DNA of 64,000 nucleotides, from assembly GCA_965644265.1 (NCBI GenBank), contig OZ286474.1, positions 61,690,001-61,754,000 on the forward strand. The letters are read 5' to 3'. The position numbers and the translations under genes are program-made. The notes under the pieces are model-generated. The model saw only the letters and a program-made list of their open reading frames with translations, made no database searches and was not told the DNA's origin. This document shows positions 1-64,000 of this stretch, piece after piece (within the stretch, counting starts at the first letter, position 1; each line of letters begins with the position of its first letter). The stretch is from Glycera tridactyla. Taxonomy: Eukaryota.

Positions 1-1730
1 ATTCAACCACGAGTTGAGCTTCAATAGATACACCTATCAGCCATGATTTGAACTTCGATACATATACCTACCAGCCATGACTTGAGCTCCAAAACACACA
101 CCCACCAATCACGAGTTGAGCTTCAATACATACACCTAATAACCACAAGTTGAGCTTCATTAGATACACCTATCAACCACGAGTTGACCTTCAATAGATA
201 CACCTATCAGCCATGATTTGAACTTCGATACATATACCTACCAGCCATGACTTGAGCTCCAAAACACACACCTACCAATCACGAGTTGAGCTTCAATACA
301 TATACCTATCAACCACGAGTTGAGCTTCAATACAGACACCTATCAACCACGAGTTGAGCTCCAAGACAGACACCTATCAACCACGAGTTGAGCTCCAAGA
401 CAGACACCTATCAACCACGAGTTGAGCTCCAAGACATACACCCATCAACCACGAGTTGAGCTCAAAGACAGACACCTATCAACCACGAGTTGAGCTCCAA
501 GACAGACACCTATCAACCATGAGTTGAGCTCCAAGACATACACCCATCAACCACGAGTTGAGCTCCAAGACAGACACCTATCAACCACGAGTTGAGCTCC
601 AAGACAGACACCTATCAACCACGAGTTGAGCTCCAAGACAGACACCCATCAACCAGGAGTTGAGCTTCAGTACATACACCTACCAACCACGAGTTGAGCT
701 TCAATATATACCCCTACCAACCACTAGTTGAGCTTCAATACATACCCCTATCGACCACGAGTTGAGCTTCAATACATCCACCTACCAACCACCAGTTGGG
801 TTTTAATACATACACCTATCAACCACGAGTTAAGCTTCAATACATCCACCTACCAACCACCAGTTGAGCTTCAATAGATACACCTATCAGCCATGATTTG
901 AACTTCGATACATATACCTACCAGCCATGACTTGAGCTCCAAAACACACACCCACCAATCACGAGTTGAGCTTCAATACATATACCTAATAACCACAAGT
1001 TGAGCTTCATTAGATACACCTATCAACCACGAGTTGGCCTTCAATACATACACCCATCAGCCATGATTTGAACTTCGATACATATACCTACCAGCCATGA
1101 CTTGAGCTCCAAAACACACACCTACCAATCACGAGTTGAGCTTCAATACATATACCTATCAACCACGAGTTGAGCTTCAATACTGACACCTATCAACCAC
1201 GAGTTGAGCTCCAAGACAGACACCTATCAACCACGAGTTGAGCTCCAAGACAGACACCTATCAACCACGAGTTGAGCTCCAAGACATACACCCATCAACC
1301 ACGAGTTGAGCTCCAAGACAGACACCTATCAACCACGAGTTGAGCTCCAAGACAGACACCTATCAACCACGAATTGAGCTCCAAGACATACACCCATCAA
1401 CCACGAGTTGAGCTCCAAGACAGACACCTATCAACCACGAGTTGAGCTCCAAGACAGACACCTATCAACCACGAGTTGAGCTCCAAGACATACACCCATC
1501 AACCACGAGTTGAGCTCCAAGACAGACACCTATCAACCACGAGTTGAGCTCCAAGACATACACCCATCAACCACGAGTTGAGCTCCAAGACATACACCCA
1601 TCAACCAGGAGTTGAGCTTCAATACACACACCTATTCAACCAGGAGTTGAGCTTCAATACATACACCTATCAACCACGAGTTAAACTATCAAAACAGATG
1701 CCTATCCATCATGAGTTGGGCTATCAATAC
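1..1730. repeat. 34-bp tandem satellite (~50 units) with higher-order structure
   Basis: Unit CCAAGACAGACACCTATCAACCACGAGTTGAGCT repeats every 34 bp. A diagnostic variant block recurs at 21, 191, 871 and 1041. Confidence 0.95.
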
Positions 1731-1770
1731 ACATGTCTATCAACCACAAGTTGAGCTATAAATACACATT

Positions 1771-1771
<1 letters not shown>

Positions 1772-1810
<39 letters not shown>
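1772..1810. repeat. (AC)n microsatellite
   Basis: Direct reading. Confidence 0.95.
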
Positions 1811-1814
<4 letters not shown>

Positions 1815-4384
1815 AAAAACACGAACGCGCGCAAAAATGCGTGGCAGTTCGTGGGCGTGTGTGTGCACGTGTTTGTGTGACAGATAACCGCGAAACGATC
1901 GTCGCGAAAATCCTTTCAATGAATCAACCTATTGAGAAGGGTCAGGGGCAGCCTAATCAGGCCGAGAGGTAGGCACCATTCTTACTTCAGACGTTGTGAG
2001 GATATCGGATGTACTGGCACTCTCTCGACTGGTGGTATGATCGGCGACCAATGATAAAAAGAAACGGTTTGGGAATTTCAGAATCATTTTACTTCCTGGT
2101 CACTCCGGAGGCGTTATCGCGGGGAGGGCACTTCGCAGATTTGGAAGCTCCCGGGGAGATGGCAGTTGTTCGACGTCCCGTTGGGCTATATTGAGATTCC
2201 GATGCAATTTGCATGGGTGGGGTAATTGCAGACTTCCCTTGTGGGTCCCTTATTCGACCCAAATACCTTGATTTCGGATACGGTCTGGTTGTACCCAGAT
2301 GAATCCGAATCAAAATAGGAATCGTCCTTCCTACCGGCTGTTGAGAAATGATGAGCTTTGTAGTACTCCATCAGATCATCTTTACTGTATCAGGGGTGAT
2401 GTGTCGTTTTGTTCCTCATGAGCAGTATTCCAATGATATATTTTACTCAAAATGTATCTCGGACCACCATCTAAGAACCTCTATTGTCGGTTTTCAAGGC
2501 ATCCCCCGACAAAAGTATACTACATTTGGGTGGTCCCAGATCGTCGACGAGTTAATCCCACTCGACCATTATTACAGATCTTTTGTGTATGGGGTCTGTG
2601 GGTGATGCTCATTGGGAGAAGGGTATCAGTCTCTCGTGAATTGTGGACATACACTGCAAACCTAGAGCACATCTATTGCATTGAATAGAGGAGATTAGTT
2701 GAAGTGACCTCCGCTAGCGTTCTCCGTCTACCAGCTGCCAGAAAACCTCGTCAATCCGCGGGAGAACTCCACGAATATCTTCGAGGGTCTAAATTCTCGA
2801 ACGGACGCCGTTTCAATCCCTGCATTCTAGTTCGGCCAGACCTTTCAGGACGTGGAGGGAAATCCGCACCCTGGAGGACCATCCGCAGGAAAGCCTCTGA
2901 CCGTGAAATTTATATGTGAGTTTTTGTTTACTTTTCTTCGGGAAAATAAGCACGGGATTATCATATCACAGTTCTCATAATTAGTGAAACTGCAAGCCCT
3001 GACTGTATGTTGGACACGCAAAATCCAATAAGCGGTCCCCACGTGCGAAGTTCGATTCTGGAATTTTATTCATGGAGATTTTTTTCTCTGTGTTTTTGCC
3101 TACTGAGATAACCGATAGCTTCGGGTATATGTTCTACCCTCTACTGGCTACCCGGGCGCATGCATCTTTGATTGATTGATTGATTGATTGATTGAGGTTA
3201 TGAGAATGATGCTAGGTCAACAGGTCTATCAATCCTGTAAACGCGAATCATGCATTCACAACATTTCTCTGACATCACTGCAATCTCTCCTCTTAGAGCG
3301 ACAACGAAAATGTTCTTGCGGATGATAGTATCGATTTTCATGACTGTTGCTCGTTAGTTTTCATGAGGTTTCAGCAGCTGTACAACTGCGAAAATTCCCC
3401 TTGGTAATATAAGCTTCTCAGCAGGCCATAACATAACATAACATAACATAATTATACTATTTTCTAAAATGAAGACTTGGTGAGTATTGAAGCCAGTTCT
3501 CATGGGGCATAAGATTTACTGATTGGTGTGTAATTTGAATAGATAATTGATTAGTGAGTTGATCATCCGCTCACTTGCACCTGCCATTGAAAATTAGTTG
3601 TATTTGATGAAAATATGTCTCATTCTTGATGATCTGTAAGTGAATCTGTTTGGATATGGTTTGTTAGAGAAACAACACAAATAACTCTTGGACTTCAGCA
3701 GTAGCTTCTCGGTACACTGCGGTATACATCAGAGACCTTGGTATGAGGAGACGGCCTACTTAGCCCATAAAGTGTAACACGTGTGAGGCGAGCTGGCGAG
3801 TCACCCCTGCCCCATCCCATGTCGAATGTGCACCCTAATTTCAGGATACCTAGCAGTCATAACATTACTTGTGGCATAGTGAATGGAAAAGTGACTGTGT
3901 GACAGTGGGTGCTGCATTCAACTGCAGTGACTACACGGGATCTAGGAAGGGAACATGCATATCTGCACTGTTGTATACAGGGGAAATGCATCTGATGATG
4001 ATGATGGTTTACTGTATGTATGGCACACTCAAACCTGCTCAAGAGACCAACTCTCTAAAAAGACTACACAGAAGTATCACTTATCATATTCTTGACTGAA
4101 CTGACCTGAATGTTCAGGTATACCAAAATCCAGAGTACATGATTCTACAGAGATCACTTGCCCACAAAGCTGCAAGCTCAAGTGGTACTTGTAGACAGGT
4201 TCAACTACAGCGGAATCTGCATAATCTAATTTCTATATCATGGGTGGTTGATGGAAGGTTGAATATGTGATCTGTCAGCTGTATTCATGAGCTAAAAACC
4301 ACCACTCATAAGCTGCATGTGGACTAAAGGACGAAATAGGATGATAATCATATGAGTAGAAGAGGGTTACGGTTATTACATATA

Positions 4385-4562
4385 CAGTGAAACCTGTCTT
4401 GGGGGAATCCTCTTTTGGGAGATCACCCTTCAATGGGAGACTGCTCTCTATCGGCTCTTCTCTATTTGATATGCTCAAATATACCTCCAATGAAAGACCA
4501 CCTGTCTTGAGAGACCACTTTTTGTTGGTGTTTGGGGCGGTCTCACAAGACAGGTTTTCCTG
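4385..4562. mobile_element. Tc1/mariner (pogo/Tigger-like) MITE
   Basis: TA|CAGTGAAACCTGTCTTG ... CAAGACAGGTTTTCCTG|TA: terminal inverted repeats with a TA duplication, no ORF. Confidence 0.8.
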
Positions 4563-5744
4563 TAATACAATGAGGTCATTGAGCCATCATGTAACAACTA
4601 ACATGGTTTAACACAAATGGATATCCTTCTGGTAATAGCTCTGTTCATGTAAATAGTAATGGAAGAAACAGTTTTAGTATGTACTGCCCTGCATGTGGAC
4701 ATCAAAGGGTTAATATGATTAGGTATCTCAGTATCAAAGGACATTGATATATGATATGGATGTCCATCTTTGTGTGAGAAGATGTGGGATGGGGCCAAGA
4801 GCAGAGCCATAGAAAACACCAAAGAGTAGTCAAAAACCGCTTCAGTACTAATCATAATTGCTAGTTTATCCAGAAGGATAGGTTAGATTGATTTTCAGGC
4901 AATACAGGCTCTTCACACAACCCTTTTCCTGGCCTCAGTAGGGGCCAGGCATGCGCAGACTGCCTGATAATTTTACTTTACTTAGCGAGGCCTCCTCGCT
5001 ATCAATGGTAACCAATAGGGGTAATGTTTTATATCTCATATCTTTCATATTGATCCGTTCTACATGGGCTTTTCACAGTTGTCGTACCTATCAATAAGAT
5101 GACCAGTTATCAATCTGCATAATTTGGAAAAAATTGCACAAGAGTGAACTAGAAAATGTCCGGTGTGGAAACTTTCTGGATGTCTGCTGTGAATATTCAT
5201 ATGCAGCATGAAAGTGGTCAACCCACTCCTGCCCCTCCTGCTTACATAACCCCCTGTGATGTTGATTTGTGGTCATTGCCTCACATCTCAGATCACTGGT
5301 CAGCTGGTGAGAGTGCAATCAGATATGTTTCTTTGTTTATCACAACTTCCAGGTAGATGAGGGGGAGAGGTAAGTGACCGAGGTATAGTAGTATGAATGG
5401 GACGAAATGATCATCATCATCATCATCATCTTCATCATCATCATCATCACAATGGAGCGCTAATTTGAATTGATCATGTACTCAGAGAAATATCATCATC
5501 TGATGTCAAAACTGGTAACGGGAAGTAACGAGTTGAGATGTATCGGAACATTTTAAAAGACGGACATCCTTTCGAGGTCGGAAAGAATATGTTGTTACAG
5601 GGAGAACGGGCCTTTGCATACCCGCACAGTTTGAGCGACCCCGCACGTACAGCTGTTGCAATTCCTATTGGGCGTGCTGTTCGATTCCCCAGAAGGTACA
5701 ATTTGTGCGACCCCACAAGTACATGCAGTTGCCCATACTATCTA

Positions 5745-5745
5745 A

Positions 5746-5778
<33 letters not shown>

Positions 5779-5823
5779 ACACATAGGCGCGCACACACAC
5801 ACACAAACACACACACACACACA
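5745..5823. repeat. (AC)n microsatellite, interrupted
   Basis: Direct reading. Confidence 0.9.
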
Positions 5824-6639
5824 AGCGATTCATGTGTTAGTGCAGTCGCTTCAGTGCAAGCAGTCTGTGAGAAGCCCCGGGCAAGCAATGGGCTACATGT
5901 TCACGAATGCAGGTATGTGAGCCAGTCACCGATGATACAAGGTTCCCAGCAGGTAGAGATTCTATATTATGACATCAATGCCATGAGCATAGTAGCACAT
6001 AGAAAGGACCCATGTTGGATAAAGATCTGGCCATGCTACATCGAAGGCTCCCAGTCTTCAAAGGCTTCAAATTATAATTTCTGCAGAAGGTGTATATAGT
6101 ACACATCTCCCCTGCAGGCATCCTTCTTCTTACCACTCTAGTTTGGGACTGCAGTTTAGCCGATTGAAAGTGATAAACTGCTCCGATTTCCATGAAATCT
6201 TGTATCGATTGTTGTGAAAGCCTGTCTACTTTGCATAGATCACTTGGATAGCGCTTCATGTGTCTATCTTCCATGAAAATGGCTCCTACTTCTAGAAATT
6301 TCTTGCCAGCTCATGATCGATCGCCATCAGGTTTGACACCCTGCTGATATGAATAATCTCTACCTTTTTCTGTTTATTTCATACTGATTCTCCATTGTGC
6401 ATTATAGATATACATTGAAGCATTTCAATCTTGGGAGGCATTAAAGCGCTTGACTGTGTAATTTAGTGATTCATTAGTGAAATCCACATGCTTGATGATT
6501 GGGTTTTGAGAGTAAGATATCCAATCCCGCAGCAGCAGCTGGAGGATGAATGTGGAAATTCAAATTGATTTCTCTCACACTCACCAGCATCCTTTTTTTT
6601 CGGCACACATGCCTAGTTAGAGTATAGAACCTTACAGAC

Positions 6640-7085
6640 TGCGTCTTCGTGGCATATCACATTCTATCACAGTTGAATAGTGGACTACAGTATATCAGTC
6701 CATGAGAGATATCAAGATTGGGGTTGCACTCATTGTCCCAGTCGGGCCTGCCAGAAACATTGGAAGTATATTTGATGACAGTTTGACCATTGATAAACAA
6801 ATGAGCATGGCCTGCCAACCAGCAAACTTCCGAATCTGTAGGATAAGCAGTATATCCGGTAAAACCTATTATATGAACCATCAAAGACATTCTTTTATTC
6901 ACTAGTTACATCTCGAATTGCTAATGGTAATGTCTTGCTCACCAGAACAATGACTTTTGGCAGGATGGCCTTTCAATGCGCCGGCCCAAAACTGATGAAT
7001 TTCTTACCACAGGAGATAAGAGATGCACCACGTCTGAATACATTCAAATCCTCACTAAAAGCCATCTTTTCAGAGACTACTATGG
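6640..7085 (+). pseudogene. Decayed 3' fragment of an L2/CR1-group ORF2
   Basis: ARNIGSIFDDSLTIDKQMSMACQPANFRI resembles the L2 ARNLGVIFD motif. Downstream GRMAFQCAGPKLMNFLPQEIRDAPRLNTFKSSLK resembles the L2 C-terminal G.RAFS.AAP.LWN.LP...FK..LK motif. Frames are broken. Confidence 0.75.
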
Positions 7086-10000
7086 TGCAAACTAGACTTG
7101 AATGATCACTGATTCTACAGAAGCCGCATCGATAATTAATCTATCATGTCCCATCTAAACTGTGTGTGTGTGGGCGCGGGAGTGTGTGCATTTTATGCAT
7201 GCTGAGGTGTGGATCAAGCAGAATGAATGAACTTGTGACTGCCTGCGGCTGGCACTGGGTCTGGTCCTTCCCTATAAGTTGAGGTCCACCTACTTGCTGG
7301 TGGTTGTGGACATGCACCTTTCACCAAGAAAATTCATCATCCCATTATTGTAATTGTGTATCATCCATTTCTTCGTTGATAATTATATTGTATGGTCGAG
7401 TCTGGTACACAGGTATGTTTTTCACTTGTGAAGTGCCTTTGAACATGCTATGGATATTGGCGCTATATAAATCACTATCTTTATCATACAGCTATTCATC
7501 AGTAAATGATATGCTGCTAAATCACAATTACTTCACATATCGCTGCACATCAGGTCAAATATGAACTGAAAAAGAATGCTCATGCAATGCTCTTGGGACA
7601 AAACAGTGCCCATTACCAAAGATATGAAGAGGTCATCGGGTTTCTCACTTCAACGCCTCCCACCCCCCCCCCCCCTCCACACCATGTATTAATGTGGAAG
7701 CTTGTGTCCTCGTGCCCCGCGCCTTTCAGCTTGGGGTTGATAGATTGCTTGGAGTTCAATGATATGTATAAACCCAAAGAATCAGGTATCATACAACTTG
7801 GATGAACTGTCCTCAGCACGCAACACTCTCACAATCCCTGAACAGAAAGATGATTGGGAACCAGAAATATTGTCGAGTGAAAGTAGCTTCTGTTTCATAT
7901 ATAACGCGATCTACCTACAATGATACCCAGAAACTATCTGATGACACAACTGACGAAGCCGAGCAATGCTTTTACACAGCACAGTACCTACGACAAGAGA
8001 ATGCATTGATCCAAAGCGAGTGAATAAACGAAATGGCATGGGTTTTTGCTTTTCACCCACGACTCATTTTGGGACGCTCGTTTATGTTTGGCCATTAAAA
8101 TGTGTATATAGACACGCTGCTATAGTTTGTTTATGCTTGAGTGGATCTGTTGACACAATTTCCTCGTGACATCCAGCAAGCGAGTGAGTGTCTATGTGCA
8201 TATCATTAGCCTAAAATTTACCTTAAGAATGTACCTCAAGTACGGTCGTTAGTTTACCCGATGAGGGTATCAAGACCAGTACCAAGGGTGTTGTGGTCCT
8301 CTCAGCCCCATCTTCTAGCAATGACTTCTCAAAGGACAGGAATTCATTTCGAAATACTTCTATCGTCCGGCAGGGCGAGTCAGTTCTACTTATCTGTTTG
8401 AAAGGCAATTGAAGCAACTCCAACCACAACTTATTTCGATTTTGTGCCGATAACCGAAGTCGGAACAACGAGGCTCCTTTGAGTAGTGCTAGAGCTGAAG
8501 TTATATCAACGTCATTTGAGTCTCTCGGGATCGCATGACAGGCCCAGCTTCCACCCAGTTACATAGTTGGACATGTCATAGTTAGGCTCTGTATATCCAT
8601 ATTGAATAGGGAGAGGTGTGTCTCAACTGTCAGCTGATTCCATCTGACAACCTTCCAGGTTTTCCATTATCTTGTGTTGAGGGTGTGTATAAGTGATGCC
8701 TGCAGGGAACAGAGCATCTAGCTCTCCTTCTGGGTTAATGTATGCCGTTAAACCTAAAAAAAGCAAACAAAGAAAGCTCACATTGGAGCAGTATTCTCCG
8801 ATAATAGTGACTTTTATTATGTAAATAAGCGAGTCTTGCGGGAGATACCTGCACAAACTGTGGAACATGTTCCCAGATTCTTCGGCATCATCGCAGTTCC
8901 ATCCTTGGTTTAGACGCTGATCGTTGGATGAGGTGGTTGTGATAGTGATTGTCCTATCTTATCTCACTTGTTTTGGTTGAACATGAGCGCAGAAACAGGA
9001 AATCCCAGACCATGATTCTGTTCGCATGTGCTCAAGTGTGGTCATGCCTACTTGACCATAACGTTACCATCACAGGTCTGATCCCTTTGAAATATTTGCC
9101 GTGCGTGCTGTTCCTCATTGTTGTTGCTACTGGTGTTGTTGCTGCCGCTACTACCGAATGTATTTCTTGTGGGTATATTCCTACTGCAGGTACTGCCACG
9201 GATGATGCTGCTGTTGCTGCTGCTGTTTCACTTGTTGCTGCTTCTGCTGCTGATAACTTCACTATTAACTCATATTCCCCCAGCAGAACAGCATATTCTA
9301 TGACAGTTTAGTTGGCCCATATGACACATGACTAAGAAATACCAAGAGCCATAAATAGAAATGCTGTGTCCTCCTATATTCACCGATGACTAAAAGGGAA
9401 CCAAAATGCTGGATCAGTTGGTCCATATAAGGCAATATGATGGCCAAAAAACCGCCTGAAGCTCTGCTCCTGTTGCTTGTGCTGTGGGTGTTGCAGCTTT
9501 TACTTCTACTGTTGTTGTGAATTGTGCTTCTTTTGATCTGACCTTCTCTCAAACCAGTGATTTTGAGAAGGAAGAAAGGATACTGGCTGGACTTCCATCA
9601 TAACCACTATATCTGTAGGACTGTTGCTGCTGTTGTTTCTGCTGCTCCTGCTACTGCGGGTACTGCTATTCAATCCACAGAAACTGGTGCGTGTGCCGTT
9701 ACTACCGCTACAATAAGATATGTAAGAATAAACCTCTATCTCTCCCCACAATACCATATATGATCAATTCAAATTCGCTTCAAAACAACATGTATTACAT
9801 ACGGATCAGAGTGGCTTTTGTTTCCTAAATGGCGGGGGAGGTACTTGTTATCATTCTTTAGCGTTACAGGTAATATGGAGGTGAAAGTCATGTCCTTGAC
9901 AAGTTCACCTGGCATCACAATAACATTCATTGACATAGTCTTTCTTAACTCCCTGTGGAGCGAGAAGGTGGCGCCATTGTCTGAGCATTCTATAATTGCC

Positions 10001-10629
10001 ACCAGTATCCGAGTACTTGGAGGTTCAAATGTAATCTTCACACAGTAATGATTTCTATGCGACGATTCGCGATTATACAGATCATGTAATGGCATCAGCC
10101 CAGTATTTGAAGGGACTGATTTGAAACGTTTTGTTTGACTAATCATGTGAGGGAAAGGTACATATTCTCCCAATAAGAGTGCAAAAACACGATACTCTAT
10201 ACCATATATACAATACAACAGGAAAGAGAGAAAAAGTATGACTGAGATATTCACGTTCCCATCAAGTACAAGCTTTGCAGTTTTCTACCACAATACCAAA
10301 TCAGTCGCTATGAGTATCAATCGATATGGGGCTAGTCTCAGAAATAATCTATATATAGCCCAAAAGAGAATTCACTTTCAGTGTCGGTAGATGATTTCTA
10401 TCTCTATCATGTGATCTATCATCTCCATCGATATCTTTCTCACAGTAATCGACTGTCTGCCTGTGTGTATCTCTATTATTTTGTCCGCCTTTCCAACTGT
10501 CTGTCGCGCAAAAGTCAACACAAACAATCACAATCACCCCTACACATAAACACATATAGAGAGAGACCACCCCTCTCCCTCTCTCTTTTCCTCTGTCTCA
10601 CTCTTTCTTTCCTCCCGTGACTACATCTC

Positions 10630-10874
10630 NNNNNNNNNNNNNNNNNNNNNNNNNNNNNNNNNNNNNNNNNNNNNNNNNNNNNNNNNNNNNNNNNNNNNNN
10701 NNNNNNNNNNNNNNNNNNNNNNNNNNNNNNNNNNNNNNNNNNNNNNNNNNNNNNNNNNNNNNNNNNNNNNNNNNNNNNNNNNNNNNNNNNNNNNNNNNNN
10801 NNNNNNNNNNNNNNNNNNNNNNNNNNNNNNNNNNNNNNNNNNNNNNNNNNNNNNNNNNNNNNNNNNNNNNNNNN
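10630..10874. other. Assembly gap (N run)
   Basis: Run of n. Confidence 1.
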
Positions 10875-11334
10875 GTCAGTAGTGAGGTGATGGGAATTTT
10901 TCAAAATTGCACTTAGTGTCTACGTTCGGATAGCAAGAATTTCAATTCGACCACCGGAAAAAGTAGCGACATCAATTTCTGTTCTTTTCACCTCTCCGTG
11001 AAACAGGTGCCGTGAAATGTCACTTGTTTGAGAACAAAGCGCTTCGTCACATTTTGGAAATTCCGAAAACGTTTCCGGGTATGGTACAAGTCGCCATCGT
11101 TCGTTCCCCCATCTACCGCATCAACCACATTTACCCAATAAACACACGAATAGACGGAACTTGGGATTGTCCTTTTGCGGTATCAAATCCAACCACTTTG
11201 TAGCATGGTTTCCTTCGATTATGTTCGTTCCTTCCAGGGACAATGGTGGCCTTGTATAGGCTAATTGATCATCTTGAGGATGAGAACATTAATACCATTA
11301 TAATTATTAATATTATAATTACTATCATGATCGA

Positions 11335-11338
11335 TATT

Positions 11339-11406
<68 letters not shown>

Positions 11407-11430
11407 TATCATCATCATCATCATTATCAT
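11335..11430. repeat. (ATC)n microsatellite
   Basis: Direct reading; explains the poly-Ile ORF 11243-11461. Confidence 0.95.
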
Positions 11431-11771
11431 ACTTACCATTTTTAGACTGGATATAGACTAGATACAGGTCACAATCATCGTGAATACCAACGCACTACTA
11501 CATGCTTAGTGAAAGGGCCCTCGGGCTATGGCCCCAAGCTTCCTGCCTAGGTGTCTGCACTCCCCAGCTTACCCAACCAATGGCCACCATGACCCCGCAT
11601 TATGCAATATCATGCGGTTCAGCCAGTCCCGCATTGTATATAGTATATTGGAATACCATGTACAGGATTTGTCGAATAACTAATTCTATAGAAACAAGAA
11701 GCTGTCACAGACAGTGTATCCCTCGCTATGGGTGCTTTTTCACAAAAGGCAAAAACTCCATGTGTGTGCGC

Positions 11772-11816
11772 ACACACATAAGCACACAGACGCACACACA
11801 CACACGCACGCATGCA

Positions 11817-11866
<50 letters not shown>
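11772..11866. repeat. (AC)n/(GC)n compound microsatellite
   Basis: Direct reading. Confidence 0.9.
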
Positions 11867-11868
<2 letters not shown>

Positions 11869-14474
11869 AAGAAAGAGTTGGGTTCAAAGTTTGTGTTTGA
11901 ATAGAGGAGTCTCCAGATGTAATCGACGCAGGTCAATGAATGGCTTCAGAATATTTGTATAGGTCTCACATAACACAAACGCTGTATGAACAAAAGAACA
12001 CGTCGGATTACAGAGAAGCTGACCTATTAATGAGGGCAAAGCTGAATGAGGTGTTGTCAATTCAGGGGACTGGTTCACAATATGGACATCTTGAATATTC
12101 CAAAATATGCCCAAAAATGCATGTAAAATCGAAAAAAGGGCAAGAACTCCTTCCAAAATGATTCAATCATAAAACCCTGACAATTTGCTCGGCAGAACCT
12201 TATCATGATCATTCTGTGAAAGTTTGGTGAAAATCGCATGTAAAATGAATGAGATGTTGCGCAGCCAAGATAGTGTGAGGGACTGACGGACTGATGGACT
12301 GACCGACTGACGGACGGCCTCTATTTCAATATCCCAACGCCTTTTGGCGAGGGATAGTAAGGGTCATTAGATAATACGAGGTTGCTTATGCGAATGATTC
12401 CACAAGAACACAGACCCATTGAAATCCCGAAGCTCTTCAGATGATATGGATGTAGAAAATGACATCTATACACTCTAAGCATAACATACAGAACCAAACA
12501 CTCAATTTCTAGGATGGTTGGGACTTTTCCTTATCACTCGAATACGTGACATGCTCCATATAGGATGTGTTTGGTGATCCGTTGATCTAAACTCATCCTA
12601 CATCTACACCTTTGTTTGACAAGTTTCAATATATAGGAAGGCTTGCTGATTGCTATTGAATCATCTGATCTCACATCTACTCGTATATGGCACCATTCAC
12701 CAGACATGGCAGCCAGGAAAGGTCATTATTGCAGACAAAGGAAAACCGAGAGAGAAGGAGAGAGAGGGTGAGAGAAAGTAAGAGAGAGAGAAAGAAAGAG
12801 ACAGACTGATAAAAAGCGAGACGGGGATAGAGAGCGACAAAGAATATAGTGAAGGGAAGGTGAACAATGGGCTTGTTAGTCTGGAAGACAACTTGTTTTG
12901 TAGCGCAAACAGAACATATAATTGTTGCAGACCGAGAAAGAGAGAGAGACGGGGGTGACAGAGAATATGTTGAAAAGAAGGTAAACGATGGGCTGACTAG
13001 GCTTATAACATAAGCAAACGTGCAAATTGTATTGAAACAGTGGAGCGAATGGAGCGGGACTGAGTTGGGTGGGCATCGAACATTACCATCTTTCGAAATA
13101 GTAGCATGATGATTTCATCAACCGGAAGTACTCAGACACCAAGCTGCGGGGTACATCGTGGCCGCGGTAGCTTGCAAATTTAAGATACCAGTACCCAGGA
13201 ATTCGGAGATTACGGGTGAATATGTCACCGAGCTAAAATAATGAAATATGTGCAATAATATCCACTCACTTATATGTTCACATGAGAGCACTGATTGTTC
13301 TGAGTTCTGTAGAATGTTTCCCGGATCATTGTGAATTAGTGGGAATTGATGGGGAAGAAGCACTCGTCATCTGACAATGGCATACTTACTTCCTCAATAT
13401 CCACATTCAGAATCAATCCCTGACGCCTACTCAAAACGTAGTGGTTTTGTTTGTGGGTAAAACAATCAGCGCTGATGAGATCACATATCTCTGAGAACTT
13501 CACCGACACTTTTGTCCCCGATACTTTTTTCATTTTGTGTCCAGTTGCATGATGGTTCGAACTGAATGCACTCAGTGAGTGCGATTATCCCACATAGTAC
13601 ACTCAATGACTATGAAATTCAAGATGTCTGCCCCCCCCCCCCCAAAAAAAAAAAAACAATAGGTGTCCTGCCCGACCCTGGGAGAGTATGTGCTCTGGAA
13701 TTGAGATGGCTAGACTACAAACCTTTCGAGCTATTCTGGAAATCAATTTACCTTTCTGTGTTTCATGACCTCGAAAGTCAATATGGCCGTCCAAAAATTG
13801 ATATGTGTTCTGCCAGAGTCTGTGTTCCAGACTTGAAATGTTTAGCCCTCACGCTTATAAAGTTATTGTCCAGAAATGGCTTTCACCTTTTCGCACGTAG
13901 TGACCTTCGTATTCAAGATAGCTACCCGATAACGATAGGCGTCATACAAGTCTCCAGGAAAACCTTCACTTCAAGTTCGAGATGGCTAGCCCTCAAACCT
14001 TTTAGGTTATTGCCAAGAAACCATTTTGAACTACCTGCACTTAATGACCTTGAAAGTCAAGATTGACACCTGAAAACAAGAGGTGTCTTGCCAGTCACGA
14101 GGAAAGTCTATATTCCAATGTTTCAAGTGGGTAGCTCTAAGACTTTTCAAGTCATGATGAGAAACTATTTTGCGGTTTTTGCGCTATGTGTCATTGAAAT
14201 TCAAGATGGCCTCCCAAAATTATTATGTTTCACGCCAGTCTCTAGAAGAAACTTCACTCCGAGATTGAGATGACTAGCTCTCAATCTATCCAAGCTATCG
14301 TCCGAAAACCATTTTGAGCTTTCTGGCACTATGTGCCCTCTTTATTCAAGTAACCAGTCCACCAGTAAATCAATGGGCATCTTGCCAGACCTGAAGTGTT
14401 CCTATTGACAAAGTTTTACCTTGACGCATCTCAAACATCTTAAATTATCATTCGGGAAGCATCATTCACCCACA

Positions 14475-15560
14475 CACTGGATGTAATACAACTGAGAACC
14501 CTCCACTTCTGACTGGCACTGAATATCATACAACTGAGAATTATTCTCTTCTAACTGACATTGGATGTCATAGATCTGAGAATTATCCACTTCTGACTGG
14601 CGCTGAACATAACACAACTGAGAATTATCCACTTCTGACTGGCACTGAACATAACACAACTGAGAATTATCCGCTTCTGACTGGTACTGATTCTAACACA
14701 TCTGAGAATTATCCTCTTCTGACTGGCACTGAATATAATACATCTGAGAATTATCCTTCCTGACTGGCGCTGAAAGTATCACAACTGAGAATTATTCTCT
14801 TCTGACTGGCACTGAATATAACACAACTGAGAATTATCCTCTTCTGACTGACACTGAATCTAATACAACTGAGAATTATCGTCTTCTGACTGGCGCTGAA
14901 AGTATCACAACTGAGAATTATTCTCTTCTGACTCGCACTGAATATAACACAACTGGGAATTATCCTCTACTGACTGGCACTGAATCTAATACAACTGAGA
15001 ATTATCCTCTTCCGACTGGCACTGAATCTAATACAACTGAGAATTATTCCCTTCTGACTGGCACTGAATATAACACAACTGAGTATTATCCTCCTCTGAC
15101 TGGCACTGAATCTGATACAACTAAGAATTATCCTTTTCTGACTGAAACTGAATCTAATACAACTGAGGATTATCCCCTCCGACTGGCACTGAATCCAATA
15201 CATCTGAGAATTATCCTCTTCTGACTGGCACTGAATATAACACAACTGAGTATTGTCCTCTTCTGACTGGCACTAAATCTAATACAACTGAGAATTATCC
15301 TCTCCTGACTGGCACTGAATCTAATACAACTGAGAATTATCCTCTTCCGACTGGCACTGAATCTAATACAACTGAGAATTATTCTCTTCTGACTGGCACT
15401 GAATTTGATACAACTGAGAATTATTCTCTTCTGACTGGCACTGAATATAATACAACTGAGAATTATCCTCTCCTGACTGACACTGAATGTCATACAACTG
15501 AGAATTTCTCGCTTCTGACTGACACTGAATGTCATACAACTGAGAATCATCCACTCCTAA
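14475..15560. repeat. 42-bp minisatellite (~26 units)
   Basis: Unit CAACTGAGAATTATCCTCTTCTGACTGGCACTGAATCTAATA; produces the 14-aa periodic ORFs in the track. Confidence 0.95.
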
Positions 15561-16231
15561 CTAGCAGTGAATCTAATACAAGCATGAATCACCCTCACTG
15601 GCAAGGTTGCTCTTCACTTAACACCGAATTCAATCATATTTCAGCATAAAATATGACGGATGTTTGCCGAAAGTATGACTTCTTTGTGAGAAGTAAACAC
15701 TGTCACTACTAATGTCCTGCTCGAGTCTTCCATCAAGAAATACATCCACAAAACTCCACAAAACCAGAGCCAACTCGCTGCTGAATTCAAACAGTTGATT
15801 GCACTACAAGCCTAGGTAGAGTCTCTCTTTCTTCCTTGCTCTCTCTCTCTTACTTTCTCTCGCCATCTCTCTCTTTCTCTCTCTTTTTTCCTCTGTCTGA
15901 AATGATGAATTTTTCTGGCTGCGCTATGTCTTTCAGGCTCAAATCCATAGAAAATTGACCCACGGGGTTCAGCATGAACTCGACCAAGATAATGAAGATT
16001 GCTTGGGTTGCTTTAACTGAGACATGACAGGAAGTTTAGCGGATTCGTCGTGTCGATCTTATCAATAAGCTGCGATTAGTCGAGTTTTAGGCTTTCCTTG
16101 CCTGTCACGATTCACATCTATCTTCGACTCAAGAAGGTCCATGGATGTAAGAAAGTAGATAAGATTGGAGAACGATGGGAAGGAGAGAATGAAGAAATGG
16201 TGTGTGAAAGTAGAAAATTAGAGGGAGAAGG

Positions 16232-16345
16232 TGAGTGAGTGAGTGAGTGAGTGAGTGAGTGAGCGAGTGAGCATGTGAGTGAGTGAGTGACTGACTGACT
16301 GAGCGGGCGAGTGGGCGAGTGAGTGGGCAAGTGAGTGGGTTAGTG
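16232..16345. repeat. (GAGT)n microsatellite next to a gap
   Basis: Direct reading. Confidence 0.9.
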
Positions 16346-16352
16346 ATTGATT

Positions 16353-16499
16353 NNNNNNNNNNNNNNNNNNNNNNNNNNNNNNNNNNNNNNNNNNNNNNNN
16401 NNNNNNNNNNNNNNNNNNNNNNNNNNNNNNNNNNNNNNNNNNNNNNNNNNNNNNNNNNNNNNNNNNNNNNNNNNNNNNNNNNNNNNNNNNNNNNNNNNN
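16353..16499. other. Assembly gap (N run)
   Basis: Run of n. Confidence 1.
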
Positions 16500-16879
16500 T
16501 GGTTGTCTCTCTGGCTGTCTGTTTCTCAACATACAGACAGACATGAACATGCATGGAGCCAGGACTTCGTGTACACGTCATTGGTGAAAGCCGAATGTCA
16601 AACAAGATCATTTGTCTCGACACGTAGACACCAAGTTGCAGATACAAGATATCTCTCTCACGGATGTATCCCAGACTCACCCCCTCCTCTCATCGCAACT
16701 ACAATACACATTGATATAACATCACATGTCTATTTCATCTAATCCGGCTTTAGTCAATTCTACCTACGTGGGCAACGTGAAAACGGTAGACAGGTTGTTT
16801 TTGCTTCCCCGGCGATATTCTCACTAACCTGTCAGATCAAATACCAGAGGGAGCAGATCAATTCGGTTATCAAAACCAT

Positions 16880-17880
16880 CCAAGGAAATTATTGCATCAG
16901 AGTTTGCTTATATCACAAGCCTATCAACCACAATAGGTATAATCCCGAGTGAACACAAAAAGACATGGTCTGTCCTATACAGGATGGTGGTGAAGAAGAG
17001 GATGTCTCGAATTACAGGCCTATCCGTGTGTTGAAAGTGACAAGTACGTTATTGAAAGAGTTGTCCAAGGCCAACAGTCCAGTCATCTGGGTATTAGTGG
17101 ACTTTCAGGTCACTTTAGGGAGCATCATCCTACTAGCACCTGTTTGTTATCCTTCTTAGAAGATGTGTATAATTGTATCAGTGTGGGCGGTGCTACAGGA
17201 GTGGTCTTTTTGGACCTGAGAAAAGCCATGGATCACAAAACCTCACTATTTGAGCTCAGAAATTATGGATTGGATGATTATAGAAGGAGATAGTTTCATA
17301 ATCATCTTCATGGAACAACCCAATAAGCAAGAATAGGTAGAGTGCTCCCTGGTCAGTCCACCATAAATTCTGGGGTGCTGCAAGGTTCTATATTGAGGCT
17401 ATTATCATCTGTCTTGCTTATCAATGATCCCCTGACAAAGGATACAAGTTGTGAAGTCAGGTTGTTCGCAGATGACATCGCCCGATATTTTCTGGTACAA
17501 AATGTGATGAACTCGAGCTCCAGCTACAACCGGGGATAATCAAAGCAGGGACATGGTTTTACAAGAATAAACTCAATGTGAATACCTAGGACGCTAAATG
17601 GATGATGTCCGGACATCAAAACCAATTCTGTAGATATAAAAATATCAAAATTGAAAAGGGGGTGTCATCTTCAAACATGATGACCATGGGCTATGGTCAA
17701 ACTGTACATTCTTTCCACCATCATATAGATTACCTTGTAGAGAGCTATTCGGACAGATTATCTGTCATTGACAGGGCCAGAAATTTCGTCACACAGGATA
17801 ACGCTCAAATGTTATATGAGTCACTAACCCTGCCAGTGACAGATTATATTCCGATGTTTCGTATCATATTCTAGCTGTAA
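16880..17880 (+). pseudogene. Decayed CR1/L2-group reverse transcriptase fragment
   Basis: Motifs in the expected order across frames: SNYRPIRVL, VVFLDLRKAMDH, SGVLQGSIL, LFADDI, SLTLPVTDY. Many stops and frameshifts. Confidence 0.85.
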
Positions 17881-18057
17881 ACGCTTCACGAGGGCTCGGA
17901 CAACAAGTATAAAACGCGAGTTGTCGTGTCATTCTGCGTGCAGAAGCCCAGAAAAGAGTAGATGACGTGCATCAAAATCTCAATTTTGATGCATTTCAAA
18001 GTCGACGGCATCGACATCTGTGCTGCACTGTGTGTCAAGGGTTGCATGATCCCCTCT

Positions 18058-18150
18058 GTCTCTCTCTCTCTCCCCCCCCCCCTCTCTCTCTCTCTCTCTC
18101 CCTCTCTCACTCTCTCTCTCTCTCTCTCTCTCACTCTCTCTCTCTCTCTT
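18058..18150. repeat. (CT)n microsatellite
   Basis: Direct reading. Confidence 0.95.
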
Positions 18151-19359
18151 CGGATGAACTAATCACCCAGAGTAACGCGTGGAGGCCCGTTGACTCACAG
18201 GCAGATATAAGATTCCCTGGATCGAATATTATAATGGCCGACAGATGTTTCGCTGTTAGTGGAGCTAGAACATGTAATGTACTCCCTTCCCATTTTGAAA
18301 GAGAGATTATCATCCATAAATGTCAATATATGATATAGTATGTGTTCAGCATGAACAACATGATCTACGATAGGAATGCCATCATTATCAAATGTTACCC
18401 TTCATATACTGCTGTACAAAAACTCGGTCACTTCCTTGCATCAACCTCTTTGTCATCGTATGTGAAGTAAGGAACAGAGATTTCAGTGGATTTTCACCTT
18501 ATCACCCAGTGTATTGCAAAGACCAAACGTGAATTTTGATATACTTGTCTTGACAAATCGCGCTTATGAACTGTATTTATGATTATGTGAACATTTTATA
18601 AGCTTCCATCTTTATAATGTTAAGTCAAGTTCTCAACAATGTGATTGCCATGCGGACGCAAGTAGTGTACTGACAATCCCTGTGGGGGAATTCGTGTCGT
18701 GGATACACTCCTATGAAAAATATAGGTGTTTGTAGTCTTTGGAGCCTTTTAAAGACCTGGTTTGTGTTGGAAGCCACTGTGCCAGTCATATAATGTGGGT
18801 TTGAATCAGGTGATTCAAATGCTGCAGGGCATGCTCCAGGCTACCTTTCTACAAGTCGCCTGCCTGCGACGGTCCCGCTTGCACTTTGAAAGTGATTCAC
18901 ACCATGAACCACTTCTATACAGAGGCCATGACCCTACTCAAGTCACCCTTTCATACGGATGTTTTCATTAGCACCACTTGTCCACACATACCAGTGTCGC
19001 CAGATAAGGAGACCTGTTGTAGACCGGTTTGTCCAATATCCGGTGTGAAGGGGTCTTCACTGTGAATAGGCATGGCAATTGTGAAGGTTCACCCCATTAT
19101 CTCACAGGAATTTAGTCAAACACGCCCTATCCAGGAATCAAACAGGGGTGATGGAACCATGTACTCAGAGTGAGTTCATGATTAGTCCAAGTCGATCATA
19201 GGAGAAACACTCTGATGGACTGACACTTATAGCAAGTTCTCGCTTAGTGCCAGTTCTTGCCTAGTACAAGTCCCGCTGTAAGTTTGCCATGTGTGCCCTA
19301 TCTCTGAAAGTTACATGCTGCCCCCTCCCCTGCTTCCATGGTCTGGACTATCAAAGGTG

Positions 19360-20046
19360 GTGGACAAAGCATCCAGCTTTCATGGATCATGAATTCGAGG
19401 GGACAAAGCATCCAGCTTTCATGGATCATGAATTTGAGGGGACAAAGCATCCAGCTTTCATCGATCATGAATTGGAGGGGACAAAGCATCCAGCTTTCAT
19501 CGATCATGAATCTGAGAGGATGGGGCATCCAGCTTTCATATATTATGGATTTGGGGGAAAAAGCATCCAGCTTTCATGGATAATGAATTTGATGGCACAT
19601 CATCCAGCTTTCATGGACCATGAGTTTAAGGGGACAAAGCATCCAGCTTCCATCGATCATGAATTTGAGGGCACATCATCCAGCTTTCATCGATCATGAA
19701 TTTAAGGAGACAAAGCATCGAGCTTTCATCGATCATGAATTAGAGGGGACAAAGCAACCAGCTATCCTCGGTCATGAATTTGAGCGGACAAAGCATCCAG
19801 CTTTCATCGATCATGAATTCGAGGGCACATCATCCAGCTTTCATCGATCATGAATTCGAGGGGACAAAGCATCCATCTTTCATCGATCATGAATTTGAGG
19901 GCACATCATCCAGCTTTCATCGATCATCATGAATTTGGGGGGACAGAGCATCCAGTTTTCATCGATCATGGATTTGAGGGGACAAAGCATCCAGCTTTCA
20001 TCGATCATGGGTTTGAGGGGACTAAGCATCCAGCTTTCATTGATCA
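19360..20046. repeat. ~39-bp minisatellite (~18 units, 36-39 bp variants)
   Basis: Unit GGGACAAAGCATCCAGCTTTCATCGATCATGAATTTGAG. Confidence 0.95.
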
Positions 20047-21983
20047 TTAACACCCGAAGTACATAACTCTTTGGGTTGGTACATGCCGTCAATCTCCAAC
20101 CAAACAAGTACACAAACTGTATCTGTTTTCACAGGAACCAATGAAGGGTCAAGCTCAATCAGGCCTCTCACGGGATATAGATCTGAAATCGACTGAACTT
20201 GCCAAGTAAGCCAGATTATTGCCTATGACTCTCGGGGCAAATTTCTTCTAGGCGGCCAAGAATGTCAGACACTCATGTAGCATTTCCAAGTTATGGAATA
20301 ATTCATGGCGATATTCTTCTTCTTTGTGAACAGGGTGTAGGCAAACGTATGGAATCGTCTTGAACGGAAATTAGCATGTTCTCACCTCAATCATCGTATT
20401 GGAGGCAAAGACTTTCACCACGGAAGGACATGGTTGCGGTTACATAAATAGTGATTCACTGTGACCACACTATCTAGGGTGGACCAATGTACTTTAAAGC
20501 AAATGCTTCAGTACCGAGGCTTTTTGGTACCGCATGTGAACCCTTTCTCGTTCTGTTGCTACGTGTCCTCCATCCACTAACGGCCACTTTTCCTTTGGAT
20601 TCTGGATTCTGGATTGGTAATCAGCAGAACCCTACAAGGTATCGCGCTGATGAATGCATGATGCCATATAATTCGGTTCAGACAAGTGTGGAAAATGTCT
20701 ATAACTGCTTCTAGCAAAGCTAATATTACTCTATTGATGCCCCTCGACCCTCCTAAAATTCATCATTCATTCTCCAAGTTTTGCAAGCATCAATCAAAAG
20801 TATCGGTACCACGTATCGATTTCAGTCTGGTGGTGATTTTTGAAAAAGACCTATCATCCCAAAGCTATTTTTTGTGAAAGATTACATAATGAGGGTTTTA
20901 TTTTCGGTGATTACCCGATAAAGAGTTGAAATCCGACCCTTCTGGTTGAAACATACCATTTTCCCTCATTGTATATTTGGGATCATAATTGTGGGGTTTA
21001 GTGTGCCCGGGTTCAGAATTAATGCTGTTTGAGATTCATTATTTCTCAATGCATCAACTACCTAAGAAAGTTGATAGTGTCACACGGGGATTAGATCCTG
21101 ATAATCTCATATACCGAACTGCCTCCATGGTGGCCATGAAATGAAAGCGACCACCCTCGGGAAACCAAAATGTGGATCCTTGAGACAGGTAGATCATGGT
21201 TAAAAGGGAATCACCGAATATCGGCTCATTTGAGAGAAGAATCAAATGTCTGATGAATGTCTTAGTTTTGAGATTTGAGATTTGAAAAACTTTATCAAAC
21301 TCCAGACTGGAGGTTCAACAGGGAACATATTTCTCCATTAAGAGTACAAAGCATATAGTGACGGTAATACATTGGCAAAAAATAGTTGTGGTTTACATAC
21401 GATTTCACCCGATATACAAAATGGACAACAAGCAATAACCCTTAGTACAGCCCCATCTTCTGATAAACCGATCAAATCAACAAGGACCAGTGGATCGATA
21501 GAGGCTGAAGAGCAAGGGATTTTCATGGCAGAGTAATTTGTCATTAAACCTTCTTAGAGAGAGATATTGAGGCGCCAGGTTAACTTGGGATCAATTACCA
21601 CGAAGTCTTGTTCCAAAACAAATATCTAGAGATACATGGACAAAACGCCGTGCTGTTTCCCATCCTGTTCATTATTGCGCAAGGTCGATCGTACATGTAC
21701 ACGAAACATCCAAGTAGCTCGCAGGAATCAACTGATATTTTCTTAGTGAGAAAACAGTATTCAAATACAATTTGATTACTATAAGATACGGTGTGAGGCG
21801 ATATGAAACAACCCTCGCACCAAATAGCAAGGTGCCACTCAGCATTTGTTAATGAGCAGCCAGTGTTCAGGTACATTATGTAATACACTACATTATAACA
21901 CTCACACCATAGAACACATCCAAATCTAAGTCATCTATCATTGGTCTAGTGTAAGGTCGTATGCAAGGACCTGAATTTCTCAG

Positions 21984-22213
21984 GTCATGGAATCAAATGT
22001 CAGACACCTCGTGACATCAAGATGTTCAAAGACAATACGACAAAGAAGGTAGGCGTTAAGACGAAACTAATACAGAAAGTCAAGCTCACTATACATTCAA
22101 CGGCAACTTATGTACGCGGAAACAATTTTGTTCGAGTTATTACCCATGTATTTGGTCAACATATCAAGACTACCGGGTACAAAAATTTTGATATGATGAT
22201 CACCCAGGCACAG
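21984..22213 (+). CDS. Candidate internal exon of an unidentified host gene
   Basis: tttctcag|GTCATGG acceptor, CAG|gtaagc donor, 230-nt open frame (HGIKCQTPRDIKMFKD...MMITQAQ). No family recognised and no phase-compatible neighbour identified. Confidence 0.35.
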
Positions 22214-22512
22214 GTAAGCAGGTAGCACGGGTACATCTGACGTCACAAAATAGTGTGTCAGATGGCGAGTTATGTGCCAACAACCGTAAAATTGAGACCT
22301 CTTTGTTGTCAGCCAGCGGCGAGCCAAGTTTGATCAAAGTCTTATAGCAAGTCGAACACACAGCTGGTAAATCTGCACTGCTGCATCATTTGATGATACT
22401 GAGATAAAGCAACATTTATTACCGTAAGTAGCAGTTTCGCTCCGATGAGTCAATGTGGATATTACCTCTTATAGCAAGCAGGTTATTATTAATCCAGTCA
22501 GAACCTATATAA

Positions 22513-25400
22513 TTATGCCAACGAATTATTTCTCATAAAAATTTTCAGTTGAGTCTTGAAATTCTTGTACGTGGCTGCTGTCCGAATTGAGAGAGGCAGT
22601 CGGTTCCATAATTTTCCGCCACTGACAAAAATATTGTTTTCAGTGCATTTAAGGTTTGTTCTCGGTATCCTTAAAAGCCCCCAACTGGAAGCCCTAGTTG
22701 CACGTTCATTAGATAAAGTTAAGGGCACAGCATACTTGGTTTGACCAAGTTCAGCTAGCCGTCGGGAGCAGGCACCATTAAAGATTTTATAGAGCTCGCA
22801 AAGAGCATGAGTTGACCGTCTGCTGCCAAGCGATGGTAACCCACTCTCGGCTAAAAGCGCAGAAGATGAGGTCAGTCCGTCTCTCCTTAGTGCTGCACGA
22901 AGACAGTTATTGTATGCAACATTTAATTTTGATTTTAGCCGCAGACTAGAGTTCATGAGAAGGAGATCCGCATGTTCAAATAGTGGTACAATTAATGACT
23001 AATGGCAAGTGTTATTCCCAAGGGCATGTCAATATAACTTCTTACCCGCCACAACAGACCTGTGCGTGATGCGACCTTTTTAGTTATGTAGTCTACATGA
23101 TCATTAAATGACAAATGAGAATCAATAATCACGCCGAGGTATTTATACGTGGGCACTCTTTCAAATCCAAGGACGTATGCATCATTCGAGGTGATAGCTG
23201 AGACTTTTTGGCGGGTTCCCATTAACATGTATCTTGATTTGTCTCTGTTGAGAGTGAGCATATTGACAGAAAACCATTTCTCGATGAGGGTCATGTCATG
23301 ATCTAATTTTGATAAAATCGATTGCTCATCCGATCCTGTTGCTACAATAGCAGTGTCATCCGCATACATATATATACGTGTACGTTCAGGGACATCGGAG
23401 AGGTCATTAATATATAATACAAAGAGCAGGGGTCCAAGAATGGACCCCTGCGGCACTCCATACTCAACTGTCCTTTTGCTAGAGACAACATCACCGTACC
23501 TCGTACACTGTTCACGGACACTAAGATAGGATTCAAACCACGACAAGCACGAGTTTCTGAATCCAAGATGTTTGAGCTTTGACACCAAGATACCATGATC
23601 TACAGTATCGAAGGCCTTAGTCAGGTCCAGGAACACCACTCCACAGGCCCCACCAGAGTCCATGTTCTCACAGATGGTATTACAGAAGTCTATCAGACAG
23701 CCGACAGTGGAGTGGTGTTTTCTGAAGCCTGACTGGGCCTCCGAGAGTATGCTATGTTGGGTAAGATAGTTATGACATTGGAAGTGAATCACTCTTTCAA
23801 GAACCTTGCTCATTGCTGCTAGTACAGATATAGGACGAAAATTTGTTGCTCTCGCATTTGACCCGCCCTTGTGCAAGGCGGTGACAGTAGCCTTTTTCCA
23901 TACCCTGGGAAATTTACTCTGCCTTATACTAAGGTTAACTACACTTTGGAGAATACACTCAAACGATTTGCCCCCAAGACGGATTATCCTACTAGTTATT
24001 CCGTCATCACCTGACGCCGTAGAGGAGCTCAACATGCCTATAGCATCATGTATTGTGTCAACACCAACCTCACACAGCTCAAAAACAGGGGGTAGATGGG
24101 TCATGTTCGCAGTTGCATCTGCATCCGCTTTGGGCAGGGCTGCTGCAAGTTTGCCACCGATTGACGAAAAGTGCCTATTTAGATGCTCAGCCACGTCGAC
24201 ATGACTTGTGTGCCCATCTATGTTAGCAGATAGGTTAGACCTCGCTTTAGAACTAGGCCAGAAAGTGCGTATCGTACGCCATAGTTTCTTTTGATCATTA
24301 CCAGCATATTTAATTTGATTTGATACGAAGCTCCTCTTGAGTTGACGCTTCAGGGAATCACATTCACGGGCTAGTCTATCCCTTTCAATCTTGTGACAGA
24401 TCTTACCACTACGGTTAAATTTTGTGGACCAAAAGGTTCTGGCATCAATCAATGTTAAGAACAGATTGTTGACCCAGCCGGCATTTTGTATACGCCTTGG
24501 TTTCGTTATCATTGGCAGGTTTTTGTCAATTACAATGGCAAGCTTTTCATTCAGAGAGTCCATACATATATCAATATCGTCATATTCAACTAGACTAGTG
24601 TTGACCTCGTCAAGATCATTTTGAAAGGTCTCAGCATTAACACCCCGAAAGCTACGGAAACTAAAAATCTCCTTTGTTTTTGGAATTTTGACCCTCTGTC
24701 TATAAGTATATATGAGGGAATGGTCACTGATCCCGGGATCTACTGTCCCTGCACAAGAGAATTGTGATTCATTATTTACCAGAATATGATCCAGACATGT
24801 AGAGGTATTAGGAGTTACTCTGGTGGCCGTTGCAATCAGATTTGTTAGGTGATTTTGGGTTAAGAAACTTTTGTATTTCCGGCATTCTGAATTTCTAATT
24901 AGGGTGTTAATATTGAAATCTCCTATTAGCAATATATCAGAATATGTGTCACCAACAACATTATTAATAGATGTAGTGAGCAGGTTCAGGGCAGTCTCTG
25001 TGTTCCCAGATGGTGGTTTGTACACGGCACATATATAAGTGGGGCGAGTGCTAGGCAAACGCAAATTCACCCATAGAAACTCAATATCGGGTGTGCATAT
25101 ACATCCATCTTCAACTAACTGTACATCCCTCTTATCATTAGAATATATTACTATCCCCCCTCCTCCCTGCTTCATTGCATCAATAGTGCGATCCTCACGG
25201 AATGTCTGGTAGCCTTCAATATAGATCTCAGAGTCTGAGATAGAATCATTAAGAAAAGACTCTGTGAGTACTAACATCTCTAAGTTACTTTGGCGCAGAA
25301 TTATTTCGACATCATCCTTTTTCATACTTAAGCTCCTCACATTAAGCCCGGCAAAGCCCATTTTGCTCTCTCTATTTAGGGTTTTGATTGAAACATCCAT
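22513..25400 (-). pseudogene. LINE ORF2: APE endonuclease + reverse transcriptase, one frameshift near 22995
   Basis: APE motifs GLNVRSL, LTESFL, GGGIVIY, IGDFN, LDHI, SDH. RT motifs NFRPISVL, FLDLTKAFDTVDH, GVPQGSILGPLLF, YADD, YKYLGV. Continues in another frame as SLIVPLFEHADLL...GGKLWNRLP...FKTQLK to the stop at 22513. Confidence 0.95.
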
Positions 25401-28023
25401 TTTAGCACAGTCATTATTAGTGTATCCATGTGATACAATACACATTACTAGGCAACAACCACACACAAATGTACATCAGAGATGTAAAGCAATTGAAAAA
25501 AGTCTCCCAACTGGGATGAACACAATTAACATTGAACAATGGAAAAGTTAAGTTGGAACAATTTTGGTTAATCGTATATACACCAGCAACACTGCTGCAG
25601 TTCAGTCAGAGAGTATTTCAGCTCAAGTATCTATCTAATTCTCAATATAGTGTGAGATGACACTAGCGCGGGTTTAAGCGGGGGTCTACTTATCAGAATC
25701 ATTTCCCAATTAAAGATTTCAATGCAGAATATACGACTATATGCTTTTACAATGTCGAACCACAGCTACGATTCATACATGAACATTGCTGTCATTTGTA
25801 TACATAGTGCCTCCTGGGTACAAGTGGGCATAACTTGTTTCGACAGTTTAGTCAAGACTCTACATGTCACCGTTGTATGTGAGAGGTTCCCAAGAGTATA
25901 CCCAAAACATCCTTATACATCTAGCTCTTGCCTGATTTCAAAGTAGAGCACATCGTAATCCTCATAGCCCTCCGCATTGATGTCAATTTGTATAGGTGTT
26001 CTCAAACACAGTTTCGCAGCTCATTCATACCTGATATCAAATTAACATACATCAACTTAAGCATGGTCTCAGATAACAGTGTCACCCGGTACTGGGGTAT
26101 TTCCTACAAGCATAGGAAACAACCTTACACATATCATTTTAAACCCGATTTCAAATTAAATTAACTTAACGCACATAATATCAAACATAAATATTTAGAG
26201 ACCAGTAAATCTATTATCGTTTTACCTCATATTGACAGATTATATTTCTTAATGTAATTAGTATGTATACACTAGTATTTTCAGCATAGCTAGACAACAA
26301 GTGCTGTGATTTTTAGTATACCAAAATTAAGAAAATTACTGCTGGTTACTCATGTTAGATCTTGTAATCATCTTTTAACACCTGCATTCATACATAACAG
26401 TGTTCACCTAAGCAAGCTCATAAGGGTAGTTGAGTAGTAATTTTAATTTTTTTTAAAGTGACGCACGATTCGTCCCTGGCTACGTCAGCTGTATATTTGA
26501 ACACATAGTGTATAAAAGAGAAATGCAGTCAGATTTAGCATAGACAATATTCAGTTCACATGGGAGCAACAATACCGTAGCCAGTATACATGTAGTCCAT
26601 CATACCAAACTCAGGTCTGGATAGGCGACAAGTGAGTCTATTATGATAGCAGTGGGCAGAGATATATTTCGAATACATACACGGCCTGACGCAGTTCTTA
26701 TATCAATGATGTTTGTCCAAGCAAGGAGAAGTGACGTCACAACCAACGATATGTACTGTGTCAATGGACAGGACTGTTGTTGCTATCTGCAGGAACCACT
26801 CAGTCGTGATAGGCGTCCCAATTGTCCGATGTAAGGGCTCTAGGCACAGGATCAATGAATACAATGGTCATTACTACATGGCATCATTTGTAACAGCACC
26901 GCCCCTTCAAGCTGTATTTCAATTAGTTTGGGTGCAACCAATCTAGATGCAACCTGCATGACGTGCGCCATAGTGGGTCCAATATAGGAGCACTAGGCAG
27001 AGTGTTGTTAAGTACATCCAATATCACTGCGTATTATCCAAACGTTAGAGACATGATAGATGGTTATATCGACACTGGGTGATCAGGGGGAGAAGACCCT
27101 TTCCGGAGCCTGCATCGAACCTATCCATCATGGTAGATGTCATCGTAGATACAGAATGGGAGCACTAGGCAGATTGTAATGTGTGCAGCCGATAGCACTA
27201 CTAGATAACGCTCGCGTCAGTACTTGCTTGAGCATCTCGGAGAGGAAATTAAGCAGTCAGCACATTTTCAGCCCATCACGATTGGCGCTAAAGTGGGTCC
27301 AATATAGGAGCACTTGGCAGATCATTGATGAGAATACCCAATACATTGCATGTTAACAGGATTTTTATAGCAGTGGTAGAGTCTGCAGTCAGCATCGAAG
27401 CACACATCCACGATATGTCCCACAGTAGAGCAAATATAGGATCGCGCTACCGGTTTAGAGGATTGCTTTCGGTATTACTGCTTGACAGTTGCTTGTAACA
27501 GTACCATTTCAGCCACGTAGGGGGGGGGGAGGAAACATTATTGCAGACATAGTAGCCCAATTATAGTGGCAACCATAGTGGGTCCAATATAGGAGCACTA
27601 GGCAGACAGTTTCGGGGAATATCTACTAAATCGCACATTTTCAAAGCATAGTGCGATGCTTTTATCAACAGTGTGATCCAGGGGTCTGGTTGAAATTTGG
27701 CATGAGAATCGTTTCGATTGTTCGATGAATAGACTGCCAGAGCAGGGGGAGAAGACAGTGTATTCACAGGTAAGGGACTAGTTTCAGAGACTAATAACTA
27801 AGACGACTCTCTTTTGCGTTGATCGTCTACTGTCACACAAGTAGGGGTTATTTCCAACCGAATCCGTAGGCATCAAGTATGCATCAGGAGTGACATTCAC
27901 GACTAGAGAGCTGTAGCATAGTGAGACCCTTATAGTTTAACAAGTGATTGTGGATCGATGACAGGCATAAAACTGAGCCAAAAGTCAACTGTTCGCAGTG
28001 GCCCATCATGTTAATGACGAAAG

Positions 28024-28926
28024 TTACTCTTTAGGCGGACCACGGCACTTACGATCAAGTGCCTGCATGAATCTGTAACAGGTATCTCTAACAAAGGCTT
28101 GTTTCCCATCGTTGTTCAGATGAATGCCATCCTTTTCGAGAAATGCACGCACTATATCGCTTTTTGATGGTGAGCCCGTGAAATGATAGTACAGACTCGT
28201 ACACGTTGTACTCTTGATCCTATATTCTTTCTTCAGAGTGTGGTTCACAAAGTACTCTATATTTGATGCTACTTGGCGCGAATAAGTATTCCACCATTTA
28301 CGTGGGAAAATGGATTCAAAGTAGATCGGCACTCCACATGTTTTGTGATGGACGGTGCTGACCAGGCCGCTAATAGTAGGCTTTAATTCGGTCAACCATT
28401 GACACAGCTCTCCTTCAATGGTTATTGACAAGGTGGGCTCACTCAGTTCTTTCTGTAGAGCTTTTGTCCTACGGTCAAAATTGTCAACATCATTCCCTCC
28501 CAACATTATGATGACAAATTCGGGCTTATGTTCTTCAACATCATAATTCACCCAGGGACACCCGTACTCTCTTACCTTAATCGCCGATTCAAAACGCCCC
28601 TCCATATAATCAGCCGCCTGGGCGAACGTCATTCCCCGAAATCCCATGTAATAGCAATTACTCATCAGGCGTTCAAGATGCTCCGGAAACATATTCTTGC
28701 TCATATCCTTGCCGAGATATTCTACATTTGACGCTCCAATCAATAGCACGGGTGGGACTCCATGTAGCCTGTATGTTTTTTCTGCTGCAGCACGTCTTGA
28801 CTTCTCATTTGCAGGTTTTAACTGTGAAGCTGCTTGACTTTTATCTATTTGACTGGCAACAATGTAATGTCCTTCCCTGGGATACTGGTAGCGCAGATAA
28901 ATTGGTAATTGATTACCTTCAGCCAT
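28024..28926 (-). CDS. SGNH/GDSL hydrolase (esterase), probable start MAEGNQ at 28926
   Basis: Blocks I (LLIGASN), II (FRGM), III (MLGGND) and V (DGIHLN) are all present with the catalytic S, D and H. The ATG overlaps the ORF1 stop (ATGGCTGA). Confidence 0.85.
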   Translation of the reverse strand: MAEGNQLPIYLRYQYPREGHYIVASQIDKSQAASQLKPANEKSRRAAAEKTYRLHGVPPVLLIGASNVEYLGKDMSKNMFPEHLERLMSNCYYMGFRGMTFAQAADYMEGRFESAIKVREYGCPWVNYDVEEHKPEFVIIMLGGNDVDNFDRRTKALQKELSEPTLSITIEGELCQWLTELKPTISGLVSTVHHKTCGVPIYFESIFPRKWWNTYSRQVASNIEYFVNHTLKKEYRIKSTTCTSLYYHFTGSPSKSDIVRAFLEKDGIHLNNDGKQAFVRDTCYRFMQALDRKCRGPPKE

Positions 28927-31543
28927 TGTATATATCAGGAAATTCTTCCGACGACTCGTACCTCGGGGGGCGATTGCTGTTTTTGCTGTGACTATTCCAG
29001 TTATTAAAATGACCTGGTGACCTTGGTGTGTTTGGCACGCTATAGCGTCCGCGAAGCCTGGTCCGGTAGTTGCTGCCACGAGTTGACACACGATCTGATG
29101 TTAAGCATCGATCTTCAAAACGGTGTTCCCCTCTACCAGCGTTTGGCCATTTTCCTCGTCCTCCTTTAGAGAGATCACCATGCGAGAGATTTCCACGAGC
29201 TGGGTTGGTGGAGATAGGCGTCAATTCACCGTGGGCATATGCGATGAGACGTGTTTGCAGCTCATTTTTACGGCCACTAGATATACTAGACGCTGGTCCG
29301 TTACGCATCGACGGGTTTTGGCGAGAGTCAATTTCACTTGCAAGTTGACCTCGATCCCCCCCTTGATTGTTGCGGCCCGTTTCAGTATTCAACCGCGGTT
29401 TCTGGTTTAGTGTCGGATCAGTTAAATTCAGATCAGGTGGTACTACACGATTTCCGTTCATGTCGGAATGCCGCTCCCCGGGTTGGCGTCTCACTATAGC
29501 TTCTAGTTCAGCTCTCAGGCGATCCGGATCTTTAATCCAGGTCGGCACTGCTTCCTGTGATTTCGAGGCCCACACCCTCCCCATGTCCGTCCATGTGTGG
29601 TGATAGATCCCTTTTTTGCAAGCTTGTCTCGATAGGTAGTATATTTCATTATTATTCGATGTCAAATGTTCATTTATAAAGATGTTGGTATCACGAAGCC
29701 TTCCTTTCTGTCGCATCATCCACCTTTTCATCTCCTGCGTTCTTAGTTTAATTCGGATAGATCTCGGCCGGTCACTAGTTGGGTTCGGTCTACTGAAGTA
29801 CTGACATGAGATTATGTCATCAGGGCGGAAATCAGCATTCAGGCTAAGATCGAGTTCACTGACTACCTTATGAAGTAGCGTGTCATCGGGCTTAACTTCA
29901 ATTCCTTCCACAATGACAACGTTGTGGCGCTCATTAATCTCGGTATTGTCTAAACGGATTCCAAGTTGGGTCAGTTGTGCTTCCGCAAGTAGCAGTTTCT
30001 GAGATAAATTCCCTAGATTCTGTTTGACATCGTCTATGATTGACATATCAGGACAAGCTATCTTGATTTCGTCCAGTTTCTTCTCTAGCCCCTTATCAAG
30101 TGCTGCGTCAACAGCTGCCGTAAGGTCTGATTTAATTGTGTCAAGTGATTTTTTGATCTCGTCAATGGCATCAGAGTTCTGTTTAGTAACACGTGTTAGC
30201 TTGCCATTCTCTGCAATGAGAAATTTTATTTCATCTCTCAAATTAGACAATTCTGCTTGCAGGCGCTCTTCAAGGTCAATCATATCATGCCTAGTGGCAT
30301 TCGTCAATTCCTTGATGTCACCTGACAGGTCCAGAAAACGGTCATTATTTATGATGCCCACCATGCCGGGAAGCTTTTCCACTAGTGCTTCCCACAAGGT
30401 GCTTTCCATCTTCTTGAATTCCTTACGGGCTTCACCTAGAGACAAATTATCGGTCAAACACGTATGAGCACCATCCGATTTTTTATTTCCTTTACCATTG
30501 CTTCTTTTCTGAGTAAGACCAGAAATGGATGGTGGTAGTGGCGGGGGTGGTGGTGGATCCGGGGGCATGGATCCAACAGCTGAGTCCTGGCTACCAGCCA
30601 ACACCTGCGCACATTGGAATTCTTTCTGCGTATCTGTGAGCTCGAATGAGTTATTGATGTCATCGTTTTTCATCTCGCTATCAATTATGATTTTGGTTTT
30701 GATATCAGGCGAATTAAGTCTCCCTTTCTTCGATTGAGATATCATTGTGGGCACCGGTACATCATCCGTATCAGTATCAGCAGATGAGATATTTCTCCGC
30801 TTTTTGTGCGATTTGCCTAGAGGTATACTTCGGGAATCAACCTGATCACAAGTAAGTTCGATAGACCCTACATCTGACTCTGTGTCTGTCTCCGCGTCGG
30901 TGTTACGGTTTTCAGAGTCACAAGTGGCAGTGTTTGACTTTTGATAAAGTAGGTCAGTAGTATTAGTTGTAGTGTCTTTACTCGTTTCTAAGTTGACTAT
31001 AGATGGAATGCTGGCAACCCCGACTGTCTCTGACCGTGATGCATTTTCATTAGAGTTAGAGCGAAGGTTTGCGAGTACATGAGGTGGTGGTATAAAAATT
31101 TGGTCATTCATATTCAGATTTTCATTTGTCCCCCGAGAAGGGCTAACGGAGAGATTCGCTAGAGTAGTGTCTGAGCCACGACGAGTGTATCTGCGTCCGC
31201 CCAGCCGTAACGGCGAGCACGACGTTGACCTGGCACTCTTTCTAGGGGGGGTACTCCTGATATCATCCAATACAACCGATAGCAACTTAGCATTCGGCAT
31301 GCTTCCCAGTTGCTCGCATTTCTTTGGAAGTGGCCCCAGCTCAGCAGCGGCAGTCGTCATCGATGTATATCCAGGTTCACTAGTAATGACTGTGCTTGAG
31401 TTATCGCCCAGGGCTAATAAACTTTCAGAAATACCTTCTTTCACGTTGTTTTCAGAATTTGAGTCATCAGTGTCTGTGTGCTTGGTGATGAACGCCGTCA
31501 GTCTCGGTTGGTCTGCATCCGGTTTTAGTACTTTAGACGACAT
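28919..31543 (-). CDS. LINE ORF1 protein (disordered N-terminus, coiled coil, L1-type RRM/CTD, RG-rich tail)
   Basis: 874-aa intact ORF with a heptad region (LQAELSNLRDEIKFL...LEKKLDEI) and NVVIVEGI...RPRSIRIKL...IFINEHLT...W..MGRVW, typical of ORF1 RRM/CTD. Confidence 0.85.
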   Translation of the reverse strand: MSSKVLKPDADQPRLTAFITKHTDTDDSNSENNVKEGISESLLALGDNSSTVITSEPGYTSMTTAAAELGPLPKKCEQLGSMPNAKLLSVVLDDIRSTPPRKSARSTSCSPLRLGGRRYTRRGSDTTLANLSVSPSRGTNENLNMNDQIFIPPPHVLANLRSNSNENASRSETVGVASIPSIVNLETSKDTTTNTTDLLYQKSNTATCDSENRNTDAETDTESDVGSIELTCDQVDSRSIPLGKSHKKRRNISSADTDTDDVPVPTMISQSKKGRLNSPDIKTKIIIDSEMKNDDINNSFELTDTQKEFQCAQVLAGSQDSAVGSMPPDPPPPPPLPPSISGLTQKRSNGKGNKKSDGAHTCLTDNLSLGEARKEFKKMESTLWEALVEKLPGMVGIINNDRFLDLSGDIKELTNATRHDMIDLEERLQAELSNLRDEIKFLIAENGKLTRVTKQNSDAIDEIKKSLDTIKSDLTAAVDAALDKGLEKKLDEIKIACPDMSIIDDVKQNLGNLSQKLLLAEAQLTQLGIRLDNTEINERHNVVIVEGIEVKPDDTLLHKVVSELDLSLNADFRPDDIISCQYFSRPNPTSDRPRSIRIKLRTQEMKRWMMRQKGRLRDTNIFINEHLTSNNNEIYYLSRQACKKGIYHHTWTDMGRVWASKSQEAVPTWIKDPDRLRAELEAIVRRQPGERHSDMNGNRVVPPDLNLTDPTLNQKPRLNTETGRNNQGGDRGQLASEIDSRQNPSMRNGPASSISSGRKNELQTRLIAYAHGELTPISTNPARGNLSHGDLSKGGRGKWPNAGRGEHRFEDRCLTSDRVSTRGSNYRTRLRGRYSVPNTPRSPGHFNNWNSHSKNSNRPPRYESSEEFPDIYNG

Positions 31544-31752
31544 TTCTGACCAAAACGACCCCCGCTTTCCGCACTCACGTCCTCACGCTTCCGCCATCAT
31601 CACCTTTAGTGTGTTCCTGTGTGACTCCATCGTGGTAGTATTGGGATTAGAGCCCTGATTGTTAATGTTTCGTGCTCAGTGTATTAGTTGCCAATGGGTG
31701 AGAAAATGATTCATATGATTCTCGTATATCTGTATAATTGCTGCTTCTATTT

Positions 31753-31830
31753 AAATTCTGCTTCTCTTCAAATTCTGCTTCTCTTCAAATTCTGCTTCTC
31801 TTCAAATTCTGCTTCTCTTCAAATTCTGCT
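31753..31830. repeat. 17-bp tandem repeat (4.6 copies)
   Basis: AAATTCTGCTTCTCTTC perfect copies just upstream of the LINE 5' region. Confidence 0.95.
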
Positions 31831-34800
31831 CAATGTGAATAACATTTCTCATCATTGTGCACCTTGGAGTCTTGGATAAGCAGCGAGTAAAAATAATACA
31901 GGGAGTATGTATGAATCCAGGCTCTGAATATATCATGGTCATACGCTGTCGATATGTAATCAGGCGAGTCATTTCATATAGTTTTAATACCACAATCCTG
32001 AATCGCAGAGGGGATTATCATCAGTGATGTGACTGGGTCAACATGGTAATCATTCTCGCACCATTGCAATATACTACCCATCAATATGTCCCGGGTATTG
32101 GCCGAGTGTGTCCATAAGAAAGTTTTACTGTCAAGATTCCTGTATATACATGTAAATCATTTTCTTTCTTTTTGTTCTGTTTCTGTACCGCGACACTAGT
32201 TTTGTCATGTGTCCTTAATGGTATTACATATTCTTTCTTGAGGGGATGTTATTTGATCTCCGGATCCATGTCTTGTGAGGAATAAAACATTTAACAACAA
32301 CAATAACAAATACCCTGGAGGGAAATTGAAAAATGGCTGCGTAGGACAGGTGGTTGCTGAAAGCAATGGTTGCAAAGATAGATTGCTTAACAAGATTCTA
32401 CTGCACAGGAAAACTGCCACTACACTGGTAATAATCATGTAATGTTTAGAGCATATAATGTGACAATTCGAATTCATATTGGAACGACTCTTTACAATAA
32501 GAATGTATGGAAGCTTTCTATGTGAACTGGTTTAATAGTGTTCACGAGTGTCCTACAGAAATTCCCTCAGCAATGTTTTTATGATATTAAGAGCATATGA
32601 TGTAACAAGGCAATTTGATTTCTGAACGATACTTTTTCACAAGTAATTATAACAACTTGATATGTAACTGGTTAAGAAGTGCTCAAATGCATATCGGATA
32701 TGGATGTCCTATATATTCATCTGAGTGATGAATATCATGGAGCTCCACATGAAAGCTCATGAAACCATTAACATCTTTCGTGGTGCTCTGCATTGCATTG
32801 ATCATGGGTTCAATCTATAGGTTCCCTTCACATATTGAAACATTCATGAGGTTAATGACACACGTTGTAGCCTTAAAGATTTATAAATGCTGTCACACCC
32901 CTTCTTTCGTGCAGCACCCTCTGATGATAAAGGAGTTGAAATAGCTGTTATTATGGACCTGAATTCCGACCTCGAACAATGAGACATCAAAACATGCATC
33001 GCGTGCTTCATCGACAATCACTTTTTTTTTCTTCTTGGTTCATTATCTGGTACATCCCGGAGTGATATGACATTTCAAAGCGGCGATACAGATTTATACA
33101 GAGCACAAAAGCGTTAACGTTCTAGGAAGCGGTGTTGCATCATCCTGTCTCTTTTTCTTAATAGTTTCCAATGTGGGCACGAATGAAAACAGTTTCAGAA
33201 TTCTCGGTCTTTCAGAGTTATATCATCAGAGGGTATCTTTTCTTCAAGTTAAGATTAGATTATTTCCTTTACATGCTTCTCATGAAGGATTCATGAGTGT
33301 GGCTGGAGAAGATTACACTCTTTCACCATCGACAACTCTAGCTGACTTTTGCAATTACGTTCCTTGGCAAGTTAGTCGGAGCCTGAGACTTCCAGGCCCA
33401 TAATTCTGACTATGCTTGGTATATTATTGAAGGTCAACGCCGGGTTCAACATATGTGTTTTTGCTGAATACGGTAGCCAAGACAGAAGTTGTAATAAAGG
33501 GCAATAAGAGCTTTTTGATACCACTCGCTATGCCATATTGCTCGATCCACGCTGCTCTCTGTTGTGGATGACTTGGTAATGTTTTGTGTGATATGTGATA
33601 GGGTATAAGGCCCCAATGTATTTATCACATATCCTATTCCAAAAGATTTTGAGTTGTATATAGAACCTCTTAATGTTCATGTTTCATCCGGATGACATGG
33701 GCATATATTTGGGTGATTTAGTAACAGACCGCATGCTTTTCTGCAGGATACAGAACATCTAGCTTTCATTCACCAGGAACACACGACCATGATATACATG
33801 CCATTAAACCTCAAACAATTAGATCACCTTATATGTTGCGTTGAGCTATTGAAGGAAATATCATAACTGATAAGCTCATGCATGATGTTAGCAAAATCAG
33901 GTGAGATTTACTTGAATACAGGACTCAAATGTCCTAGTAACGTCAGAGGATTCGGAATGCGCGAGAGGGTCCCTTCCATGAGATGCATGGGGTTCCCCTG
34001 GGACAGTTCGATCGATATAACCCAGAGATTTCATCAGCATGTGGACTACGCGATTTTCACCCTCATCTAAGATGTGCTTCACTTATCACAAACCTTCATA
34101 GATGAGCAAACAACTCTGTGGAATGTCATACATTATATCAGTATCGAAGGACGATCGTACACTAATTTATTCAGTACAAGAGTCTGCTTTTCCTAGAGTA
34201 AAGTGTATGTGTCCATCCTTTCTAAAGTACGATAGATTCAGATTGTAATTCTCTAGGCAATCACCGGAACAGATGAACCGCGATTCCGCACAGCCCCTCT
34301 CAATACCAGACAGTGCGTACATCTGCAGTTCTTTGTGTCTCAAACAAATGAGGAATTACCTAGGAAATGAAGAAATGGCTGAATACATCTCAAAGGCATG
34401 TACAATCGCGGATTGATCAACATGCGAGTTAATCTAGTTTAGAATGCAATCTCATAGATCCTGACAGGAAGATAAAAAGAGAATGAATATGGGAGATAAA
34501 CTTGCATAACCACCTCAAATTTTCTATCCACATACTTCAATATAGTTCACTATTTAGCAAGTTGTAGGATGATATTGATGGTGATGATAATGATGATGGT
34601 GGCGACGACGATGATGATGAAACATAGTCGTTGCTGTTGTTGTTGTTGTTGTTGTTGTTGATTTATGATCCGCTCCACCCTCCCACATGGTTTACACATA
34701 CTACGCGTATAATATATCTTTTTGCGTAGCTGTTCTGCTTGAAGATTGCGTTTATATTTAGAACATCGGGGAATTTTTCTTACCGCACAGATCTAACAAT

Positions 34801-35404
34801 CTATCTATCATCTACCGATCTATATACCCACTTGCCAATTTTCCTTCTTTCCTTCCTACATATCCATCCATCACATTCATCCATTCGTCCATCTCGAGAA
34901 ATGCTTGTTTCCCCAGAGTAAGACGATCTTGTTTCTCGCACGATCTATTGATTGTGGACACTGAATGAATTCATTGCCCATCGCGTAATTACCTGTTTTC
35001 ACCGTCCGTCATTTTGAACTACAGCCCTATCTATGGCCCCAAAAGTGTGGAGAGTCATGCTTGGATGCTAAACATCAAGCATGCCGCCTCCCAAAAGCAT
35101 ATACCGAATATTTGGACGTAATGATTGCTTCCAGGTATTCTGCAGGAGCTCTGCTCCATCTCAGCCATGGGTTTGTGTACATGCAATATTCATGGCTTCC
35201 TCTGGAAACCCTTGTGAACAATGTAAATATCGTACCTCAGAGTTCAGTAGAGGTTGATCCAACACGGAAATGCGCCCTTTGGCACCCCTGCTCAGGCTTG
35301 GGTTTTCTCACATTCGCCCGGAACTCATTGACAGGCCGGGCATCTGACTGGTATATAGTATAATATAGTATTCACAGTCCCAACGTGCTTGGTGCCTCCA
35401 GGAA

Positions 35405-35506
35405 TGTAGTGCGGTGTAGTGAAGTGTAGTGTGGATTGGTATGGTGTAGTGCAGTGTAGTGTAGTGTATTGTAGTATAGTGTAGTGTAGTGCAGTGTAGT
35501 GTAGTG
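35405..35506. repeat. (GTAGT)n degenerate microsatellite
   Basis: Direct reading. Confidence 0.9.
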
Positions 35507-37989
35507 AAGGGTCAGTTCTATGACGCACGGAGTATATAATGGGTAAGCTTTATATCGCATTGCGTATATATGATCTGTTGTTTATATCTCGGAGTATATA
35601 TGATGTGGGGTTTATATCTCGGAGTATATATGATGTGGGGTTTATATCTCATGTGGTATCTTCTCTGAAATGGGGCATATACATTGACCTTGTGAGTGTC
35701 TAGGTGATAGGCTACACGAGAACACTTCACAAGTACGACTTATTCAAGCATTGAGAAGGATGAGATGTGTCATGCCGCCTACTGAAGGACACTTCCTTGT
35801 TCGTATGCAAGATGAGGGCGGGTTGCTCGATTGTGATTTGTATGAGGAACCATTATAGATCAACACCATTCACCTTATTATCCAGTTGAACGAAGACTTT
35901 ATGACCTCACTTATATCATCTGACCATCGAATATTGTGAAGCAACACTCCACACCGCACATTTCTGTTGAGGATTGAACAAGGATTTGATGATTATGGTT
36001 TTATCATGTTATCATCAACCCTCGTAAATCAACATCATTTAATTTAGCGTTCAGTCGAAGATCGAACAGTGACTTGATGACCTTCTTCGTGTCATATAAC
36101 CATCAACCATTTTACCTGGACACCCTTTACCACATCATTTGGTTGGCGTTTGAAATTAGACTTGGAGACCTGAGTTATAACGTATGACTATCAAACACTG
36201 TAGATTTAGACCCTTCACCTGATCATCCATTTGACGTTTGAAAGAGGACATATCAAGGACGGTGGCACCAGAGAAGCATGTCAATCGCTTGACAACCAAT
36301 ATCATGCATAGCAACCATTGTCATATATGACAGTTAGGTCAGATAAGTCTCCTACCTAACCAGGTAAATCTACAGGAATTGCGTCTCCGGTCCTGACTAG
36401 GTCAATCTCCGGAATTAGGTAAACTATAACACTTGATTTCAAGATGGTGGCGTTTGGACTTTAGTCTACATGGCCATGATAAATAAAATTTCGACGTCGA
36501 AAGGCTTGTCAGACTCCAAGATGGTGAAGCTCGAACTCTGGCCTCATACCACTATGATTAATTGACATGTTTTGACGGCTTCATCATTCAAGGCCACTTG
36601 CCTCTACAAGCGAGAAACAACGACTTTCAACGTCTTGACTATTTGCATGAGTGTGATCTCTGATCCTCCTGCCAGTTACCAATATTATTCTTGGAGTACC
36701 AGCAAAATGTTCCCTTCACTGGCCTGTTGGCCAGCAAGGTCCTTGTACTTTGTTTCCACTTAGTCTCCGTCTATGTTCGAGACAAAAAATGTTGGAACAT
36801 CTGTTTTTTTTCTTGCTAATGAGATATTTCTAAGACATTATATCTAAAAGGTTCATATTTCATGGATTCGGTGGTATCAATGGTATAATGTGCATTTGCG
36901 CCTCCAATTTTGGCGTACACTAAGATACGACACAAGTTCGGCGGATTGAATCTCGCCATGACAGAATGAACGAGCGGAACCTATAGGATGGAGCTGGGGT
37001 TAGGAGATGACGACGAGGAAACGTATCGAACCGGTGATCCTGTTCCGTATTTCATACATCCGAGTGACGTCCCATATGCAATTAAGCGCATGGTGAAATA
37101 CAAGGCAGTGAATGCACCTGAATTCTCGCATCGGGTATCATAATCATAAATCAGTTCATATCTACGATGTTCTTCATGATGAACTTTGTTAACCTGTAGG
37201 TAGAACATTTTTCACCTAAAGATATATTACTTCCGCCGATCAAATTACTCCTGGATGTAAGCAAGTAAATAACTATCTATGCGATAAAGTTAGGTTTATT
37301 ACACTTTAAAATCCGTCGGGTTGTACTTCGAAAACGATACTGCGACCATGATATGTGAGACATTGCGAGGAGATAGAGGTGATAGAAACTCACATGAAAC
37401 AATGATTTACGTACACAACATTCCCCGAAACTATTTCACGCACTGGTGTGCCCTGAAAATAGCAGTTACTGAGAAAGTTGTCTCGTTCTTATCAGTGTTA
37501 CGCTCACCACCACCACCAGAATCATTATCAGCAACAACATCATTGATACCTACAACATCACTACGAGTCCGGTACCATCCACAGCATAAATTCTCACATG
37601 ATGAAATGCTCCGTCGATTTGCATATGATAGAATGTTGGTTAATTGGCTGCTTGGTTGATTGATAAGTTGGTTGGTTGATTGGTTGGATGGTTTGTTGGT
37701 TGGTGGTTGCCGGATGGTTGGTTGTTCAACGGCTCGTGAGCCTCTATGCAAATGCTACATGCCTACAAGCTCAGGGCATGACCACCTATACAATAGACCA
37801 TGTTATACAGAGACTACCTGTTTACAAAGATTACTTGCCCATATTGTCATGCATGAACTTTGTAGACAGGTCTTGCAGGTTATGATCCCCCTTACTTCCC
37901 TACACATCTTGCGTATTTCATATGGACATATTTCTTTTATATTCATGCCGATTTGAGTGGAAGAATTCACGAAGAGGGTTTTGAATACT

Positions 37990-38310
37990 CACATGTTCCA
38001 GTGCTGAATCTCTACCACATGAAATGCACATATGTTCCATTGGAACGCCATTTCTACCACTTGAAATAAACAGATGTTCCAGTGGAACAACATCTTCATC
38101 ACAAGGAGTCCATAGATGTCCCAATAGTAGGACATCTCCACCACATGGAATATACAGATGTTCCAAAAGTATGACATCTCCACCACATGGAATACACAGA
38201 TGTTCCAATAGTATGACATCTCTACCACATAGTATACACAGATATTCCAGTGGAACGGCATCTGTACCACATTGGATAGATGAATGTTCCAGTGGTGCGA
38301 CATCTCTAAC
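37990..38310. repeat. ~42-bp minisatellite (~8 units)
   Basis: Unit GATGTTCCAAAAGTATGACATCTCCACCACATGGAATACACA; gives 14-aa periodic ORFs. Confidence 0.9.
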
Positions 38311-39194
38311 GCATGGAATACACATATATTTTGTTTATAAGTGTGTTATTCATATCAACAGGGATCCATAAGTCATATTACATGTTAACATGTCCAAAAA
38401 CTTAACTAGAAAGATAATCTATATACAAATGGGTGAACGGTTGGGGGTGGAGATCCAAAATACCCGACTATTCAACGTAATGGAGATGTCACATAGCAGA
38501 GGTCAGAAATAAAGTAGAGGAAAGAAATAGAAGTCACAAAACGGTGGCAGCAAGAAACAAGGTGTTATATAAGAGCATGATATAGTGGACATATTCTGGG
38601 CCCACAGCAAGAGATCGTATTAGAGTGCATGATTTTCTATACTGCACACTTGAAACTAGGTAGTGATTCACAATCCCGCACTATTTCAGTTAGGGTATTC
38701 CATATTTCAGGGTAGGTTATCCAAAACCACGGATGCGTATACTCTGCGTAGGCAAAGTGTGTGTGACATTCATGCGAATACAGGTCAGCCCTACAACGGA
38801 GCGACATATCTACCGCTCAGAATACTCGGATGTCCGTGTGTGTTCTCTACAACATGACGTCAATGTTAACAAGAATCTACTCACACGCCCACGCCCACGC
38901 AAATCACCCCCTCTGCCCACGTGAAATATGGTCGACGAGTAATAGTGGGCATAAATGCGACGTCGAGCCTGATTCTAACACACAATGACATTCTGTTTCC
39001 CAGTGCTATCGCCTGGTTTATCAAAGACCGTCAGAGCTAGGCTTTATGCACAAATGCTCCACCCTGTAATTGCGGAAGGAGACGATGTTCCCTAGGAGTG
39101 TTTTTTCCACCAAACATAACGAGACATAAACGGTAGCCATGTGATACACTTGAAATACACATCTTTACTGGCCAAGTATTGTCTTGAGAACATA

Positions 39195-39289
39195 CAGTCG
39201 AACCTCTCTGTAAAGACCGCCTTCGCTCAGGTGGCCCCTATAGCCAGATGTCATTTATAGACAAGTGGTCTCTCGAGCAGATTCGACTG
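39195..39289. mobile_element. Short pogo/Tigger-like MITE
   Basis: TA|CAGTCGAACCT ... AGATTCGACTG|TA inverted termini with a TA duplication. Confidence 0.75.
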
Positions 39290-39902
39290 TAAATGAGAAT
39301 CGATGAAATCAATCCATTCATTCAGTCTCGATTGGCGAGACGAAAAGCATGACTCAATCTATCAGTCGAACGTCAGATTTACATTCGAGGTGTAACTGGC
39401 ACAGTGAAGAGGTACCCGCCATATAGCAATTTGCGATACGAACTGTTCGTTTGTTTGTTTGTTTGACTGTTTTGACTGATCTCAGTCCAGTACCACTGTC
39501 AGAGCCTGAAGCTCCTGATCTTCCCAGTGCTGCTCTACGCTATTTATGGGTGACAAGGCACAGCCCTATGTCTGTGAATTTTGAACCTCTTCTCTTGTGC
39601 TTGCATGTGCGTGTATGCTGAGGAGGGATATTGGTGTAGCTGGTGTTTCTAGTCACTTATTATAGCGCCACCTAGGACCATTGTTTTCAGTTACCAGATA
39701 GGCACTCACACCATCACCCAGCCCTGGTGGTGTGTAGCTCATGCCTCTGTCCGTGTTTTGAGCTCACCAATGGGGGTCCAGACCACCATTATAGCATTTC
39801 TTGAAACCCAACGTTTCAAGATGGTTCTTGTGTGAAAGGAAAACATGGCACGCCTAAAGATGGAATGTAGGTGTTGATCTAGATTCCCAGGGGGAAACAT
39901 AA

Positions 39903-40895
39903 TAGTCCAGTGGATAAGCACAATGTTTGTGCACTTTTGGAAACAAGTATCAAACTTGGCACACTTGTTCACATAACCGAACTGAATCATTTTGGATATA
40001 GAACCACGCTGGCAAATCCCTATATTGATGATTACTGCCACTAGGTGGCGTTTTGCAGACTTTTCATGAATCCAGACAGTATAGGCATCTCAAAAATGGG
40101 TATATCTCTGCAGCAATTGCATAAACTGTGTCTTGAGCTCTTGGACCAGACTACAGACAATCACTACAATTATCAGAAATACTCTTGGTAAATCCCTATA
40201 TTGACAATTTCTGCCACTAGGTGGCATTTTGAAGGCTTTCCATGGATCCAGACAGTATAGGCATCTCAATATGGGTATATCTCTGCAGCAATTGCATGAA
40301 TTATCTCTTGGGTTATAGGACCAGATGACAGACAATCGCTACAATGATTATTAATACTCTTGATGAATCCCTATATTGATTAAATCTGCCACTAGGTGGC
40401 GTTTTGCAGGCTTTTCGTGAATCCAGACATTATAGGCATCTCAATGATGGGGATATCTCTGCAGCAATTGCATGAATTGTCCCTTGGACCAGACTACAGA
40501 CAATCCTTACAACAATTAGAGAGACTCTTGGCAAATCCCTATATTGACAATTTCTGCCACTAGGTGGCGTTCTACAGGCTTTTCATGGATCCAGACATTA
40601 TAGGCATCTCAATAATGGGGATTTCTCTGCAGCAATTGCATAAATTGCCCCTTGGGTTCTAGGACTAGACAACATACAATCCTTACATCTTTTAGAAAGA
40701 CTCATGGAATATTCTGTTGGGTTTCAATCAGATATTTCTGGTCAGATTTTACAATGTTCATATAAAACTCGGTCATCGACCCAAGCCACGATCAAATCCT
40801 CATTCATATTTGAAATTGAAACACTATAAAGGTGATAACAGGCAACATGCAAATAATTCATTTAATGGTTTGAGAGATATCTATTTATTTGTCAT
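39903..40895 (+). repeat. Left TIR of Academ, containing 4 x ~175-bp subrepeats
   Basis: Reverse complement of 43275-44448; CCACTAGGTGGC(G/A) at 40038, 40214, 40389 and 40557. Confidence 0.9.
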
Positions 40896-41499
40896 CTTCT
40901 AGAGATCGAATATTGATGTGATTTCAAGTAACAAATATCCAGTCATACAGACTAGCAAGTTGGTTTCATCAGCAGTTAGGGATATGTTCATCAAATTAAT
41001 TTTGGTATCATACTCATGATATTATTCAAATATCACATTAACAGTGCATGCTGACTGGGATATCAAAGGCTGGCGATGTGTATGGATGTCTGGTTCCTGC
41101 ATATACATGATAGAACCACTGCTGTCTTTCACAGAGAGTGGATGTAGAGTAGGGAAGGCCCCCGGCAGCAGTGTCTCTTTTCTCCATTTTCAGTTTACTT
41201 CAGCTTTTCCAGATTTTCTGTCTGATATAAATCAAAGTGGTTGAAACGATGTTAAACTCAAACAAAAAACATGCACACAATGACTCTAGAAATAAGTATG
41301 GAAAGGATCATATGAGCATCGAATGAAATCGGACATATCTTGTTTATGAGGTATCAACTCTGGGCATGATATAGCAAAGACACATCCAACACATTATATA
41401 CCATTCTGTTTTCGGGACAATGATATCATCATGACACCAATAAAACATTATGTGGCTAATATCAATTTCATTCACCAAAACTGGGACTCATAAGGAAGA

Positions 41500-43070
41500 G
41501 TGTCATTAACAATGAATGACTCTGTATAAGTACTTGACCAAATCATTGCACCTATGAACTGCATGCCAACAGCAACCAGAAGGCCTACATCCCATCTAGC
41601 ATTCACATTTGATCAGTCTACTCCCTTGGAAGCAGGAGAAAGTCTCCATTCACCCTCCTTTCTCTGCCATTCCCACATCAAAGGGGCAGGGAGTACTATC
41701 TGTGTTGCCAGTAGCCATCCTCAAACATGGCCACTCTAATAAATGGCTCATCTTGCATGTACATGTACATGCAAAGCAGCCTTTGTTGGGAGCAAACTGC
41801 TTGAAGCTACCTTTTTCATATCAGCTTTTTGAATTTTACAGACATACAACAAAGCCACCAATCACTAGCAAGCTAAATGTTTTTCATTCTGTGCATCCAG
41901 ATTCGTGCTCTGGTCTCGTGAGGCAACTGCCACTTCTGGATACAGACTCCATACATCCCCTGCTATTTTTCTCTCTTCTGGCCTGACATCCAGATACAGT
42001 GTCATGTTGTCCAGTGGGTGAATGAAAAGCAGCTGGTAATGGTTTCAAAGGGCATTGAGAATTTCATGAGCTGCAATGTATCAGAATTCTTTTTCACTAC
42101 CATAAGCTAGCCAAAGTTCCTCAGCATTCAGTCCATCAAAATTACAAGGACCAACACATCAGTATCCACTGTCCTTATGGGAATTTTCTGAGTTCAGTAC
42201 AGGCAAGTGTGTAGATACATCACTTAAATTACAGGGATCTCTCATGATACCTCTTATTAGCGTGTCCTGAGAATAAGGTTGAAAGAATAAATGTCTGTTG
42301 ACATGTCAATATGAAGAACAGAAACTGTGTGGTCTGTCTTATGCCTAAATCTATGTGCTACAAGACAAAGTATCACTTAGAATTCGATTTACAGAACAAT
42401 AAATCTCAGCTGAGCAAGCATTCAAGCAACAACATTCTGCCCAAAATACATAATTCCATAGCTTGGATATTTCCAGATGAACTGGATGTATCAGTGAGTA
42501 ATGTTATGCCTGAGGGACAACCATTAATGATATGGCCATGGCTCTGTTAATTTTCAATAAACATCTCTGTTGAATTTAGAGATGATTTTATGGTTTTTGA
42601 ATCAGACGATTTGATGATCACTTGTATCAAATGAAAAATTGAATGGGTTCCCAAAAAGTTTCCTGAAATCCTTCCAATCATATATACTCAGTCTGTTGTT
42701 CATTTGATTCCAGAGTACTCGACAACTGATAGAAAAGGATGATTCATTCAAAAGATACACCCTGATCCTGGTATTTCACAAAATGGAATGATACCTGTTG
42801 TTGCCACCAAGTGATGCTATCAGTCACAGATATGCCTGGAAGGCTTCTACATCAAGAATGATTTGTAGGAGGGGATTAAAAGGGTGCTCAGGTGTACATC
42901 TGTTTGAGAGTTTGGCACTTAATTCCAAAGTGCATGAAGATGTCATTTTGGGGAGCACATCCACTGGGCTGAGGCTGTCTGTGTTCTGGGAAAAGTCTAT
43001 TCAGACCTCTAAACCTCTACCTTCGAAAACCCTATATCAAACACACATTTCAACCCACAATATTCAGTAC
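41500..43070 (-). pseudogene. Academ transposase C-terminal half (XPG/PIN-like nuclease + Cys-rich finger), many stops and frameshifts
   Basis: Minus-strand fragments IRTVDTDVLVL, ELWLAYG..F*YIAAHEI, FH..TG.DTVS, DVWSLYPEV, LPTKAAL, LPAP..WEW and LIKCEC*MGCRPSGCC match the DTDV/GCD XPG-like and Cys-finger motifs of Academ proteins. Confidence 0.75.
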
Positions 43071-43274
43071 TGATAGACTGGACGCACTGTTCATGTGACA
43101 TTTGAATGACATTAGGAGTATAATTACAAAATAAATGTAATGAACATATCCCTCAGATGCTCAAAAAATATCAGGTTTACCTCCCATAACCTCTCATGGA
43201 ACCTACTTGCAAGTCTATATGACCAGCTATTCATCATTTGAAATCACATCATTATTCAATCTCTAGAGGATGAC

Positions 43275-44448
43275 GGATAAATGTAGACCTCTTAAACCAT
43301 TATATGAATTATTTGAATGTCATCATTTTCATAGTGTTTTAGTTTCAAATATGAATGAGGATTCGATTGTGGCTATCTTTGGGCGATGACAGAGTTTTAT
43401 TGCAAAATTGTAAAATCTTACCAGAAATATCCTATAAAAAAAACACAGAATATTCTATGAGTCTTTTTCCAATCATTGTAGGTATCGTCTGTAATCTGAT
43501 CCTATAACCAGAGGGACAGTTTATGCAATTGCTGCAGAAATATACCAATTATTGAGATGCCTAAACTGTCCGGATCCATGAAAAGCCTGCAAAACGCCAC
43601 CTAGTGGCAAAAATTGTCAATATAGGGATTTGCCAATAGTCTTTCTAATTTTTGTAAGGATTATCTGTAGTCTGGTCCTATAATCCAAGGGACAATTCAT
43701 GAAATTGCTGCAGAGATATCCCCATCATTGAGATGCCTATAATGTCTGGATTCATGAAAAGCCTGTAGAACGCCACCTAGTGGCAGAAATTGTCAATATA
43801 GGGATTTGCCAAGAGTCTCTCTAATTGTTGTAAGGATTGTCTGTAGTCTGGTCCAAGGGACAATTCATGCAATTGCTGCAGAGATATCCCCATCATTGAG
43901 ATGCCTATAATGTCTGGATTCATGAAAAGCCTGCAAAATGCCACCTAGTGGCAGATTTAATCAATATAGGGATTCATCAAGAGTATAGATAATCATTGTA
44001 GCGATTGTCTGTCATCTGGTCCTATAACCCAAGAGATAATTCATGCAATTGCTGCAGAGATATACCCATATTGAGATGCCTATACTGCCTGGATCCATGA
44101 AAAGCCTTCAAAATGCCACCTAGTGGCAGAAATTGTCAATATAGGGATTTACCAAGAGTATTCCTAATTATCGTAGTGATTGTCTGTAGTCTGGTCTAAG
44201 AGCCCAAGACACAGTTTATGCAATTGCTGCAGAGATATACCCATTTTTGAGATGCCTATACTGTCTGGATTCACGAAAAGCCTGCAAAACGCCACCTAGT
44301 GGCAGAAATCATCAATATAGGGATTTGCCAGCGTGGTTCTATATCCAAAATGATTCAGTTATGGTTATGTGAACAAGTGTGCCAAGTTTGGTACTTGTTT
44401 CCAAAAGTGCACAAACATGCACTTTTTTGGGGCTTATCCACTGGACTA
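43275..44448 (-). repeat. Right TIR of Academ, containing 5 x ~175-bp subrepeats
   Basis: (C/T)GCCACCTAGTGG at 43595, 43771, 43939, 44114 and 44290. Confidence 0.9.
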
Positions 44449-46051
44449 TAATATGTTATCGTCTTGCTTCACTTTTTGACAACTCACTGTCATATATTCC
44501 ATCAACTAGTTAGTCAGTGCCCCCAGAAGGTAGCATTCATTTGGATTTCGCATTAATTTTCTCATGATTGATGCTCGTGTTGGGTTCAAGTCTTGATGCG
44601 TAAATACCTGATGCGCGGATGATGTAGATTCGGTATCACTCATGATGGAGCACCACATCCATCACCTCCTCACTTACTAACATTCTGTTGTCATGGTAGT
44701 CATCCATGTCTATGACGTTCCAAAAGCCCTCTGGCAGGTCAAGTCGTGTCACATGTATGCAACATCATGTGACTTTTGATGTTTGTCTACGGGTTGGTGA
44801 GAGGGGTAAAGGGGACGTCCACGACTCATCGTTGACCACTGCACTGATCTCCTAATATACGGATTGTACCTGGAGAATCCGCTCACATGCCGTCCTGGCT
44901 GTTTGACGTATCTCATTACGATACAACGCCGTCGTTTTTATATGTTGATGTTTTTCTGTTCTACTTATTATGTGTTCTTGAACTTTTCCGAGTTTCTTCA
45001 TCTTCGAAGGTTATCCAGAAGATGACAAACGCCCGGAATCCAGATCGCAATTTTCATCATATTCGCGTGCATGATACGATGAAAAGGGGAGAAAAGGTCG
45101 CAGCCCAACCAAAATCTACTTTGTGTCTTCTGTATATCTTAGAAATAAGAAACCCTAAAATCATGTCATCCCAGTGATTATTTTCTATCTAGTATGATGG
45201 AATGAACGTGGACAATTTAAGATTGGCCGTTTCTGATTTTATATGATTCTGAAATGAATGTTCCTATCGGAATCATGATCTAAATGTGAGCGAATAGATC
45301 ATTCTCGATTGTAGATGCCGTCCCTTCCCTCGTATACAATGGAAACTGCCTGATGGATATGATCATATATTAGATAAACAGCAGCAGAGTGCATGTCTCT
45401 AGCAGCCACTCTAATCAGCACCCAATTAGACATGTCATAAAATAATTAATGAGCAGGTGTTGGGTATTGAAGATTAGACAAGATGTGTATGTGTGATGAC
45501 ATCACCTGTGATGACGTGGCCATGCTGACCTCAGTGCGCGCATGAATCACCTGGGATGACGTGGACATACTGACGTGGAAGTGATGAAATACACCTGGTT
45601 AGCATCATGGTGTCGCGCATGCATGCTACTGTCGGTGGTATTTAGGTTCTATAATGGCTGTGCTATGGATGATTGAGCATGATGATTTGACAGTTCTGTA
45701 CTGAATGCAGCTATTGCCTTCACCTGACTTGAGTTGAACAGGTGGTTTTATCATTGAATGTAAGACACATCATTCCATTGTTGCAGGAGCTTGCACTCAT
45801 TGGTAACGGTACAGGTATTTGTGGGATAGGAGAAGCATTCATTCGTGGTTGGGTTACCGGTTCACATGATTCATTTGCTTTGGAAGTAAGACTCCAACAG
45901 AATAAATCTTCATCATTTTTTTTTTAATTTCTACAGTTTTGATTACAATGATATAAAGTTGTACACAAATTTCAACTCATACCGCGTGACAGAATCTTCA
46001 TCATTGGCTGAGATTTGACATACATAAGCACAGTTGCACACATTCCATCTA

Positions 46052-46849
46052 TCAATAGTTTTCCATTTCTACTTCACGGGTCAATTCTACATATTTCCAA
46101 TGAGTATTCCATGAATCTTCAGCAAGGTATCGCTCATCATCATTTGAATATTTCCCTTCAACCATTCCCAGTGCACTCTCGCTTCCAAAGCAGTTATTAG
46201 CTATGGAAGATGCAACTTGGAATTCTTCCCACACCGAGATCGGTTTCATCATATTCAATCCACAGGTTCTACAGCATATATACTTCTTTTCAGGTTTACT
46301 ATATACATAATGTCCACATTTGCTACAAATCACAATGATAGAACCATTAATGCTCCATGCATACTTATTTACAGGTAAACATGCTACAAAACACACATCC
46401 CCTTTTTCATCAAATGCTGGCTGCACTTCGCAAATACCAGCATGAACAACTTCAATGCCGTCATCAGCGTCAGCCTCCATACACCTATCATATCCATCAT
46501 ACAAAAAGTGAAAAGCATCTACATTTTCTGCAGAGACCGAGTCATAATTACATTCCATCTCACCAGCTTCATTGATACAATCTTGTTCATATTCTGCAAC
46601 CGAATCGGTTGCTACAACAGTTTCACCTTCACTCATTGCTTCAGGAATATCTAGGAATGACTGACTTCCAAATACATCTAGTGCATTCCAACTCACAATA
46701 GGGGCAACCTGATTACACCTCACTTTCGGATTAGTTGATTCATCTCCGTTGGAAATATCTTGTGGATTAATACAGCAAAATATATTGAAAATGCTTCTCA
46801 ATTTTATCTTCAACACACATTTGTTTGGTAATTTTTTCTTAGACACCAT
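46052..46849 (-). CDS. Polinton accessory protein, acidic, with a CxxC-x12-CxxC zinc-ribbon-like motif
   Basis: 265-aa ORF overlapping the protease end; CSKC...CRTC. Confidence 0.6.
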   Translation of the reverse strand: MVSKKKLPNKCVLKIKLRSIFNIFCCINPQDISNGDESTNPKVRCNQVAPIVSWNALDVFGSQSFLDIPEAMSEGETVVATDSVAEYEQDCINEAGEMECNYDSVSAENVDAFHFLYDGYDRCMEADADDGIEVVHAGICEVQPAFDEKGDVCFVACLPVNKYAWSINGSIIVICSKCGHYVYSKPEKKYICCRTCGLNMMKPISVWEEFQVASSIANNCFGSESALGMVEGKYSNDDERYLAEDSWNTHWKYVELTREVEMENY

Positions 46850-47283
46850 CTATATTTCACCAGAAACTCGTTTTGTTGAAGGTTAAGTATGCTGAAATCT
46901 TTCACATATGTTTCAAAAGATACACCCATACATCTATTGTATGCAAAGTCCAAACAATATAATCCACATGTGTTTGTGTTCATTTGCTGTATCCTTTCAT
47001 TCAAGTAGCAATAAGTTTCACAGTTCCTTTTGATCAACGAGTTCAAGTAGTGATTAGGTATTCCGGCTAATGAATCAAAATATTCACAGTGCCCATTTCT
47101 TGGAAAATAAACGCAGATCCAGTGTGTTCCTCTCTCACTAGAAATACTAGTGTTCGCAATGAGAAATGATGGGAAATGCCGAATCACCAATTCTTGTGCA
47201 TCATCAGCAGCAAATACTCCCAAGAACTGATCCCGTGTTGCTACCTCTATAGATAATATCGAACTGAGCTCTAAGTTATTCAT
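46810..47283 (-). CDS. Adenain-like cysteine protease (virion maturation)
   Basis: GTHW (His), YFDS (Asp), IQ...TCGLYC (Gln, Cys), preceded by FLGVFAAD. Confidence 0.95.
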   Translation of the reverse strand: MNNLELSSILSIEVATRDQFLGVFAADDAQELVIRHFPSFLIANTSISSERGTHWICVYFPRNGHCEYFDSLAGIPNHYLNSLIKRNCETYCYLNERIQQMNTNTCGLYCLDFAYNRCMGVSFETYVKDFSILNLQQNEFLVKYRWCLRKNYQTNVC

Positions 47284-48554
47284 TTCATGACATTTCTTTT
47301 ATCATCTATCTTGATCATGCAAGGGCGTTTCCCGTAAATAACAACTGTTGCTGCTTTTGTTGTCGGGTTTTTCAGTTTGATTGTCAAACGTAAATGACCA
47401 GACAGCGGGACAGCTAGTGAATCATCTGAATTCAAATCACTTAACTGGAAACGATATAATGTAAAACCACCTTTATATGCTTGTTTGCTTAACCTAGCCT
47501 TTGGAAACATGCTTAGAAATCCGTCTAAATAAGAATCTTCCTCATAGTCCAATGAGATGGGACCAGGGAAAACGCTACGGCCGTTGAATGATAGGTCCAT
47601 TGAAATACAGTCCATGTGCTTGAAATTGAAAGGATTTTTAGTCAAGGATCCATTGAAGGCATCTGAGTCCACAATTCCCACAATAACCTCAGATGGAGTT
47701 TCACTATTGAATAGATTTTCATACACTTTCCCATATTCCCCACTCGGGATAACTTGTATTGATAGCATCGAATCATTAAATGCATATTCTGCTGGTTTTA
47801 ATTTCATTGCTTCAACATGTCCGAGTATCACAGCTGGATCCATCTTTACCATAACAACTTGGAGAATAGCATCAACAATTTTCAACTTGTAATCATTTGT
47901 CATATCATCAGATGATAAAACAAACTCTGAGCGTGAGGGTTGAAGCCTTAACCTGATAGGAACATTATTCAGAAGTAGTTTAGGTTGGTTTGCAAAATCG
48001 CACCATAGTCTCCCGATCATCTGCACTGTTTTACTTTTTTTGAAACTGCTTGCTCTATAATTGTAACCCATATTCTTTTCTTCTCCACTCACTGCTGTAT
48101 TATCCACCTGACCCTCTGTATCCATCCAATAAATCTCTGGGGTTAACCAGTTCTCATCATAGTCCTTGTTCAACAGACTCTCAATATAGCACTTGTACGG
48201 CCAATAATTTCCAGTACTGGATGTGCTTATACCCTGAATCATGAGATCAACCTGAGAGAACATTGATTGTAATGTCAAATTACATGGACCAACATTTGCT
48301 TCATCAGCTATTACTGATTGAGTACTATCATCATTCACAATCTTTGCTCTCACCTTTAACTTTGAGTTTTTGAGATCAATGTAGTGATACGGTGAATTGT
48401 TTGGTACTTCAAAATCAATTGTTGATCCGTCAATAATTTGACTTATAGGGCGAAACTCAATCAATTGTTTTTCGAGGGTTCCTTTCTCTATAGGGAGCGA
48501 TTCAACCAATGATATGTTAGAGCTATGACATTCTTCTCTCGCTGTATCACTCAT
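47280..48554 (-). CDS. Major capsid protein (double jelly-roll, Polinton PY/hexon-like)
   Basis: 424 aa; EEC..NISL, IEFRPIS, IDFEV, YIDLKNSKL, LQSMFSQV, YPYKCYIE, NPFNF are characteristic of Polinton MCPs; located between the core protein and the protease. Confidence 0.9.
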   Translation of the reverse strand: MSDTAREECHSSNISLVESLPIEKGTLEKQLIEFRPISQIIDGSTIDFEVPNNSPYHYIDLKNSKLKVRAKIVNDDSTQSVIADEANVGPCNLTLQSMFSQVDLMIQGISTSSTGNYWPYKCYIESLLNKDYDENWLTPEIYWMDTEGQVDNTAVSGEEKNMGYNYRASSFKKSKTVQMIGRLWCDFANQPKLLLNNVPIRLRLQPSRSEFVLSSDDMTNDYKLKIVDAILQVVMVKMDPAVILGHVEAMKLKPAEYAFNDSMLSIQVIPSGEYGKVYENLFNSETPSEVIVGIVDSDAFNGSLTKNPFNFKHMDCISMDLSFNGRSVFPGPISLDYEEDSYLDGFLSMFPKARLSKQAYKGGFTLYRFQLSDLNSDDSLAVPLSGHLRLTIKLKNPTTKAATVVIYGKRPCMIKIDDKRNVMK

Positions 48555-48895
48555 TTTCGGGCTTTGTTTTCACGGCGCTTCCACACCCTTTTCCTACGCT
48601 TGCAGCTCCCAGACTTAGCTGACTTAGATCCACAAGGACTCTTGCGTTTGTGATTTGGATTGGATGTGCTAGCTTTATTTATAGACTGCTTCAATTGTGA
48701 TTCGGCAATATCTATTGCCTGCTGTGCAGGTGAGACTACTTTGATTGTCGGCGGTGTATCGCCGGAACCTTTCTGTACCATCACATATCGCCCCTTGCGA
48801 TGAGGTTTATTCCCAGCCATATGAATGAAATGTGTTCTCCATTTTTTCGGGTCAGGTGCTGCACTTAGTTCTGTTTCTTGAAGTGAAGTAAACAT
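48551..48895 (-). CDS. Small basic putative core (DNA-condensing) protein
   Basis: 114 aa, Lys/Arg-rich C-terminus, VQKGSG protease-site-like motif and VSPAQQA..AES.L motif seen in small Polinton ORFs. Confidence 0.65.
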   Translation of the reverse strand: MFTSLQETELSAAPDPKKWRTHFIHMAGNKPHRKGRYVMVQKGSGDTPPTIKVVSPAQQAIDIAESQLKQSINKASTSNPNHKRKSPCGSKSAKSGSCKRRKRVWKRRENKARK

Positions 48896-49302
48896 CGTGA
48901 TGGATTGTTCAACTCTGTGAAATAAGCAAGTGCACTCTCGTCTTTTATACTTATGCGAACACTGTCAATATACTTTCGGGTAACCGGGTGGTACAAGGGA
49001 TTATTCACATCAATCACTTGCATGCTCCCGCTTTTTTCTGACAAATTTACAATATTCAAAAGCGGGAGAAAGCGATCACGAACATAGCTCTCTTGAATGA
49101 AATCGCATACAAATAACAGACGTGTGAATTGCATGATTTTTGGGGAAACAACAGCTTGGAGTAGTGCACACTGCCATCCGTCCCCGACCAAATTCATAGA
49201 TGTTGGTAAAATGACAGTGTAATCATGCGGTTGATTGCTGGAATATGTCTCAATTGAATCCTTAGAGGTAAGGAAGAGAAAAAATTCGTCATGTTCATCC
49301 AT
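48865..49302 (-). CDS. Minor capsid protein (single jelly-roll, penton-like)
   Basis: FFLFLTSKDS...N..HDYTVILP...L.GDGWQCAL; CDFIQESYV...PLL; LYHPV; ISIKD; LHF. Confidence 0.88.
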   Translation of the reverse strand: MDEHDEFFLFLTSKDSIETYSSNQPHDYTVILPTSMNLVGDGWQCALLQAVVSPKIMQFTRLLFVCDFIQESYVRDRFLPLLNIVNLSEKSGSMQVIDVNNPLYHPVTRKYIDSVRISIKDESALAYFTELNNPSRCLLHFKKQN

Positions 49303-49339
49303 TGCCAGTCGAGTGAGTGAATTGGGTGTGGTGTTTTAT

Positions 49340-50440
49340 CTACTTATATTTAGCAAAGTCATTTTTATCGATCCAACTGTTATATGAATTCGACCATCCT
49401 TTCCATTTTACAAGATACTGCTTCTTCCCTCTATGCTTCCGCTGTTTGATCACTCTTTCTACATCATATTCAGTGGTTTCATCAATAGTTACTCTTTGTA
49501 GTTCAGCTGAATAAAAACTACCACCGATTGGATTGTTTTTCCAATCTTTGAGTTCGTATTGCGGTATATTCTGGTTGAACTTCAGTTTTGTGATAATGAA
49601 TAATTCTTGCGTCCATTTTTCATCATATTCTTTATCATATGGTTGCCTAATGGATGAAATCCTAACAATATCATCCACTTTATATTTATGTTTGATGTTA
49701 TTTTTTGGAAATGGAACCTTAGACTGGTCAGATTCATATAGTTTATTCCACAAATCAAAATTGTCAGTGCTTGTTACATCAGCTGGAGCTTTATCGATAG
49801 ATGAAAGTATAGTATTATTATAACTTTTAACTATATCTGGCAAAATATCTATCCAACGATTTGTCTTGTTGTTTCTCATGTATCCAACCAGTTTTGTCTT
49901 GATAGTTTTTATTGCACGCTCTGCTATGTTTGCTTTTTTATCTGATTGTGCAAAGAACTGATCAATATTTTGCTCTCTCAATACTGATGCCACTGTCTTG
50001 TTTTTAAACTCGCTACCAAGGTCTGAACGAATTTTTTCAGGTTTAACAGCTGTAGTGGAAAATATGTCTTCTAGCATGGAACTAACTTCCCCCGCTTTCA
50101 ATGTTTTCATTGCTCTTGCAAAAATGAACTTGCTGAATATATCAATACCGAGTATGAAATACTTTTTTCCGTCATTAGTTGATGCATACTTTGTCATATA
50201 TGCAGTATCGAAATCCCATTGATAGTTGGGATAAGGTGCGATTACTTTAGGACGTTTGTTCACTTTCTGACTTGCACGATGAAGTGTGTAATAATCCTGA
50301 GCTTCCAACCATTTTGTTATTTCTCCTCGATTAAATTTAGCTCCTCTTCTTGTAACATTTTTCCTAATTTTTCCAAGAGAGGAAAAACTTGCAGGTGTCA
50401 CTGGATTCAGCGAAACAGAATTTAAGGGAGTGTCTTCCAT
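49340..50440 (-). CDS. Retroviral-like DDE integrase with C-terminal chromodomain
   Basis: YTLH, WDFDTAYM (D), IDIFSK, IRSDLGSEF (D), IAERAIKTIK (E); chromodomain YDVERVI...YLVKWKGW...NSW. Confidence 0.96.
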   Translation of the reverse strand: MEDTPLNSVSLNPVTPASFSSLGKIRKNVTRRGAKFNRGEITKWLEAQDYYTLHRASQKVNKRPKVIAPYPNYQWDFDTAYMTKYASTNDGKKYFILGIDIFSKFIFARAMKTLKAGEVSSMLEDIFSTTAVKPEKIRSDLGSEFKNKTVASVLREQNIDQFFAQSDKKANIAERAIKTIKTKLVGYMRNNKTNRWIDILPDIVKSYNNTILSSIDKAPADVTSTDNFDLWNKLYESDQSKVPFPKNNIKHKYKVDDIVRISSIRQPYDKEYDEKWTQELFIITKLKFNQNIPQYELKDWKNNPIGGSFYSAELQRVTIDETTEYDVERVIKQRKHRGKKQYLVKWKGWSNSYNSWIDKNDFAKYK

Positions 50441-51042
50441 TTGAATACAGCACGCTGTTGTCCTGTCGTTTGCTCCTCAGGCTCTCTAGCATGACTGGTA
50501 GATTTATGAGGTACAAGTCTCCTTTTCTTCTTTGTGAACGGGGGAACACCTGGTGGTGGTGGCTGTGGTAGAGGTACTGCTGCACCTGCTAGGTTATTTG
50601 ATTGTAAACTCTCTGCAACGGTATCATTACTTCCTCCGCCTGACAATTGTAACACTTTCTGAATGACATCTGAATTCAACAGTCCATTCATGATTTCAAT
50701 AATGTTTGAATTAGGTACAGTGGAATCCCCAGCTAGTAGTTCCCCGTCCTTATTCCATTTCACGGTCTTTCTCAATATGCTCAATATCTGTTTCGCAGTC
50801 TCTATCATTGCAGCAGGTACTTTTTTCAAGATGTTGCCGTCACCAGTGTGTGTTTCTTCATCTGACACAAAATTTGCTTGCATATGTCTTTCCTTGTTAT
50901 CATCAATTGCACTATCTTTCTCTGTTTCAGTGATTGGTTGAATTTCTGCTGTATTCACAGGAGCATGGATACATTCCTTCAGTGATTGATATTCATCTGA
51001 AGGAAGTAAAACCATTTTCTTCACATAATCCATTCTATTCAT
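50422..51042 (-). CDS. Conserved Polinton protein (PZ-like)
   Basis: KKMVLLP N-terminus, AK.IL..L...KWNKDGEL...VPNSNI core, LSGGG protease-like site, terminal KW. Confidence 0.7.
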   Translation of the reverse strand: MNRMDYVKKMVLLPSDEYQSLKECIHAPVNTAEIQPITETEKDSAIDDNKERHMQANFVSDEETHTGDGNILKKVPAAMIETAKQILSILRKTVKWNKDGELLAGDSTVPNSNIIEIMNGLLNSDVIQKVLQLSGGGSNDTVAESLQSNNLAGAAVPLPQPPPPGVPPFTKKKRRLVPHKSTSHAREPEEQTTGQQRAVFKWKTLP

Positions 51043-51353
51043 ATCAGTGAAAGTATTATGTCCTTTGCAAACATCAGTGTATCATATACACTGCGGTAAT
51101 GTTTCGCAATGAGTTCACCTGATCTTTTCCCACTATATTTTACAATTTTTTCTAAGAGAGATCGTCTCCTTTTAATCTTCGCCTTCTGTACAGGTGTCAG
51201 TTCAATATCTCCGTCTAGGATATTATGCAGAATCTCTCTCACTGCCTGAATCTGCTCTCTATCTAATGTATCTAAAAGAGCATGCGCCTGTAGTGTTGAT
51301 GTGGTCAATAGCAATCTTAAAAAGGAAGGTGAATTCTCAAGTGACTCGCTCAT
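51039..51353 (-). CDS. Conserved small helical/basic Polinton protein (probable start MSESL at 51353)
   Basis: ALL...REQIQAVREI.HNIL.GDI.LT..QK.KIKRRR..L pattern is typical of a Polinton small ORF near the ATPase. The track ORF begins at a TTG (51488). Confidence 0.7.
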   Translation of the reverse strand: MSESLENSPSFLRLLLTTSTLQAHALLDTLDREQIQAVREILHNILDGDIELTPVQKAKIKRRRSLLEKIVKYSGKRSGELIAKHYRSVYDTLMFAKDIILSLI

Positions 51354-51399
51354 TTGTATAGATGTTTCCTGTTCTGTGGTCACAGCAAGAATGAGGAGA

Positions 51400-52083
51400 T
51401 CACTTAGGAACATAAACAATTGTACTCTCATCAGGGAATATTTTAGATCTAAGCTGATGCTGACGAATGCGACGTGGGGATCGATCAATAACTAAATATC
51501 CATAATCTTCAGAAATTGCATCCTTATACGCATTGACCAACTGTTTGCATATCCCCATCTGTTTCCCTAAAATCTCGATGTGGAGAAGATCAGAACATTC
51601 AAACAAAATGATGTAATGCGCATTCATATTAATTGTTCTGCTAGCCTTCCCTTGACAAAAAAAATTTTGGTTGACATATAAAACAGACAAATTTTTATGG
51701 TGTGAACCTCTAGTGAATAAGGTTTGAACACTTTTACTTTCACTTATGGACTGCATTAAATCATCGAGAATTATAATACAATGTCCAGCGCCTTTTCTGA
51801 ACTCATCAATGTGCTCCTCGGTTGGTATTCCTTCGTGGAATTCTATTCGCTGCGATATTGTCTGCATGTCAGTAAATACTGGTTGAAAAATCGCGTAGCA
51901 GTATAAGACCCGTTCTGGTATCTCATCTGGGAATAGTGCGGGAAGATGCTGCAATAGTCTTCTTATCCATGTTGTTTTACCAGACTGGGTGCACCCGGAG
52001 AGAACCATGGTCGTTGGTGCGTGGAATGGATACATTCTCTTTGAGCAGCTTGTGGTTGACTGTGACAGTTTGCGCACTGTCAT
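51400..52083 (-). CDS. A32/FtsK-like DNA packaging ATPase
   Basis: Walker A GCTQSGKT, Walker B IIILDD, FTRGSHH, NQN, IN.NAHYIILF, YGYLVID. Confidence 0.95.
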   Translation of the reverse strand: MTVRKLSQSTTSCSKRMYPFHAPTTMVLSGCTQSGKTTWIRRLLQHLPALFPDEIPERVLYCYAIFQPVFTDMQTISQRIEFHEGIPTEEHIDEFRKGAGHCIIILDDLMQSISESKSVQTLFTRGSHHKNLSVLYVNQNFFCQGKASRTINMNAHYIILFECSDLLHIEILGKQMGICKQLVNAYKDAISEDYGYLVIDRSPRRIRQHQLRSKIFPDESTIVYVPK

Positions 52084-52264
52084 ACATTATATATTTCAGT
52101 TTCTCGGACAGAATTCGATTCAGCATTCTCTCACTTTTTTCTACTCTACGCTGGAAATGCTGTCTGTCAATGGCAATTTGCATCCATACCCCTTTCCGTT
52201 CTTCTTCTGCCCCAGAGGGAATGAAATGTTGCTGCAACTCGTCGGAGAAAGCAACATGCGGCAT
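51977..52264 (-). CDS. GADD34/ICP34.5/DP71L-like PP1 regulatory protein (eIF2alpha phosphatase adaptor)
   Basis: HVAF (RVxF-type PP1 motif) followed by RKGVWMQIAIDRQHFQRRV, matching the RxGxWxxxAxDRxRFxxRI eIF2alpha-binding consensus at 1 substituted position. Sits in the gap between pPolB and the ATPase, co-oriented, ATG with A at -3. Confidence 0.8.
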   Translation of the reverse strand: MPHVAFSDELQQHFIPSGAEEERKGVWMQIAIDRQHFQRRVEKSERMLNRILSEKLKYIMYDSAQTVTVNHKLLKENVSIPRTNDHGSLRVHPVW

Positions 52265-52389
52265 TATAGAAGCAGTATAGACTGAACTGCGCTAATACAA
52301 CTGCTTTCCCGAATGAAAATGGATTTCCAAGTAAAACCATACTCATGATCCTCCAGTATGACTGAAAAGATTGAACGTGATTAGCACAT

Positions 52390-55300
52390 TCATGCACGTC
52401 CATCCTTCGCTGAGGTTAAATGTTTCTGTCTCACAATGTGCCAGATCAATCCCATTTTATTTTGTCCTGGAGCGGAATCCCGATTGCGAACTAGGGCTAC
52501 TCTCTCATTCAATCCGCAGCTGAACCACCTTTCTCTAGCATGTGTGTGCACGAAAATTAGTTCTCTGTCTTTAGTTTGAAGTAATACTGCTTTTATTTGC
52601 GGATACAATCGGGTTTTTGCTAAACTAATTTGAAGTAAAACATTATCACATTGTCTCAACCATTCTTCACTGGATTTTATCTCATTATCTATCTTTAGGA
52701 GACTGTCTGTGCTGTTCGCGATGATTGCATCTGATATGAATTCAACTGCTGAGTGGAACAGTGCTTTTTGATGAACAAATCCCTGCAATATTGACTCATA
52801 GGTTGTATGATTATCATTCAAAATGAAGATTCCTTGATGAAATGGGGATAGTATATGACCAGAGTTGAAAACATATAAATCTCTATCATCAATTGGAGAG
52901 AGGAGAATGTCTAAGGGTTTGGTATTTATCCCATCATCTAATACCATTCTTTTGCAATAAAAGTATGAAAAACCACACTTTCTTTGTTTGTATGTGTAAA
53001 CAGTGCCATTTCTCGCTCTGATCCCTTGATTTATATGCATCACAGGTTGTGCTGTTTCAATCACAGATCTGAATATAGACAAAGCATCAGTTAATGTTGA
53101 TTTGTTCACACCTTTACAACTAACCTTATTCCCATTATCACTCTTCAATAGATAACATTTGGATGATAACGCAATCATTTCATCACCACGCGCCTCTTCC
53201 TTAAACAATCCTGGGGTACGAGAATCCAGTTTTGCATGTTTTGTACAGCAGGACCTCGTGAACCAAATATCTCTCCCGTTAGGAATGAAATTGGAATTAT
53301 CATCACATTTCTGCAATGTCATGTGCTCCAGCTTTTCTTTCATGTGCGGTTTCACTGCATCTGCAAATGTTTCAGAGCTGAGTGCCATGTAGGCAGAATC
53401 TGTATCCATTTCTATGTATTGATAATCCTTCCTATTAACATAAACATCAACAAAATCATAATAGAAAGAAAGCATATGCATTTTCGCATATTGCAGCACA
53501 AAATAACCCAGCTGGATTGGGAGATTCATTGTAATTGAACGTGGACTCATTTCAAGTTCATATAGATCATGTGTCAATTCGGTCATTGATCTGAATTTCG
53601 GATCATTCATTTCAAAAAGTAGCTCATTTTCACTTTTGACATATTTAATGTTCTGATACTTTGTCTTCTCGATCAAGAGACTTCCGTATGAACTGTTCCC
53701 AAGGAGTTTCATTGCCTCGCCTATAATTGCCATATCTGGATTTTCATCACCTAGTCTTCGTGCTTTGGTTACATTTTCCTGAAACGTCTTAAAACATGGA
53801 GATTTTGAATACTCAACAACTTGATGAACCTGTGTTACATATAAACCATGAAGCAGATACCACCTCAGCAGAGGTGTTGCAATCAGCATGCGTCTTGCTT
53901 TCATTCCACCAACTAAACATTTTCGTGGGTTTGTGGAGAGATTATTTCTGTATGCATGGTTCTGCATATGCTCGCCTATGCTTTCAAATGGAATATCAAC
54001 TGTGCAGAACAGTGGAGTCATCTCTGAAAAGTATTCATATGGTGTGAGCTCAGTATCACTTTTTATTGTCCAAGATTCAGGTGTTTCAATATCAACTTCA
54101 ACGGCACCGAAGAGCTCTTCTGACACAACAGCTTGTATAATATCATCTTGAGTGGTGCTTTCCTTATGTTTTCTGTAGAAATTTGGGAGAAAATGATCTG
54201 CAGAGTTCTGAATTGATGGATCTGTTTTCATTTGTGTGATAAAATCACATTCCCACACATGAACAACTTTGTATCCAGAATGGGTTAGAAATGTCCTCCT
54301 TTCAACTGTTCTTTTATAGCGTTTTTGGAGATTCTTTACATCTTTGCTTGATGTCATTCTCCTATTCAACCAGCATTCATTTGGATCATGTCCATGCCAA
54401 TAGCATCCATCAAACTCGTAAACTGTATTGGCTTCAGGATCGAACCCGTCAACAAGGTAAGGTCCTATTCTAGTTTCAACTGCGTTATTCAGTTTGTGTA
54501 GTATGCAACTATTTTGCTGTTTTATTTGATACTCTAGCCAAATATACATCCTGAAAAACTTTTGTGCTATCACTGGTTTGAATTCATCTGCGGCAATTCG
54601 TCTGACATATATACCAGTTGGCATTGGTTGTGCGAGCGCCCAAAGATATAGTGCATTAGCATCATATCCTATCACACTCTTGCAAACCTTGTCACCTCTA
54701 ATCAAGGTTTCATCACATTTATGATGTCGTGTGAATATGATACTTGGACCACCAACAACATTTTTCTTGATTATATGATACAAGTCTTCATCATTATGTG
54801 ATATGAGACTAAAATAAGCTTTATTTTCTTTTGCAGATTGGAATAGGAGTTTTCGAGCAATGCCAGGTACGGATATTGCATTTTTGAAGATATCAACCCC
54901 CATTTTGAGATAGAACTGACGCATTTTCTCAGTTGCTTCAACAAAAGGACCGACATCTAAATTGTTATAATATATCAGAAAATCTCTCATAGTTTTCATT
55001 CCATTTTGTTCCCATATTTCCAATAGGCGGGTGTAATTTTCATGTCCAGTTTTAGGAGTGAGACCCTTACCATTCCAATTGGAAAATTCTTGCTCTAAAA
55101 TATTTGCTTGTTTCAAGCTTGAATAAAAAGCATCATAGCAAGGAAGAGCTTGTTCACTCAACTTTTCTGGTGTAGTCAACCATTCATATGGGAAGAAAGA
55201 TTTCTTTTCATCAATCCCAAAAGCCTTGAGAAATTTTACATAGCTAGATCCGGGGGCTAAGAAATGAGAGATGTCTAAAAAAATGAAATCATTCACAGCT

Positions 55301-55647
55301 ATGCAAGCATATGCAGAACCTTTCTTGATAACATTCACTTTTTCATCTGTTTCAGCTAAAAGCAGATCAATGAAGTATGCTTTGATCAAATTCAAATCAT
55401 ATCGCGCAGAGTTGAACCCAAGTACTGGAACCTGATGACAATATTTTTCAAAATCCTCACGTAGTTTTGTAATTTTCTTCAGTAGTATTTTGCAATTAGG
55501 GTTTGCTGTAACTGTAATTTCACCAGCTGACTGACACGCTGCATCGATAATCACTATGCCATTGTTTTCATCATTTCCAATACCACTGTCAGCAAGACTG
55601 GAGTGAACTCCATTGATAACAGCAGTATCATCTTCACCATCATCATC

Positions 55648-55681
<34 letters not shown>

Positions 55682-57888
55682 GAAGCAACAGCATCAGCTG
55701 TAGCACCAATTGTTATACTTGTACTGCTATCAGTAATGTCTGTACGTGGATTAATATCAATGTCATGAAATGTCACACGGTCTTCAAAGAACATATCAGT
55801 TTCTGAGATGGTTGAATTTTGATCATCAATAGCTTCCCATTTCTGTTTCAATGTATCCAGTTGTGTGAAAACATCTTTCCATTTTGCGTAGGACTGAGAT
55901 TTCACAGTTTGCACAATTTCAACTAGATACGCATGGAAAGATTGTAGCAGTTTTTTAGGATCTGAATCAATCAGACAGTTCGGTGTAGTGAATGTGTCAA
56001 CATTACTTGCTACACTCACAGAGATGGGAATATGCTCATGCTGCCATAGTAACTGTTCTGTCACCTGCTCATTCTTTGTGTTCAAAATTGCTTCGAAATC
56101 ATATACAATGAACCAATCAAAGTACTTTCTTTCATCAGCAATTTTGATACCGTATTCTTCAAGTCTCTCAAATATTGTTGTAGCATTTGAGTGAAACCCG
56201 CCTGAAAACTTCAATTTTGTCCCTGACGAACATACTCTTACATGCTGCTTCAGTTTTTTTCGAGTATTGAAATGACGGTGACAGCTAGGGCAAGCAAATT
56301 TCTTTGCATAATCAGAAAATGACTTCACATAACTCAAGTGTTTCTCATGCAAATTGAGATACATTTTATCATGGAACTTCGCACTGGAACTATACACTGG
56401 AGTGACTGAACCATCTGCATAGAGCATGAATACACCAACATTGATGCTGAAACATTTTTCAAAGGCAGGTAAGTCAGCAATTTCTATTCCACGATATTTC
56501 TTAGGATCAGTAGGGGGAGAATTTGCGCAGTTCCTCATCCACTGTTCATATAGTGATAACACATCTGCAGTCACTGGTCTAACTTTTTGTGATCTGTGTA
56601 CTGCAAGACATCTGAAAATGCATAATGAATCTTGATACGGCTCTCCAGTTCTTTTATCACACTCTAGAGAAATGATATGTGGATTAGACTTGATATAATT
56701 TGGGAGGGAACCTGCACCGAGGGTATATGCTGTTTTGTAGACTCGTATATTGATATTTGTGACAAGAAACGGTTTCCAGTCTGTGTTCGGTCTCTGCATT
56801 CTAATGTAGGACTCTACATCTATATCCCTTATACGATTCAAAACCTTATGGAGATCATCTTTATTTGTGATTAAAAGTGGAAAAGTGAAAATATTTGCAT
56901 TCTTGTATGGAACAAAGTAACGATATCTATCCCTATCTGTAGCAACATCAACATTTTCAGTGGAAGAAATCCGCCTCAATATCAAACCAAATGAGATGTT
57001 CACTTTGAAAGAATTTGATTGTTGGGAATAGATAGTGACTAAGTGTTGCGAAAGTTCATTGACACCGTTCTCCAAATCATTTGTTGGAAAGTTGTATGTG
57101 GAACTGAAACGTGCATGTCTATGCGGACGCAAAATATGCAGTTTGTTTCTGTTGTATACACTTTCTAATTCTGTATCTATCACCCCATCGTCATGCTGCC
57201 AAGGAGGCATGCTCCATGGATACGAATGAAGTTCAGCTGCACTCCCATCACCATGCATCATGTTCCTATGAATATACAACAAATGTGTCGTGCTGAACTT
57301 ACAGTCACAGTCATAGCATGAATAGCTTTGACGTGCTGTTTGTGTTGAATGAATAGCGAGATGTGGTGTGAGTTCAGCATGTGAAGGGAATGTTTCTTGA
57401 CATATGTGACAACTAACAGAACAGCAAGTCAATACATGATTCCTAAAATTCTGTGGACTGAAAAAATCCAAGTAGCATGTTTGACATCTATATCTCAACT
57501 GTCTCGAATGTTTCAATCGCATATGTTTTCTGAGATTGAAAATTCTAGTGAAAGTACATTGACATATCTCACATGAAAAGTGATTATGCTTTGAAGAAAT
57601 TACATGTTGTTGTATACCACTTGCGTTGACGTCTTTCCCAGCAGTAGAAGTAGAGGTAACAGTTGCCATAGGTATATTATTCCGTTCCTGGTATTCAGAT
57701 GAAGTTGATGGTTGCGATTGTACAGCTGTAGCACCCCTATTCCGTAATTCCATCCAACGTAAATTCACATGATGGTCATTCTGTAAATTGTTTTTTATCG
57801 CCCAATTTTCAAGTTCCTTTGGATCATTGAAACTGTTCACTATCGTGTTCATGATATATGAACTATCCTCATTCGAGAAGTACTCCAT
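52390..57888 (-). CDS. polB: Protein-primed family B DNA polymerase polyprotein (C2H2 fingers, terminal-protein region, 3'-5' exonuclease, polymerase with Vsr-like insertion, C-terminal NADAR-like domain)
   Basis: 1832 aa intact. ExoI YDFE, ExoII GFNSARYD, ExoIII YNNLDV, motif A YDANALY, motif B KLLGNSSYG, motif C EMDTDS. Confidence 0.97.
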
Positions 57889-58120
57889 GCTGATGTTTAT
57901 CGCCTATTAGGTTAGCAGCTATTTGGATGATAGCGTTAGAGTCTGAAACCTTCTGAAATAGTTCAAATGGAATCGAGAATGACTTCTTGTTTTTATAGTA
58001 AAACAAGACTAGAAGCACCTCAGATTTTTTTCTCACTTTTAGCTGAAGTTCAGGTGTGATGAAAATTAGAAATTGATTTTTCTCTGCAATGTCACGTTGA
58101 TCAAGCTGTGCTTGCGCCAT
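57869..58120 (-). CDS. Small protein, possibly PC4-like ssDNA-binding
   Basis: 83 aa overlapping the pPolB start. LQLKV...VLLVLFYYKNKKSFSIPFELFQKV...II resembles the PC4 beta-sheet plus KGISL...W..L helix pattern. Confidence 0.45.
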   Translation of the reverse strand: MAQAQLDQRDIAEKNQFLIFITPELQLKVRKKSEVLLVLFYYKNKKSFSIPFELFQKVSDSNAIIQIAANLIGDKHQHGVLLE

Positions 58121-58370
58121 CTATGGTATCGTAATCCTCCTCGTTGATTGTTTGTTGAGAGATGTTCCCAGTTGAAAATCCTTCAGTTTTTTTGTTGGAT
58201 AACCACGCTTGTCTATGTTTTTCCAGAGCTACTGCTCTTCTTTCAGCTAGCTGTTTCAACTCGATTGTTTGGAAACGTACTAACTGCTGTTTAACAATGG
58301 AAAGTTCCAACTGTAAATCCTCAATTTTTGCTTCCAGTGCTATAATTGTCTGAATGTATCGGTTAGTCAT
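58101..58370 (-). CDS. Small coiled-coil protein (probable start MTNRY at 58370)
   Basis: Heptads IIALEAKIEDLQLELSIVKQQL. First ORF of the minus-strand cassette, overlaps the next ORF. The track start at 58391 is TTG. Confidence 0.6.
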   Translation of the reverse strand: MTNRYIQTIIALEAKIEDLQLELSIVKQQLVRFQTIELKQLAERRAVALEKHRQAWLSNKKTEGFSTGNISQQTINEEDYDTIDGASTA

Positions 58371-58449
58371 ATTCTCCAAACAGGTACACAAGTTGCTCTA
58401 CTGCATTCAGCATGTGTAACTATATTACAGACAGGTGCAGCAGTCTGTA

Positions 58450-58455
58450 TTTATA
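58450..58455 (-). promoter_or_regulatory. TATA box candidate for the Polinton minus-strand cassette
   Basis: GCTATAAATAC ~80 bp upstream of ATG 58370. Confidence 0.45.
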
Positions 58456-58814
58456 GCATATCAACAACGTTCGCGTTTGTAGCATGACATGACATGCTGA
58501 CCTCATGCTTTATCAGATGAGGGTGTCAAAACATGCACATTCATCCTCCATTGCAATACACCGCATTTAGATTGAGTGTCATCAATGCAATAGTTTCTAC
58601 TATCAAATTGCGATGAGGTTGCAATCATTTACTAGTACCATTTACCATTTGACTGCGAGAAATAAGATCATGCAGAGCGCCATCTAGCGTGACAATCCAT
58701 TGAGTTACGCCCATGCGCTAGCGCCATCTAGCTTCACATGACGCGATAATTTATGCGGTGAAACCACGCGCTATTTGCACATGCGTACCAGATCTTTCCA
58801 CACCGCTGCCCAAA

Positions 58815-60423
58815 ATGAATCGTTGCTACGAAAACCGACATTGTCATTGTAATTGGGTAGGCAAGGCGTTGGAAATGTGGTGCACCGGTATTGGTCCGAA
58901 GGCGGGGTGGGAGAGAGATCAGGCGGAACGAATTTATGTTGATGGACAGCTCGTGTTTGATCGTGCAGCAGGTATGTTTCATTGCGCCTGAGCGATAATT
59001 GCTGTTCACCGTGTTCGAACGTTCTAGATCATGAATAGAGTAACAGGTGCTGACAGAGAATTTCAATTTGTTTACGGATGTTCATGTGTAGTTGAATAGT
59101 GACTAATCACGCCGTGTTAGAGTGAAGGAGGTTTGCCAATGATGGTTCGATGTAACTGCGCATAAAATGTTGATATGCGTGCGCGTGTGTGTACGCGTGT
59201 TTGTAGTTAACTTCATGATAAATGTGCAGAGTTGCTCGAGTTGAACCACGGATTATTTTCTCACATCTCTTGAGCGCAGACACAGTTTGATGAAAGGAAA
59301 AAATTAGCACACAGGTTACACTCAATCCACATTGAATGTTGATATTTAATTGATTTGTGGAGAAATTCCATTCTTTAAAAACTGAATGGTGCAAATGTAT
59401 TAATTCTAGTTTTTAAATGTGAATCTCATTTCAAGAGAGTGGGTTCACACCAACTTTTCTCTTGTCTAGTTGAAATATCAATTATAACATGGGGAAAAAT
59501 CACTCTACTTTTCTTATACATTTGAAAATTTCTGTTTGTTTCAGAACATGGAGTGACTACATCCGCTGCTATCATGGTGGATAAAGATGATCAATATGAT
59601 GTGAATGAGCGAAACATCATACTCTACACAGCTGTGTTCCTGGTTGTGCTAGCTGTGATCTTCATCACTATATGGATGGTTGTTAGTCCAAAAAGTGAGT
59701 ATAACTGCTTTTATTTATTCCTTTGAAATGGTTAAACGGATCAAATCTGTTAAACTGAAGAACAATCAACTGAGAAATAATTGCAAAGATTGGTTCACAC
59801 TTTCCAGGTGCTAAACTGAACTTGAGCTTTATGCTTGAGATTAAGACTTCAACATGATTTCTCATATCAAATCATATAGGAAATGTGCAATCCCTGATTT
59901 ATCTCATTCAAACAGTCTGTAACATTTCCAATTATTCATATAAGAATTAGCCAGATAAATACTCAGCAAATGAAAAGATCAGTCAGCATGAAGAGTTATC
60001 TCACAGATATGGAATTATATGGAAGAAGCAATGTGAACTTTGATTTGAAATGCAACATCAAAAAGTTCTTCATTTCTATTTTCAGTTGAGATCAGAGCAT
60101 GGATCAGGAGGAGGATGGTGTGCGGGAGGGATGCTGATGGAAACAGTGATTCAGTAGCTCCGATTGTTCCTGCAGCTGTTGCTACAACTTCTGTTTCTGA
60201 TGTCACAGCTCCAGCTGCTGCTAGTGTTGATGCAGCAACCGAACGAAGCAAAGATGGAGAGTGTATCAGGATGAAACGGTTGGAGAAATTCCAACCAGAT
60301 CCAACCCCGAGGAGATCACAAAGGTTGCAGAATACAGCAGAGGATGTCAAAAACATTGCGGATGCTGTAGGTGCATCTGCTAATGCTGCTGCAGCAGTTG
60401 TTGCAATTGGGAAGATGGTTTGA
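58815..60423 (+). CDS. Three-exon gene (58815-58971, 59545-59694, 60086-60423) for a 214-aa single-pass membrane protein
   Basis: caaaATG start; GCAG|gtatgt, tttcag|AA, AAAA|gtgagt, ttttcag|TT. Both introns are phase 1 and the spliced frame stays open. TM segment IILYTAVFLVVLAVIFITIWMVV followed by a basic patch (RAWIRRR). Confidence 0.8.
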
Positions 60424-60429
60424 TTCACT

Positions 60430-60610
60430 TGATGATATTTGCTGGAGCATTAATCATTTAGTTCCTTCAGCGCATTAGTATTAGACTTCTTAGTCCAACA
60501 ATATTTCAAAACGAGCAGGTATAATTCATTTGATGACATTTGCAGGAGCATTAATCATTTAGTTTCATCAGTACATTACTGCTAGTCTTCTTAGTCCTGT
60601 AATATTTCAA
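60430..60610. repeat. ~100-bp tandem duplication
   Basis: TTGATGA(T/C)ATTTGC(T/A)GGAGCATTAATCATTTAGTT occurs twice. Confidence 0.8.
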
Positions 60611-60789
60611 TATGACCAAGTGGTGAACATTGAAGCTACAAGCATAGCTTGGTTCTTTATTTCATGCAGGAATAATCATTATTCTACTTGCTGTCTGACT
60701 GTGCCATATGGATGTATTCATATGTCAGGTTTGCAAATATCTGTAAGTCCATGCTTGACAGACGAGTTGATGCAACAAATATCTCCCAC

Positions 60790-61620
60790 TCCAGTTTTTC
60801 TCTTGGTTGATTTTATATTTCATGCAGAATAGTTATAAAATTTGAACTCTGGAACAGATTGTCTATGCGATACGGTTTTGCACTTGCTAGATTTTATATT
60901 TCATGTAGAACAATTTTGAAATTCAAACAGAACAGAATGTAGATTCATGGTGAACAGAAAAGTTGGTGCAACAAATTAGAATGTAGATTCAAACCGAACA
61001 GAAAAGTTGGGACATCCAAACAGAATGTAGATTCCTTGTAAACAGAAAAGTTGGAACAGCAAATCAGAATATAGATTCAAGCTGAACAGAAAAGTTGGGA
61101 CACCAAATTTCTTCCTCTTCAATCTCATAAAAGTTTTCGCACTTGCCTGATTTTATATTTCATGTGAATGTTTTGAAGTATCTGTAGGGAAGTATCTGCA
61201 GGTTTAAACCGAACAGAAAAGTTGGGACATGGAAACAGAATGTAGATTCCGTATAAACAGAAAAGTTGGAGCAACAAATCAGGATATAGATCCAAGCTGA
61301 ACAGAAAAGTTGGAACACCAAATTTCCTCCTCTTCAATCTCATAAAAGTTTTGCACTTGCCTGATTTTATATTTCATGTGAATGTTTTGAAATATCTGTA
61401 GGTTTATTCCAAACAGAATATAGATTCATGCTGGCCAGAATAATTTCTTCGTTTTTATATTTCATCTGAACAGTTTTGAAATTTGAACTTGGAAACAGAT
61501 CTTCTATGCAATATGGTTGTTTTTATTTGTCTTGTTTCGAAATATCTGTAGTTACATGTCAAACAGAAAAGTTGGAGTAACAAATTCCATCCTCAACAAT
61601 CTCAGTAAAGTTTTTATCTG
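60790..61620. repeat. Degenerate nested tandem repeats
   Basis: Recurrent AACAGAAAAGTTGG / AACAGAATGTAGATTC and GCACTTGCCTGATTTTATATTTCATG modules. Confidence 0.8.
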
Positions 61621-62074
61621 CTTGATTTTATATTTCAATCGTGAAGGTTTTCATTTTGCATATGCATCCTATTTAGTAGATGCACTGAAGCAGTACAAGC
61701 TGTAGACATTATATGTAACCTAATTGATCTCAGGAACTGAATCACTTGTTTAGTACTTACACTGAAACAGCAGCAGCTGCTGTCATTATTCTATGTAACC
61801 TAATTGATCTCAGGGAATTGCTTGTTTGTTTGTGTAGAAATGATTGTTATTTGTTTCCTGTTCTGTTTTTATTTGTAAGTATTGGCCCACAAACTACATT
61901 CCGATCATTGATCACATGAGTGCACTAATGCACTCTGATCACATGAATATTTGAATTTCATACTGCTTTGCCTACCCGGAATTGAGATATGGTTCCTCTT
62001 GGTTAGACATGACTGGGTTGACCTGAGAGGGATGAATATGGATTCAACAGGAGGTTAGCAAAGCAGTATAAAAT

Positions 62075-63390
62075 CCAAATATTCTTGCATATTACCCACT
62101 ATCTGCTGCTTCATGTGTGGTTATTGTGGTATATTTCATAGCATACTCACCAATTTTCTACTATTTTCAAGCATGGGTGCTAGTTTCCTGCCAGTTACAT
62201 AAATAGGTAGGGTTATGCTTGAACTGTTAACTACTTCCACTTGCCATCCTTTCAGGTTTTCCAGCTTCCATGTTCAGGGTTCGTGAGTGATGTTTGCTGG
62301 GAGAGAACATCTAGCTTACAAATACATAGGGTAATTCTGTTTGTTGTTATGAATGTGTAATGAATCCTTATACAGAGTCTTCCTCTTGATGTGAAAAATA
62401 AGTGATGCTTTATCTTTGTTTGGATCACAATGGGAGTTGAGACCTGAGAGGAGGGTTTCCCATCTACCTGTCACAGGGTAGCTGACAGATGAGGACTCAA
62501 CTCCCACTGAATAGACAATAATGTTAGCCAGTCTGCCTGACCAGTGTGAAATGAATATAGAACCATTTTCCCAAGTATTCTTGCATATTTCCCACTACCT
62601 ACAGCTTCATGTGTGGTTATTGCAGTATATTTCATAGCATATCCACCCTTTTTTCTACTATTTTCAAGCATGGGTGCTAGTTTCCTGCCAGTTACATAAA
62701 TAGGCAGGGTGTGCTTGAACTGTCAACTACTTCCACTTGCCATCCTTTCAGGTTTTCCATCTTCCATGTTCAGGGATTGTGTGTGTGTTGTTTGCTGGCA
62801 GAGAACATCTAGCTTTCAAAATACATAAGGTAATTCTGATTGTTGTTATGAATGTGTAATGAAACCTTATACAGAGTCTTCCTCTCGATATGAAAAAATG
62901 AGTGATGCTTTATTTTTGTTTGGATGACAATGGGAGTTGAGACCTAGAAGGAGTGGTTTCCCATCCATCAGACACAGGGTAGTTGAGATGAGGACTCAAG
63001 TCCCACTGAATAGACAATAATGTTAGCTAGTCTGCCTGACCAGTGTGGAATGAATATGAAACCATTTTCCCAAGTATTCTTGCATATTTCCCACTATCTG
63101 CAGCATCATGTGTGGTTATTGTGGTATATTTCATAGCATATCCACCCTTTTTTCTACTATTTTCAAGCATGGGTGCGAGTCTCCTGTCAGTTACATGAAT
63201 AGGTAAGGGTGTGCATGAACTGTCAACTACTTCCACTTGCTATCCTTTCAGGTTTTCCTTCTTCCATGTTAAGGGTTTGCTAGTGATGTTTGCTGGGAGA
63301 GAACATCCAGCTTTCAAATACATAGGGTAATTCTTATTGTTGTTATGAATGTGTAATGAATCCTTATACAGAGTCTTCCTCTTGATGAAG
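62075..63390. repeat. ~497-bp tandem repeat (~2.7 copies)
   Basis: TTCTTGCATATT(A/T)CCCACTA at ~62082, ~62578 and ~63077. Confidence 0.9.
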
Positions 63391-63709
63391 AAATCACCTT
63401 TTATACATTGCGCGAGATTTTAGACTTGAGATAATTGTGAATGATTATGACTATTATACCATGTGTATTATGTTTATACAGAAGAGAACACATGTTGTTT
63501 TCACATATTTGATACATATCATCCTGAGAGATGTATTTTGACTGAATGTGTCTAATCTGTTATTGTTACTAGAGAATTATTGGCTGGACCAAATTTGATA
63601 TGATGCACGTTGATGTAGAAAATAAAGTTGTTTTATTCTTCTAGTTTGATTTTCCTTTTTTATTCATCAATTATCCAGCAACACAAATAGATATGACAGT
63701 GACAGTAGA

Positions 63710-63780
63710 AGCGGTTGCAGCAGCAGCTGCAGCAGCAGCAGCAGCAGCAGCAGTAGCAGCAGCAGCAGTAGGAGTAGCAC
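63710..63780. repeat. (CAG)n microsatellite
   Basis: Direct reading. Confidence 0.9.
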
Positions 63781-64000
63781 AGGCAGCATCAGTGAAGTAG
63801 GGTGGGTGTAATATACTGAGACATAGCTATCATAAAAGCAGTGGAGCATAGCAAGCATGTGAATAGAAACCGCCTCCAAGTAGGTGGACATATGAGAAAA
63901 CTATGCATGATTGGATATTGAACTGTTGAAACCAACATTTCAGACCGTAAAATGTAAATGAGATGAAGTGAAAAACCTTTGTGGAGGGAGGAACTCATCA

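Follow-up and report, generated by a model that had tools for sequence, protein, structure and literature searches.

The window analysed here is a stretch of 64,000 nt of Glycera tridactyla DNA (GCA_965644265.1, OZ286474.1), and all positions are window positions. Between 46052 and 58370, the ORF list of the window holds 13 tiled, mostly overlapping minus-strand ORFs, all of which are free of stop codons. A preliminary description had counted about 12 intact ORFs including that of pPolB, and this count is borne out. The features are listed in Table 1. For comparison we used 81 related loci searched with tblastn (L-numbers; L002 is a second Polinton), sampled related pPolB and NADAR sequences (P-numbers), and contigs of the sequencing runs X1-X3. 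The RNA origin of these contigs is a guess; genes were therefore not ranked by contig depth, and stretches without contig cover were given no weight as evidence.

Table 1. Features of the Polinton locus and its right flank
Feature	Position	Strand	Description
Candidate left terminal region (speculative)	45380..45660	.	begins AGCAGCAG; three TGACGT sites; partner absent from window
265-aa ORF, function unassigned	46052..46849	-	acidic stretch; CxxC...CxxC zinc-ribbon-like motif; overlaps protease ORF
Adenain-like maturation protease	46810..47283	-	Peptidase_C5 E 0.002 (below Pfam cut-off); H-D-C motifs
Major capsid protein (putative)	47280..48554	-	424 aa, open
114-aa basic protein	48551..48895	-	open; between minor and major capsid genes
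Minor capsid protein (putative)	48865..49302	-	145 aa, open
RVE integrase with C-terminal chromodomain	49340..50440	-	Pfam rve E 1.2e-9, Chromo E 5e-10; D-D-E motifs
Two small conserved Polinton ORFs, 206 and 130 aa	50422..51431	-	open
A32-like packaging ATPase	51400..52083	-	Pox_A32 E 1.8e-4 (below Pfam cut-off); Walker A/B
95-aa DP71L/CReP/GADD34-like PP1 adaptor	51977..52264	-	predicted eIF2-alpha phosphatase recruiter; PDB matches
pPolB	52390..57888	-	1832 aa, open; ExoI/II/III and PolA/B/C motifs
NADAR-fold tail of pPolB, catalytically eroded	52423..52854	-	Pfam match, residues 1679-1822
Two small ORFs, 83 and 89 aa	57869..58370	-	open; upstream of pPolB
CpG-rich region	58400..59200	.	between pPolB unit and plus-strand gene; CpG o/e 1.0-1.1
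Spliced single-pass membrane protein gene (putative member)	58815..60423	+	exons 58815-58971, 59545-59694, 60086-60423 (predicted)

Polintons are copied by their protein-primed pPolB, integrate by means of an RVE integrase, and carry genes for capsid proteins, a packaging ATPase and a protease. The element in the window would replicate in the manner of other Polintons. An intact Polinton has been described as possessing pPolB, an RVE integrase, an ATPase, an adenain-like protease, double and single jelly-roll capsid proteins, TIRs with (AG)n or (AGT)n ends, a 6-bp TSD, and several near-identical copies (PMC8097293). The pPolB of the window is intronless and open with exonuclease and polymerase motifs, and it is accompanied by the RVE integrase, the packaging ATPase and the adenain-like protease. 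The catalytic motifs of these four proteins are all seen, as had been claimed. The ATPase and the protease score below the Pfam cut-offs, yet their motifs are present and they have syntenic homologues in related loci: the protease in 9 of the 81, and the ATPase in L002, with 64% identity.

Both capsid candidates are open ORFs of fitting size and position, and their assignment to the jelly-roll proteins is presumptive. The larger, which we take to be the major capsid protein from its position and from Polinton PY motifs, has homologues adjoining INT/PRO in 8/81 loci and gave no Pfam, PHROG or PDB sequence match. The smaller, presumably the minor capsid protein by position, had a tblastn match in one of the 81 loci (L067), and ORFs of 137-138 aa are likewise placed in several others. 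For the 114-aa basic protein there was no tblastn match at E 0.01 in the 81 loci; small basic ORFs are, by eye, likewise placed in L008, L012, L040, L053, L067 and L069. The 206- and 130-aa ORFs, presumably of the PM/PZ/PW type, had tblastn matches in 2/81 and 5/81 loci, respectively, and contain no hydrophobic window of transmembrane grade. The 83-aa ORF is 47-49% identical to likewise placed ORFs of L002 and L003. The 265-aa ORF is probably a Polinton accessory gene; it has no Pfam match and no LxCxE motif, its top ESM Atlas score of 0.78 is a lead only, its single-sequence fold prediction reached a pLDDT of 32, and one diverged X1 contig weakly links short matches to this ORF and the protease. 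Rfam gave no match across 44400-64000.

The element had been called fully intact, and this is confirmed for the frames, all of which are open, but not for the element as a whole. No TIR pair was found within 44400-64000, nor between the element flanks and the remaining window; therefore neither an element end nor a TSD is defined, and the right end may be beyond 64000. Of the 36 X1 contigs placed on the window, 31 are at least 99% alike to it; run X3 gave no placed contig. The open frames and the near-identical X1 contigs agree with recent activity. The most likely reading is that of a young Polinton with intact coding frames, belonging to the marine-invertebrate pPolB2/VSR type, at least one end of which is out of view.

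The small ORF between pPolB and the ATPase, directly downstream of pPolB, had been proposed to encode a PP1 adaptor, and the evidence upholds this proposal. It matched DP71L (E 2.8e-5), PPP1R15B (E 7e-5) and PPP1R15A (E 0.004) in the PDB; the Pfam PP1c_bdg score was 20.7 bits, below the cut-off of 26.1, and the ESM Atlas PP1c_bdg clusters scored 0.92-0.93. A homologue search with the adaptor gave no shared words. Because one of the ESM Atlas clusters is labelled Preplasmiviricota (phylum given for one member), related viruses in the databases may already carry such adaptor genes; our scans of viral contigs turned up neither adaptor nor ATPase relatives, and one distant pPolB. The RVxF-type docking motif is HVAF at residues 3-6 (RVTF in L002) and aligns with that of CReP. 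Using the motif definitions in PMC5346070, including the eIF2-alpha-binding motif of Rojas et al., we found that the strict eIF2-alpha pattern is missed by one position (H for the conserved R before F) and the relaxed pattern is matched. The relaxed pattern occurs only in the window and L002 among 82 sequences, and in none of 200 shuffles. The adaptor is at the same position in L002, that is, in one of the 81 related loci, many of which are too short to show it. Judged from sequence, the predicted translation-rescue role is well supported: the VxF motif of the adaptor would dock PP1, which would thus be directed to phosphorylated eIF2-alpha, and translation would be kept on while the genes of the element are expressed.

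The preliminary description had also counted a membrane effector in the element. The ORF at 60115-60423, to the right of the pPolB unit, is not free-standing but forms the final exon of a plus-strand gene that is spliced. Intron 2 of this gene (GT..AG) is skipped in an X1 contig, whereas only splice sites and reading phase point to intron 1, and an X1 contig crosses its 5' site unspliced. The product is a single-pass protein with a hydropathy of 3.0 in exon 2, for which we found no homologue in the 81 loci and no toxin-like domain. The gene is a doubtful candidate for an effector and a putative member of the element, and it may be a host gene. The small ORFs of the element have no Pfam match, and PLA2, gasdermin or cupiennin-like domains were not seen in them by Pfam or hydropathy. 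The CpG o/e of 1.0-1.1 between the two units, compared to 0.57 in the ORFs and approximately 0.3 downstream, marks a candidate divergent promoter.

The pPolB has 777 relatives at E<=1e-20, and the named ones come from bivalves, abalone, sea cucumber and amphioxus (among them Haliotis, Pecten and Tegillarca). From residue 1145 onward it contains a VSR-like motif, which may mark a VSR insert; Pfam gave no Vsr match, and the source of a related pPolB (P0070) calls that protein a very-short-patch-repair endonuclease.

The C-terminal tail of this pPolB has the NADAR fold, as indicated by a Pfam score of 49.5 bits (cut-off 35.1; E 7e-13), an AF2 prediction with a pLDDT of 90, and Foldseek matches to 8BAU and 2B3W with TM 0.66-0.71; a direct PDB sequence search with the tail gave nothing relevant. 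We mapped the catalytic positions onto 8BAU and onto the mutagenesis in PMC11543638. The first glutamate (E43/E88) is replaced by L1701 and the second acidic residue (E125/D171) by F1779, while the phosphate-binding lysine (K50/K95) is kept as K1708 and W89 as W1743. The equivalents of G78, R79, R93, D130 and W133 are also changed. Thus, of the DNA ADP-ribose module claimed earlier, the fold stands, but it forms a domain of pPolB in which two of the three catalytic residues are replaced. As the catalytic glutamates have been exchanged in this tail and in almost every related one, an enzymatic counter-defence role seems unlikely for this copy, which we read as most likely a non-catalytic accessory domain. 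Some residual or altered activity may exist: both K1708 and W1743 are conserved, and the effect of E88A in vitro is reported as minor (PMC11543638). A predicted complex of polymerase core and tail, run without alignments, scored 0.00 and is counted neither for nor against this reading. The net charge of the tails is nearly neutral (median 0) and therefore gives no support for DNA binding.

PF08719 was present in 11 of the best 120 pPolB matches. In a sample of 122 pPolBs, enriched for tails because the query included the tail, 32 had a full or shrunken tail (17 with at least 150 aa and 15 with a remnant of 125-149 aa). The other 90, one of which has a different domain there, lacked it; therefore the tail is dispensable for Polintons in general. 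The catalytic triad was found in 1/39 full tails and 0/15 remnants, compared to 22/31 other NADARs, and E125 was kept in 2/39 full tails compared to 25/31. W89 was kept in 38/39 full tails, and even the remnants retain the WxCG and GxNxLG motifs. Tails only 22-30% identical to that of the window are still stop-free with a full-length fold. One relative, P0147, is fused and triad-intact (34% identical to window residues 1472-1821), and another, P0009, has DUF4326 in place of the tail. Fusion and residue erosion are lineage-wide rather than peculiar to the window copy. Between the window and L002, the tail is 34% identical and the core 60%. Four-fold sites are near saturation (32/130 identical in the core; 3/9 in the tail, too few alone), yet this tail identity persists with second codon positions at 0.62, which argues that the tail has been retained under selection.

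In the NADAR tree, a branch with an SH-aLRT of 88 sets the polymerase tails apart, with the triad-intact P0147 and P0160 beside the rest; the support is moderate (88-93, no bootstrap, midpoint root). Their nearest outgroups include NADARs that we labelled ORF1-like from zinc knuckles and coiled coils. In the core-polymerase tree, the tail-bearing polymerases are not one clean clade. We suppose that, in an ancestor of the lineage, an active NADAR N-glycosidase became joined to the pPolB C-terminus, that the second catalytic glutamate disappeared early, and that other pocket residues followed later. In many sublineages the fold would have remained under selection, and in another it would have been reduced to a remnant of some 135 aa; the tail here would accompany the replisome and serve to bind nucleic acid or to dock proteins. 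The progressive shrinking by itself agrees equally with slow loss and with exaptation.

Taken together, we consider it probable that the locus holds a young, coding-intact Polinton with a non-catalytic NADAR-fold pPolB tail and a minimal PPP1R15-type adaptor. The tail might instead be vestigial: captured long ago, now in decay, and retained only because it has to fold or must leave the polymerase end undisturbed. The gradient from intact through eroded and remnant tails to none is as expected of decay, and so is the lower identity of the tail than of the core to L002; but a single stop codon would suffice to drop a useless tail, and both the stop-free fold in strongly diverged copies and the two motifs in the remnants speak against decay, so that we regard this as unlikely. 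We judge it just as improbable that the tail still acts in counter-defence, that is, as a remodelled NADAR binding or removing guanine ADP-ribose ahead of the polymerase against host ADP-ribosyltransferases like CARP-1, a clam enzyme that modifies guanine N2 in DNA (PMC11543638). The intact fold with its kept lysine and tryptophan, the existence of P0147, and the presence in P0009 of a domain linked to ADP-ribose processing in PMC9503650 are in its favor. In contrast, the replaced residues remove most ribose and pyrophosphate contacts, reversal of CARP-1 marks by NADARs is not experimentally confirmed according to PMC11543638, and a host DNA ADP-ribosyltransferase is only presumed here.

Least probable, in our view, is the picture from the preliminary description, in which the polintovirus would be complete and virion-competent and would have three functioning anti-host modules, one of them a membrane effector. 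All core frames are open and the adaptor is supported; L008, L013, L040 and L069 also have Cys-rich, Ser/Thr-rich surface-like ORFs upstream of pPolB, one with a clear C-terminal hydrophobic helix, and the spliced gene could be alike. However, the window contains neither a TIR pair nor a TSD, and the NADAR is eroded. The membrane gene is interrupted by introns, is without a homologue in the 81 loci, and has a body that is poor in CpG (about 0.3), resembling old host-resident repeats. Moreover, its spliced X1 contig continues into DNA rich in repeats, and farther to the right there is a 499-bp repeat similar to the sequence at window 7.8-8.7 kb. We therefore return to a variant of known Polintons, in which the adaptor is, on sequence grounds, the sole supported counter-defence gene. 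We also entertain, as a doubtful but slightly less remote idea than either alternative for the tail, that a Polinton lineage tethers an ADP-ribose-sensing domain to its polymerase, a guanine ADP-ribosylation eraser having become a reader or shield for which DUF4326 substitutes in one branch. If true, this and the adaptor would mean that invertebrate hosts restrict Polintons by DNA ADP-ribosylation and translation shutdown, as they do replicating viruses.

The closest known elements are the Polintons with pPolB2 and VSR described from molluscs and from a marine nematode (Jeong et al., bioRxiv 10.1101/2023.08.22.554363). Like these, the window element has an Exo/Pol-motif pPolB with a possible VSR-like palm insert, an RVE integrase, an ATPase, a protease and putative capsid-type genes; unlike these, as far as the accessible part of the preprint goes, it has the NADAR-fold tail and the PP1 adaptor. 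"NADAR" and "YbiA" are absent from the preprint main text and from one supplementary file of PMC10748475. With YbiA-subfamily NADARs, namely the Phytophthora NADAR (8BAU), E. coli YbiA (2B3W) and the DarT1 antitoxins (PMC11543638), the tail shares the fold, K50, W89 and the GxN motif, but its E43/E125 equivalents and most pocket residues are changed, and it is fused to a replicative DNA polymerase. Among our sampled non-polymerase NADARs, most keep the triad. Retrotransposons have also captured NADARs and fused them to core proteins (Ectocarpus Gypsy Pol and oyster Tx1 LINE ORF1; PMC12477816); the Gypsy NADARs are described there as highly conserved, whereas the tail here is eroded and belongs to a DNA-virus-like element. 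Like ASFV DP71L, HSV ICP34.5, GADD34 and CReP (PMC5346070), the adaptor has a VxF docking motif and, in relaxed form, the eIF2-alpha motif, its LxxxL aligns with LSAVL of DP71L, and its minimal size resembles that of DP71L; unlike them, this putative adaptor is Polinton-encoded, with H before VxF and H for R in 'xRF'. Adintoviruses carry the accessory genes PLA2X, GasderminX and Cupiennin, proposed in PMC8502044 to act on membranes, so an anti-host toolkit is not foreign to animal Polintons; the candidate in the window is instead an intron-containing single-pass protein.

In the open literature we found no description of NADAR in Polintons (PMC13469147 matches both terms, its content being outside our scope) and nothing on Polintons with PP1/eIF2; among the matches listed for Polintons with GADD34/ICP34.5/DP71L, none treats both. 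NADAR and PP1 terms are absent from one supplementary file each of PMC11131425, PMC8502044 and PMC10748475. Thus neither the pPolB-NADAR fusion nor the PP1 adaptor was found described for Polintons; either may have been mentioned before in subscription papers, in Repbase notes or in bioRxiv supplements.

Whether animal Polintons act as viruses is still debated. A translation-restoring gene is best understood in an element whose many proteins are made simultaneously and which provokes the stress response, and a 95-aa adaptor is easily testable. The pPolB-NADAR fusion marks a lineage, and its series from intact enzyme to remnant is natural material on the role of NADAR domains in animals and bears on whether animal DNA ADP-ribosylation acts against mobile DNA.

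As for the neighborhood, a possible decayed gene at 44453-45010 was rejected (best Pfam E 0.15, noise; no tblastx match in the 81 loci). The adjacent Academ-type element (39902-44449; 733-nt inverted arms, 3-bp TAA duplication) is decayed as described earlier, with no ORF >128 aa. The LINE sequence had also been called badly decayed, but the LINE at 22513-31582 is largely open, with stop-free frames of 887, 358 (GDSL/SGNH esterase-like), 827 (endonuclease and RT) and 161 aa.

The minus strand of the window carries 13 closely tiled stop-free ORFs of the element, and the catalytic motifs are present in the core ORFs. In these ORFs, Pfam gave rve and Chromo above its cut-off and Pox_A32 and Peptidase_C5 below it, and detected C2H2 fingers and NADAR in the protein-primed DNA polymerase (pPolB). 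Two ORFs are presumably the major and minor capsid genes, as judged from position. Homologues of these putative capsid ORFs were found in related loci, and no match was found in Pfam, PHROGs or the PDB. Among the pPolB relatives, those bearing names belong to bivalves, abalone, sea cucumber and amphioxus, which points to a marine invertebrate as the probable host.

The preliminary description regarded the element as fully intact. PMC8097293 counts a Polinton as intact when, besides open core ORFs, it shows TIRs and a TSD of 6 bp. In the window the core ORFs are open, but no TIR pair was found in 44400-64000, and a sensitive self-BLAST of both element flanks also found none. One stretch resembles a terminus, and its partner was not seen within the window. 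We regard the element as a Polinton by function and core genes, and as no more than a candidate for a complete copy. It is the adaptor and the eroded NADAR tail seen across the lineage, rather than intactness, that lend themselves to testing.

Positions of the features (in the window unless a related locus is named)
Feature	Positions	Strand	Remarks
Polinton ORFs	46052-58370	-	From 46052 upward: 265-aa unknown, protease, putative major capsid, 114-aa basic, putative minor capsid, integrase, 206 aa, 130 aa, ATPase, 95 aa, pPolB, 83 aa, 89 aa
pPolB	52390-57888	-	1832 aa
PP1 adaptor	51977-52264	-	95 aa
Terminus-like stretch	45380-45660
Membrane gene	58815-60423	+	predicted Cys-rich exon from 58815; hydrophobic exon 59545-59694; last exon 60115-60423
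GCGCCATCTAGC	58671-58732		Present twice
Academ-type element	39902-44449
LINE	22513-31582	-
44-bp and 499-bp tandem arrays	60926-63386
Stretches resembling the 499-bp unit	7814-7886, 8605-8726
34-bp satellite	1-1760		About 50 copies
Piecewise X1 match to pPolB	54643-56634
Piecewise X1 match to 265-aa ORF and protease	46108-46968
Signal-like, Cys-rich, stalked ORFs	L008:2550-3614, L013:276-2859, L040:5197-6141, L069:2596-3402
Hydrophobic ORFs of 86-112 aa	L013:9715-10053, L040:14789-15049, L067:10563-10850, L069:11451-11714
TBP-like and PC4-like genes	L067:16057-17486

NADAR occupies residues 1679-1822 of pPolB (Pfam, 49.5 bits; cut-off 35.1). An AlphaFold model of the tail, made with 21 sequences, had a pLDDT of 90. 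Against the PDB, this model matched only Phytophthora NADAR (8BAU) and E. coli YbiA (2B3W) at E<=0.001, and among viral structures the top matches bearing names were NADAR proteins. The pocket was mapped via P0142, a homologue directly alignable to 8BAU, using the residue set discussed in PMC11543638. The tail shares the fold, K50 and W89 with Phytophthora NADAR, but it has L at E43 and F at E125, and G78, R79, R93, D130 and W133 are all substituted. That is, the proposed DNA ADP-ribose module has the NADAR fold but lacks two of the three residues of the catalytic triad (E43/K50/E125).

PF08719 was present in 11 of the best 120 of 777 pPolB matches, and in a set of 122 polymerases (these 120, P0001 and the window) 17 had at least 150 aa after the thumb and 15 had 125-149 aa with C-terminal NADAR motifs only (remnants); all these counts are enriched because the search query contained the tail. 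The clusters P0050 and P0038 have many close members, 256 and 57. Residues were counted in an alignment of 54 polymerase tails and 36 other matches. This alignment omitted the acidic tails of P0034 and P0065, the DUF4326 protein P0009, the doubled tail of P0027, and the partial matches P0137, P0143, P0145, P0158, P0165 and P0182. An intact triad was seen once among the 39 full tails and once among the 5 uncertain fragments, in none of the 15 remnants, and in 22 of the 31 other NADARs. E125 was kept in 2 of the 39 full tails, in contrast to 25 of the 31 other NADARs; W89 was kept in 38 of the 39.

A quick midpoint-rooted tree of 75 domains, with remnants left out, placed the polymerase tails on one side of a branch (support 88), with the triad-intact P0147 and P0160 beside the remaining polymerase tails (support 93). 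With this moderate support, the tree fits a single capture of an active enzyme followed by early loss of E125. In the pPolB-core tree, the window lies within a 24-row group (support 92) in which 23 rows have tails, and further tail-bearing rows fall outside this group. Judging from these comparisons, the NADAR-fold tail on pPolB is a lineage trait. Between the window and the related locus L002, four-fold sites are near saturation and identity is 34% in the tail (0.62 at its second codon positions) and 60% in the pPolB core, which indicates that the tail is under constraint, weaker than that of the core.

Taken as a whole, the explanation that we consider likely is that the element would replicate and integrate as other Polintons do, that the adaptor would bring PP1 to eIF2-alpha, and that the tail would be a non-catalytic module riding on the replisome. 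A tail that keeps the fold and W89 might instead be a remodelled ADP-ribose binder or eraser opposing enzymes such as clam CARP-1, whose chemistry we take from PMC11543638. We think this improbable, and NADAR reversal of the CARP-1 modification is described there as unconfirmed. It is likewise improbable that the tail is a vestige. The earlier reading of three working modules, of which the adaptor is supported by its sequence and the tail lacks E43 and E125, seems very unlikely. These explanations overlap in part, and their likelihoods are not intended to add to one. In the literature searched, which took in few subscription papers, few Repbase notes and few supplements of bioRxiv preprints, neither a fusion of pPolB with NADAR nor a PP1 adaptor was found described for Polintons.

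The PP1 adaptor of the preliminary description is real at the sequence level. In a PDB sequence search, its residues 1-55 matched ASFV DP71L (E 2.8e-5), CReP and GADD34. Its LNRIL aligns onto LSAVL of DP71L, so that the two share LxxxL. PMC5346070 states that DP71L function requires both LSAVL leucines and the VxF motif, and the adaptor agrees with the eIF2-alpha motif quoted there at every position except one. Of 82 sequences scanned, the window and L002 were the only two with a relaxed form of this pattern, and none of 200 shuffles had it. L002 keeps the window's gene order, in which the 83-aa ORF is followed by the tailed pPolB, the adaptor, the ATPase and the 130-aa ORF. For this gene, the refuting condition of the preliminary description, accessory ORFs unlinked to the core in other copies, is therefore not borne out. 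An adaptor was seen in 1 of 81 related loci, many of which are too short to reveal one. The ESM Atlas matches, of low recognition value, were PP1c_bdg clusters scoring 0.92-0.93, and one of these bears the label Preplasmiviricota.

As for the suggested membrane effector, a 19-residue stretch encoded in exon 59545-59694 has a hydropathy of 3.0, but the ORF first taken for it is not free-standing; it forms the final exon of a gene on the plus strand, whose effector role is putative. One contig of X1, a sequencing-run contig set matched to the window, omits the GT..AG intron after the hydrophobic exon, and X1 therefore holds spliced RNA. The Cys-rich upstream exon is predicted by splice sites and phase, and one X1 contig crosses its predicted donor unspliced. 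No homologue of any exon was found among the 81 related loci. The CpG ratio, about 1.0 before 59.2 kb, drops there to about 0.3, and at 61.6-63.6 kb it is 0.03-0.15; a repeat downstream of the gene is shared with 7.8-8.7 kb of the window. In favour of membership in the element, related Polintons have ORFs of a surface type, rich in Cys and in Ser/Thr, upstream of pPolB. The introns, the CpG fall and the shared repeat speak against it, and we put the odds at about even.

Of the 36 X1 contigs matching 44450-62000, 31 were at least 99% alike to it, and portions of the Polinton ORFs are covered. This coverage agrees with transcription, though DNA in the run may also contribute. Two more contigs match the element only in 26-29-base pieces, and such joints are weak; these contigs may possibly represent other, diverged Polinton families.

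Four related Polintons (L008, L013, L040, L069) have accessory ORFs upstream of pPolB that begin in a signal-like way and combine a small Cys-rich domain with a stalk rich in Ser and Thr; a Pfam scan of two of them gave no match. A conserved hydrophobic ORF adjoins the ATPase in four related Polintons, and none was seen in the window's element. In another Polinton (L067), Pfam detected two genes resembling TBP (E 8e-27) and PC4 (E 4e-21).

At the end of the related pPolB P0009, the place of NADAR is taken by DUF4326 (residues 1489-1569), another domain linked to ADP-ribose, and the P0027 tail apparently has two partial NADAR units in tandem. Outside polymerase tails, both catalytic glutamates are absent from P0138, P0157, P0184, P0135 and P0123, the last with five NADAR repeats. 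NADAR also ends LINE-ORF1-like proteins with a zinc knuckle or coiled coil, most of them triad-intact (P0152, P0154, P0163, P0164, P0166, P0174, P0175, P0177, P0185, P0186). These agree with the oyster Tx1 case in PMC12477816 and suggest that NADAR on LINE ORF1 may be widespread.

The neighbours had been called badly decayed. This holds for the Academ-type element, which has a TAA duplication and a longest ORF of at most 128 aa, but in the LINE four frames of 887, 358, 827 and 161 aa are still open, and they include esterase, endonuclease and RT domains. Its 358-aa GDSL/SGNH esterase-like frame overlaps the end of the 887-aa ORF1 in a different frame, the esterase and ORF2 are some 2.5 kb apart with no long ORF between them, and the 827-aa endonuclease-RT frame is followed by the 161-aa tail frame. 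The 44-bp and 499-bp arrays are strongly CpG-poor, and both occurrences of GCGCCATCTAGC, upstream of the pPolB unit, fall in DNA rich in CpG.

What the first reader, a model, noticed from the sequence alone, without database searches (positions are those of the whole stretch)
52420..52878. NADAR (YbiA-like) domain fused to the C-terminus of the protein-primed polymerase
Seen: after the normal pPolB end (KRMVLDDGINTKPLDI) the ORF continues ~170 aa: LYVF..GHILSPF...TYESILQGFVHQKALF...W...NVLLQISLAK..YPQIKAVLLQT.DRELIFVH...RWFSCG...PGQNKMGLIWHIVRQ. Established: this follows the NADAR motif order (F..SNF; SEHYFQA.K; W...VM..AL.AKF.Q...L..LL.T...LVE..D..WG.G; G.N.LG..LM..R). Characterised NADARs hydrolyse N-glycosidic bonds, including removing ADP-ribose from guanine in DNA as the DarT1 antitoxin. 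Seen: several conserved acidic residues look substituted (SEH>ILQ, LVE>LIF, D..WG>E.WFS). Inference: the polymerase carries a reader or diverged eraser of DNA ADP-ribosylation, which could protect strand-displacement intermediates or termini from host ADP-ribosyl transferases. No adenain site precedes it, so it probably stays attached.
Basis: partly seen in the sequence, partly recalled or inferred. Interest (0 to 1): 0.85.

Follow-up and report, generated by a model that had tools for sequence, protein, structure and literature searches.

The report
Pseudo-NADAR tail on Polinton polymerase
A virus-like jumping element in an animal genome carries, joined to the end of its DNA-copying enzyme, a domain folded like enzymes that strip ADP-ribose off DNA; a whole group of related elements has kept this domain, but this copy lacks both catalytic residues, so it likely works as a non-cutting add-on, not as an eraser.

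Summary
The last ~165 aa of the 1832-aa polymerase are a NADAR domain: Pfam E 7e-13; model Z 18.6 to 8BAU. It is not read-through. The fusion occurs in many divergent families of this genome and in 22 of the 120 nearest database polymerases. It maps to one part of the polymerase tree (2-3 changes) and is under purifying selection (dN/dS 0.20-0.25).

The eraser reading fails for this copy. Both catalytic acids (E43, E125 of 8BAU) and the ligands G78, R79 and R93 are replaced; K50 and W89 remain. Only 2 of 78 fused domains keep both acids, against 76 of 114 unfused ones. Several lineages deleted the pocket lid but kept the rest. Most pPolB2 relatives lack the domain.

Best reading: captured once as an active hydrolase, now likely a non-catalytic module. 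One relative has DUF4326, another domain proposed to process ADP-ribose, in the same slot. The fusion was not found in print. The scan had not noted it before, but holds unchecked notes of NADARs on other viral polymerases.

The parts
52405..52887 (-). NADAR-fold domain (residues ~1668-1828), predicted pseudo-enzyme: L1701 at E43, K1708 at K50 (kept), D1734/N1735 at G78/R79, W1743 at W89 (kept), C1747 at R93, F1779 at E125, E1786 at D130, F1789 at W133 (8BAU numbering)
   Evidence: Pfam; model and fold searches; register; residue roles from PMC11543638 section 12
52888..52935 (-). Conserved polymerase end motif and short linker; no adenain consensus site
   Evidence: linker blocks pLDDT 84-92 in the joint model
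52390..57888 (-). Protein-primed family B DNA polymerase, pPolB2/Beta type, 1832 aa, with N-terminal C2H2 fingers, exonuclease and polymerase motifs, probable VSR-like nuclease insertion (~residues 1140-1215) and C-terminal NADAR
   Evidence: class from PMC10748475 passages; motif names recalled
51400..52083 (-). Packaging ATPase (A32-like)
   Evidence: Pfam Pox_A32 E 1.8e-4, just under its cut-off
49340..50440 (-). rve integrase with chromodomain
   Evidence: Pfam rve E 1.2e-9, Chromo E 5.3e-10
47280..48554 (-). Probable major capsid protein (424 aa)
   Evidence: no Pfam match; assigned from position, size and recall only
46810..47283 (-). Adenain-like cysteine protease
   Evidence: Pfam Peptidase_C5 E 0.0022, below cut-off
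45380..45703 (.). Left terminal inverted repeat (324 bp, 99.7% identical to the right one), preceded by a 6-bp target-site duplication
45380..64000 (-). Polinton/Maverick element, 22,107 bp in all; the right end lies 3,486 nt beyond the window; two other copies are 99.6-100% identical over the main aligned stretches

Best explanation
The polymerase of this Polinton ends in an in-frame NADAR-fold domain that lacks both catalytic acids and likely acts as a permanently attached, non-catalytic module of the replicase rather than as an ADP-ribose eraser. Shown: the fold; the fusion; the missing acids; clustering on the polymerase tree; purifying selection; absence from most pPolB2 relatives. Inferred history: an ancestor of one pPolB2 group captured an active NADAR once, probably from the pool of mobile-element NADARs in animals, and probably for removing ADP-ribose from single-stranded DNA displaced during protein-primed replication. 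The catalytic glutamate was then replaced by Tyr/Phe in most lineages and the pocket decayed further, while the scaffold was kept. Inferred present role: a folded accessory domain held close to the polymerase end by a short linker, which supports replication through a new contact (polymerase, DNA backbone through the kept lysine, or a partner protein). Which contact is not established.
For: 1) Both acids lost in 13 of 13 own-genome representatives; 2 of 78 fused versus 76 of 114 unfused domains keep both; 52 of 78 fused have Y/F at E125; 53 of 78 have neither acid. 2) E125-equivalent mutants are dead (PMC11543638 section 12; PMC12945103 passages). 3) G78, R79 and R93 are replaced in this copy. 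The lid and W89 are deleted in L033/L034/L036 and, on a separate branch of the polymerase tree, in P0002-P0005/P0193 and kin, yet the C-terminal half stays. 4) dN/dS 0.195 (bootstrap 0.11-0.31) and 0.247 (0.15-0.39) in the two unsaturated pairs, against 0.09 and 0.08 for the polymerase; pN/pS 0.35-0.49 in the two deleted-form pairs, which are saturated. 5) Presence/absence needs 2 changes on a 154-row tree (shuffled mean 45.7) and 3 on a 61-row tree (shuffled 20.3). In the domain tree 124 of 132 unfused rows form one side, support 93. 6) Positions conserved mainly in fused forms: linker Trp 47 of 77, His 53 of 74, Cys 54 of 83, last-helix Trp 54 of 73; the canonical last-helix Arg falls from 101 of 103 to 31 of 60. 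7) The linker is short and modelled as ordered.
Against: K50 is invariant in 13 of 13 own-genome representatives and D130 is acidic in 12 of 13, which looks like selection on the old pocket. E-to-Y/F also occurs in 19 of 114 unfused NADARs, so it may mark a ligand-binding or altered-chemistry type, not a dead site. Net charge is 0 here and median 0 across 86 fused domains, so there is no basic DNA-binding surface. 98 of 120 relatives manage without the domain, and it appears to have been lost at least once or twice. Deep branches are weakly supported and unrooted, so gain versus loss is not fixed. No activity was measured.
Confidence: 0.5

Rival explanations
1. ADP-ribose reader: the domain no longer cuts but still binds ADP-ribose on DNA or protein, and would shield or bypass the mark, or recruit the polymerase or the host eraser to it.
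For: K50 in 13 of 13 own-genome representatives and 48 of 79 fused rows; W89 69 of 79, D130 50 of 80, W133 48 of 83. 5 of 78 fused domains keep E43, K50 and R/K93 with Y/F at E125, the pattern expected of a binder. DUF4326, proposed to act on ADP-ribose phosphates (PMC9503650 passages), fills the same slot in P0161. The host has an intact NADAR.
Against: In this copy G78, R79, Y84, D86 and R93 are replaced or absent. Pocket deletions are tolerated in other lineages. DUF4326 was seen in 1 of 120 proteins, from one metagenomic contig, and not in this genome.
Confidence: 0.28
2. Decaying relic: the domain has no job now and persists only because a misfolded tail would harm the polymerase.
For: dN/dS is 2-3 times that of the polymerase; tails range from intact to heavily deleted; losses occurred; 7 of 7 sampled other pPolB2 and 20 of 20 sampled pPolB1-type copies in this genome lack it.
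Against: Truncation at the natural polymerase end is an easy exit, yet 12 families whose tails are 25-37% identical to this one keep it, as do 73 database proteins. Fused forms have their own conserved positions.
Confidence: 0.14
3. Active eraser with changed chemistry: this copy still removes ADP-ribose from DNA bases at the replication fork.
For: [quoted passage not shown] P0014 and P0016 are polymerase fusions with E43, K50, W89, E125, D130 and W133 all present.
Against: No acid at E43, E125 or the DarG1 position in this copy, and no conserved substitute next to them across the 13 own-genome representatives. No guanine-type transferase family match in the host (weak).
Confidence: 0.07

Closest known systems
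YbiA-type NADAR hydrolases (Phytophthora NADAR 8BAU, E. coli YbiA 2B3W; PMC11543638)
   Same: Fold (Z 18.6 and 16.5); K50 and W89 kept; same order of helices and strands.
   Different: Both catalytic acids and G78/R79/R93 replaced; fused to a DNA polymerase; longer loop before the last helix.
DarG1 antitoxin (8BAT) and phage AdfN/gp30.3 (PMC11543638, PMC11825919)
   Same: NADAR core. AdfN is a virus-encoded eraser protecting viral DNA replication, the job proposed for the ancestor of this fusion.
   Different: Weaker structural match to 8BAT (Z 7.6); no D171-type acid, no basic N-terminal extension, no transferase gene among the element ORFs scanned; those proteins stand alone and are active.
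pPolB2 / Beta PolB of Polintons (Jeong 2023, PMC10748475; Starrett 2021, PMC8502044; Krupovic 2024, PMC11161782)
   Same: Polymerase type, probable VSR insertion, integrase, ATPase, protease, TIRs and 6-bp TSD.
   Different: Described extra domains are TP, vOTU, HNH and VSR. NADAR occurs 0 times in the three main texts and in the supplements held as text for two of them.
NADARs in other mobile elements: Ectocarpus Gypsy Pol, oyster Tx1 LINE ORF1 (PMC12477816); RNA-virus polyproteins (PMC9503650)
   Same: NADAR captured by a selfish element and tied to its replication proteins. Zinc-knuckle ORF1-like NADARs (P0073, P0085, P0110, P0112) are among the unfused hits.
   Different: Those go through RNA and mostly keep both acids; this is a DNA polymerase fusion that has mostly lost them.
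Nematode SNA-3 (PMC9303266)
   Same: Animal nuclear protein in which one of three NADAR domains lacks the conserved residues: a precedent for a retained degenerate NADAR.
   Different: Host trans-splicing factor; the role of its degenerate domain was not tested.

Membership tests
NADAR superfamily (PF08719) | Profile match above the curated cut-off | tested here: met
   49.5 bits in the whole protein, 52.5 for the tail alone, cut-off 35.1
NADAR superfamily (PF08719) | Helical core flanked by two small sheets (YbiA fold) | tested here: met
   Z 18.6, rmsd 2.1, 157 aligned to 8BAU
Active NADAR N-glycosidase (YbiA, DarG1, phage types) | Catalytic E125 (or D171, or His) at the distal ribose | tested here: not met
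   F1779; no D/E at the DarG1 position in 78 of 78 fused domains
Active NADAR N-glycosidase (YbiA, DarG1, phage types) | E43/E88 on the opposite side of the ribose cleft | tested here: not met
   L1701; no acid in 13 of 13 own-genome representatives
Active NADAR N-glycosidase (YbiA, DarG1, phage types) | Phosphate-binding lysine K50/K95 | tested here: met
   K1708; invariant in alignment A1
ADP-ribose-binding NADAR pocket (8BAU) | Ligands G78, R79, Y84, D86, W89, R93, D130, W133 | tested here: inconclusive
   W89 kept; D130 to E and W133 to F; G78, R79, Y84, D86, R93 replaced or absent. Several of these also vary among unfused NADARs, so binding cannot be decided from sequence.
Active NADAR N-glycosidase (YbiA, DarG1, phage types) | Hydrolysis of guanine- or cytosine-ADPr | not testable with these tools
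   needs an assay
DarTG1 antitoxin | Neighbouring DarT transferase gene and basic N-terminal extension | tested here: not met
   No transferase family among the 10 element ORFs scanned; the domain starts directly after the polymerase
Polinton/Maverick | pPolB, rve integrase, ATPase, protease, TIRs, 6-bp TSD | tested here: met
   ATPase and protease matches are below Pfam cut-offs
pPolB2 subgroup with VSR insertion (PMC10748475) | VSR-like nuclease inside the polymerase; far from the PF03175 type | tested here: inconclusive
   No PF03175 match for this protein; weak REase match E 0.14 at 1185-1220; a relative is named VSR endonuclease by its source (P0206); named relatives are molluscs, an echinoderm and lancelets. 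No direct comparison with the paper's sequences.

The most novel reading that the evidence does not exclude
The C-terminal slot of Polinton polymerases is a recurring docking place for ADP-ribose-handling domains (NADAR once, DUF4326 independently), because invertebrate hosts ADP-ribosylate the single-stranded DNA or ends of replicating Polintons. The few intact fusions would be polymerase-tethered erasers, and the common Tyr/Phe forms would be the first NADAR-based ADP-ribose readers. That would expose a DNA-ADP-ribosylation defence against DNA viruses in animals, and give a ready assay for it.
Probability: 0.25. Interest if true: 0.85.

Novelty: new variant of a known kind. Interest (0 to 1): 0.55.

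Why it matters
Whether animals use DNA base ADP-ribosylation against viruses and transposons is open; PMC12945103 (passages) says endogenous G- or C-ADP-ribosylation in eukaryotes may exist but has not been found. A NADAR fixed to a viral DNA polymerase across a whole group of Polintons is a footprint of such pressure. The group supplies a natural series from intact through pocket-kept/acid-lost to pocket-deleted, so erasing, reading and scaffolding can be compared within one family. It also adds a domain to the described pPolB architecture. For this copy the payoff is smaller: it is probably a pseudo-enzyme in a domain that most relatives do without.

Tried and rejected
Stop read-through or assembly artefact: rejected.

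Universal pPolB feature: rejected. My first own-genome search used a query containing the tail and missed the tail-less pPolB2 group; (polymerase-only query) found it.

Proteolytic release by adenain: no consensus site at the junction in 12 of 12 (pattern recalled).

Basic DNA-binding surface: net charge gives no support.

Complex prediction of polymerase 823-1664 with the NADAR: no answer, score 0.00, alignment not used; no evidence either way.

Foldseek of the joint model returned only the NADAR matches; the partial polymerase found none.

phmmer of the single tail against PDB found nothing significant; the profile did. A word-indexed search with the tail alone found nothing; with the alignment, four proteins.

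Host searches for PF22596 and PF14216: no match; both weak negatives in a genome with introns.

Expression: no RNA holder listed; the contigs laid cannot show transcription.

Host range of the fused forms: none of the 20 proteins looked up carried an organism name.

Rows set aside before the 114-row count: 8 short unfused proteins that fall among fused rows in the tree (6 probable fragments, 2 stand-alone intact NADARs, P0053 and P0069), and rows with a gap at either acid (8 fused, 10 unfused). The unfused set was found with a profile of fused domains, so it leans toward them. Saturated dS pairs were not used for dN/dS.

Not in print rests on these searches: 11 (two hits, both name coincidences), 42, 43, 59, 60, 88, 109 (0 papers), 110 (5 unrelated listings). 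Subscription journals, Repbase reports, figure images and bioRxiv supplements were not seen.

Full report
Verdict. It is conserved across a group of elements and I did not find it in print. In this copy it is predicted not to be an enzyme.

Observation. The ORF 52390-57888 (minus strand, 1832 aa) runs 171 residues past the polymerase end motif. Pfam NADAR covers residues 1679-1822, E 7.3e-13, above cut-off. The ESM Atlas feature search gave NADAR in all ten best hits (best score 0.94; recognition 2228, slightly under the tool's mark). A profile of 13 own-genome tails hits 8BAU (E 2.6e-7) and 2B3W (E 2.3e-4). The model (pLDDT 84.6, pTM 0.79) matches 8BAU at Z 18.6 and 2B3W at Z 16.5, with unrelated rows at 4.5 or less. 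Foldseek agrees in PDB. In the viral library 29 matches reach E<=0.001, and those with a name are NADAR or YbiA-type proteins or a nidovirus polyprotein.

Setting. The gene lies in a 22,107-bp Polinton that starts at 45380, with 324-bp TIRs and a 6-bp target-site duplication. Two other copies are 99.6-100% identical over the main aligned stretches, so the family is young. Integrase, ATPase and protease genes follow the polymerase. The polymerase does not match PF03175 and has a probable VSR insertion, which places it with pPolB2/Beta PolB as described in PMC10748475 (passages) and PMC8502044 (passages); I did not compare it with their sequences.

Distribution in this genome. A query of the last 336 residues gave 150 match rows at 32-100% identity. 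Of 40 loci cut out, those that reach the polymerase end carry the tail, in frame or, in broken copies, as the next fragment. Twelve divergent representatives have tails 25-37% identical to this one. Twenty of 20 sampled PF03175-type polymerases lack it. A second pPolB2 group at about 40% identity also lacks it in 7 of 7 sampled, six of them stopping two residues after the end motif.

Distribution elsewhere. Of the 150 best hits among 1.84 billion representatives, 45 have polymerase sequence before the NADAR. Of the 120 nearest full-length polymerases, 22 have a NADAR tail and 98 do not. The named ones (Tegillarca, Pinctada, Haliotis, Mytilus, Argopecten, Pecten, Holothuria, Branchiostoma) all lack it.

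History. On a 154-row polymerase tree the trait needs 2 changes against a shuffled mean of 45.7 (FastTree). On a 61-row subset chosen by hand (34 of 56 with, 27 of 98 without) it needs 3 against 20.3; a branch with support 96 sets 23 tail-less rows apart, and four tail-less rows are nested among those with the tail. In the domain tree, 124 of 132 unfused domains form one side (support 93), and the other 8 are short proteins among the fused rows. One gain with one or two losses is the simplest reading, but the trees are unrooted and their deep branches weak. The unfused hits include zinc-knuckle, ORF1-like proteins, which fits the report of NADARs in oyster Tx1 LINE ORF1 and in Ectocarpus Gypsy elements (PMC12477816, passages). 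A donor was not tested.

Active site. PMC11543638 (section 12 read whole) names E43 and E125 at the distal ribose; K50, R79, W89, R93, W133 and D130 at the phosphates; and G78, V81, Y84 and D86 at the adenosine. D171, the E125 equivalent, and K95 are needed for activity. In a Streptomyces YbiA-type NADAR, E167D and E167Q are dead (PMC12945103, passages). Mapped through, this copy has Leu at E43, Phe at E125, Asp/Asn at G78/R79, Cys at R93, Glu at D130, Phe at W133, and keeps K50 and W89. A two-residue insertion after F1779 makes the D130 register slightly unsure. All 13 own-genome representatives lack both acids and all keep the lysine. Among 78 fused domains with both positions aligned, 23 have E43, 3 have E125, 2 have both and 52 have Y/F at E125; among 114 unfused, 90, 79, 76 and 19. 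P0014 and P0016 are partial polymerase fusions with the acids, lysine and tryptophans present. At the other extreme L033, L034 and L036 lack about 35 residues with the lid and W89, and a separate branch has a similar loss.

Selection. In the two pairs with unsaturated dS, dN/dS is 0.195 and 0.247 for the tail (bootstrap upper limits 0.31 and 0.39) and 0.09 and 0.08 for the polymerase. The domain is maintained, less strictly than the polymerase. Fused forms have conserved positions that unfused ones lack, and have relaxed the canonical last-helix arginine. In a joint model of residues 1250-1832 (pLDDT 87.7, pTM 0.76) the linker blocks score 84-92; this shows a short ordered link, not docking. 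Net charge is neutral.

How it likely works. The domain is translated with the polymerase, and no adenain consensus site separates them, so it goes where the polymerase goes. An active ancestor there would be well placed to clear ADP-ribose from displaced single strands, as phage AdfN does in trans for T4 DNA (PMC11825919, passages); this step is inferred. In most lineages the catalytic glutamate is gone and in some the pocket is gone, yet the scaffold stays under selection. I therefore rank a non-catalytic accessory module first (0.50), an ADP-ribose reader second (0.28), a relic third (0.14) and an active eraser last (0.07).

Hints of an ADP-ribose theme. P0161, from the tail-less side of the tree, carries DUF4326 in the same slot (E 1.9e-19). 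PMC9503650 and PMC7824862 (passages) link DUF4326 to ADP-ribose processing and to DNA replication components. This is one protein from one metagenomic contig. The host has a three-piece, apparently spliced NADAR gene with both acids. No Scabin/CARP-1-like match was found (weak). Four earlier scan notes describe NADARs joined to other viral polymerases; I did not check them and count them only as leads.

Literature seen. Named section: PMC11543638 (section 12, plus passages). Passages: PMC9503650, PMC11161782, PMC12477816, PMC12945103, 10.64898/2026.10.13.758929, PMC10748475, PMC11481870, PMC11825919, PMC8502044, PMC7824862, PMC9303266, PMC13469147, 10.64898/2026.07.01.735732. Abstract and outline: PMC11125620. 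Supplements searched as text: PMC10748475 and PMC11161782, no NADAR; figure images and bioRxiv supplements were not seen and could hold a domain label. The viral survey PMC9503650 has 45 mentions of NADAR and none of polintons or adintoviruses.

Scores. New variant of a known kind; interest 0.55. A specialist would not expect the fusion, and the intact-to-degenerate series makes a real question testable. This copy is probably a pseudo-enzyme, and the domain is optional for the polymerase family.

Noticed in passing
P0161, residues 1489-1569 (database protein): A pPolB2 with DUF4326 instead of NADAR directly after the polymerase end; a single metagenomic example.
   Followed up: partly
P0014, P0016, P0053, P0069 (database proteins): Two polymerase fusions with both catalytic acids group weakly (support 80) with two stand-alone intact NADARs, one with an N-terminal C2H2-like finger: either the ancestral state or a later replacement by an active domain.
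   Followed up: partly
L089:3905-6860 (G000:C34): Host NADAR gene in three pieces with E43, K50, G78, R79, W89, E125, D130 and W133 present.
   Followed up: partly
P0073, P0085, P0110, P0112 and kin: ORF1-like proteins with a zinc knuckle followed by a NADAR with both acids; probably the Tx1-type LINE ORF1 noted in PMC12477816.
   Followed up: partly
P0006, P0007, P0012, P0023 and kin: Proteins with 3-7 tandem NADAR domains, some with both acids and some with Tyr/Phe at E125.
   Followed up: no
G000, whole genome: At least three polymerase groups of Polintons coexist: PF03175-type, pPolB2 with NADAR, pPolB2 without; many long open frames in each.
   Followed up: partly
window 55600-55680 (minus strand; approximate): Acidic run inside a long insertion between exonuclease motifs I and II; many tail-less relatives end in a short acidic tail.
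   Followed up: no
window 39923-44418: A 4.5-kb fold-back element with 733-bp arms (95%) made of internal repeats and no long ORF.
   Followed up: no
window 22992-31543 (minus strand): Endonuclease-reverse transcriptase ORF (22992-25445), a GDSL esterase-like ORF (28024-28926) and an 874-aa coiled-coil ORF (28919-31543): retroelement-like.
   Followed up: no
window 60400-63400: Tandem and inverted repeats inside the right part of the Polinton, including a ~496-bp repeat at 62075-63393.
   Followed up: no
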